64,000 bases of DNA from Chrysomallon squamiferum (lineage: Eukaryota; Animalia; Mollusca): contig CM022669.1 of the NCBI GenBank assembly GCA_012295275.1, positions 3,162,001-3,226,000 on the forward strand, given 5' to 3'. Under the pieces are notes generated by a model. That model did no database searches. It was not told where the DNA came from and worked only from the letters and a program-made list of their open reading frames with translations. Shown piece after piece: positions 1 to 64,000 of this stretch. Position numbers and translations under genes: made by a program. The number at the start of each line of letters is the position of its first letter. The first letter of the stretch is position 1.

Positions 1-929
1 TTGAATTATGTTTTATGAGATCAAGATAACCTGCTGGTGACCTGCTATGCACTGTAGTGGACAGAACAACGACTCATCTAAATGTCGGTCACTGGTCGTC
101 ACATCATCACCTTCAAATAAAGCCGCCTGGTCTCGGCAAACATCGCCATGCGGACATCCTGCTGGGAAAGTTGGAGTTATAGATCTAATTGAATTCACAG
201 ATTTGGTTGCCCTGGAATTTACAGCGTGTTTGATTTAGAATAGTTGACACTGGAAAATACTGATAGGTGATGTGTCCTTTAGCAACACGTCAGAGGCGAG
301 AAAATGTGTAACAAGATAAAGTATTCTTTATCAAACCAAGATGTCTATTTACGTAATCCGACTGTTTGTTTGTTTATTTGTGTCTCTGTGTGTGTGTGCG
401 TGCGTGCAATTATGGTTGCGTATGTATGTATGCTTATATGCATGTTCATAATATATGAATGTTTGTTTAATTAATTATTTGTTTGTTGGTTTGTTTTCCG
501 TGTTAAAAATGAATCATACACTAATAAAAATAATTATAGTTTTATATTTGCTTGGTAAAACTTGAACAAGTCCATTTATTTCCCGTTCTAGAATGCGATT
601 TACTTTTGCCTTATCAAAGAATGTAGTTTCCTGATTATTGAAATGTGCACATATAATATTCCTTGCAATTAATCGATAATAATTTTAGAAATATTTTTGT
701 CTAATTGCGACTGTTAGGATGACAGGTTCTGTCTGTTCACTCTTGTTTGTTATGCCTGTTGAAGCAGTTCTCGTTAATTAAACACTGCTAAATACTAGCA
801 TTTAAAACATCAGCCTAACAAATTAGATTCTAAATATCATGCAGCTGTACTCAGTCCACGACCATCTGCCTCAAACCAATGAAGTTTTTTCTAATTAACG
901 GATATGACATAGAAAAGCAACACAGCCGC

Positions 930-1000
930 CCCGTGCGCTATTCCTACCGATTAGCGGCAAGGAATCGTTTTTGCGAACCTTCCCATAGTCGATATAGTAA
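930..1000 (-). mobile_element. Degenerate SINE core fragment, same family as 8477-8680
   Basis: ccgattagcggcaa and flanks match the reverse complement of ttgctgctaatcgg and flanks in the copy at ~8620-8660. This explains the spurious ORFs 879..1220 and 895..1122. Confidence 0.5.
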
Positions 1001-3232
1001 AGGCAAAGACGTCGTACATACCGGAAGATGGAAAAAAGCTCAAATGTATCCTGAGATTCAAATGGAATGCAAAGAAATTCTGATTCTGGAATATCTTGCT
1101 TATAAGATAAGCTCTGTAACACGGTTGCTAGGTATGTTTGTAGGGTTAGTTAGAAAAAGTCAAGACGTCTTAAATTTGTTAATAACGTATGAAAATTTGT
1201 TTTATGAGAAAAGACAGTAAATATCCGCTGAAAATAGTCTTATTAATTTAAATAGTCTCCACCTCATAAATTATTGACATAAACAGAGTTTGTTTTATTT
1301 TACGTTGCTTTATTTTAGTTTATATTAGTTTATTTTTTATTTATTTACTTGCTCAATTAAGAACGGTTTTAATTAAGAAATTTATATTTATTTTCCTTTT
1401 TTATTGAAATTAAAATAAATAAAATAAATAAAGGTATTATTTGTGTCTTAATTATTTCTTGTCTATTTATACTCGTATATGCCACTAATTATATTTCATT
1501 TCTCCAAAATAATGATCACTAACGTCACGTGAATACACAACATAGAACATTTACAGTTATATAAAAAAAAATTATATTTAATCTTCAAAAGTATAAGCAG
1601 TTACATTTTGTCATAATATTATAAATTAGGTCAAAAAAGCTTTAAGTGTTCAGTGTGAATATCATGTAAACGAATTATCTAGCACTGACAAACAAATTTA
1701 TATTCAGTCTTGCTTTCATTAAGTATAAAAAGAAAGAAAGAAAAAAGAAAGAAAGAAATAAGAAAGAAAGTATTCAAGAATGAAGGTACAAATAAAGTTA
1801 TTTTGCAAAAATGGATCTGAGTTAAGCTATCTTTCTATTAGTTGGAGAAACAAAGTCACAGATTTCTTTCGTTGTTTCTGTGATCCTACATCACAATATG
1901 ACGTCATAGACCTATCATTAAATACGACTGCATTTTACATTTTATATTCTTATTCAGGTTGTTTAATTATCAGTTTCTGAATACAGATGCAAAATGTGAA
2001 AAAAAGAGTTTAAAAAATGCAAAAAACAATCCAGTATTATTCATTTTAATTTATCACAGAGCAGTTTGTTAATTTAAAAAATTAAATAAATTTGAAAACT
2101 TACTAGGACATATAAAAATGCTGTTGAAGATTAAGCAGGCCAGAAGAATTTAGATGGATTTGTCGTGAAAAACACGAAGAAGACAAATTTCCAGTCATTA
2201 TTACTAATTACAATAATATATTTAAATTCCAAAACTAACGAGTAATTAAACATGGACAAGATAATTAGCATGTCACCTAATTATTCAGAAAAGATAAATA
2301 GTGAGACAGACAGAAAAAATTCAGACAGAAATACCTAATCATATTTACATGGTGTCATCTTTACAGTTTCTGTGAACAATATCTGAAATATTAATAATAA
2401 CTGTTGAAATAAAATTTAACGCTAATACACTGAAAAGACCCTTAAAACATGGATATTTATAATTTTTCGTCGTTTGTTTTTGTTTATTTACTTTCATTAG
2501 CAATGACTAAAGCTTTGCAATGTGAATGTATCGGACAGTCAGGTTTCGTATGCAACGTAACAAAGTGTAAATGATTGTCACAATATATTAATGGCGTATT
2601 TTATTATTAGCAAATATTGGTATATGATAATAAATAATAAAATCGCAGGGAGGCTTACAAATAGTACATTCTACTTACTCTTACCACAGGTAAGCCTATA
2701 GTTACAAATATATATACATTATACAAATATATATTATAATTATTGTTGTTGTTTTTGTTGTTGTCTGTGATAAAAACAAAGATTTTAAAAAGAGCTTTCG
2801 GCTTCTTTTGAAAAAATAAAGCTTTTTATTTTTTATTTTTTTTTTTTTATTATATGCTAGCAACTGATTCTAAATATAATTATAACTTTCAGCAAATGCC
2901 ATTTTAAAACTAAATCCACCCAAACGTTTTGAGCCAGTTTTGCCAGCTACCTTTGTTACTAAATTATACTCAAGGGCGACTATTTGGCATAGTTAGTCAA
3001 TTCTGATTCTAAAATCTATATTCCTGGCTTAGATCAGATATTTTCTTTCCTGCGTTTTGCTAAGACCTTGAAATTGTTCCGTTTGTGTTATTTTTCTCGC
3101 AGGTTGAAGTATTGCCAATAGATACATTACATGTCTCGAAAAATTCCACATTTCAAACCGAGATGCTAAGCCGAAATCTTCTTTAAAGTGTTTGTCTTAA
3201 CTCACATGAATAAAGCCAGTTGTCAACGACAG

Positions 3233-3342
<110 letters not shown>

Positions 3343-3574
3343 AAATATTTCAACATTTTTATATTACTTTTGATTCTTTAATTTTATTTTATCTTTCTTT
3401 CCTTTTATTTTCTTCAAAAATTTACTTATAAATATATATCTCAAATAAAAAAAAGGATTTACTGGATTATGTTTTGTTTTATTTTCTTTTTAATTAAGAA
3501 TATGTTTAGATGCACGTTCAAACGTTTTTAACACATTTCTCTTGATGACAAAACTGATGTTAAATAAAAAGTAT

Positions 3575-3577
<3 letters not shown>

Positions 3578-3632
<55 letters not shown>
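3578..3632. repeat. (AC)n microsatellite
   Basis: Perfect dinucleotide run. Confidence 0.97.
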
Positions 3633-3634
<2 letters not shown>

Positions 3635-3904
3635 ACAAAAATATGTAATGCTGCGATTTTCCTATAATTCTATTTTCTTAATATAATCTCATAATTCTTC
3701 TTCTTCTGATTCTCATATCTAACTTGACATCCATAAATGAATATTTAAACATGTTTTCAATTCTTTTTAAATTAATTTTTAAAAAGTTGTTTGACAATAT
3801 GCTATCAGTGATTATCAGTTGTCAGTTATACATTTAAAAAAAAAAAAAAATTATATTACAACAAACAAACGTTTGGTCATCAAATATTTATATTCACTTA
3901 AAGC

Positions 3905-4142
<238 letters not shown>

Positions 4143-7100
4143 TAATTCTATAAATCATTAATATTGTTTTGAATTCATGGAATGTGTCTAAGACAAACAT
4201 GCTTAAACTCCTATGGATCGTAGTATTATATAAATGTTTTATTAAACCATAATAAAATGCGATTAATTAATATTTAATTAATTTTGTCCATGCTCATAGA
4301 AATATTTAAAGAGATTCGATGACAAACAATGTTCCAGCTATTAATTGTATTACATAACAATGTGATGTCTTCTTCTTTTATGCTCAACTGCATTCAGCTA
4401 ATTATAACACTTGTAAATTATTGGCTGAGATTTAAGTTAAATATTATGAATTAAAACTAACAGAGTGGTCTGTTTTTGATAAATATTGAAATGGACTACG
4501 AAACACGTTATATTCATCTGTGAAAAGGTGACAGAAACAAAAATTAAATATTTTTGTTATCCTCCATCTTCTAAATTTAAATTTAAACTACTCGGGTAAC
4601 GTTATAATTGTCATAGATGTAACATTTTAATAAAAATTTAGTAATAATAGTGGAATACAGCTCTATTTGATCTTGAAAATATTACACAAATAAATATTAA
4701 ATATTACCATTTTCACGGACGTCGATATTTAGTATTAATCAATTAGTCTAAATGTAAGTTAGACAATGTAAATCAGTTGTTTCAGTTATAAGATACACGG
4801 GTAAATGTTTTAATTGTTGTCGTAGTAATATCATAATATAAAGTTATAGTTTAAAGAATACATGGACTATATTTAGTAATTATATAATACGTTTTTTTAT
4901 TCTTTTCTAATGGTTTTCGGTGGTATAAGTGATTGTTATCAAAGCAGTAGAAAAAAATAAACAAAAAGTGTACACACAAGCTCTAGTATTACAGCAATAA
5001 TAATAATGGTACCGGCTAGAGTTGTAGTGGTATTGGTAGTAGTATTAGTAGCAATAGCAGCAGAATTAATGGTACTAGTTATGGTTATTGTATTATTAGT
5101 AATAGTAGTAGGTGTGTAAGTAGTTTTAACAGCTACAGAAGCAATAGTAATAATAAAAGAATAACATTCAACTTGTTTTACATATATTTAATATTTAAAA
5201 TATTCAGTTTAACGTTTGCGTGAGATCTGTCGCTAGATGAATGATACAAATTCAAATTTCGAGTTATCTGAGTAAATCGAAGACAGAACGCGTCTAATTC
5301 ATTTGTCGCAAATCTCGCAGGTACCAGACAGCTTTACAAAATAAATTTATATGATGAGTTTGGTGTTTGTTACGTAACTTTATCTTGGAGAAACGACAAA
5401 GTATTAGAGAATCGGGTTTGGCAAAGTGCCACGTCATATAACGTGTTTTAAGAATGTCAGTAATTGTCTGCAATATTTGCCCATGACGTCTAAGCTAACT
5501 CAATCAGTCTGCAGTTGAAATACTTCATTTCTGTTCAGACATTTGTTAATTTAATCTGACTGACCTCAGAACACCTTCGATGTCGTTTGGTCCAGTGGTT
5601 ATAGCATTATACTAAAAAGTGTTGGTTGGCAGATTCAGTACTTCACGGGGTCCATACTGGCTTTTATCACTTTTTTAATAAACTGTCATGGTGTCATTTT
5701 TTTCCATTCTACACGAAGGTTTTAAAAAAAATATTTATTTCTGCTAACACATAAGTGAATCTGATTGTATGGAAATCGGCTGGTTTGGAGTGTCGTTTTA
5801 TTTATGTTTCTAATTATTAGAGAGTACAGGAACAGTTTCTTCAATTTGATTATTATAAAAAAAAGTAAAATATGCTTAAACCCAATGATTATTAAGGTAA
5901 ATTCCATTCTTATGTAACGTTTAGCCGTCTAAAAATCTCTAATGCATAGACTAACTTATCTTCTCTTAATATATTTTATTAACTTTAATCAAAAATGAAA
6001 TGTATTGATTCAGTAATAGAGTAAACAAATTATATTATATTAGTGTCAAAATGGTCTATAGGCGTGTTACTATATTTATTAAATACCGTACACAATATTA
6101 CTTGATGGAAAGTAATCACTAAACAAATTAATCACCAACTATATAGAAACAAATAGACTTTTCGACATATTGCACGTCTTCTTTATAACAGTTTCTTGTA
6201 TTTCTCTCTCTAAGACCGTTTATTTATCCATGTGTTTTATTGGTTAACCAGTTGATTATCGATGTATTTCATTATTTGTTATCATATGAATATGCGCGTA
6301 TATATGTTTGAATAATATTTATAATGCATGTGCAGGTAGGTGTAAGATTTTTTATGGCTGTGTGGTATATGTTGTGTGTTGTTTGAATTGTGTGTGTGTG
6401 TGTGTTTGTATGTGTGTATTACTGAAGATATATATCAGTGTAGGAGAGAAAAGGATAAACCGTTATTTTTTGATGGATATTGAATGAAGGTTAATCAACT
6501 GGGTTTTTTGTTTTGTTGTATATGTGTTTTTTTAATACTGTTGCATATTTATGTAACTGATTTAGTATTCAGATATCACTGTAATTCAGCAGCTATTAAA
6601 AAATACGTTAAGACCGACATCTTTCTCTTCTTTTCTCAAAACAACTGCATCTTCTTTTTAACTTGGCAAAAAACAAAGTATTATTGGTACGAGATCATGC
6701 TTCAGATTTGTTCACAGTATTCACATGGATGCACCGGGTTTCATTACCGAAATCCCGGGAGCTTAAAAAGCATAATTTTGGACTGAGCTCTATTCTCTAA
6801 TCTTTGGACACAAAACGATGTTCCGCACTTCGTAAGTCAGAGTTGTTGATGATGTTTTCGAGCTGTCTTCGTCGCAATGTTGATGCTACGACTGCCACGT
6901 AGGTGACACATTTGCTTAAACTGAAGAGCTGCCAAAAACAAAAAATCGAGGTCGGTTTGCGAGACTCCCGAAGTGCGCTGCTTGGCTGCCAAATCTCTTG
7001 ACCTTCAGTCGAGATTTATGGATTGATCTCACATAGTTTGGGCTTTGAAGAGACTGAATTCTGAATGGAGATAACGCATTAGTAAATGAAGAACGTTGTT

Positions 7101-8476
7101 TGGAATATTAAATATGGGGAAATGGTTTGATCATATTTGGTAAAAATAAAACGGACAACAGGTGAAGTTAGAAATACGATAACGTATTGGAGGAAGTCAA
7201 ATGTGAGTTGTTTTATGTAAAACATTCACTACAAATATAGATGAAACGAAAATGTAGTCAAATAAAAAAATAATAATAATAAAAAATCTATTTTCAGCAA
7301 ATTTTAATTTTTGATTTTAATAAAGAGAAAAATGAAATTTTTTTTTTTTTAAATAATATAGGATGTATGTGAATGTATTTTACATCTGTGTGTCTGCATC
7401 TTTATATATATATATATATATATATTAGTCTGTGTGTCTGCATGTGTTTGTGTATATGTATATCTGTATGTATGTACGAATCCTTTTGTGAAAAGGTGAC
7501 AGAATTAAAAAAATTATTCTTCTTCAAAATTTTATGTTACCAGTTTAAACACTATGTGACAAGGTTGTTGTTTTTGTTTGTTTGTTTGTTTTGTTGTTTT
7601 CTTCTTCACAGAAATACTATCATCAAAGTAAAATTATTTTCTAACTATGCTAAGTAAACAGCTTTAGACGGACAGCGCTATGAATTGTTAATGGAAGTGC
7701 GAAATAACGCGCAACTACCAACAAATATATACCTCCTTAATAAATCAAACATTTCGTACTAAATTCGTCTTCTAAAAAGCTCTCCAGGAAATTAAAGAGA
7801 ACTTTTTTATTCTTCTACTTTCCTCTCTGTAACAACTGACCGTGGCTGTTACAGCATACATTTCAACAAACACAGATGTGATTTATCGGCTTGCCTGAGA
7901 CTGTCAGACCAGTTCCAGATGGATGGAATAGTTTTTGCGAGATTCTGTTTGTACAGACATGAATGATCGTTATCATCACGTGAAATTTATCAAAAATAGA
8001 ATATCAAAAATATGAAAGCTATTTGCTTTTAGACATTTTGTTTTTATTTGAACAAAATGGATGCAAGGTGAATAGGCCGCCATTGCCAGTATTCGGCTAT
8101 TTCCGGAATTTGTTAAGCGAATTGTCGCGTCTGTGTTGACAGAATGGTTTTAGGTGGGGTTTGTTCTGGGGGGGTCTGAGTTTTTTTTGGGGGGGTCATT
8201 ATTTATTCTTATCCATATATTTATTTATTTTTATGTTTTATCTTATTTTATTTTATTTATTTATTTATTTATTTATTTAGTTATTTATTTATTTAGTTAT
8301 TTATTTCCATTCTTTGCAATGTGCTGTTGTTTTCGAGTGCTCCATGTTGAATGAATGAATGAACGAACTAAAGAATAAAAGTTTTACGACACCTGAACAA
8401 ATTTTATTGTTAAAAACTAGTTTTTGTCTGATAACGTCATCAAGATCATCATCATCACCATCATTGGAAAAATGAT

Positions 8477-8680
8477 GTAATTCAGTGGTAAAGCGCCAGG
8501 TTCAGTGGGTCTTGAGATCGATACTCATCGTGGACTCATTGAACTGTTACTGTTTCCAGCCTCTGCTCCACACTCTGATAAAATTTATAGTATGTATTAT
8601 CCTGTCTATAGGATGGTGCAAATAAAATACTTATTGCTGCTAATCGGAAAGAGTAACCCATGAGTAACAGCGAACTTCTG
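8477..8680 (+). mobile_element. Degenerate tRNA-derived SINE
   Basis: A-box-like gtaattcagtggtaaagcgc, B-box-like gagatcgatactc, then a body (tatcctgtctataggatggtgcaaataaaatacttattgctgctaatcggaaagagtaaccc). Related pieces recur in the window (930-1000, 15040-15140). It resembles gastropod tRNA-SINE bodies as I recall them; no database check. Confidence 0.65.
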
Positions 8681-8904
8681 GATTTTGGGGATGTGAAAAT
8701 ATAAGGAGAAAGTTTGGGTATAGGATCTAAGTCTAAATTCCATTATTCAAATAGTTTGCAAGCTTTTGTTCTAATATTTTTAATAATTCTCTGCACAAAA
8801 AAAAAAAAAATGTGTTATTCAAGACAATCCGAAAACTATGATTATTATTGTTACCGATGTTGTTAAAAATTCCTAGCTGTCAAATTATATTTTTAAAATT
8901 TAAG

Positions 8905-8943
<39 letters not shown>

Positions 8944-9494
8944 TATTATTATAATAATAATGACATATGAAATCTGATATCGCTGCAGCAGAGCTATTCT
9001 TGTCATTGACAGCAAGGATTCTTTTTTGTTCATGACTTTTAAATAAAACAGTAGTATGGCAGTGGAGCGGGGGAGAATACTGATAAAGACTGAACCTTCG
9101 CAACTGACACCTGCGCTCTAACCTCCGAACTATACCTTGGTTGTTTCTTTTTCTCAAAAGTATGGATTTAAAAAAAGTAAACACAAATCTTAAATAGGGT
9201 AAATAGAATATTTTCTTTCTGTCAGCTGTCGAAAATTTGTTTTTACAATGATTACAAATCAAGGGTGTATTTTGTTTTAGTTGGTTTTCTTTCCCGCAAA
9301 ACATTTATGACTGGGTATTTTTTAAATTATCTTCATTTAGCAATATCAACTTCGCCTAGAGTCTGCAATATCAATTCACTGTTTTAAATTTCAGGCACTA
9401 ATTCTAAAAATGTTTTGTTCAGCAGAAAGATTGTGTCATCTATCACACTATTCGTGAAAAGAAAACTAAACATTGCCATGATTTTCTAGTTAGA

Positions 9495-9670
9495 CAACAC
9501 AACACAACGCAATACAAATACATATGTGACATGATACGATACGAATCAATACCATGTGACATGATACGATATAGTACAAATCGATACGATACGATATAGT
9601 ACAAATCAATGCGATACGATGCAATACAAATCTCTGCTATACGATACAATATGAACCGATGCGATACAAA
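9495..9670. repeat. Degenerate (GATAC/AATAC)n pentanucleotide repeat
   Basis: Repeated gatacgatac and aatac units; accatgtgacatgatacgata-like block present twice. Confidence 0.8.
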
Positions 9671-11764
9671 ACAGTAGAATACATTATTGGCAAAAATTCT
9701 TCATCAGTAGTTGTTTTTGTGACTGTGAGAAAATGTATATATATTACCCGTGGCTTACTAGTTCATTGGTAAGTGAATACATAAACAAAATAATTCTTAC
9801 ATAAAAACATTAAAAAATAATAAAATATTGAACACTAAATCTGTATTTGACTGAAATAAAAACACAAACACGAAGAAAATAACACCTCCACAACAAATCA
9901 CTCAAGAAGGCAAGAAAAACGAAATTTGAAAACAAAAAAAAAAGCGACTCCAAAACGAACAAAACCACCTCAGAATCTGCTGTGTTATCATAAACGTCAT
10001 CTTCTTTTTTTTTTAAATCCCATTTGTTAACACTTATTAATATTTACACGCTTTTTAATTGAAGCCTCTCAGTTTAAACAAATATTAATTACTGTTATCA
10101 TAGGCCGCACAGAATTAATTACAACTAATTGTATCTGTAACCGCTGTCACTAATTACGTTAGAACTGTACGTGTTTGCTGCGACAACATCATTGTCACAT
10201 CTTACTACGTGAACCACGATATCCTGTATTCTGTATGTACTCAGCAAACGCCTTTTCTTCGCCTTCCCTGTACACGACGTGTTCTAATGTATCAAACTGA
10301 CAGCGCGCTGCAGCCACAAATACGAATGTGTAAATACTTTGCAGAGGCTAAAACAGTAACTCTTACAAGAGACGAGCAGGTTGTGTTTTGTTAAGCCGTG
10401 TTTCTTCTTCCTTACAGATAGTGTTATGACTGAATGATTGAATGATTGAAAGAATGAATGAATGAATGAATTATTCCCTCACTCACTAATCAACATTAAT
10501 CTACTTGTATTTTTGCATTTACATTCATAATGTGATAATGTTTTGTTTTTTTTTTCTTCAGATTACATTTATCGCAAGAGAGTTTTTACATGAAAATAAA
10601 AAGCAAATCAGTTTTAATAAACGAAGTATATGATGGCAGTCTAAAACTCCGAAATTGAAAACTTAACTGATTCAAACAGCAAGAACGATTGACATAGACC
10701 TATAAAATTATGGTCTCAAATAAACTTTTTGTAAGTTAGAGGCGAGAGTTCTTTTAGCCCTAGACCTCTTTTTCAGTGTTCTAAATACTATACTCCTGTT
10801 TGCATCGAGAATTTAATATTTTAGTATAGTATATACTGTATAGAAATTAGCAGTAAAGATTTTGTAAAAATATTAATATAATTACTTTTATATAAAAAGA
10901 TAATAATAAAATAAAATGTTATATACTGATAGTTTTTCTTCAGATATTAATATCGGATATTCTGGTCATGACATAATAAGTTTAATGTACTATAGAGTCA
11001 GTGAATATGTTAATCAGATTCTTTCGAATGAAGAAAAGTTTTAAAAAATAAATTCATATGCAGACATCATCATTAATGTTTTATATTAATAAATTCAATA
11101 ATGTTTTTGCTTTCTGAGACAAAAATAACTTTTTTTGAAACATTGTGGTTCAGAAAGAGAATGTTTTAAGTAACTTCTGTTTTTATAAATAATCATAAAA
11201 TCATTTATGTATTGTGCAAAATTCTCCTAATAAAAAACGGCATAGACAAGTAAGTAACTGCGCGCACACATACAAAGAAATATACTGATAGACAAAGACC
11301 TTCGCAAAGACATACCAGTACAACATACGTACTCAGATATATAAATGCATACATACATACAAATATAAAAATCATAAAATAAAAACAAATATAATGGGTT
11401 AGTTACACAAGCTTTAAGTTACATGGCTTTCATGAATTCATTTACTGCCTAGATTTATTTTGAATTATTTTAGAATTAATGATAAATATATACATAAATT
11501 CCAGATTTAAAAAAATAATCCATAATAGTCATATATGTTATAAAAACATCGTATCAGAAATCTTACAACAATCTGACTTTCTTAAAGCAATATTATTTCG
11601 TTTGTAGAGATCATTTTACACTCAACAGGTATTGTGAAAATTCATGGACATTTCGGTAAAACTATGTTTACGTTCAGTTAAATTTGAAAGGTACGGACGA
11701 AACTATTTTAAAATTATGCTACAGTGAGGATGTATTACGAAATTTTGATAAGAACACATGCACA

Positions 11765-11882
<118 letters not shown>

Positions 11883-11914
11883 TCTCTATTTCTCTTTCCT
11901 CTTGTCTCTCATTA

Positions 11915-13132
11915 TCATTCCCTCTTTTTTTCTTTAAAGACATCTATTTTTGCAGACCTACCTTTAGTTATGGTATCCGTTATGTCTGTTGTTGGCGTCG
12001 TTGTCTGCTGTCGTCTTACTGGTGTCCGATATGTTGTGTATCGTTGTGTCTTTGCCGTTGTCGTTGTTCGGACTGTCGTCCAAAATGGTGACCTTTGCCG
12101 TCCTTTCGTAACTGTACTGCTTGGCTTAATTGTCCCTACTTTTCGTGACGATGGAGGAGATGTTTTGGGGATTCTTGTTGTTTTCGACTTTTGCCAGGGT
12201 TTTCTTGTCCATTCGGGTAAAACAGTTACGTATGTTGCTTTGTTTGTTTTTCTCCAGCTAATAGGTCTAATTGTAGTCGGCCATGGTGTGAATGGCGAAC
12301 TCTTAAACGTTGCTTTTCCTTTCCCTTTTATCTTTGTAGTTTTAGGTTTGTCGTTGTGAATGGTGGGCCTCGTTGGTCTTGGCAAGGTCGACGTAACCGT
12401 CGGTGTTGTCACCCGCATAGACGACGTTGGTCTGGGGTGGGTGTAACGAATTCTTGTTATTTTGCTGGGGCGTGTGATGCGGGTGGACTTGGTTGCTTGT
12501 GTCGGACGAGTCTTCTGAAGGCCGGGCTCTGTCGGTCGACTCCCGGCGTGAAACCAGGACATGGTTGTTCTGCGAGATGGAGGAGTTGGTCGAGTTGGTT
12601 TATAATAAACTCTTGTTGTTTGTGCCTTCTTTGTCGCATTTACCACCGTCGGCTTTCTAGTGAAAAGCCAATTTTGTCCTTTGGTTTTCACTTTTATGCT
12701 TCTCCCTTGCGAGTCGTTGTCGTTGTTGATGATATTATATCGTCCCTTTCCGTCTGAAGTGGTCAGCTGGATCGTCGATAGCGTTGTTAAAGTGAGCGGA
12801 CGCTGGGTTGTCACACTTTCACTGGAATCACAGTCATCCCACCGGGACCCCTCGGGGACACAGTTGCTGGCTTTGTTGCTCCACACTTGTCCATACGGAC
12901 ATACGGGCATGGTCAGCGGTTGTCCGAAATGACATATGAAGTATGCTGTGCAGTCTAGAGGGTCCCTCACCCAGCGAATAGCTGACACGTCAGGACACGG
13001 GTACTCGGGTACTTTGTTAAACCTTTGTGCGTACCCATGCACTGTTAGACACACAAAATAGAGGAGACAAATTTTCACGAAATGAAAAGATTTACTTGTA
13101 CCATACATCTCCATCACGGAATAATTATGCAA
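11915..13132 (-). CDS. Secreted chitin-binding type 2 (peritrophin-A/CBM14) domain protein with basic Thr/Pro/Arg-rich mucin-like tail; single coding exon
   Basis: 405-codon ORF, far more GC-rich than flanks. Hydrophobic signal segment (KICLLYFVCLTVHGYA), then six Cys in ChtBD2 spacing (CPDVSAIRWVRDPLDCTAYFICHFGQPLTMPVCPYGQVWSNKASNCVPEGSRWDDC), then ~300 aa low-complexity T/P/R/K. Start could be M1, M7 or M9. AATAAA on the minus strand at 11454-11459. Confidence 0.9.
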   Translation of the reverse strand: MHNYSVMEMYGTSKSFHFVKICLLYFVCLTVHGYAQRFNKVPEYPCPDVSAIRWVRDPLDCTAYFICHFGQPLTMPVCPYGQVWSNKASNCVPEGSRWDDCDSSESVTTQRPLTLTTLSTIQLTTSDGKGRYNIINNDNDSQGRSIKVKTKGQNWLFTRKPTVVNATKKAQTTRVYYKPTRPTPPSRRTTMSWFHAGSRPTEPGLQKTRPTQATKSTRITRPSKITRIRYTHPRPTSSMRVTTPTVTSTLPRPTRPTIHNDKPKTTKIKGKGKATFKSSPFTPWPTTIRPISWRKTNKATYVTVLPEWTRKPWQKSKTTRIPKTSPPSSRKVGTIKPSSTVTKGRQRSPFWTTVRTTTTAKTQRYTTYRTPVRRQQTTTPTTDITDTITKGRSAKIDVFKEKKRE

Positions 13133-13951
13133 GCAGTTTCAGTGCCTTTAACAAGCTTCGGTTATCCTAATGGATGTTTCAGAAGTAACCACAGAGTTGT
13201 CAATAAACGTCAACTTAGTTTTCTTAAACAGAAAATCCAATCACTTCACGTATAAAAACATAAATTAATAGATTAAAAAATATCCTTTGAGCAGCGCAAT
13301 GTAGGAAGGCAATAATGAAGTAACTCCGATGATATTTTGAAAGTAATAAAAAGATTCTCCAATGGTGTTCTGAAGACACTCTATAAATTATAGAAGAAAG
13401 GTTCTCCGACTATGTTCAGAAACAAAAACTTCTGTCCATCTGCAGCACCACAGTGTTGTCTGAAGAAGTATTCACAGATCATGTGATAAAGCTGCCCGGT
13501 GTTAATATTAATGAGCCGCTCTGTTCTCATTGGCTGACAGGAACTGTCACAATTTGAGGGAGTCACTTACTGGTTCTCGTTGTCTCTATTGATCATCTCC
13601 AGCTCTTGATGTCTTCTAATCGGAGTCTAAACACAGGTCAACAAACTGAGCAAACACGTTTGTGCGCGTCTTGCAAGTCCAGAGTCTGACAGCCACTCGC
13701 AAATTTAGTCAATGAAAAACAAATTCCAACATTGTTTCTTGCGAGATTTTCACAATATGTTAAGTATAAATCTACATTGAAATTTACTGTAAAGCCGAGA
13801 TCACGTAGTTTATTTTGATTAGTTCGCTAATAAATAATTGCTAGAACTAAAGCATGGTGATTCTTTTTCAGTTTGTCATACATCAGTGTTGTGAATGTAC
13901 TAAAAATGTCCTTACACACTATCAGCATAAAATTATGATAATTATTATTGT

Positions 13952-13983
<32 letters not shown>

Positions 13984-14021
13984 TTACTACTATTACCACA
14001 ACTACTCTTCTTCTTCTTCTT

Positions 14022-14053
<32 letters not shown>

Positions 14054-15039
14054 AATACCACCGCCACCACCATCATTGCCACAAGAAAGTTTTACTGTAG
14101 TCAGCTGTAATTGTCATATTATTTTTGAATCCCAGCAAAAACACTCAATTCAAAATTCGAAAACCTATTTTTTTTAATTATTATTTCTTTTCTTTTTAAA
14201 ATTTTACTTTATTTATTTATTTGTTTGTTTGTTTTTATTTTTATTATTATCTTTATTTTTATTTCTTTATTAAATAATTATATTACGTCTATATTTAGGT
14301 TACTTTGCATACTTTAAACTCAATATTTATCTTATTCTTAAAAAATTAACCCTGTAGTCTAACTACGGTTTTCAGGATTTCGAGTGAGAGAGAGTTAATC
14401 TGTGCAGTTTTTTACGGGCTGCTGACAACTTAGAACTAGGAGGCGGTATGAAGGTCCATTCTACTCTGCAAACAGCGAGTCAATCCTGTTGTATGTTGTT
14501 GACTTGTGAAGAAAGTTAATTCTGACCTGTGTCAATTAGGGTGGATCTTCTGACTGCCTTTCGCCTGAAGTCAACAAAACTTTTTCTTTAATCCTTTGGA
14601 TTATCCTGGACTCCAGATGCTTCTGAGAAACAAGTCTAAAACAATATTCGTCTTACAGTCTTTGTTTTACGTTATAACTGCGTTCCTGTTTGACCTAATC
14701 ATGTTTGTGTTATTCATTAAATTCTATGATTTTTTTCCTGTGTGTATCATAATACTGCATACTTAGATATTTAAATTGTCGTATATTAAAATGCAGTTGT
14801 TAAAAGTGGCTCTCGCGATACTACGATAGTTGAAAAATTACATCATTAGTAGTACCGGTATGTACAAATAATTACCTTTCGTCGTTCTTAAAAATGAATC
14901 ATCCTTTATGTAACAAATATTTTTCTCTCTTTAAAAATAACTTTATTTGACAGTTTATCCCCATTGTACACAAAATATTATGAAAACTGTACTTTCTAAA
15001 TGTGATGACATAGCAAGCTGTATCTTTTAGGAGGGCAAG

Positions 15040-15140
15040 TTAAGCTATTATCTGTTCCAACACAGTTTCACAACCAGTGTATCCAAGAGCTTGGTAAGTG
15101 TCATTCTGTCTGTGAAAAGTGAATATAAAGATAACTGGTA
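15040..15140 (+). mobile_element. Highly degenerate SINE body fragment
   Basis: gctattatctgttccaac...cattctgtctgtgaaaagtgaatataaagat parallels the body of the 8477-8680 copy. Confidence 0.4.
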
Positions 15141-18100
15141 AGATAATCCGTAATGTCACTACAGCATTATTAAATAAAATAATTAACATTTAATGAAATA
15201 GTAATGGTCAGAGATATTATTAAATATTCATTCAGTCTTTTGTTTTTCTTCTTCTTTTTTTACAAAACAAATCTGTTATTTAATATTATTTTTCATGAAC
15301 AACTGTTTTATCTCAATAAATGTATTTTATTTAGTTTTGTCAATATTAAAAGCACCAAATTTTGTCAGATACTAGATGTTAAATTTCGTTGCGTATTTGT
15401 GGAACTGTGGGAAGAAACTGATACTAAATGACCTTCATCGATGTATTTCTTCATTAAGAATGTTATATATTTCCGCCTTTTTCCGTGTTCCGCATTAAAT
15501 ACAACACCTGTTTGTTTGTAAAATACGTTTTTCTTGTTTTTATATTTATTTTTAGCATTGATTTACTTTTGCAGAAATCCTATAAACATCCGAGCAGCGT
15601 CTGACAAAAAAATTTGGTTTTAAATGTCTTTAAAGCGAATGTCACCTTTGAAGGCCATTTTCATTCCTGGTTTAGTTGGCTGGCATTTTTGTTTCTTCTT
15701 CTTTCATTTTTTTATACACATTTTTTTTTTTCAGTTTAGTTATAAACTTGTTTTTATTTTGTGTGTTAGATTATTGACCATCCATCTAAGTAATTAAACT
15801 GTTGTTATAAAACGTTATGATCAAGATAATAAAATAATCTAAGTTGAAATATTTTAGGATGATTATGGGTATATATTAGAACATATATTCTGGGTTTGCT
15901 AGGTGAGGCCTGCACAGTAACATAGTCTTACCTAATAATATAATCAAGGATCATAATGGGAAACTAATGTTTCTGTCCCCTGTTATGAAATATTGTTAGA
16001 GTTAGTCTGAGATATCACCAAACACTTCAGAGCTAGCTGTTTTATGTCATGAGTCACATGACGTGATAATGGAAGAGCGACAAACGACATTGCACAGCAC
16101 ATCCAATGAAAATAACCATCAGAAGCCACTTACGAATATATATAAATACACATAAAACAAATCTGAAAAAGAAAAATGAGAAAAAAGCCATATATAGAAT
16201 TACAGTTAGTCAGAAACATAAATAACAAATACTTTACATTTGTTTTAACTGAATATTAAGATGAACTGTTTTTACTTTAATTAATATTTACTGCACTTAT
16301 TTAATATTTCTCTTTCTCTTAAATTTAACTTAATGATATTTTTGTGTAAAACAACACTAAAACCAGCCCTGGATATAAATTACGTGAGAAAGCAAAGCTG
16401 TATGTTTCGTTTAATGACGACCAGCAAAATACCAACGTACGTACAGCCAACAACAGCGCTTTGTCTCACTGATGACATCGCCCAAAAGAGTTTCAAGCAA
16501 GCTCCTTGTCCTGTACAGTTTTACCTAGACATGCTGTTATGACGTAGACAGAACAATGTCGCCAACGTCTTGAACATGACCCTGAAACTCTGACCGTTCG
16601 GACGTGCATGGCATGAAAACAATGATGATTGTTGTAAAGACTTAGATCTAAAAGAATGCTGGTAATTATCCAGTCTGGGGAATTTTCATTGTTTCTTTGT
16701 AATTTGCTAGAATGTCCTTTTGTGTTCTTGCTACATAAATGTTAACATTATATTCTTTTACTCTTACAAAATATGTGTGCATCGTATATATCCGAATATG
16801 TTAATAGAGAGAAATAAAAGTTTTAGCTGTGAAGTCTTTAGAGCCATTGCAAATAGATTCTTGTTTTGATGTTGTTGTTTTGTTTGTTTTTTTTCATGTT
16901 TGTAAGTGCAAGGTGAGTGTTACATGCAATCTATGTGCACCTTTAAAGAAAATGTTTAAATGACTGAAATTTCTAACTTGTTTCATCGCTTTAGTTTCAA
17001 TAAAAATGAAAGATACAAAACTGAATCGCTTTTGAAAGATTTCCTTCAGAATTAATGCACATAGTGCTCCAGTGGTAACCATTTTTTTTTTTTTAATTTC
17101 TATTTTTCTATTGCTTATTTTAAAACGAGAAAGTGTAAAATGAATATACGGTTGATTATAGTATTTTTTTAATTCATGATATAATTTTTTGTTTTGTTTT
17201 CTTTCCATTTCAATTACTGTATCTGTACACAAAACAACAAATACTAACTGGAAAGTTTATAATCAGTTTACCGATTTTTTAAAAAAGTTACCATTTTATT
17301 ATTAACGCTGTGGACGCCTCAGAAATACACAACCCTCCACTGCTTCAGTTTGCCTGAACCTAGCTTTATCAGAGTAATAGATGAAATACACCAAGCACTA
17401 AGAGATAATATATATATATAGTAAAGGCAAACGGAAACTTTATGAACCTATAATTCTATATTAATAAAGAAAACATTTAAAAAAACAGTTTGATTTTTGT
17501 AAGCAGAGAACCACTATGAGGATATCGTTAAAGTTATTATCATCATATTCAATATCATTATTATTATTCAGAAATCACGATGAACAGAAAAATACAATTA
17601 TTAATTCAGTCTCTGTTACCCGAATTAAAAATATTTTCAAAAACGTTTCACAGAATTTCTTTGATGTTATCGAATTTCACTTTTGACATTGTTATGTTTT
17701 ATCAGCGGATAAGGCTGTATATGTTTATAATGAATACTGATCTGTTTGTTAAAGCCACTAACTGGCTGAATTCTATTTAACTAAAAGTCAGATGTTGTAA
17801 ACTGTCCTCTCTCCGCTGTCCATGTTTGCTGTGAGAAGTGCATTTCCACATCCAAGGATGAAGTCTGCGCAAGCAGATTTCGAATGTTCGACATTTTTCT
17901 CGTTTCTGTTGAGTGAGCTGCCGGACTGTGCGGGGTTCAAGGACCCCCGGGACGGTTCTGACACCTTCTGAGACTCGCTGTCTTGTCCCGAGGGATGTGA
18001 TGTCACACTCAAACTGTCACAGGCGAGCTTTTTGTTGTTTCTTTAACGTTTGTCAACTTAATTGTGTGCGATGTGTAACATCAACTTACGGATATCTGAG

Positions 18101-18583
18101 AAATTAAAAAAATAGTGTTTATTTCTTTTCTTCTTTTTCTTCTTCTTCTTTTTTTTTTTTTTTATTTAGGTTCTCTCAATACTGCATTAAACTGACCTTT
18201 GGCATGAGATAGAAGTTAGATTCACTTTAATTCAGGGGCTAAACAACTGGATTAAAACCTGGGAGGTGCTTAGATCGCGTACTGGTTTCAGCAGACCATG
18301 TTTTCTATCTTACTGATAGCTAATTAGCAGTTGTAAGTTTCTGCACCTTCTTTTTCTCTAACTAATTATCTCACACACAATTAATGAGTCAAACATATCT
18401 AATATTAACACTATCTGGGACAGTTTTATACTAGAGTGTATGCCCAGGCCAAACGAGTTTAAACTTTCTACAAGTAAGTTTTAAATGCTTGACAGATCAG
18501 CTGCAAAAATATTTTATTTCTCATTATATTATAGTTATTATTAAAAACAAGAATTATGGAATTATTTCATATTTCTCTAATTT

Positions 18584-18623
<40 letters not shown>

Positions 18624-20005
18624 TTAAATGTTCCATTAATTTCATTTTGTGCAAAAATATGAAAGTAATCCGTGTAAAAATGAGCTGTTAAATTAAAAGT
18701 TATTTAAATGACAATATAATCTGATATCCACTAATGCTAATTCGAATATATTTCTTCTTCTAATCTTTCTTTCCTTCATGTTTTATTTTTTCTGTTATCT
18801 ATATTTGATTTTACTTCATTATATATATATGATTTTTAAATTAATTAATTTATTCGTTGGCTGTATTGTATTTCGTATTAATATAAAATAATATTATTTA
18901 ATTCAAAAACAAAAAAGTTTCATTAATTGAAATTATTTTTTTGAACTTTTGGACAAGCGATGAAAATATTCTCAATCAGTGATCTTCAAAAGAATAAAAA
19001 AATAAAAAAATAAATAAATAAATAAATAAATAATGTTAATAAATCTGTGCTAGAAATTAAATATGCACTAATACAAACCTTGAAAAAGAAATATTCGTCC
19101 GCAAACACTTCCATTACCAAGAAAAGGTTAAAGGTCAAAGCATTGTGACGTCTAAATGTATGACCTATAAGAAACGTCATAAATCATTTTATTTTATTTG
19201 TATTATTATTACTTATTTATTTATTATTTTATTTTATTATATTTGTATTATTATTACTTATTTATTTATTATTTTATATTATGTTATGTTCTGATTGTTT
19301 TTTCCTATGAGGAAAGGTAAGTACTGATTTATTTCATATCGATTTTATTTATTTACGTGTACTATTTATTGTTCGAGTTTTTTTATTTTTTTTTATTTTG
19401 GTGTTGTTTTTCCTTTTTCTTTATTATTATTATTAGTAGTATTATTACGTTTCAATTCAGTTTTCAAACATGTATGCGTGCGTTTAATTCGGTTTGTTTT
19501 TAATTGTTGTTGTTCCTGTTGCTTTTGTGTTGTTTTTATTGTTTTTGTTTTTGTTTGTTTTTTTGTTTTTTTGTTGTTGTTTTTTTTTTTTTCATCTTTT
19601 ATCTCTTTCGGCTGCTATTGTTTTGTTTTTCTGTTCTTTGTTTATATGCAATTTTCTTCTTTCTTTTTTTTCCTGGTACCCCCAGGCAGAATTTCAGGAA
19701 TTTGGCCAAATTTCAAAACTTAATCTTTGGCTTTGATGTCGTGGTCTCGTTGACAAGTACCAAGCAGCTTACCATCAACGTTGTCTTGCTAAGTGTAAAT
19801 TTCCCTTACGATACACGCAGCTGCGTTAGCAACAACGTGCCAGACGTTGATGACGTTTTTCGTGTCCATTGTGACGATGTCGTTGCTTCATGCAAAAAAC
19901 TGAAAAGTCTCAAATAAGAGAAAAAAAGAAACCACAATGAATTATTTATTACAACAGTGAAATACTCAAGTTTTTAGTTGATGTTTTTATCATGTTATGT
20001 TCTGC

Positions 20006-20116
<111 letters not shown>

Positions 20117-23100
20117 GCATGAGATATTTACATTTATTTGAGCTACAAAAATAATTTTCATATAGTAGTCGCTATGCAGGCAATAGGGGCATATTAGTTG
20201 CGGTTTTGGTTGTTGTTGTTTTTTAAATTCCAATAACTTTATTTCATTATTTCTGACGAGTGCATGGGTCTACGTCTGCCTTCATTTGAGGAAAAATCTC
20301 AAACTCTGGAATCACAGTTTGACCTTCCCAATATATTTGTTATTTTTTGTTATTATTTGTTTATTTTATTATTATTGTTATTCTTTCTAAATATTTATTT
20401 TTATTTTTATTTTATTTTATTTATTCATTCATTTTTATTTATTTATTTTTATTTTTATTTGTTTATTTATTTTTTGACATCATTTGTTTCTTATACTTTA
20501 AAACGAAATTCATTTTACAATTTGTATGCCCGACAGTTTGATGTTCTCCATCCTTTTGTGAAACAATGGACTCGCCCTTGAGTCTGTTACGATCCATGTT
20601 CGACATTCTCTGTTCTCCAATCGACTGTCATGTCTGTCGATACTGACCATGGTTCGATGTTACCTTGACTGCACGCCAGTTCTAAGAATGCAGTCTTGAT
20701 TTTTCAGCTTTTGACCTTTGTACTGATAGCGGGAGACACGGAGCGCAGGCTGCGGGGATTTGGGCTTTACGACAAGGGCGCGACCTCTACTTTTAACTAA
20801 TCATCTCATTTAAACTGGCAGCGTTCACGCAAACGGAAAACAGTTCCCGCCTGTTTTTATTCTGTGTTTTCCTTTCCACGTTTGTTTTTTCTTCTTCATT
20901 TAATTTTATATATATGCAATTTGTAAAAAAAAATAATAATAATAATAAAAATAAGGCGTACTTAATTTCTTAAAAACAGTTTCGAATATTAAGTAATTTT
21001 TCTTGAGTTTCTTTGTAGATTGAAGAACAGTAATTTGTATATGTTCTGTTTACTTACTTGCTGGGAAGCTTGCGCGGGATTACTTTGTTATGAATATAAT
21101 TTATTTTTTTTTTTTTTTTTTATTCAGATAAATTCAAGATTTGATATTCAGTATTCGGGTTTATTTTTACAACTTTAAAACAACTTTTTTTTTTTTTTCA
21201 TAAACTGAAAAAAAATTCAAGATTTGATATTCAGTATTTTTATTTAAACACATATGATGAAAACAACTGAACAATTATTTGTTTATTAGCCCTTTGGACT
21301 TTTTTGGCTTTCTAGTCAGTTACCGCTTTATCAGAGTCCATAATATCTTTTGGCCTGTTTATGAGAAGGTATCTTACTGCTAAAAGATCAAATTAGTCCA
21401 TGCATTTATTTATATTTCAAATCATGGGTATAATAAAAGGTATATTTTAGTGATAATAACAAACTGTGCTGAGATGAGGTAACTGTTTATATGGCTTTTG
21501 TGATTAAACATTATCATTTATTTAAACGGTCTGACCTGCAGACACAGTGATGATGTAAGACAGATGATGTTCCCTGTGATGCCGTTGTTGTTTCGTTTTA
21601 CATCATCATGCAGAATTAAAACTCAAGTTCTAATTTATGTGCAAATTTAAAGACTTTTATAATCACACATTAGAGTTTTGTAGCGAAAATGTTTCTGTAT
21701 AAGCCACTGAAGGACAAGTTTGGATTTGTTGTGGGTTTGTCATAAAATTCAGTTTGGTCAGAAGGCGCTCATCTGATTTTCGTGACACTGGAAAGAAACA
21801 GCGCAAATATTATTCACGTGTTGTCTCGATTACATGAACAGATTAAAGAGATTTTAACAAGACTAGACAATCAAGGTAATGCTGACATAGGTCTGTGAGT
21901 CTATGTGTCAGATCTGTGTATGGTTTTCTTCTCAAACACATTCATAGAGCAAAAGCAGAACAAGAAACAACTTTTAAAACTTATTATTTTCTGCTGTTGT
22001 ATAAAACTTAAAGAAGTTCATTTTTCTTAATGCAAAATACATATACATCTTCACAGTTTCATACATACATACATACATACATATATTCTGCAATCACCAT
22101 AAATATTGGCAAGATATTATGGATAGATAAGTTTCTATAATTTCGGTCAGGGATCAAAAATATAGTTTTTATGGATAGAACTATTTTGACTTCTCAGAAT
22201 TACTTGTTATTTACCCTTTACATAGTTCAAAGTTAATTCTTTAGAGTTTAATTAACTGCTTGTTCAGATATTAAGAGACCATTTTGAAAACAGTTTTTAT
22301 TTTTAAAAACCGCAGATAAATTGTTGTTATTTAAAAACTTTTTTTTTTTTTAGGTGTATTGTTTTTGCATCCGAAAGCAAAATAAATACGCGTGAATCTA
22401 CTACTCTGGAGTGAGATAAGTTGAAAAAATAAAGCAGCCAAATTAATTTGGCTTTTTTAAAAATGTATTTATTTATTTTTTTTTTTTTTTTATTATTATT
22501 TTTGTTGGTTTGTTTGTTTTGTTTTTAGTTATTACTTACGACAGAATAATAATTTATAAATAAATAAATAAATAAACAAATAAATAAATAAATAAATTGG
22601 TTATAAGATATCAATTTTACCCTAATCAGGTCGAATGTAAACACTACATTGGTAGGATAAAGCTGTTATTTGAAGACAGTTACAAATTATTCCCTATAAA
22701 TATTATTATGATGTAAAGAAAAGTATATCTGTGATGTTTCTTAAATGCGTATTATTAAAAGAAATTGATAAAATACTTTAAAAATTTGTATACCTAAAGT
22801 ATAATACATATATATATAAATTTTATTAAAAGTAGAAAAATGTAAAGTTTATATATAATAAATTTAATTTGAAACAGAGCAAATTTTCAATTACTCATTA
22901 TCTTATGACATCCAGAAATACCACGTTTACTAACCAGTCAGTTTATTGGTTAATAATTCGCCATTTACTTAAGAAAAAGCTAATAAAATAAATTAATCAG
23001 CAAAAAAAATTTAATGGTAACGCTCTGAAGAAAAATCTATATTCTTTTTACAATTTAAAACTAAAGTTAAATATATTATCTAGATCAATTCCAGTGTGTG

Positions 23101-26100
23101 TATATAAAACTTCTACATTGAAATATCCATTTATTTATTTATTTATGTTTTTTAATTTTTAATTTTTATTTATTTATTTATTTATTAACTTTTTAGATTT
23201 AAATTTATTTATTAGAAACAATATAACAGAATTTATCCCCAATAACAAGACTATGAAAATAAAGGAAACTGTATGGGAAATTTAGCTGGAAATAACAAAG
23301 CAAACTGACTTGTGTAGAAACAAATTAAACTGTTATTACGTAATAAGTCGGCAACAAACTGTGCAGAAAGGCAAACACTCACCCACACAAACTCAAAACT
23401 CACATAGGCTGGAAAATAAATGTCACAGCTTTTAACCATTAGTAATACAAGCATTGGAGATTTGATCCAGCGAACTGCAGATCTTGGGAAACTCTTCAAA
23501 CATACTGTACTGACACCATTTTAAGTGCAGCAAAAGGTCACTAATAATATTACGTGAATTTTAATGACAGTATATTCAAATAGCTTTGACATTGTTCTGA
23601 AGAAACAAGACACAACACGTGAGCAGATACCTGATATCAAACAGCCATCACCGCTTTAATATTTCACATTTGATCATGCAAAATCTACAGTACGGAAATA
23701 ACTCTACAGCGAAAATACGACAAACAGGTAGACTATACCAAGCACGGTTATTTCCTGGACGGAGTGCAGGCGTTGGGGTGATTGTTTATAACTTGAAATG
23801 ATAGAAACACGTGCGTTTTTGATCAATAACTGTATCGCTTCCCTAGTTCTCATTCGACATGTCAACACATTATAAAGTAATATACATACAGACGTCTATT
23901 TGAACCAGACCCAGCGTTTACATACACCAGACGATCGCTGAGAAGATGGACACCGATTCGAAGAGGACACTTGTAAGTAAATAGCGGAACCTAAGTGTTC
24001 CAAGTGTTTACAAGAAGCAGGAGCTATACGATGTTCCTTCAGTTCAGAATTGATTTTCGTTGATGCAGCAGCAGCAACAGCAACAACAACGTCAAAGTTT
24101 ATAAAAAAGAGGTGATTCCAGAATTTCAAAATGGGGGAAACAATTCGTGATTGTTGTGGAATATTACTTTCAATACGAATTGAGCTTCATTACAATAGTT
24201 ATAACGACGACGAGAACAATAACAGCAGCAACAGCAATAACAACAACAACAACAACAATAATAACTATAATAATAATAATAGTAATAATAGTATATCTTT
24301 CGGGGGGTAGTGTTTTTTGTTGTTTGTGGAGGAGGTTGGGAGTTACAGAGTTCTTAGGATTTCAAGGAATCGTTGGCACCTTTCATTAAGAATCACAGCT
24401 TGTAACAACTAATAATATGCAAAATGGGTCCAACAAAACAGTTAAATTAAATATAATTGTTCTTAAATGTATGACAAAAACATTTGTCTTTTAGAAAACA
24501 AGAAATATAAATAACCCTCCCAAAGAAACGAATATAATTATTGTTACCAATATTATATTTTTCATTTCATTTTATTTATTTATTTAGTTAGTTAGTTAGT
24601 TAGCTTGTTAGCTAGTTAGTTATAAATGAGTTATATTTTTATATAAATTTAAATTATGTTTTATTTTATTTCTTACATACAATTATATTGTTTTTTTTTG
24701 TTTTGTTTTTTTTTTTTGATTTTTTTTTTTTTTTTTTGCATGTTTTGCTTAAGGTAAAATAAAGCTATATTCAGAATGATCCATTTCTATTCTTTTTCTG
24801 TGTTTTTACCCCCAACCCCAAAAAAACAAATTCAAGTTCAAGGCTAGGACTTCTACTAGGATCAACTTTTTGTTGGTGAACGTAAAGCTTCGTTAGTTGT
24901 GTATTGAAACATGTTTTCTACAGGTTAGAAAGAGAAGAGAGCAGTAACAGACAGACTTTACTGAGGATTCAGTTCTGGAAATCCCTGATCTGAAACAATT
25001 TCTTGTCGTCTGTTCTCAGAGTCTGACCCTTAGTTCCAGACATTGTCTTCGTCCTCGGGATAAATCGCTCTTCTTTGATGACGTAATTCAGTGTCAACTT
25101 ACCGACACACAGTAGTTGTTGTGGTTTGAATGTTGATAACTATTCACTAATAAACTGTTTTTATATTTAGTCTAACAGTTATTTTTTACTGTCAGCTTTA
25201 CTTTATTTGAAAGTAATATTATTTCATTTTTAAATTGTTAGATATTAATTAGCAAGAAGACCATATACATACATATATACACACGTATACACAAACAGAA
25301 ATATAAACATAAATAAAAACTCTCAATATACAGAAACATAACTAATTTACACACAGCGAAACAAACATACGTATATCCAGTATCAGTACCAGTATCGCTA
25401 TTTACTTATGGGCTATTACATAACATGTTTGACTAGCTATCTGCAAGTAATACACACATACATACATGTAACATAAAGCAGATCGCCACTATTTAGAATA
25501 TTTAGTTTCTACTACGTAATAATTATGGTGTTTACGTAACAACAGGCTCACATATTATCCACAACGATTATTCTACGTGTCAGGTGGAATTCACAGATAT
25601 AATACAGATATATTATACACAATTAATACAATATTTTGGCTTGTATTTCGACCTTGTGTTTCTCTCATAAAGATAAAATACTTTACATGCTTAATACTTT
25701 CTAAGCAAAACTTATCTTAAGCATACATCGTATTGATTCGGAGAAATCTGAAATAATTCCAGCATTGTTTGTATCTACAGAAAATGTATGTAGATTTACA
25801 ACTAGTGTTTGTAAACTGATGACCAATGTTTGTAGATCTATGATCTATGTTTGTATTAAATTATCCTTGTAAATATCTAATGATGATACGTATTATCTCG
25901 CTTATATATATTTAATATTCAGTGGACTTTCTTGCTGATCACTTGATGACGTCAGAGAAGGATCTGTTTTAACATGTGTTTGTCTTGGTGAAAACCTTAT
26001 GCGTTATATTTCTTCTTTTAATGTATATTTGTATATTGAGTAGTAAAAATTTCAAGGTCATTTCTTTGAAAGGTCATTTCTTTTTTCTTTTTTTTCTTTT

Positions 26101-27077
26101 GTTGTTGTTTTAAATGCCATTGAGTAAAAGTGTACTTGACGGTGCATTCTCAAATATATATAACCAAATATAGGACTGCAGTAAATTAACAGAATAAAAG
26201 GTCAGTCATCAAATATTTTTTTTTACGAAAGTGTTATTAAACTTTTTCAGTCTATAAACATATTTAATAAATTTCGTAATGAGAAATCATATGGAAGTCG
26301 GAGAAATTTTGAAAGAAGATATTCTTTGATGCCAAGCATTAATCTAAATCAGTGATTCCATTATCACTGAACTTCTATGTTCCGCAAAAATAATATAGAA
26401 AAAATTTATTTTAGTAAATACTTTAATCTTCTAACACAGGTTAAAGTTGACAATAAGTTGTTTAATATTTATTGAATGTCACTGAGTTCCTGTGTTGAAA
26501 GTGTGAAGGCATGATATCTACAGTTTTTATTATTAGTAGTAGTAATAGCAGTAGTAATAGTAGAAGTAGTAGTAGTATTGTTGTTGGTATTGTTATTGTT
26601 GTTATTGGTTATGGTGGTGGTGGTTTTGTGATGATGATGACAATGAGAAAAATTATGCTCAGTCTTGTGGTCATTTTTCAGTTACTCGATTCAACAACAT
26701 TCCGTCTATTCTGAACCAGATAAAAGAAAATCCTCAAAATGTCAGGACGACGGCTAACGGAATTGTACGGAATGCTACGACAAATAGCGACAATCGGGGC
26801 GGAATGTCAGAAATGCTATGTGGCTCGAATACAGCAGCTTAAGCGATTGAGGGTCTTAATTCAGAAAAATAAAAAGTGTAGCGTTTTTATGTAGCAGCGT
26901 GAAATAAGATGATGAGCAATAAGATGATGATCTGCTGTTTTACTTGATTTTATTTATTTATTTGTTTCTTTTAATGCCCTCTGCTTTATTTTTCTTGTTT
27001 TAGAATGGATAGGCGATTGGTCATTTTATTTTAATTAACTTTCTTTCCTTTTATTTATTTATTTATTAAAGAAAGCA

Positions 27078-27360
27078 ATAATGGCAGTAGTAGCAGTAGC
27101 TGCAGTTGTAGTAATAGCTGGTGGTTGTTTTAGTAGCAATAATAGTGGTGGTGGTAATAGTAGTAGTAGTAGTAGTAAAAGTACGAGCAATAGTAGTTGT
27201 AGCAATAGTACTGAGCAGTAGCAGCAACAGCTGTAGTAGTAGTACTAACAGTAATAGTGGTAATCGTGTTAGTGCTAGTAGTAATAACAATTACAGTGGT
27301 AGTAGCTTTAGTAATAGCTGTATTAATAGCTTTAGTAATAGTAGTGGTAATAGTAATGTT

Positions 27361-27411
<51 letters not shown>

Positions 27412-27480
27412 ATAGTAGTAGTAGGAATAGCAGTAGCAATACTTTTGACAGTAATATGTTTTAGCAGCACGATAATAGTA
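27078..27480. repeat. Degenerate (TAG/CAG/TAA)n trinucleotide tract
   Basis: Compound trinucleotide low-complexity block with a pure (TAG)n core at ~27361-27410. Confidence 0.9.
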
Positions 27481-28097
27481 CACTAAGAAGAATATGTATA
27501 CTGTAACGTCACCTGGCTACAGATTCTACTCAACACAGATCTGGTGTTTTGCCCTGACTGGTGTTCGACTAGCACGGGGGGTCGGGAAACATGCCCGAGA
27601 CTGCTGTTTACCTCTCCCGGAAGACGAAGAGAATCGTCTGGCAAAACAACGCACTGTGTGTGCTGAAGCTGGAATTCGAAACTCGTCCTCTTTGACCAGT
27701 CTGTATAGACTGACACCTCCAGCCAGCGTCGTGGATGCGAGTTTCCATTACATCGAGAAGCAGTTGGCAGAGAACCGGTCTAGTGACACAAACAACGTGC
27801 TGAGATATTTTTCATATGAGTGGGAAATGTCAGTAACCAAGCAGTACTTAAAATCACACAAACCTTGCAAATCACATGGCAAAATGCTCATCTGTCTCTC
27901 AGCCTTGCTGTATATCTGTCTGTCTGTCTGTCTCTCTGTATCGATCTTTCTACTTCTGTTTATCTACCCACCTATCTGTCTGTGTATCTATCTATATGTA
28001 TTTGTATTTATCCATTTATCTATCTATCTATATCTATATATATATATATATATATATATATAGGTGTCTGTGTCTGTATGTATTTATCCATGTATCT

Positions 28098-28150
<53 letters not shown>

Positions 28151-29564
28151 TAACTACGGTTTCGTGAAAATGTACAGTGATATTTAGAAAAATAAATAAA
28201 TATACCTTTTCATTCATTGTCATCCATATGACTAATTAGGATAAACATAGTTCTTCCTTTGACATGCGCAAGGAAACCACGCCAGGAAGTATAATTCTAT
28301 TTGCTTTTCAATTATGCCACGTGACAAATGATATACATTCTATTCGTTTCAGTAACGTTTGTATCGATGACAAACGTGGAAAAACAAAGAATCGGACACA
28401 GAACCATGTGTCTGCAGCTGTAGAGGCTAAGTTAGTAGCAGAAAATTGATTAATCGCTGGAACAGCAAACAAACAAATCACGTTTTGTATATTTTCATTC
28501 TAAACAAAAGGTTTCTTCGAACTGGAGATTACTGAATGAATTCTTACTTGGTATGTGTATTCTTACTGAGCAAACATGAAACTGGACACAGCAGGCTTTT
28601 TATGGTAATTTAACTACGATGTGTCAGTTTCAGAGAAGATTCATTCAGCATTTACCTTGTGATTTTATGATGTCGAAATTTCATTCACTTTAAGGACAGA
28701 GGAAAATCAACGCTGCTGCTTACGTCTGCTTATAACATATTTCTAAGATGCCTCCTTGTATTTTCAAGAAATATGTTTTATTAGTTTCTAAATGCAAGAC
28801 AAGAAAGAACAATAGGAAAGCTTATTATTTTCTAATTCAAAGGTGTTTACAATTATTATTATATATATTCATATATGTAGTACATACATACATACATACG
28901 TACATACAAACATACATACATGATGTATTTATACATTCTCTTTACGTTCATACACATAAAACATCGAAACACAAGTTCATTTAAATTTTACTATCACAAG
29001 CACAGCTTTGTATATCTTTATATCTGTCTGTCTCTCTCTATCTTATCTATATTATAATACGTGCTGTGTGTGGTATGTATTATATTGTTACATGTTTAAC
29101 AGTTCGATTAGCTGTTCTAAGTTTAACCAGCTGTCTAATACACACACATTTCCCATTAGGAAGTGCATGTCATTTCTATTTAAAGAAGAAACCAGTTTTT
29201 TTAAAAAGGAGAAACCGAAACTGTCCAAGACTACCGTACAGTTAAATACTGAAGCAGTTAATTCAACCAATCGTAATCGTTTGCTCGTTTTAGGTGGGTT
29301 TTTGTTTGTTTTTTTTCAAACCGGCAGTTATGCTCATCCGCGGAAAATCTGAAATAGATGTTTTGCAAACACTTAATTGATGTTTGCTGTTTTCAGTTAA
29401 TCAGGGAAACCTTTTTTATATCCCTTTCGTTAGTTAAAGTTTTTTATTCCAGTTGTTTTGATTTTGTTTTATTTTTTTTATCTTCCTCATTTATTTATTT
29501 ATTTATTTATATCCATTATTATTTTTTATTTTATTAACCTTTTATAGGCTTTTGTTTTTCTAAA

Positions 29565-29610
<46 letters not shown>

Positions 29611-29632
29611 TTTTTTTTTTTTTTTTTTTATA

Positions 29633-29665
<33 letters not shown>

Positions 29666-29680
29666 TTTTTTTTTTTTTTA
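29565..29680. repeat. (TTA)n / poly-T compound repeat
   Basis: Two (TTA)n + Tn blocks in tandem. Confidence 0.9.
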
Positions 29681-29925
29681 CTGATATTAAAACTATTGTT
29701 TGTCTGTAAATATACTTTCTCTGTTGTACTTCTCGCTTATGCGAATACAAAATAACAATAATAAAAAAGAGATTACTTTGATACTTTTTAATATGGCAAA
29801 ATGTAATAGCTTACAGTTTAAAAAACAAAACTTTTAAGTTACTCAATAATTTGTTAAAATAAGAAAATATAACAGGGTACGGTATAAAAATGTTTAAACA
29901 ACTTAATAACTTGATAAAATAACAA

Positions 29926-29975
<50 letters not shown>

Positions 29976-32848
29976 ATGTACTGTATAGAAATAAAACACA
30001 CTATGGCTTTTTTAATGTACGTTTAATATAACATCATTTTGTTCAAACTGAACGTTTAAAACCACTTTAATTCTTGTTAGTAAAACATAATACCAAACTG
30101 CTAACTTGCATCCACATCTTCTTTATCGCTCATTAGGTGAAAAGTCGCCATTACGTACACAAATCAAACCACGAATGCTAACTTATTATTTGTTTTCCTT
30201 ATAAGAAAAATACACTTCAGAGTGCATGTAATTACGAGATTTTATCTTTAGCGTATTTATCTAAATGTTTCTCTGAACAGGTATTTACTTTCACAGACAC
30301 CAGTTAACAGTTTATTCATCAACGAAATCAAATATTAAACCGAGACGTGTAAACACGTGACTTACCCCCCCCTGTACGCTGTCGCTAAAGAATATTCCGG
30401 TGTGTTTTCTAACAGTGTGATGCGCTCCGCTATGACGAATGTTCGGTCTTGTTTTCTTTATTTATATGGATGAATAATTTTAAATATTTGTCGAATCGAA
30501 ACGATACATTTATTATTATTATTATTAGTAGTAGTAGTAGTAGTAGTAGTAGTAGCTTTAAATTACAGTTTCAATATCGATCATTCTTCTTTTCGGAAAA
30601 ATGAAATGAAGAAAAAATGAAAGACTGCACATGTAAGATTTCATTAAAAATAACACTGAAATGGATGAAAGAAATTAAATTTTTTAATTTATAACTTTTC
30701 TTTTTGACTAGTTTTACTAGTAATTTATTATTATTAATTCTGTTAAATCAGTTATATCATCACAAAATCAAGATCAGTTTATCTGATATTCAATAAATGT
30801 GTTATTTTTTTCTATCATAAATACTGATCGATACTTTTGAACGACCATACAGTTTCTGTCATAAAATGTCAGACAAATTTAGTTGTGAAATTTAAGTTTC
30901 TTTCACTACATCATGCCCACTGAGCAATTTATTTTATTTTTTTCGTTCTGGGTGAGTTGTCGTTGTTTTATTTTTTTTTTTACAGTTTTATTTTTTTTTT
31001 TTTTTTTTTTCGTTGTTTGTTTGCTGTTTGCTCGTTTTTGTTGATTTGTTTTTGTTTCTGCTACTAAACGGATTGCACGTTCCTTGTTCCTGCACTTATT
31101 AGCACAAGAGAACAAATAGGAAGTGACAGTTTTTGTCTCTTTCGTTCTCATTCCGCCCTCGATCTGGTTTAATTGTGTAAAACCCGTGTTTCGCTCACGC
31201 ATGCCTTAGCGTGGCATTGTTCACCATTTAGCACCCGGTCGAAAAATAGCAAGTAATTCCAGAACATTCATTTCAGTGCCGTGCAACAAACTTGTACTGT
31301 GGTGTGCTCCTTTTCCGAAATATCTTTTTATGGAAAAGAATTAAAAAATTAAAATTAAAAAACAAGTTTTAAAAATTTTTCATTTTTCTTCTCTTTTTTT
31401 TCATCATTTTATTTTATTTTATTTTATTTTATTTTATTATTATTATTTTTTTTTTCATACATTTATTTTCTGCGTTGTTGTTGTTATTTGTTTTGTTTAT
31501 TTCCTTTTTTTATTGATTTATGTTTATTATTTGTTGCTTTGTCAGGAAGTATTAATATCTCTCTGGTTTGTATTTTTTCTTTCTGTATCTTTAAATTGTA
31601 GTCTTGTAATAACTAACATTTTATTTTGTCGTTGTCCTTTTTCGTTGTTCTTCAAACTGAATAACAATTTAGCTTTTACAAACTGAAGAATAAACAGTGG
31701 AGCAAATGCATTAAGACGTACAAACCGCTGATGTAAATTTAACTTGTCTAATACAGTGCAGACGAGATTAATAATTACTGTCATGTGAACTGCCCTGTGT
31801 GACTGAGATAGTCACCTGACTGACAGATTTCATGACAGCAGTCCACGTGCATCAGTCGTCACGACCACGAGAACAACTTTTAAACTTAGACATAGGTGAG
31901 AGGAAAAGCGGCGGAACAATGAACTGTTATTGGTTTAGCAAACAATCGCACTGAAAGAATGTCTTCTGCAATTAAAAATGCGAGATAAAATAAGCCTCTT
32001 GTATCCAGATGTGTTTGGTTTTGTTCACCGAAATATTTCATTCAGTTCAGTGGGGAAATCTGAATCAGGCGAGGTGGCTGCGTGATACTTAACAATATAA
32101 ATTGCATTTCGGTTTTTGGGGAGATTTTATCAAAAAATTTGACATTTACGTAATGTTATATCTGTTAAGGGAATATAGGTGGGTTTTTTTAAAACCTTTA
32201 TTTTATTGATTTATATTTTCAGTTTTTGAATTTCTTATCTTTTATGATTTCATACTCTTTTTCCTCTTTGGCGTTCATTTCATCTTTTCTAATTTAAACA
32301 AAATATTCTTTTTGTTTCGGTTAATTTCCTTTTTCCTTTCATTCTTTTCTTCGCTCTCTCTGTCCTATTTCTCTGTCGCTGTCTCATATTATACTGTTGT
32401 TGGATTTTGGAGGGAGTCACCGCAGAATAAAAACGATTCAAATTAACAGAAAACATATATAAAAATAAACAGGTCTCTTAATAATTATCAGTATTATAAT
32501 TCTATAAATCATTTTTACACAGTTTTGATTTTCTAGTGATTAACACTGAAAATGTAAACACAAAGACATATTATACAAACAAGCAAGAATAAATTATTGA
32601 ATTAACCTAGTTGATACTATCAGGAATTATAAAAACTAAAACTAAAACTAAAAACTAAAACGAATTCAAGTATTATATTTTATTGATTATTCAGACCAAT
32701 ATTCTCTTTTTCAGTTCATTTCGGACGCCTTTCATTAAAAGTTTACATTAATAATTTAAATACAAATATCTTCTCTTTAATTAAAACGAAATACAAATAA
32801 TTAAAACTTCAGGTCCAATAAAAATAAGATCACTTAATTGTCAAATTA

Positions 32849-33115
32849 GCAGTAATAATAGTAGTAGCTGTAGAAGCAGTAGTGGTAGCAGTATTAGTAG
32901 TTGTAGTAGCAGGAGTAATGGTGATAACGCTTTTGGTGGTATAATAGTTGTAGTAGTAGCAGAAGTGATAATAGTAACAACCGTAATAACGGTGGTAGTA
33001 GTTGTAGTGATAGTATTAGTGATATTAGTAGTTGTAATAGTAATAGTGATGGTAGTAGTAACAGTTATAATAGTAGTAGTTGCTATATAAGAACACACTT
33101 TAGTAGTAGGTGTAG
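32849..33115. repeat. Degenerate (TAG)n trinucleotide tract
   Basis: Low-complexity tag/taa/gtg units. Confidence 0.85.
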
Positions 33116-33127
33116 TTTTAATTTTTA

Positions 33128-33410
33128 CAGTGACGAAAGTGATGTAGCAGTTTTGCGTGCAGAGATCTGATGATGCCCGGGGCCAACTCCTTGATTATAT
33201 GCCCCCAAAGACTCAAGTGTAAGGCCTAGTACTGAGAAATATGATGGGAAAGGAAGATATTTTGAACATGTAAACATAGTTGAAACATAATATAAACACT
33301 TTATTCGATTTAAATATAAATGTATTAAGTTCTTTTCTCTAAATCGATGCCCACCTAGATGCCCGGGGCCACCGCTCCTTCGCCCCACCCCACCCCGCAA
33401 CACGCCACTG
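33128..33410. mobile_element. Possible MITE (non-autonomous DNA transposon)
   Basis: Ends cagtgacg...cgccactg form an imperfect short inverted repeat; gatgcccggggc occurs near both ends; GC-rich 3' end; it interrupts a (TAG)n tract. No target-site duplication seen. Confidence 0.45.
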
Positions 33411-34916
33411 TTGCCAGTATATTATAATAACAAGTGATTGCTGTAGTAAATGTAGTAGTGGTAGGAACAATTCTTTATGTTGTGCTAGTTATATTAATAA
33501 GAAGAAAAGAAAATGTCTGTGATATAATTACGACAGAAACAAAACTGATCTTCAAAACACTTCACATCTGATCTGTCTTCGTTTGACTCGAAATGCATCA
33601 GTTAGGTGAAAAATGTCATTTTCACTGGATTTCAAAAAATAAACCTTTATAAAAATATCATAAAGTAAACTTGAACTTGGCCGGTTGCTGATGAATGCAC
33701 GGAATGTGTGGAATGATTACTCGAAAAGAAATCGTTTAATTTTTTTCAACTTTGGTTCACATTTCTTTTTTTTTTTTTTTCCTTAATCTTTGCTTTCAAA
33801 TATTCACGATATTTTAAGTAACTTAATCATTTTATAAAATAATTATTGTTAGGAAAGTATGAAGGTATTATCGTTCAAAAACTGTTTGAAGAAAATGTTG
33901 TAGTCGTAGATAAATACGACTCAATGAAAGCTGTTATATATATACTGCGGAACGTTTTGCTGGCTGATGCAGTTCGAGTTTTAGACGCTAAAAGTTATGA
34001 TAAACAACAAAAAATAGTAAACCTTAAAATAAAACTTTCTGTGAAACCATAATTACTATTCACAATATTTTTTTGTTTAGAAAGATATAAAAATTAAATA
34101 AATTAATTAATTAATTAATAGTAGTAGTGATAGTTGTAGCTGTAGTAGTAAGGGTATGCGTAGCAGTAGTAGTTGTAGTAGTTGTAGTAGTAGTAGTAAT
34201 AGTTATAGCAGTAGTAAAATAATGAATTGTTGATTAAATGTAAAAATAAAACATATAATGAATAATACTTCATTACTGAATGATAACTGATGGGAATTGT
34301 ACAGACAGACATAGCTAAATATCTCACAGTTTGTCTCGTAACAACTTCACCCTCTAATTCGCTTGATACGACTCCAAGTATCACTCGTAGACTGATCTAA
34401 GTCAATATTCGCGACTTCGCACAGTGAGTCAAAATATGACAGATGTAGATCTTGTATTGAATCAGGTCTTTTGTTTTAAAGCTGCCGGGAATTTTTAAAT
34501 AAACATGAATATTTGGCACACGAACTATGTGTTATTAAATCATTAGACTGAAGACTATTTTATTTTATTTATTTTTATTATTTATTATTTTTATAATTTA
34601 TTCATTTACGTATTATTTTTTGTTTGTCTTGTTGCATTTTTTAATCATAGTTTTCATTTTTTAATATATATTGTTGTTTTCTTTAATTTTTCTTTTTTTT
34701 CTTTTTTCTCTTTTTTTTCTCATTTCGGGCAAGTGTTTCTTGACTCTTTGTTTAATTTGTTTCTTAATTTGTGAACGGCTTTGAATAGCCGGTGGTACTG
34801 TTTACTTTTAATAAAATTGTAATAACTGATGCCAAATTCATCTCGTGTAAACATTCTGGCATTTTAACATTATAGATGTTGATAGAGGATATTTGTAATT
34901 AGTGAACAGATTCAGT

Positions 34917-34920
<4 letters not shown>

Positions 34921-35009
<89 letters not shown>
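34921..35009. repeat. (CT)n microsatellite
   Basis: Perfect dinucleotide run. Confidence 0.97.
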
Positions 35010-35015
<6 letters not shown>

Positions 35016-35576
35016 CTCTCTGGCTCTCAGTTTCTCTCGCTTTCTCTCACTCAGATTTTCACTGCATGAACTTTTAGAAAATGTTCACATTTAGTTAATT
35101 ATAAAAATAAACTAATACTGGAAGATATTCATATTGATATTGAACAAACATCAAGAAGTCACGAGGGATAAAGTCAACATAAAGACAGTCCAAAATAACC
35201 TGCCTTAATAAAGACATATGGATCGAAATAAATGCACTGTTTATAACTAAAGTACGTTATCTGTATTGTTTTGTTAAAATATGTTTGCCAAAGATTGCGT
35301 TCGTTACCGGTATTAGCTTTTTAAGACCCTAGATTGATCTCCGAACGAAAACAGGACAAACTGGTTTAGAAAATATCTCTCTGCGAAATTATACTATGTT
35401 AAGCTGACGAATTTGCACTTGCATGAAAATATGCAGGAATTTCTCACAGCAATATCATCCTTTTTCAGATCGTTTTTCTGCAAAGATATCGACGAAAATT
35501 TCGTAATATTTCATAAGATTCAGTAATGGAATTTTTTATTTATTATATTTTTTTAATATTTTTTTTATTATTCTTA

Positions 35577-35622
<46 letters not shown>

Positions 35623-35640
35623 TTGTATTAATATTATTAT

Positions 35641-35701
<61 letters not shown>

Positions 35702-36024
35702 ATTACTACATCTATTATTTTTGATATTTCTTATTCATTTATTTCTCATTATTTACTAAATTTGTAATTATGATTTTGTTGAGTTGCTTTTATCTTTTCT
35801 TTATTTTTATAATTATTCGTATACTTTAAAATAAAATTTAAAAATCACCACGTTTGTTGATATCTTGCCGATATTATATTTACTGTGATATTATGATTTT
35901 AAATAAAATATACAATTACTATTATCCGACTTTTTTTTCTTCTGAAAATATCACAGGTATATTTCGCTTCGTTTGTGTGTGTTAGACGTTTTAATTTTCT
36001 ATTTCTTATTTTATTTTATTTTAT

Positions 36025-36065
<41 letters not shown>

Positions 36066-36515
36066 ATTATTATTATTTAGTAATTTGTGTATAACTACAT
36101 TTAAATTGACTCTTTACCCAAGTTTCATCAAACTGGTTTAAATCATTCTTTTACAGTGTCGGCCAGTCTCAACATCGATCAAACTGTGCTTGAAAGATAG
36201 CTAGCCAACACCACAGTCACAGCCTCTTCTTCTCTGTAACAACTGAACCATTCTACATCTATCATTATGCTTGTGGCGAACTGCTGATTTAAAATAATTC
36301 CTATAAAACATCCCATAAAGCCTACTTCATTCATTCATTCATATCAGATAAAATAACATTTAGTGGATGTCTTTAATTACTTTTATGTCTGTTTTATTTG
36401 TGTTGTGTTGTGTTGTGTTGTGTCGTGTTTTGTTTTGTTTTGTTTTGTTTTGTTTTGTTTGTTTTTATTTTATTTTTAGTTCAGTTTCAGTTGTTGTTGT
36501 TTGTTTTACGTTTCA

Positions 36516-36568
<53 letters not shown>

Positions 36569-36779
36569 TGTAGTTGTTACGTTGACGTAGAAGGCTAACA
36601 ACTGAAGGGAGATAACCGATTGTTTCTTGGGCTACCCATTGATAAATGAAGAGATTAAATTATTCGGCAGAGTATCTGCAGATATTAACATATAATAACT
36701 ACCATTCAGTATTAAGATAATTCCTCAAAAATCATGCTTTGTATTACTGAAACTATCCTGAATTTATGCGATTAGAAAT

Positions 36780-36966
36780 AGTCAGTACCGCCCGAAAAGC
36801 ATCGTTATTACTGATGGCGACTTATTATTGGAATGGTGCGCTTGGTGGAAACTAAAATACGAAATATAAAGCCGGAAATTTCCATTAAGCCCATTTCCTG
36901 ACATCGAGTGGAACACGAGCTTCATTTATTTTTCACGTTTTATATACATATCTTTTAGCAGCAGAT
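36780..36966 (+). promoter_or_regulatory. Probable TATA-poor housekeeping promoter / 5' UTR of STOML2
   Basis: CpG-containing patch just upstream of the ATG with a YY1-like GATGGCG (36813) and ETS-like CCGGAA (36872) and TTTCCTG (36894). Motif-level evidence only. Confidence 0.4.
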
Positions 36967-38902
36967 ATGATTCGCAGTTTTACAGGCAGAAGAGGATTAA
37001 GACTTTTGCAGGTACAGATTTACCATAAAAGTTATTAGTGTATGCATTATAAATGTGCATCAGAACAATAAAATCGGCATCTGTTACTGTCGACCTCAAC
37101 TTTAATTAACAGTTTTTCGCTAGTTCATTACGTCCATTAATACATTTTATAATGTTGTCTTTCGATGTCTGTAAATTAGATTGAAATGAAATAAACAAGC
37201 TATAACTTTAAAAATAAAATTATTATGTTATTTAAAGAAAAAACACATTTGAATTCAGTATCCTGATGCAATAATTTAAAGAGGATTGCCTCTTCTATCT
37301 ATTATTATACTACTACTAGTAATAATAATATGTAAAAAGTGTATTACTTTTAGTCATATGACTCATTTGTGTTTCAGTGGCAACTGTAATGCATCGGGTT
37401 GAAGTTTGTAGCATTATATCAATCAAAACTACTTATCTTTTCAATGATTTGTATAAGGAATAAGTTCAATAACGTTAAATCAAAGATGAAAATTATTTAA
37501 TTAGGATTATGCATTAGAAAACTGGAATTTACTTTTAAGGATACATGTCATAAATATTTCTCTATTTTCTAGCACGCAGTACGTCAGACAGAGCAACAGG
37601 TACGATGTCGGTCGCATCTTCCATTTAACACTGTCGTGTTGTTTGTACCACAGCAAGAGGCCTGGGTTGTGGAAAGATTTGGAAAATACAACAGAATTCT
37701 TGAACCTGTGAGTAATGGATGCCTGTCGTTTGTAATATTTATTTTAAATACTGTGAGAATTATACATAATTTAATATTTCAGATTACTTTAAAAAATAAA
37801 ATAAATAATTTACCCATAATATATCATTATTTGGTTTGATTATATCAAACATTCACAAGTTAAATTATAGTTGTAAATGTATCATATTCTTTTCAGGGAT
37901 TGAATATAATTTTGCCTGTAGTAGATTCTATAAAATATGTGCAGAGTCTTAAAGAGATTGCACTGAATGTGCCTCACCAAGCAGCAATCACACTTGGTAA
38001 GTCATTATTACTGTTAATATTTATATAGTTATTATTATTGTTGTTAATATCTATATAGTCGTTATTATTAGTATTAAATAATTAATATTTAAATAATTAG
38101 AAATATCATTGTTAATATTTGTATAGTTAAAATTAGGTTTATTATTCAAAATATCTGCATTTCTATTAATTATTGCTGTTAATATTTTGCAAATGGATTT
38201 CAGTTGATTGTTATTATTAATATGTTCATCATTAATCACTTCAGTATAATATATACAAAACAGTGAAATTTATAATCATATGTTGTAAGCTACATCTGTG
38301 TAGATAATTCCAGCAACATTAAATAATTATATTGTCTCAGAATGTGTTTATTGTTATTTTTGAGTATTCACAAGTGAAAATAACTTTTTTAGTAATTATT
38401 ATATTATTTTGATAAATAATAAACTGTGTTGTAAATTATTTATTAATTTCAGATAATGTAACTCTAACAATGGATGCTGTTTTGTATCTTAGAGTAGTCG
38501 AACCATATAAAGTAAATATTGATTCACTTATTCTCATTTCTGTTTTTCATTTAACAATCCAGTATCTCTAACTTGTAAAAGATGAGAGTATCTCTAACTT
38601 GTGAAAGATGAGAGAAAACATAAAAATATAATTATATATCTTGTAAAATTTCCACACTTGGAGAACAGTAATTTCTTTTTATTACTTCTTAACAGCTGGT
38701 TTATATAACTGTAACAGATTAGTTTACTCATTTCTTTTTGTTGCCATGGAATTAGGAGGATACAGTAAGAACTAGAAAAAGAAACTCATTTTTTTTTACT
38801 ATTAGATCAAATATGCAAGAACTAAAATACTAAAATACTTTGAATCTATCAAATTTATAGTGAATTTTGTTTCATAAATTTTTTATTTCTATTAAAAAAA
38901 TA

Positions 38903-38963
<61 letters not shown>

Positions 38964-41879
38964 TGTAAGTATATTGTTGTGCTGTAGGCCTGTTATGGAG
39001 TGGAAGATCCAGAGTATGCCATCACACAGTTAGCTCAGACAACAATGAGATCAGAAATAGGAAAAATGTTACTTGATGCAGTCTTTAGGGAGAGGGAGTC
39101 TCTCAATTATAACATTGTTGGTAAGATTGTTTTTTTTTATTTTCACCTCTGTTATAAATCAGTCATGTTTTATTAAAAGATTTTTTTAAATATTATTTTA
39201 TATGTATATAATTACTATTATTATTATAATTACTTTTATTTTTGCACTTCATCTGTTTCATGAAATATTGTTAGATGTATTTAGACTTTAAATTTTATTG
39301 CCTAAAGATACTAAAAACTTTTTAATTGCAGATCATTTAACATTTTTAATAATTAACTAACTTAAATATAATTATAAAACTTTTGGAGATTTGCTGACTT
39401 ACTAATTCGATCTTGTTACACTTATAATAACAGAACTGTCAGGTGTTTTTAAATATCCTACACAGAAACTACATGATGTGAATTTATATTTACAGAAGCC
39501 ATAAACAAAGCATCTGAAGCGTGGGGTGTGAGGTGTATGCGATACGAAATCAGTAAGTCACAACACAACATTTTTATTACTGATTTAATTTAATTCCATA
39601 TAATATAACTTAGTAACCTTGGTTTTACTTAGGGAAAAAGTATAGTTTTCTCCTTTTTCCTTTATTTCAAAATTGTAATTCTGGGCTGAAAGGTGTTTGG
39701 TTGCTCTCAAAATAACTGTTAAAATAAGTTACTTCTTAAATTAGGAAAAAGGCACAAATAGCACAGTGGTTTGCAATAAACTAAAACTGTTTTTATGTAA
39801 ACAAGAACAGTTTCAGAATCATTTTACTAAACTAAATAAAATTAATGGCAGTTAAGAAAATCTGTGTAATGTTTTGTTTTGTACTTTCTAAGAGATGTCA
39901 CAATGTAATTCTGAATCATACATCAGTCTGTTGTCATGCGCTGTATAAAAACACTGTGTCTTGTATTTTACTGCATAACTCTTCATTAAGCATGACTGTA
40001 CAGACTTGCTGAGTAATAATATTATATTATGTTAGGTCTTATGAAATCTGCTTTAAACTATATCTGACATTTTATTATAAAATATTGTTTATGTTTGTGT
40101 AACAGGAGATATCAAGTTACCACAGAGAGTGCAAGAAGCCATGCAGATGCAGGTGGAAGCAGAAAGAAAGAAAAGGGCAGCCATTTTAGAATCAGAAGGT
40201 TTTTAATTATTATTTTATTCCATTTGAAAAAAAACAAACATATTTTGCTCTGTTCTATATTTATGTTGAAATTATTTAATGAATAAGACTAAAGCTTAAA
40301 TTTTTATTTAAAACTGCTGTTGTTGATTGTGTTTTTATTTGATAATTTGTTTTTGTTTAGGTATACGAGAGGCAGAAATTAATGTAGCAGAAGGTAAAAA
40401 ACAGGCGAGAATTCTCAACTCAGAAGCCAACAAGATGGAACAAATAAATCAAGCTGTTGGTATGCAGTCATTTGTTAAATACTTGTTTCCCTTTTGATTC
40501 TTATTTTTATTTTTTGTAATCTGTAGTTTTTATTAAAACTGTCAATTTCAATTATACTGGTTAGACAAACTGGGAAATACTGGAAAGGTGAAGGTGGCAT
40601 GTGATCACTGTAAAGTATTCTGCAACCCTTTGCTATAAAGATGAACAGATTTGGTCCTCTATAAAAATTGAATGTGCAGAAAGTAAATAATGGTATTGCC
40701 ATTAAATTGCTTTAATTATTATGATTTTCACCTTTAAACATTTTACTTGTATTTCTAGGTGAGGCAGAAGCTTTAATTGCCAAAGCAACAGCAAAAGGAA
40801 AATCAGTCAGCATTGTAGCCCAGGCTTTATCTCATAAAGTGAGTGATTTAAATATCATTATATCCAATATCTTTGATTCAGTACATTCTGCATAATAAAT
40901 GCCAGTACTAATTCGGAAACATTTTACAATATTAGTTTGAATATGAAATCATACTTGATTCACTTGTTTTGTTTTAATTTCAGAATGGTATGAATGCAGT
41001 TTCATTCAATGTTGCAGAGCAGTATGTGAAAGCATTTAGTAACCTGGCAAAGACTGGAAACACCTTGATTTTACCTGCAAGTACAGGTGATGTGTCCAGC
41101 ATTGTAGCTCAGGTAAAATAATTGTATTAAGTATTTTGTTAAATTTTTTGGATTTGATATGGGTTAAAACAAGTCCACGATTGTTTGTGTAGATCTTTTA
41201 AAGTGTCTGTATTTCGTTATATGCCTTAGATCGTTTTATTTTCCATATCACCCATTGTTCCTCAACTGACAATCAAAGGCTGTGTTATCAACTTTCCGTA
41301 ACTACACATATAATAGAATATTACTAAATAAAAAATGTATGTAGTCAAATAAAATATATTTTCTGTCCTTTCCTATTGAACTGTAATTGGAAATTATCAA
41401 TCCAAAGGATTCTATGCTTGAAATGATATAACTATGACAGAATAAAACAAGATTCTTTGCTTAATTTAATTCCTTCAGCTGCTTAAACAAAGAATGTTGT
41501 ATTAATGAAACATATGAACAGTTTTTATTTACTCCATTTGTAAAGCACTGGATCATGAAAAAGATGTTTAGTTTTAATTCCTGAGTGAGAAATGAGTAAA
41601 TATTTGACACTGATGTATTTACATGAATGTTTGCAGGCTATGACAATCTACAAGAATCTAGCAGACAAAAATATCGACACAAATACCGAGGTTGAAGATA
41701 CCATGGACGAGACCACTACGGCAACTGAAACACTATCGTCGTTGTCCCAGTTTGAGAAAATGGAGGAATTCTCATCTCCGACATTTGACGAAATTGACCA
41801 GAGAGATTCTGAAAAGACAGACTCCGCACACAGCAAAATGGACCATAGCGATGACAAAACAACAAAAAAGCCTTCTTGA
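36967..41879 (+). CDS. STOML2: Stomatin-like protein 2, mitochondrial (SPFH/Band 7 family); 11 exons, 390 aa
   Basis: Exons 36967-37011, 37573-37707, 37897-37996, 38453-38511, 38988-39120, 39496-39552, 40106-40198, 40361-40459, 40759-40838, 40984-41112, 41637-41879. All GT-AG and phase-compatible, total 1173 nt. Signature peptides NTVVLFVPQQEAWVVERFGK, YGVEDPEYAITQLAQTTMRSEIGK, MQMQVEAERKKRAAILESEG, VAEQYVKAFSNLAK. Arg-rich N-terminus MIRSFTGRRGLRLLQ fits a mitochondrial presequence. Confidence 0.96.
38561..38612. repeat. 26-bp tandem duplication in STOML2 intron 4
   Basis: agtatctctaacttgt(a/g)aaagatgag twice. Confidence 0.85.
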
Positions 41880-43079
41880 TGTAAACCTGTTTGACATTTC
41901 GAAAACTTAAAGTGTACAACATGACTGTGATGAAACTCCAGTTTTTAAGTTGAATTGTGTGATGGAAAGATCACGTAAAAGTTAATTATGAATCAAAGAT
42001 GGTGCACATTTAATGTATGTAAAAAATTTTAATTTTTTTTTAAATCATGTATATACTAACAAAGTAAAAATTCTGACAGGAAGTTTTTTTGTTTGTTTAA
42101 ATTCATATCTTTTGAGTTGGTTCAGTTTTGGGCATTACTTCATAAATTATATTTTTATGGAAAACATGATAGCTTTCAAACAAAATGAGAATTCACCTGT
42201 AAAATTATTTTTCAAAATGTAATGATAAAAAAATAATAATAATAAAATGAAATAACAGTGCTGAAACAGTTAATATACATTCAGCTTTAAAAATTATTAT
42301 TTCATGTGGTGAAGGAAATAAAATTGGATGTAATTTGGTTTTTAATCATTGCTTCCAAATCTTTATCTTAGTCATCTCATTTATATTTTAATTTCCTTAG
42401 AGGACCACCTTGTGAAATTAAAACAATTGTAATTTTCAATGTCTACAGAATGACAATCACTTCCATAAAACAACTTAACAGTGGTAGATCACATTTTTCA
42501 CTCACTGATGCTACAATGTAAATATGCATGTGCATCCTGGGACATCATACAGTTTAAAATACAAACCTGAAATGTAATGAAAAGATATACACATCTGTCC
42601 CCTGATTCCAAATGTTATTAGTAAATTGATAGTGTTCTATTGAGATGGCAAAAATAGCAATTGTAATACATTCCAGTTAGCATAGGGTTCAAAAATGATA
42701 CTTGTCTTATGACTTGAAAGTTTTAGAATTTAGTGTATTTAATACATGTAGTACAAGAACTAAGGTAAACAGCTTTACCATTTCAGTTCTGTAACAACAA
42801 ATGATTTATAAATAACTCACATAAAAAATGCTGAATATATGGTTGTGTGATAGTTATTAAATATTGAAAGAGCCCATAACAAACTTTTATAAAAAAAATT
42901 ATCTGAAATTTGCTTCTGAGGGTCATCACATGCTAATTTTTTATCCTAGGTAATCAGTTTTGTGTCTGCAGGATATAAAACAGTAATTTCAATGCTTATA
43001 GTTTTAAAAATCTTCCATGTCTTTGTCAAATGGTCCTTAGTTCATTCTGTTGCCCAGGAAACAGTTTATTATATATATA

Positions 43080-43123
<44 letters not shown>

Positions 43124-43901
43124 TGAAAACATTTTATTATATCAAAAATTAGCACATTATTAGAAAATATATATGTATAAACAAAACACTGGAGGTAAAC
43201 AAATTATGTTAATGTTTTTCATTATAAACAATTTGAGCATAAATATTTTCACCGTTAGTATTGATATTTAAATGGCATCACAAGTTCAAAGTATTAGCAA
43301 AAATAAATTAATAATAACTTCATATCCATATCTACAGCAGCAGGATTAGTATTATTTTGAATTGTGCAAGTGCTAAAGATTTAAATAAATCCACATTTTT
43401 ATATCACAGAATTTTACAAAACTTGTATTCAACTAATGCACCAGCTTCATATTTCAATTATCAAAATTATCTATCATAATTCTTATCGAAAACATATAAA
43501 AATTTATTTGACTGTGTGCAGTAGATTTGCCAGATCATGAAAACAGAATTAGGAAATAAACAGTTTGTCTTCATGCACCAATTATTTCATTAAGAATGAA
43601 GAGCACCAGTGATCAACATTTTCTATTTCAATTCACATTAGGACATACAGTTTTATTTATTGCCAATTTGTCAAACCAGGACACTTAATAAATATTTTAT
43701 AGTCACATTATTTCATTTTCTTTAGTTACAAGCATAATGATGAAAATTTGCTATTTCAGTACATATATTATAATTTTGTTCTGATCATTTACAATAGTAG
43801 CCTTGCCAATTTCTCAACTACATCTATAATTTTTTTGTCCTACCAGATGATTATTTCATTATCTCCAAGTATCCGTAGGAGCAGCACCAGTTATCACTAT
43901 T

Positions 43902-46900
43902 TTAGTTCATATTTGGGCAGAGAATTGTGTTCAGTTCATTTATAACAGCCTTGCTATTTTCTCCACACAGAAATGTTTCGTGGTTTCCGTCAAAGTAAGT
44001 AATGTGCACCTTGCCTGTGCAGTGCGGCACCAGTCCATAGTCCAGTGAGAGGGGAGTGGAATTCCGAGGTTCACACTTCAGTCGCAGCAGATAGATATCT
44101 CCTGTAGCAAAATAAAATGAAACATTCTAAATGTAATTCTGGAACTGGAGTTTTTGTTCATCCCACACTAGATGTATTTATAGTCTTTGTTTTAAATTAT
44201 ATTATTTTATTATTATTAACAATTTTATTTTTATTTCATTTTTATATTAATTATTGTTTATTATTTTCATCATCATTACTATTTTTATGATTATTATTAT
44301 TATTAGTATAGTAGTAGTAGTATTTTTATTATTATTAAGATAATTACCCTCAAACTTGTCATTTACTTCATAGTCGTCAATGATCTTTCTGATCTGCACA
44401 GTCTCAATTGCCTTCTTCTCGCGAGTCAGTCTGATAAACTCTTTAGCTGAGTTGTAAACTCCGTCCTTCGCCATCTTCAGATGATTCCTGTTCTGCTGTA
44501 TCCGACTCTTAGCAGCCAGCCATTTTGTTTTCTGAGGACTTGGACTAAAAGCAGATTGGTTTAGCAAATTATCAACTAATTAATGAAAAAAATAATACAG
44601 GCCCTGAAGCTGTATTTAGAAAAGTGTTGGTGTTTTTTAAATCATTACAGGCTATAAATGACTGGAAATGTGAAATGTTTGTAAGACCTATCAATAATGT
44701 TTGTTGTTCTTTTACTTGTCTAAGTAATAATGTACCATGATAAAATCTTTATTTTTTTATTTATTAGTTATTGTTATTGTTAATAATTTTATTATTATTA
44801 TTATTATAGTTTTTTATAAATCAGACCTGTTATGTATATAATAACATTCACAGTATTTAAAGTGTATTGAAAGTTCAGTATTATATTGTATGTGATAACA
44901 ATCACACCTGACAAGAACATTGCCCATACAGATGTCAACAGCCAGAGCTGCCCTAGCAGACAGGTTAGGAATTTGTTCCAAGGCTTCTTGCACCATCTCC
45001 CTGTGTGGGATTGGTCCAAACAGTTCCATGTACCACATTATAGAACCCACCTCCAGCAAATCTGCCACCTGAAACAAGAGATTTTCAGTCCTCATGGTTT
45101 AATGATAAAGTATGAATATTTATGTTTACAGATTTCAAGAGGAAGGATAAAATGCAAACTGGTTGAAATGTTGTCTAAATTAACATTTTATCATGTTTAG
45201 ACAGACCAACCTATTTGATTAACTGCCATTAGTCATATGTTTATTTGTCAGTTTATAACACAGGCCAAGATTTGGTGCACACTTAATACTCTGCCTGTTA
45301 CCTGGATAAAAATGGTATTATCCCACATTGTTATATATTGTAGTGGACCAATAATAAATAAATGAAAGAAAGACTTATAATTTTATTTCATCTAGATAAC
45401 ACAGCACACATGTGTAGGTTTGCATTTTAATTTAGAGCACTATAATTTGGTTAATGCTCATGAACATTAAAATTTCAAGTCTGACGTGCTGGGAATCACT
45501 GTCTGAATTATCACACCACCATCACAAACGTCAACAGCAGTGGACATGTCTGAAGTGCAAAACATGTTTACACTTATTGTCTCCTGATCACCTAAGCACG
45601 TTTCAGCAGATAGCCAACATCATCTAAGAACTGAAGAGGTGTCTTGACTCTCTGCTGTAGCTGATGTTTGAATCTAACTAGTCTGTTTTCCATCTCTCTG
45701 TACACACATTGTGGGATGGAGGAGCGGATCAGTCCGCAAGTGGTGTTCCTGATTTGATCACCAATGGTATCCCAGTGCATCTTCCATTTCAAGTCTGTCA
45801 AACAACAGTCTTCCGTTGTAGAGGTGACTTGTCTAAGAGGGGGACTTGATGGCAATACCCTGACTGCAAACAGCAATAAATACTCCACTTTCCGAAGTCC
45901 AGCCATGGTGCAAGTATTCCATGATTTGACATTCCACAGTAATATATATATATATATATATATATATGCAAATGTCTCAAAAGCTACTATTTGAGTACAC
46001 TCACTATAATCTGGTAACAGTACTTCACAATTGGAATTCTGTTAAAAAATTATTTTTTTAATATCTCACTGCTGTATCAAAACATGTCTCCTTCAAAGTC
46101 CTTCTCCTGCTTAAGAAGAATGTCTCCTTATAATTGAGTAACCATGAAAACGTGCTGCCCACCAGAGTTGTGATTACAACAGTTAGAAGTGAAACCCAGT
46201 CAACACTAGCTGATCATTCCCCACACAGGTGTGTCCAGCTTACTTACTGCTTGACTGCTTTCCAAATTGTATGACTATTGACCATATGACTAATGGGCAT
46301 ATGAGTAATGGGTGGATACCATCTACTTCATTATTATTAAAGGTTATGCAAAGATCAAATAAGGCTGTTTATATTATAAAAATCAATAACCTGAATCCAG
46401 TTTTATAAGAAATAAGAAATGCATTTGGAATATATGTTGATATTAATAAAATCTGTCATTTAACTGTATGTAATGCATACAAACACATTAATATAACATT
46501 GCATATATAACTTCATTATCAGTAAGCTAGAATAACTCACCATGTGATCTGGTGTTCCTTCTGGTATGTGTATCTGTCTAATTCTCTTTGTCTGTCCATG
46601 TGCCCACTCTGGTGATCCATCCAGCATTATTAGGTACTCAACCTAAACATACAACTTAGATCATCTGTATTGATCTTACTGAACTAATGAATGAATATTT
46701 GGTGGATGACAGATGGATCAAGGAAAGTTCAAATTTACCTACATTAAATTTCTGTAAATTCCATTCTTTTTAAATATATATCAGAAACTTTATATTTTAA
46801 TTTTTTCTCAACTTACAGTTTTGTTAGCATCCTGTAGTTGTCTGGCTATTTCAAAAGCAATCATTCCTCCAAATGAGTAACCGAGAATCCGATATGGTCC

Positions 46901-47720
46901 TTGAGGATTCTCTTCTTCTATGCATTTTCTGTAGAAACTAAACAAACCAATAGAGATTTCAATTAACCAAGATCAATGGTCATTAGAAACATTCCCTTCT
47001 CTACTGAAAATTCATGAATTCATAACTTGGCTACAATCGAGAAGCATGGATTTTCTTTCTTTGGTCATTCTGATTATTAAAATTCCAGTAGTTTAATTCT
47101 TATAAATTGTAATCTGTTAAAGAGGAAACCTGACTATGTAGATGACTGTCAATCAGTTACAAGAGAATGTTCAACTTTGTTAAACCAGCAGAGCACACAC
47201 CAATACCTTAAATTAAATCAGCAATGGCCTGAAATGGGAAAGTCTTTTCTAGTATTTTAGTGATTTTAAAATCTGTATTAATTGTGATGGTGATGTTCCC
47301 ACCTGGCAATGTCTTTGACTGATGTCCGAGGAGTACTTGATGACATCTGAACCCCAATACACGGCACCTTCAACTTCATTCCAACAGGTTGTAACAAAGT
47401 AAGAGTGCCTATAAAATATATAATTAATTAAATAAATATGTATGTGTGTATGTATGTATAAAAATATTTTGTATGACCTGTCACATCAAGATAACTCTAA
47501 AAATTGAACAATACTGAAACATATACAAACTAGAAATGCTCTAATAATTTTTGGATAAAATATTTTACCACCTATTAAATAATATATATATAAAATATAA
47601 GTTTTTATTAAGAAACTAATCACCTGTAACGGGGTGAACCATGTAGAGGGGAACACCAGTAGAAATGCTGTTCAATCTGACTAGAGTTGGGTCACTTCTT
47701 GATGGCGTCATGAATATTTT
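43902..47720 (-). other. Thioesterase domain exons of the FAS-like gene, catalytic triad intact
   Basis: PTLVRLNS..PLYMVHPVTG start; Ser in GYSFG (46868-46882); Asp in MLDGSP (exon 46642-46541); His in FDGNHETFL (last exon). These match GYSYG, FDGSP and EGDH of animal FAS TE. Confidence 0.92.
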
Positions 47721-50700
47721 CAGGGCTGGAGTCATTGGGGTACGGGGGGCTCCCACAAACACCAGATCCAGCTGTTTTTGTATAGAGAACGTGTGTCTGC
47801 AAATTTCAACAATTAATTCTTTAAAATAAATATCAGAAAAAGAAGAGTTTATCACAGTGGTGGTAGACTGCTGTGTCATTTGACTAGTTGCTTTAGCACA
47901 GTATCTAAAGTAAGTGTTTGGAGTATGAAGAAATATATATTTAACAAAACACTATAGTTTTATTTTACTGGCAATTAATCTTTGCTAGAAATAAAGGATA
48001 ATTTAGGTAACTAGCCTGAAAGGATGCAGTGAGGCTGACATTTTTATTTATTTATTTATTTCTGCAATATCATTTTCCAATAATAATAAAAGTGAATAAA
48101 TTCATTACAAAGTCCTTCAAGGATGTTTAACATTTCAATTACATCACAAAACAAATTCTTGGTCAGTCAACAAATATTAACAGGAAAGACTGACTGCTAT
48201 AATACACATAATAGACAAATGCATACAAAGTATAAAGAATACGGTTTTATAAATACAAATATTTCAGTACATTCAGCTGCAAGTTTGGTTCTGTTAGTAT
48301 TTATCACTTATGATGTCAGTGAAAAATAATTTAAATCAGGACTTACGGTGTTGTGAAGGAATCAACCAGTCCCTGATTTCTCTTTCTTTGTTGTTTTCTT
48401 TTTACTTTGTCAACAGCAGGCTTTGTTAAAATATTTCTGTTTTAAAAGAAAATGAAACAACCAGAACATTTGCTGTCTTTGTTAAAGTCAATGGGAAGTA
48501 TATTTTGTTGTGAGAAATTAAATCTAACTGAATACTTTATCCTCATCAATTAAATGTGAAAAGTAAGGTGTATTTTTCTTTTCTTTTCTATTGAAAATCT
48601 GAAATGTGAATTATAATAGCTCATCTTCTTCCAGAGGCAGGAACCTGTTTTATTTTTGTATTTTGTTTTTCTTGCCAAATTTATTTCCTTTATTTTTAAA
48701 ATACATGCCATCCACATATTGTTTAAGTTGATAAAATCCAAGAGTTTAAATAAGTTTTCAGTCAGGAAAAAACTCACATTTGTGATACATATTCTGCATT
48801 AACATCTGGTTTGTGAGGTAGAACACTCTGGTATCCAGGATCTCTCTCTATTGTAGCTATTGGTTTTCTGGTTAAATATTTTTAAATGATTGATAACACA
48901 GAGAAAACAATATTTTTAACAGATTATCATTGTTAAAAATAAATAAATAAAAGACTGAGTTTACCTTATTTGTAAGATCAGTCACAGATGTTAGACATTA
49001 AAACAAACCTAACTGAATAACCATTTTCTATTTATATTTGTTAAAACCTTTTGTTAGGTTTAGTTACAAAAAAATAGAGAACTTTTTTAATTAGATTATA
49101 AAATGTGTTTAATAAAAATATTAACAAAATAAAATTTATACATCTTTCATTAGTGCTTGCATATCAGTTAATATTTAGGCACAAAACAATTTTTACAAAA
49201 TTATGAAGAAAAACTTACACACATTCCAGTGGTGTTTTTTCACCTTTGTCAGGTATGGTAAAGGAGAGTACAGGTGTAGATAAAGCTGTCTGTGTGTTCA
49301 CCTTCATCATCTTTTCCAGGTGAGGTACATCTATCAAAGCTGGATACAGTTCAGCAGTTTTGCATGGTGGACTGCTACTGGAAATGAGTGTTTCGTCAAA
49401 TGGTGCAGACTGCAGTACAGAAGATTCCTTGAATACACAAAAAATATTTTAAAACGAAGTGTGAAATATTTCAATGCCAAACTAAGCATTTAAATGACAT
49501 CACAATGACCATACAGATAATGAAAAATAAAGCAAATGCAGCCACAAGCGGGGATATATTTATAAGCAGTTAGTAATTTTTTACATTCATTTTGTCATAA
49601 ACAGAAACACATGCACCATGGCCTTTTATGAAATAGTCATGGGACATTGCGTGGAATTGAAAAGTAATTCATAGTCAGTCATTATCCCAAAAGACTATTA
49701 TTATTATCTACATTTGTACAGACAGCCAAGTCCACAACACTGCAGATCACTTTGTACCAAAAAAATCACTAGACCTCTGTGGACAAGACGCAGATGTAAA
49801 CTGCTAGATCAAACCTGGTGTTGCGGTAAAAAGCTTTCCTGGATTTTCTGTAATGCAGCAACGTCTGACTGGGACAACTCGGTGAAAACATCACCCACGT
49901 TTATTCCTGGCTTGTCTAGCACATGAAGCAGACTCTGCAGCTGTATTGTTTGTGACGATGTCCACGTCTCTGTCAAACTGTAGGTAAATCCTTTCATCTC
50001 AGGGTAGCCTTCTTCAAACAGCTAGACAAACATACAATACATAGAAAGTAATGAGTAAAAAGAATGAATGAAATAAGTATTTCTCAATAGTCAGTATCAT
50101 AAAAAAAGAAAGAATTGTAACTAGTATATTGTGGAATAACAGCAATAATATATATTTTTTTATATAGCCTAAAAAATATGTATTTGCTAATTCTAATTTA
50201 TGAATGAATACTTCGGAACCTTAATTTTAATGTCACGAAAGAAAAAACAGCTTTAAAAGTTGTCATAGAATCTATGGTGTCAGACAAAAGGTAATTGTCA
50301 TATGTTCAGTACAGTATAATTAAAAATACCATCTGGTACATTTAACACATTTAAAACAGATATACTTTCAGATCGGTAGTATTGGATAATTAAGAATAAA
50401 ATCTATTGTATTTATCATAGAAATAAGTGTTCAGATTTCAGAATTTCAGATAAGCAGTCTTCAACGTGTGTTATAATCTAGTCAAATGAATGGAGAGAAG
50501 TGGATTACATTTACCCGTTTGATGGCTTCTGACACTGCATTGTAAACTAACAATTTAACATCATCAACAGATTTCTTCATCAGGGTCACAAAAGCCTGTG
50601 CTGGGTCAACAGCAACAACAGATATGTTTCTGAGGAAATGATTCATTCCAAACTTGTCTGACATGCTGGGAGTCACTGTCTGAATTATCACACCACCATC

Positions 50701-50865
50701 ACAAACAACGTCAACAGCAGTGGACATGTCTGAAATACAAACATGTAGATGAGATCAAACATACAAAACACTTGTAGCCTACAATGCAAAAACACATACA
50801 GACAGTATATCAGACACAAATACATACAAACACAAACACACACACACACACAAACACACACACAA

Positions 50866-50898
<33 letters not shown>

Positions 50899-52421
50899 CA
50901 ACCACACAAACACACACACACCCACACTGTAAAGATCACAGATAACACAAGACTACACACTGTACACACTACACACCACACTGAACACAAAACACACATA
51001 TACACAACACAGATTATGCACTAAATGCAGTGAGAATTAACATTTATTCTGATTTAATGATCTCTGGTTTGTTACGTTCTGAAAACAGCAAACGTTCTCT
51101 GACCTGCTCCACTGTTTTTGATACAGATGTCACATCCTTGACCTATAGTTAGTCGGCGGATCTTTGCAACAATGTTTTTAGCTGATAAATTTCTAACATT
51201 TGGAAACATTGGCATCCAAATCTGCTCGGATTTCAGAATCCCATGTTGCAGTGTAGACCCACACCCAAGCTGATCAGCCAGTGCTATTATGTAAATAGCC
51301 ACAGTATCTGAAAAATGTATATAACATTCATTACATATACATTTAATACTTTCTATCAGTAACATACTTCTGATTGTTTTACTGAGAAAATAAATTACCA
51401 TGTTCTATTGATTAATTTCAAGGAATCTTGCATTCATCAACTGATTTTTCTACAACAGGTAAACAAAATCTTTGATAACCTAGTGGATTAATCTTTCTCA
51501 TTAAAAATTTAAATTATTTATTTTCTTTATATAGTTTTAACATGAATTTTGTTTAAAAAATCAGATTAACAAAAGAGTAATGAATAGGAATTACTGTCTA
51601 ACCTAGAGGTGGGAGAACAACAACAGAGGAAGTTTCTGAAGCCTTTGCAGCATCCAACAAAATGTAAGTAGCCAAAACGAATGGAACCATCATCTGCAAG
51701 TCAGGAACATGACAAGGAATATCTAGTGGAATGTCACAGCAGGATAAACCACCATCTGTAACGATAAAAATATGTTATTTATATGATATAACAGTTAAAA
51801 CAGATACTGATATACATCTGTTTACATCATAGTTGACAAGAAAACTTTAGAAAGATAAAGAGAACTTGGACTGATCACATACTCATATCTGGAAAAGATG
51901 ATCATTCATAAAACTGACTGGTGCTGAGAATTTGAGTAAGACATCAGTGGAAAGGATAACACCTGAAACCAGCTAGAGAAAATATCACTGAGACATTAGA
52001 AGACAATTACTGATGGAGTAAGGATGACAAGCATAAACAAATAAAATGTATAATACTAAAGCAGTTAACTTGATATTTTTTTCTAAAATTGAAAGAAATC
52101 AAATTTCTCACTGACCAATTTCAATTTTTTTCCCCCTTGTCTAATACTTTTAAATTTAAAATGTAATTCTCCACTTACCAGATTCAATAATTATTCCCAT
52201 TAACTGTTTGGATGGGTCTGACTGTTTTGATCCTAAACAGAGCATGACTCGGTTCTGTCTGTGTGACTGAGAATTCAGTGTACTGGTGACTATTACAGAG
52301 ATCAGCAGATCGTCTGTGTGTGTGTCAGATGTCATGTCAGTCTGACATGAGGACTGGTTTAAACTGACTGGTATGTCCGATTTGAACTGCAGAACAAGAC
52401 ATCCAGCCTTTGCAGAGTCCT

Positions 52422-52466
<45 letters not shown>

Positions 52467-55400
52467 TTACTTGTACTATTTGTAGTAGAGGCATTAGTAG
52501 ATGCAAAAACACAAGTATTATTATTATTAATAATAAAAATAATAACAAATGACAGCTCAAATAGTAATAGCATTTACTAGTGATAACAATGAAGAATAAA
52601 ATACATATCAATAAAATAAAAGCAACAATAACTATTATAATACAATTATAATAATTGTAACTATTATAACAAAAACAGAAGAATGTACAAGTCTATCAAT
52701 GATAATAACAGTAGGATTAATACTGATACACATACCTGCAACAGCATCCACCATGGTAAGAATGCTGGCTCCCTGTTTGACCACTTCCAGGTGTTTTACT
52801 GGATTCACCATCACTTTCACCAATGGCCACTTAATATGTTGTCCAGCAAACTCAAGGACAGAGTTGAGAAATTCCAGCCAGCTGTCCTCCCACAAAATCT
52901 CGGTGGTCTCAATTTCAGACAGAGCACTACTGAAATAGTGAAATTTTGTGATGAAATAATAATTCCAAATAATTACTGTATCTGCATAATCATACTGACT
53001 GAATATATTAATGACTTCACTTATTGAGGCCAATGGGACCATTCATCTGAACTTTCATAGAAACATACAAACATACCTCGAGTTGTGAGTGCTCCATTTT
53101 ATGAGTTTTCCGAGTTATGAGCAGCTGCCAGGTCAATTTTATGCTTTTGAGTTGCGAGCCAAAACCCGAGGTTGTTGATACACCGCCGCGTTTTAACAAA
53201 CAACATAACAAAAAATTTTTGCCAAACATGAGTGAGGTGTGCATATAGTCAATATGGCTAAGCAGTACGAGAGTAATACTCTTACTGTACCATACTGAAG
53301 CAGAAGGAGACGATAAAGGCTTTAACTCCAGCCAAAAGCATTAAAATAATTTCTAAGCTGCGGACCTCTGTCCATTAAAAGATGGAGAAACCCTAACCCT
53401 GTACACTTTACATAATTAATTTATTTCTTTACATTCTCTTTTGTTTTGTTTTTTTTATACAATATTCGTCATTTATACATACATTTTTCTTATTTAAATA
53501 TGTTACAAAAAATTGGAGTGGTTTTTGGGGGCTGGGACGGATTAATGGCATTTCAGTTTCATTTGGGAAAACTGATTTGATAAAATGAGTAAACTGAGTT
53601 ACAAGCTTGGTCACGGAACGAATTCAACTCACTAGTCAAGGTACCACAGTATTTTAGAAACCTGTGTGAACAGAAAACAGCCTAACAGCATATTCACACT
53701 AACTGATCATTATGTGATTTTATCTGCTTTTTACCGAGTAGCACTATTTTAAATATTAATATTTATCATGCAAAATACCTGTTCTGCATGTTCTCATTAA
53801 CATCCATGTCATAGCCAGGAATTGTGGGTAAAAACATGTCTGCTGATGGCAGAAGATATTTTCCTCTGAGAAGAATTCCATCTGTTTAAATAAATAAGTA
53901 AGTATGTATGTATGTATGTATGTATGTATGTATGTACATACATAAATAAATAAATAAATAAATAAATAAATGTTGAAAGTATTAATCATCAGTTGTTGTA
54001 CTGACATACAATTTATGAAACATTGTACATTAAATATCATTATTAGTTTTAATAAAAAAAGAATGAAAGACAGATCTTCTGTTATACAACTACGAAATTT
54101 TAAACACCAAATACAGTTAACTATTAATAATTAATAATGTCCATATTTTACATTCTGTAACAACTGTTATCCAGTTGTTTTCATAGCTTTATGAATTTCT
54201 GAATCAGAAGTGTTAATAATGGATTTTCTTATAAGCCTTAACTATTTTGTTTTGTATATAAGAAGGATTATCAACTTTCTTATTATTTATAATAAACAAT
54301 TTGTGTTATTTATCTCCAAAATCAAACTATTACCATCAGGAGAAACACAGAAGCATTTCTGACCAACAAGTACTTCAATGAGTGCATCTTCCACTGTTGC
54401 TGGGGACAGTTTGTCAAAGTTCACGTGTAGATCACTCAAAACAATGGAGTCTAAGGCTTCTTCCTTTCCACTCTGTAACAAGTTTTGTGAAATCTGTTCT
54501 AGGTGGTTTACACATAAAGGAAATACTTCTAAAGCATTTATTCAAGCATGGATTCAAAATTTCATTCATGGTATGTTTTTCTAATAATGCACATCACATG
54601 AGATGTACTTTATATATACATATATATAAAGAGAAAACCATCAGAATATTTAATGGGACACATCTTCATTTCACTGGGATTTTGCTAGTACATCTCATGT
54701 GATCTGGATTAGTAGAAAAACACTTTGATTATTCTGAGATGAGAGGTTCCAAACTCATTCAGCCCCTTTCTGGATTCAAACCCAACATTACTGTTATGTT
54801 TCTACAGTGTGACCCATACATTCACTTCACAGCATTTTAAATCCACATCTTTATTAGAATACCTACACTGTAAAAAATTATTTAAAAAAACAACAATTAC
54901 ATTAGAAGATGGCAGTGAAAGTGTTACAAATTAAGTTAAGAAATCATTTTGAAAATTAATGACAATTTTAAGAGTGAAATATCAAGGTCTGGGAATAAAC
55001 AATAGAGAATATTTGATTTAGAAAAAAGCTGAAATCTGTAAATGTGATGGAAATACAAATGTATGATGTTTTAAAAAGTTTACAAACCAGTTTATAACTT
55101 ATTGCACTGCAAATGTGATAGAGGACAAGAACCAGTGGATCCCAAAGTTTAAAATTATCAATTTCAGGAATTGTGTACAAGTTGTCAATATCATCTTTCT
55201 CTGAAAAGAAAAAAACACATTTATTAAAACTGATTTTTCTCTGCCTTTTCTTTTAGAACCATTGTTATTTCAACAATATGAAAAATCAGACAGCATTTAC
55301 TTCTGTCATTCAAAATTATTTTCACTCACCTTTTTCTATTAAAATATCACCAAAAAAAAAAATAACAAAAACAATCAAAAAACAATAATAATCATAATAA

Positions 55401-58400
55401 TATTCTTAACAACAACATCAACTACTATAAAAACAAGATGATTTTTTTGTTTGTTCTTTTCACCTTGACAGCAGAAGTAGGTCCAGTCAGCAATTGGGTA
55501 AGTAATGATGTGATCCCAGCCAACCAGTGGACTTAAAGGTGGTGCAGTACAGTCCAAAACAGCTGATGTCTTAAAGAGATGGCTTACATTGACATCAAAC
55601 CCTGAAACATAATATTTGACTTGTTATTCATGGAAACACTATTGGATAGATGATTTCCCCTAGACACCTTTACCATAGTTTATATAAATTTATGACTTAT
55701 GACACACAGACACACTACACACAGACACACTACACACATTTATTCAAAGACAATAATACACATCCTCTCAAGTGTTGTCTAACTGGGCAGATTCACATTT
55801 CAGAAATGAGTAGAGTCTTTCTTTATGCTGAAGCTTTAAAATTGAGCAGCAAGTTCTGTGAAAATGAAACATGAGCAGACTGATGATTTCAGAACCGGAA
55901 GGACACCATCATTATGCTTGTAACTTTCAAAATGAACAAAGTACTATATAACAAAGGTCAAAAGATTCAGTGGACCCCAACATTCTTCAAACTGAACAAT
56001 AATGGCAGATATGGAATCCTTGTCATACTGCCTTTTCAATGGTCTATTGAGACATTTGGGTTTGAGGGTTTGATTTGACACAGAATGACCCTATATATTA
56101 TCCTAAATGAAATAACTTTTTAAGAAAAAATCATGACTTGGCAACATTGAATCTAAAACTTTAAAAAAAACTAATGGATCATTTAAATCTAAAGCAGTGA
56201 AATACTTTTAAATAAAGAGTAGCATGCACAGATTGTGTTCCATTTAGATCTGTTAGAATACCACATTACTGGATGTAGTCCTATATCTGTTTGTAATACA
56301 AACAAGCATATTAATAACACAGCTTGCAAATGAAAATAGTTCATGAAATAAATGGAATTCATGACTGCCACATAAATAGTTTGAAAGCTGTAATCCTTGT
56401 ATCTGCCAAATAATACTATTATCTATCAGAAAAAATCATAAATATTATCTGTCAATAAAATCAATGTTTTTGTCATTACCCAGGAGATGCAGTTCAGCTA
56501 GAGTATTCAACAGAGAACATGTATCTGGATTACAATGAACAATTCCTTCACAGATAGCTTCAGTAGCCAGGTCTGACTGACAAGTCAGATTGGATGTTTT
56601 TGTGATCAGTTTATCTGAGGCATTCCACATGTGACTTGACCTTCTCTTCTGCAAACCTTCCTTGAGAAATGAAACCTGACTTCCTCTCCTCTCTGCCAGT
56701 TTCTTTATTTTGGTTCCCTTCTTGTCCAGAAGATCACCACAGCTTATACCCTTTAGTGTTCTGATGGATGTTTTCTCTGGTGACATAATGTAATCATCAC
56801 TTGTCCTGCGAGACTGTGATGGTACAGGACTGAATGGAATGTCAAGATACTTGTCAGCTGCACTGAGTGTAATGAAGACGAGTTTGTCAGGAAGACATAA
56901 GGCAGGTCTCTTCCAGTTGTAGCTGTGTTGTAGCAGCTGACAGAAGTACTCAGCATCACACTGATCATCTTTCACAGAAATCCTTGGCTGGATGATGTGA
57001 GATGATGCACTAAGGAACTGTGGTGATCTGAAACAAAATATTAATCAAAATTAAGTCTGAATTCTTTTTAATATTAAAGGATACTAGATGTTAAATTATA
57101 AAACTGTATGTACATAATTTTGAGAGGCAAAACAATGCCAACATTCAAGGTCTCTTTAGTTAGTGGCAAAGGATTTAATGAATGAAAGTATTATCAGTAT
57201 GCATTAATATTGTTTACTAATGACAATTGCAAACAGAAGAACTTACAGTTTCTTTGGTGATTTGATAATCTTCTTCAGTTTTTGTTTCAGGTTATCCATG
57301 TCTCCCATTAGTTTGCTGTACAGAGGTAGTGTACACTTCAAATCCCTCACAGCATAACCTTAAAATACAAACATGATTACATTATTATATTTTTGACATA
57401 ACATGAGTCATATGCCAAAGAGAATTGGTTTTGTTTTTGTTTTTTAATTCTATTTTTGGACTGTTACTTACTGGGAGGATATCGTATGGGTGGGGGATAT
57501 AAACATATTGGCTGCAAATATTTTTATAATTTTATACACTTCAATGACATGCATTGAAGGCAACACAGAAGAATAAAATGTGAAAATCTGTGACGAAGTA
57601 TTATAAGGAAGGAAGCAAGGATGGAGGGTGAGAAAGACAACGTATAGAAGGATGGAAAAATGGAAAGATGAATGAATGCACAGATTATTTAATGACACTG
57701 GAACACTGACTGTTAGATGTTTTAGACATAGAACAATCTATGAACAATTCAATAAATAATTAATTCAAGAAGCTGTGACAATGAAAACAACCTTTCTGTT
57801 TAAGTCTAGCCAAAATCAGGTCTCTGTTTCTGACATGAAAGGTCATCACAACAGACGTCTGAAGAACTGCAATGACCTTGACCTGTGGACTGAAGACATA
57901 GGCTTCTTCTGCAGTGATGTTAACCAAGTAAGTGTTCAGTTCTGTCATGAAAAATGATTTTTTATTAATAATTACTTAATTTATTTAGTAAATGAAAATA
58001 GAAAAAACTGATGTGATGCTGGTCCTTCCAAATCATAAAGTGTTCTACCAGAAACATTTCTAAAAATTAGAAATCATTTAACTGCTTACAGGTAAATATT
58101 TGTTGCTGATAAATTTTAGGAAAGCTTCTTTTTAGTTTTCTTGTTAATAATAGAAATCTTTCCCATTCCTATGGCTAATGCTGAAAGAGTATGAAGTGCA
58201 AAACAGAAGACAAGGAATACAAGTACTTAGTAACTGTACATGAAAACAGATGTGGAGTTCAAGTTGTTAATATCACCACAATTACTTCATCATTTTTTAG
58301 AATCTAAATATCATTGAAATAAATAGTTACAAAGTATTTACCACAAAGTTTTAGATAACAATCATATCATTGTTGTTATTACCTGTGTTTGTGCTATCAG

Positions 58401-60550
58401 TATGATTATTAACTTGTTCCAGGTATTCACCAATGGTCAAAGCCACCTGTAGACATTCAGCTAGAGAGAGACAACCTGTCAGGTAAGCAGATGCAATTTC
58501 AGACAAACCACAGCCGATGGTGCCTGATATCTCACAGTGTGATGCAACAAGAACAGCCCTCAGTGCTGAAATACAGCAACATAGACAGACACAAGTCGTA
58601 TTCAGATTTGTGACAATGCTGTACAATTAAAATTCATATGAGCATGTCAAGCTCGCTGGTTAATACACAGTGAAAAAGAGTGTAGATGGTTGTTTAATAT
58701 GTTTTAAAATAAATGTTTAAATAATAACAGTCTAAGAATAGTATCAAGAAGAAGAAAAAAGGAGGAAGGGGAAAAGAAGGCAAATAACTCACTAAATAAT
58801 TAGTTAATTAATTAACTAACTAAATACAAAAAATGTCCATTATACTTTCAAAATGTCCTATCCATTAAATCAAATAATAAAATAAAGCCAAAAAAAAGTA
58901 TTGAAAAGAGATGTTTCAATATGTACAAAACTTTAAGAAATTTTCAAACTGTTTTAACTTATCTCTTGAACCATGCTGAGCAGGTTCAGAAAAAGGCTAC
59001 TCCAATTCTGAATTTTAAACTACAGCTGCATTTCCTGTAATTTACACTGCTTTATCTCAATCCAAATGATAAAATGTAAATAAATATTAGAGACCTAAAT
59101 CATCGCAGTGACAAGGTGGTGTAAATATTAACAGGTAAATTGAATGCCTCACCTATGAGACAAGCAGTGCGAGTGACTAAACCAAGTCTGGATAAAGGAG
59201 GTTGCTCCTTGGTCATATTCTCCATTAGAGACCAATCTCCAGTAAGCTGCTGAACAATCTGTAAATAAAATTTTATAATGGACATGTTCTGATGATGTTA
59301 AAATAAATTAACACAAATATACATGCATTCATGTCAAACAAATGAACAAACGAACGAACGAATGTACACACACACATTGTTGCATTTATCTTGGCATACT
59401 GACATTCATATATATGCACAAATAATAATATACACACACATGAATTTGTATAAACACACACACACACACAACGCATATGTTCATGAAAACATACATAGAC
59501 TATTTTTTTAACTAAATCTAATACCTTATCAGAATTTGAGACAGACTGTACAAATGCAGAAAGAGACATGATTTCTTGTTTAATACATCCAGTGGACCAT
59601 GCAATATCATTCAAAATTAACCACAGTTTTGGCGGTGCTTCTTGAACATGGAGGAATTTAGAGGTAACTGAAAGAGTAATGAGTAAAAGTATCAAACAGA
59701 TGACTCAATATTACATAAACTAGACTGGCTTTTATCTGGCTTTCAGAAAAAAAAAATTCCAAACAAAATAGCTTTTTAGAAGTGTATTAATCCGTTATTT
59801 CATTCTTTACTTTTCTTTATACTATAAATATATATTAAGCTCCAATAAAAACAGTTTTCTTTTCATGTATTGTAGTATACGTTGTGTATTTTGCATGTAT
59901 GTTTTATTTTTCTATTTACTGGATGTATGGCCAATTTTTTGATGTTTGAATGTTTGGATACACTCATAAACTTGTTCATTCTTTCTTGTATAATGGTCTA
60001 TGTGTGTATATTATTGAAACTGATTATATTTTAATGTAAAAATATTTAATCTTTCCAGCTATTGAACTAAATGATATGTACTAACCTGTACTATCTGTAA
60101 AAATACTGACAACACCTCTGATTGGCTGTTTTCTGTCACATGACAACAAAGACTTGGTAAAGAAATGAAGTAAATTCTCATCATTTCCATGACTACTGAT
60201 GAAATTACTGATTGTGTTGAAATTATCTTCATTTCTGGCTGTCACAGGAATTATGATTTGGCTTTGAAGGGATTTTTCTGAATGTAAATGGTTGAATAAT
60301 AAAATAAAGTTATATAAATACAGTCATTCAGAAATTAAGATATATTAAAAAGAAAAAGATATATTTCATATAATAGTAATAATGATAATGATAATGTAAT
60401 AATAATAATAATAATAATAATAACAATAATAATATTAAAAGCATCATAAATATTTATTTAACCTAATCTTTGCAAAAAATAAAGTAAACAGGCCAATAAG
60501 AAAATGTCATGAAAAAATTGTCCAGTATTTTCTTTGTCAACAACACTGAC

Positions 60551-60607
<57 letters not shown>

Positions 60608-63336
60608 TATATGTACAGCAGTAATAGTAGTAACAACAATTACAATAAAAATGTAAACTAACAATTATAATAATAACTGTAATAAATTAATAATAGTATT
60701 AATAATAGTAATAAATAAAAAATTAATTTATAAATGATGCTGTTACCAGGTTTCTTTATCTTGTACGGCTGTAAAAGTGCATGTCCATTTACCCCACCAA
60801 ATCCGTAACAGTTGACACCCACCCATCCATCTGGAAGAGCAGTGGGTTGGTCAACTACACAGACTTGTCCATTGACAATGGGCGTGATCTTTGGGTTAGG
60901 GGTTTTGAAATGAAGACTGGCAGGAAGTATCCCATGATGCATGCTCATAATGCATTTGATCAGACCAGCCAATCCTGAAATGATCCCCAGAAAATCAAAA
61001 TATGATTTCATGATATACTTTTCTTCAGTCATCATCTACAAAATCTTAACTGTATTTAATTAATGTCTAATGACACCCAGCATAATGAAATAAGTACATG
61101 TAAGTTATTATTTTTAAGCTACTTAACAGAGATGAAAATGCATCTCATTATAGAACGAATGTTATCTTTTATAATTGTATTAATAGCCTGAGCATCCTCT
61201 GGTGGAGAGAAGCTCAGATAGATAATGGGATGGATATCGCTGGTTCTCTGCCATATATAGGTCTGTTTGCACTGATTCTGGCTAGTATAGTCATTAACAA
61301 TCAGTTCTACAGTCCTTTAGATCAGTCATTTTCAAATTTGCTGGTACCATACCAGTTAGTCATATATATAGCCTACATATTACAAGAAGAAATCAAGACC
61401 CCTATCATAAAATCCCCAACTCAGAAATCTAACACGTTTGAATTGACATAAATAGTAATGTAATTGTCAGCTGATTAACATGTGAGAACTTTTCAGTAAA
61501 TGTCAGATCATATAAGATGGCATCATATAAAGATTATTTTTTAATTTGCTAATCATGGATAAATGAAAGAATATTTAACAGCATCGTGATAATAATGATA
61601 CTAATGGTACAATACATTTATTGTTTAAAGTAAAAGATATCATATTCCCATTGACAGCAAAGCATGTACTCACAAGTCATGCAGTCTTGAAACCATAGAT
61701 GACAAAATAGCTTAATGGGCTAATGAAGATTAATGGGCTAATGAAGATTAATTCAGCAATCCAAACATTCTTGCTGCTATAGTCAAAACAGAAGACTGTA
61801 CCATCTGATTCTTTAAATGATTCATACAAAATACTGTAGATACATGATTCCCCTTAAATGATACTGAAACTTGTAAAACAGGATTGTACCAAAAGTGGAC
61901 ATTTCCCCGATTTCAATGAATTTGTTATCAAAGGTGTTCATATCTAAGGAAGAACTAAATTAATCTTTTTATCAGTTACCTGCAGCAGCCTCACAGTGTC
62001 CCATGTTGCTCTTCACAGACCCTACAAGAAGTTGTTGTTGACGATCCTGACACAATACATCAGCCACTGCCTGGGTTTCAGTTACATCTCCAATCTGTCA
62101 GAAACAACATACAAATGCATCTTTAAAATTGCTATAGCATATAATGTTGAATTTTAACTGCAAATTTTCCCAACAGTGATAAAAGATTCATTTTTGTGAA
62201 TCTTTGGTAACATAACAGGAACTAAATAACGAATTAATTTCCATAATTTTACATGTTTAAAACTTTCGTACTCAGCATTAGAGATATAATTTTGTAATAA
62301 TACTGTGAGAAAGTAAACTGCTACCATTACATGGACTGTTTTTATACGTTACCAGCTTGGGACATTATTTCGACAGAAAAGCACCTACTACGTCCACCTG
62401 CTCCAGACAATAAAAATGGTGGAATAAAAATAAACAATAATCAGTGGTTTGAAAACTGCATTATCGCCTTCACTGAAGATGAAGCAAAATATATCTGTCC
62501 AAAGCTGATAAAGATTTGATTAATTCTGAAGAAAATTAAACAAAATATTAAGAAAACCAAAATGAATAAAATAAACTGTTATTTAAAACCTCCAGTATAA
62601 TAATAACTCCTAAAATGTAAGGTCTTTTCTACCTGTGTTCCAGATCCATGCATCTCTATATAAGCTAGATCTTTAGTCTTAATTCCAGTTCTTGTGTAAA
62701 TTGTTTGGAGCAAAAACTTCAGAGAATGAAGGCCTGGGTGAGTAATACCTGCAAGTTGAAAGAAAACAAGGCTAACATTGCTTACTTTTTAACATCAAAT
62801 GAAGGGTTAAGAATCAAAGTAGTGTGTAGCCTCAAACAATTACAAAATGAGTTTGGATCAAACAAGAGTGGAGATTAATAATATCAGACAATGACAGAAC
62901 TGTCTGAACTAATCAGATTTGACTGCACTCATGAAAAACATCTTAAATATTCCTGTTACGGTTTTTTGTTTGTTGATTTGTGTTTGTGTTTTTGTTGTCG
63001 TTTCTTTTTCTTTTTTTTAAATACTTAAATAATTTTAACAGTATTCAGTCATTTTAAAAATGGTTTGTTAAACTATGTTTTTTATATCTCCTTAGTAAAA
63101 CTAATTTTTTTTAATCATTAAATCATTTTTTTTTAAATGAGTTTCTTAGAACACCAAGACACATTTTAATATTAATGGTTATTAGATGTGGAAGTTTTTA
63201 TAACAATAAACTGGTTAAATGAAACCTGATGACAGTCTAATACATCAGTAACACATTACCTTCCTCTTTATAACCATCACAGTTAATGGCTATGTCTATC
63301 AGTGATGCATAAATTCTTCTACAGGTAGACTCAGAG
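43902..63336 (-). CDS. Divergent animal fatty-acid-synthase-like type I megasynthase (5'-partial): KS - inactive AT - inactive DH - inactive ER - ACP remnant - long linker - TE
   Basis: 31 GT-AG exons in transcription order: 63336-63260, 62748-62633, 62094-61980, 60974-60747, 60277-60086, 59667-59525, 59258-59153, 58565-58383, 57941-57792, 57358-57247, 57027-56480, 55601-55464, 55200-55088, 54472-54334, 53881-53779, 52929-52736, 52419-52179, 51755-51603, 51307-51104, 50729-50515, 50021-49815, 49427-49219, 48867-48778, 48436-48347, 47904-47624, 47408-47303, 46937-46817, 46642-46541, 45068-44908, 44544-44348, 44101-43902 (TAA). About 1740 codons. All junction phases agree except for one extra base in exon 52419-52179. 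FAS hallmarks: RRIYASL..NCDGYKEEG, YIEMHGSGTQIGD, GSVKSNMGHCEAAAG, LSPLVGWDH, LWEDSWLEFLN, GPYRILGYSFG. The start and KS active Cys lie beyond the window. Confidence 0.9.
45203..46320 (-). mobile_element. Decayed DNA transposon, possibly Mutator-like, in a TE-domain intron
   Basis: Perfect 14-bp inverted pair ccattagtcatatg (45226-45239) / catatgactaatgg (46283-46296) within longer imperfect inverted ends. ORF 45592..45906 ends VYREMENRLVRFKHQLQQRVKTPLQFLDDVGYLLK, which resembles C-termini of invertebrate MULE-type transposases (recalled, unverified). Confidence 0.45.
50515..52330 (-). other. Degenerate enoylreductase-like exons
   Basis: Colinear with FAS ER: LMGII, VPFVLATYILL, IIALADQLGC, TIGQGCDICI, FGMNHFLRNISV. 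The NADPH-binding GGVG loop is replaced by PPLDTV. Confidence 0.75.
50785..51015. repeat. Degenerate (CA)n tract, intronic
   Basis: caca/caaa units. Confidence 0.9.
53072..53651. mobile_element. Tc1/mariner-Tigger (pogo)-like non-autonomous element in an intron
   Basis: Right end gagttacaagcttggtcacggaacgaattcaactcactagtcaaggtaccacag followed by TA; left end tacctcgagttgtgagt is a decayed inverted counterpart. Subterminal ggctgggacggattaatggcatttc is typical of Tigger-type elements as I recall them. Confidence 0.65.
56480..59667 (-). other. Catalytically dead acyltransferase (MAT)-like exons
   Basis: GMGTQW position reads NDIAWS; GHSLG reads GCGLS (58501-58515); the conserved Arg position reads LTIG; AFHS reads PLYS (57315-57326). 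Flanking fold residues still align (AYLTGCLSLAEC, LKKIIKSPK, AEYF, LHLLG). Confidence 0.85.
60747..63336 (-). other. C-terminal half of the ketosynthase domain (4 exons)
   Basis: EMHGSGTQ and KSNMGHCEAAAG retain both catalytic His and the Lys; LHFKTPNP and GVNCYGFGGVNGH are conserved. Confidence 0.93.
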
Positions 63337-63742
63337 CTGGAAAAAATATAAATATTTTATAATCCTACAGCACACAGTAATAGTAATATCCTATATAACT
63401 AAATCATTACATATGAAGAATTATTAGGTGTCATCATTTCATTTTTGCATTATATGGCTTATAAATTTAAATTAAATTACACATACACATACAAAGGACT
63501 TTAAGGGATATATTGTTAATTTGCACTGTAAGTTTTGTTCCTTTCATTTCTAATCATTTAAAATGAAAAATCACAACTGGGACCGATATAAAATTAGTCT
63601 GTTAACCAGTGTGTACAGTTATAAAATAGTGTGTTGTTTAGAATGTGGTAAGGGTCATGCTGTAGTTACTGAAAAAGCTGATTAATTTCATGTCAAAAGG
63701 ATGATGACCTAAAAGTTTGAGGCTTGTATTACAACATATCTC

Positions 63743-64000
63743 TGTACCATGTGTCACAGCACCAAGTATCATTGCAACATGTTTCAGTGTACCATGTGTC
63801 ACAGCACCAAGTATCATTGCAACATGTTTCAGTGTACCATGTGTCACAGCACCAAGTATCATTGCAACATGTTTCAGTGTACCATGTGTCACTGGACCGA
63901 GTATCATTGCAACATGTTTCAGTGTACCATGTGTCACTGGACCGAGTATCATTGCAACATGTTTCAGTGTACCATGTGTCACTGGACCGAGTATCATTGC
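63743..64000. repeat. 45-bp intronic minisatellite, at least 5.7 copies, runs off the window
   Basis: Unit tgtaccatgtgtcac(agcaccaa/tggaccga)gtatcattgcaacatgtttcag starting at 63743, 63788, 63833, 63878, 63923, 63968. Confidence 0.95.

Follow-up and report, generated by a model that had tools for sequence, protein, structure and literature searches.

The question raised by this locus is what a FAS-like gene can still do when only its KS and TE look catalytic. It lies in a 64,000-nucleotide stretch of Chrysomallon squamiferum DNA (the window), for which a sequence-only reading had described a hollowed-out megasynthase. The gene was modeled on the minus strand with 31 exons running from 63336 to a stop codon at 43902 (5,126 nt in total), with AG at 31 of 31 acceptors and GT at 30 of 30 donors, which matches the coordinates, exon count and canonical splice sites given in that reading. 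Its figures of about 1740 codons and one extra base had to be revised. The assembled frame of the uncorrected window sequence halts at 52339, and an open frame of 1,707 codons is obtained after three single-base adjustments taken from RNA. All three indels are missing from the RNA contig X1; relative to the window, the RNA drops one base at 51212 and gains one at 51258 within exon 19, where the window garbles approximately 16 residues. At the indel sites, the Gigantopelta relative described below has the same reading as the RNA. The three indels are likely assembly errors; less probably, the individual that was sequenced carries a broken allele.

Matching sequence data were obtained from four RNA runs of one study (X1–X4, assembled contigs) and from a further run of unrecorded kind (X5). 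A 2,608-nt RNA contig spans exons 3–11 in at least seven pieces, with exons 7 and 10 fitting the gaps, and 943 nt of it precede exon 3, which places approximately 750 nt of transcript outside the window, before exon 1. A 3,888-nt RNA contig contains exon 16 onward among the pieces listed, and exons 15 and 27 correspond to its loose ends. Eight CT..AC joints were located between 47796 and 52179 among those listed. The gene is expressed as spliced RNA, and the contigs cover it. The sequence-only reading would have been overturned by hidden exons supplying intact AT, KR and ACP; the RNA joints between 47796 and 52179 give no hidden exon between the ER and TE exon 25. A candidate exon near 51960 was ruled out, since the RNA joins 52179 straight to 51755. 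A six-frame HMM scan also gave no hidden KR, ACP or pseudo-MT exon, a weak result because the same scan missed the ER. The features of the gene are collected in Table 1.

Table 1. Features of the FAS-like gene, in window coordinates.
Feature	Position	Strand	Basis
KS C-terminal half, exons 1–4	60747..63336	minus	Pfam PF02801 and PF16197; motifs; RNA contig
KS-AT linker domain, exon 5	60086..60277	minus	RNA piece; position in family alignment
Dead AT, variable insert with RRxS (exon 11) and post-AT linker, exons 6–12	55464..59667	minus	Profile match; site table
Shortened dead DH, exons 13–16 and start of 17	52390..55200	minus	Profile match; site table; folded in relative's model
Extra base in assembly	52411..52418	minus	X1 has 7 nt, window 8; Gigantopelta relative reads through in frame
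Dead ER, exon 17 through the start of 21	49950..52389	minus	Profile match; MDR-fold model match; RNA joints
Compensating -1/+1 indel pair, exon 19	51211..51258	minus	Absent from RNA
Conserved three-helix block (exon 21), at the KR-ACP location	49815..49949	minus	Identity; predicted helices
Ser/Thr-Pro-rich linker, about 155 residues, exons 22–24 and start of 25	47720..49427	minus	Predicted disordered
Intact TE and stop codon, exons 25–31	43902..47719	minus	Pfam PF00975; triad; fold match

A search with the KS exon gave a single protein from 14 candidates, Gigantopelta aegis XP_041375027.1 (1,945 aa), which the window exons match in order along its length with exon-level identities of 39–81%. 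The last exon gave 45 matches, many of them unrelated multi-stretch ones, and its single-stretch matches and clusters came from Haliotis, Sinanodonta, Pecten, Pinctada, Solemya, Crassostrea, Mytilus and Octopus. Members from Potamilus, Patella and a third Haliotis emerged from a profile search, and behind them, at far lower score, canonical FAS, including one that Gigantopelta also possesses (P0188). The same architecture was found across three molluscan classes. Residue counts given below refer to 13 rows, i.e., the window and 12 relatives from gastropods, bivalves and octopus, with the rows covering each site as the denominator. In a KS tree of 15 rows, from which mo-clades 1–3 were left out, the window (a KS half filling 43% of the columns) is sister to XP_041375027.1 with support of 96/95; both belong to a 100/100 clade that is separate from FAS.

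The source data of Lin et al. 2024 (PMC10764717) label XP_041375027.1 as clade4, with HMM scores of 442.2/265, where the clade criterion is an FAS score of 400–600 that exceeds the PKS score. This protein is the closest relative of the gene, which is therefore assigned, on sequence comparison, as a new member of AFPK mo-clade 4, a published yet uncharacterised family. According to that paper, mo-clade 4 is present in all molluscan classes surveyed, InterPro predicts only KS-AT-TE for it, and its biochemistry is given as unknown. On the window exons, Pfam likewise detected KS and TE, with AT only weakly (E 0.12), so that the annotatable KS-AT-TE is shared with mo-clade 4 as well as the tree position. 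Among the relatives, Pfam detected KS, weak AT and TE, some with weak ADH_zinc_N or PLAT, and none with KR or PP-binding. Sinanodonta P0016 and P0046 are two near-identical clade-4 proteins, possibly a recent duplication. Several mollusc genomes have clade-4 proteins annotated as "fatty acid synthase", and these can be mistaken for FAS.

These data bear on whether the gene is simply decaying. A pseudogene would explain the three single-base indels of the assembly, but the RNA contig is free of all of them and the architecture is common to relatives in 12 species. Furthermore, within-species differences were compiled from other samples as a best-supported subset (the best 40 of 225 rows and all 11 rows of a second listing); among the 48 listed, 20 are exonic, and 13 of these 20 are synonymous, against 22.6% expected (p = 6e-5). 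Decay is accordingly a next to negligible explanation. The sequence-only reading had allowed for it in case neither transcript nor orthologs existed; both were found, which effectively refutes it for the family. The gene is real, expressed and under selection.

In the KS, both catalytic His noted by the sequence-only reading were located, in HGSGT at 62650 and KSNMGH at 62013, and the FGFGG-type loop reads CYGFGG. The N-terminal half with the Cys position falls beyond the window end; the Cys is present in nine of nine relatives covering the site, and both His in all ten rows covering theirs. In the AT, the nucleophile motif reads GCGLSE at 58515, where Gly replaces the nucleophile, and the Arg and His positions are changed too, so that the active cis AT of animal type I FAS (GHSxG, Arg, His) is absent from the window product. 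Across clade 4, the nucleophile position is Gly in 11 of 11 rows covering it, the Arg is unconserved, and the His occurs in Pecten only. In a model of the oyster KS-AT region, pLDDT lies at 73–94 in most blocks of ten residues across the AT core; the model's best match is FAS KS-MAT, yet the TM score of 0.50 and rmsd of about 19 make the domain placement unreliable. Exon 11 (56480–57027) inserts approximately 100 residues with three RRxS motifs into the dead AT, four such motifs being found in Gigantopelta, and the insert is missing from the other aligned relatives. It is possibly a kinase-regulated loop; exon 11 alone as a query found no homologue among 488 candidates, which is a weak test. 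In the abalone (Haliotis) members P0032 and P0080, a PLAT/LH2 domain lies between KS and AT, which hints at membrane or lipid association.

The Asp motif of the DH reads FLNSVLE at 52871 (Asp to Asn), and its His motif is not alignable; across clade 4, the Asp is kept in 3 of 12 rows covering the site, again with no alignable His motif. The Gly-rich NADPH motif of the ER is replaced by LPPLDT (LPPL at 51615), and the Gly motif is lost in 13 of 13 rows. The key-residue losses that the sequence-only reading had ascribed to AT, DH and ER thus hold. The RNA joints show that the ER is joined directly to the DH, with neither pseudo-MT nor pseudo-KR between them. The last 1,016 residues of the relative were modeled (mean pLDDT 69.7): DH and ER appear as folded domains, and three short helices, a stretch predicted as disordered and the TE follow. 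The ER of this model matches the MDR fold with Z 18.9 and rmsd 4.0 over 246 aligned residues. When FAS domain profiles were compared with the 13-row clade-4 profile, KS (100%), AT (99.5%), post-AT (96.3%), DH (95.5%), ER (98.5%) and TE (100%) were recovered; pseudo-MT, pseudo-KR, KR (0.35%) and ACP each fell below 1% probability. The absence of KR and pseudo-MT described earlier is consistent with this result. An ACP lacking GxDSL had also been described: no GxDS[LIMV] motif occurs in the spliced window product, as stated, but the presence of an ACP was overstated, since none is detectable.

The helical block that follows the ER is 70% identical to Gigantopelta, contains no conserved Ser, and gave nothing significant against profiles of FAS ACP, ER C-terminus, KR and pseudo-KR compared with shuffles; in fold searches with the entire C-terminal model, TE matches took up the results, and these searches are not informative on the block. 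A cryptic autonomous synthase, in which this block would be a divergent ACP and the AT would work with a shifted nucleophile, can be proposed from the three helices predicted at the ACP location, from profile shuffles that equalled the real score in only 1–3 of 50, and from Pinctada P0010, where an LGIDSL-like word occurs at residue 965 just after the block. That word was found in one of ten proteins scanned, and its region scores merely 2.5 bits against the ACP profile. The ACP match probability below 1%, by-eye alignments that differ in register, the missing Ser, and an AT with invariant Gly and unconserved Arg and His make such a synthase highly improbable.

Downstream of the block, the linker is predicted to be disordered, with pLDDT below 50 at residues 518–671 of the relative's model. 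The TE triad announced by the sequence-only reading is complete, with GYSFG at 46882, LDGS at 46624 and GNHE at 43988, and its Ser, Asp and His are kept in 13 of 13 rows. The relative's TE model superposes on human FAS TE with Z 31.4 and rmsd 2.4 over 269 aligned residues. As a whole, the earlier description was confirmed in part: the architecture stands on motifs, RNA and profiles, and the codon count, number of indels and wording on the ACP do not.

Identity to Gigantopelta is 67% for KS, 72% for TE, 57% for AT, 68% for DH, 66% for ER and 70% for the helical block, and drops to 28% and 38% in the AT insert and the linker, respectively. The dead domains (57–68%) are hence about as conserved as KS and TE (67–72%) at this distance. 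Across classes, the clade-4 AT, DH and ER drop to 24–44%, far under most FAS values across phyla (52–73%). Because they are conserved near the KS/TE level against Gigantopelta but looser across classes, these domains are, on sequence grounds, kept as folds and not as active sites. That they are under selection, as proposed earlier, is supported by the RNA, the relatives in three molluscan classes and the per-domain conservation. Between molluscs, the clade-4 KS shares 44–61% with Gigantopelta, compared with 65–73% for FAS KS across phyla; the clade-4 TE (35–42%) is about equal to FAS TE (41–43%). A KS that is looser than FAS KS beside an equally constrained TE fits a TE-centred role and counts against a carrier-free enzyme of the kind considered next.

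The FAS cycle needs AT, ACP and KR. With no working AT and no detectable ACP or KR, the protein cannot run this cycle; the earlier statement that it cannot be an autonomous synthase is supported by the same RNA, relatives and conservation data. As no chain can be loaded, carried or reduced in cis, the residue-level anatomy narrows the function of mo-clade 4 to three testable options. The most likely mechanism, to which we assign a probability of roughly 0.45, is a carrier-independent KS-TE acyl-thioester enzyme acting on acyl-CoA upon a dead scaffold. The KS Cys, known from the relatives alone, would take an acyl chain directly from acyl-CoA, and the KS would transfer this chain a single time. 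Its acceptor would be malonyl-CoA, in one unreduced condensation, or, as in CalA3, a small amine or alcohol. The TE on its long flexible tether would then hydrolyse or hand on the product thioester, while keeping the KS folded and dimeric would fall to the dead AT-DH-ER. A cytosolic location is probable, since the KS of full-length relatives begins within approximately 10 residues of the first Met. This carrier-free reading is supported by the lack of an ACP in Pfam and profile comparison and of a hidden exon, by the kept catalytic residues of KS and TE, by the conservation of the dead domains, by the CalA3 precedent described below, and by mammalian KS, which can load from acyl-CoA in vitro. 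Against it, such direct loading in murine FAS is more than 1,000-fold less efficient than via MAT (PMC6954729); the Cys and the ACP-contact points discussed next also rest on relatives.

The human FAS KS contacts ACP via H68 and K70 (PMC12058526). Both are replaced in 6 of 6 aligned clade-4 KS, in a region outside the window, whereas six FAS all retain K70, and five of them H68; the net charge of KS residues 40–80 is −2 to −5 in clade 4 versus +1 to +6 in FAS. Among the roles suggested earlier, a KS-TE acting on acyl-CoA fits best, and a FAS partner is less favoured with these basic residues lost in all six. Such a partner would act in trans on canonical FAS or another carrier protein, its TE (perhaps its KS) releasing, trimming or diverting acyl-ACP chains and its dead domains docking or pairing with FAS. 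A precedent is the stand-alone thioesterase II of vertebrates. The clade-4 TE is as constrained as FAS TE, superposes on the human domain and hangs from a predicted flexible linker of approximately 155 residues, and Gigantopelta has a canonical FAS that could be served. Against it, apart from the lost contacts, R137 and R143 are changed in a helical region lying at the KS dimer interface or close to it. We regard this partner role as somewhat unlikely, though as the main competitor.

Further losses in the clade-4 KS are the DPQ motif and R143 (6 of 6) and R137 (5 of 6), so that this KS may be impaired rather than re-purposed, a point against the carrier-free enzyme. This bears on the third option, mainly an acyl-CoA thioesterase or regulatory pseudo-enzyme, in which the TE alone would turn over, the KS would bind acyl chains to sense or sequester them, and regulation would be the role of the S/T-P-rich linker and of the RRxS insert. 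The loss of conserved KS motifs, the relaxation of KS but not TE relative to FAS, and the kinase-type motifs of linker and insert speak for it. The KS Cys, both His and E333 are nevertheless invariant in the relatives covering them; binding by itself does not obviously call for that much, and we consider this option unlikely.

Compared with known systems, the order KS-LD-AT-DH-ER...TE is shared by the animal type I FAS of human and Gigantopelta (P0188) and by EcPKS1/2 (mo-clade 1), the C-terminal Ser-Asp-His TE is that of type I FAS from animals, and the best PDB sequence and fold matches of clade-4 proteins are FAS. Unlike animal FAS, they have no active AT, DH or ER and no detectable pseudo-MT, pseudo-KR, KR or ACP, and they are about 1,840–1,980 aa long versus about 2,500. 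PMC10764717 describes mo-clades 1–3 as being without TE, and PMC11831141 gives EcPKS1 and EcPKS2 alone as characterised biochemically. For mo-clade 4, the available text of PMC10764717 lists the AT without comment on activity and the rest as without predictable similarity; the present analysis goes beyond this account in showing a dead AT, a middle region recognisable as dead DH-ER, and no detectable KR or ACP. In the literature searched, i.e., that outside subscription journals, "mo-clade 4" matched PMC10764717 alone among the five papers listed, and neither a function nor an account of the dead-domain anatomy was found for it in the text available. The earlier claim that the architecture is not described therefore falls for the family, already published as KS-AT-TE, and stands for the dead-domain anatomy, which appears new relative to the literature found.

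That claim is further restricted by bacterial CalA3 (calcimycin), a known ACP-less PKS with a working KS on dead AT, DH and KR. As described in PMC10006239, its AT Ser is changed to Gly, its KS forms an amide or hydrolyses, and its truncations could not be purified. It resembles clade 4 in lacking ACP, in its dead AT (Gly) and DH, in a kept KS triad (the Cys from relatives) and in dead domains serving as scaffold; it differs as a bacterial modular PKS with a docking domain, a dead KR, and no ER or TE. The resemblance is to be taken as analogy, not homologous membership. CalA3 is proposed to take its chain from the ACP of another protein, the upstream module (PMC10006239), which by analogy favours the trans-carrier version, and with it a FAS partner, over the carrier-free one. 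Bombyx p260/p270 are insect homologues of animal FAS for which a title cited in PMC3230841 reports palmitate transfer to peptides; they are likened here from the title only.

The wider picture of the carrier-free reading, an ancient pan-molluscan lipid enzyme derived from a gutted FAS, with carrier-free KS-TE, dead AT-DH-ER scaffold and one-step acyl-CoA chemistry, is tentative and somewhat short of an even chance. If true, ACP-less synthases such as CalA3 would have their first animal counterpart in it, and a pan-molluscan lipid could be its product. Such an enzyme would also represent a new reaction type in animal lipid metabolism, and a long-lived natural megasynthase retained mostly as scaffold.

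No biosynthetic neighbour was found among the seven ORFs scanned in the window, the 5' side of the gene lying outside it. A plus-strand gene is convergent with the FAS-like gene, its 3' end lying at 40978–41876 with a Band_7_C exon at 40978–41118, and is stomatin-like by domain. A 407-codon ORF on the minus strand (11918–13138) encodes a CBM_14 chitin-binding domain and, behind it, a tail rich in Thr, Pro, Lys and Arg. The intron that separates exons 28 and 29 contains, at 45479–45567, an 89-nt near-copy of the exon 20 acceptor and 5' part, and a 313-nt RNA-library contig covers 45398–45727 unspliced. High-copy intron repeats occur at 53020–53600, 55570–56220 and 45760–46410, with a summed contig depth of 1,900–22,000 in run X5 versus about 50–90 elsewhere. 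A 39-nt tandem repeat occupies 63730–64000 in the intron upstream of exon 1.
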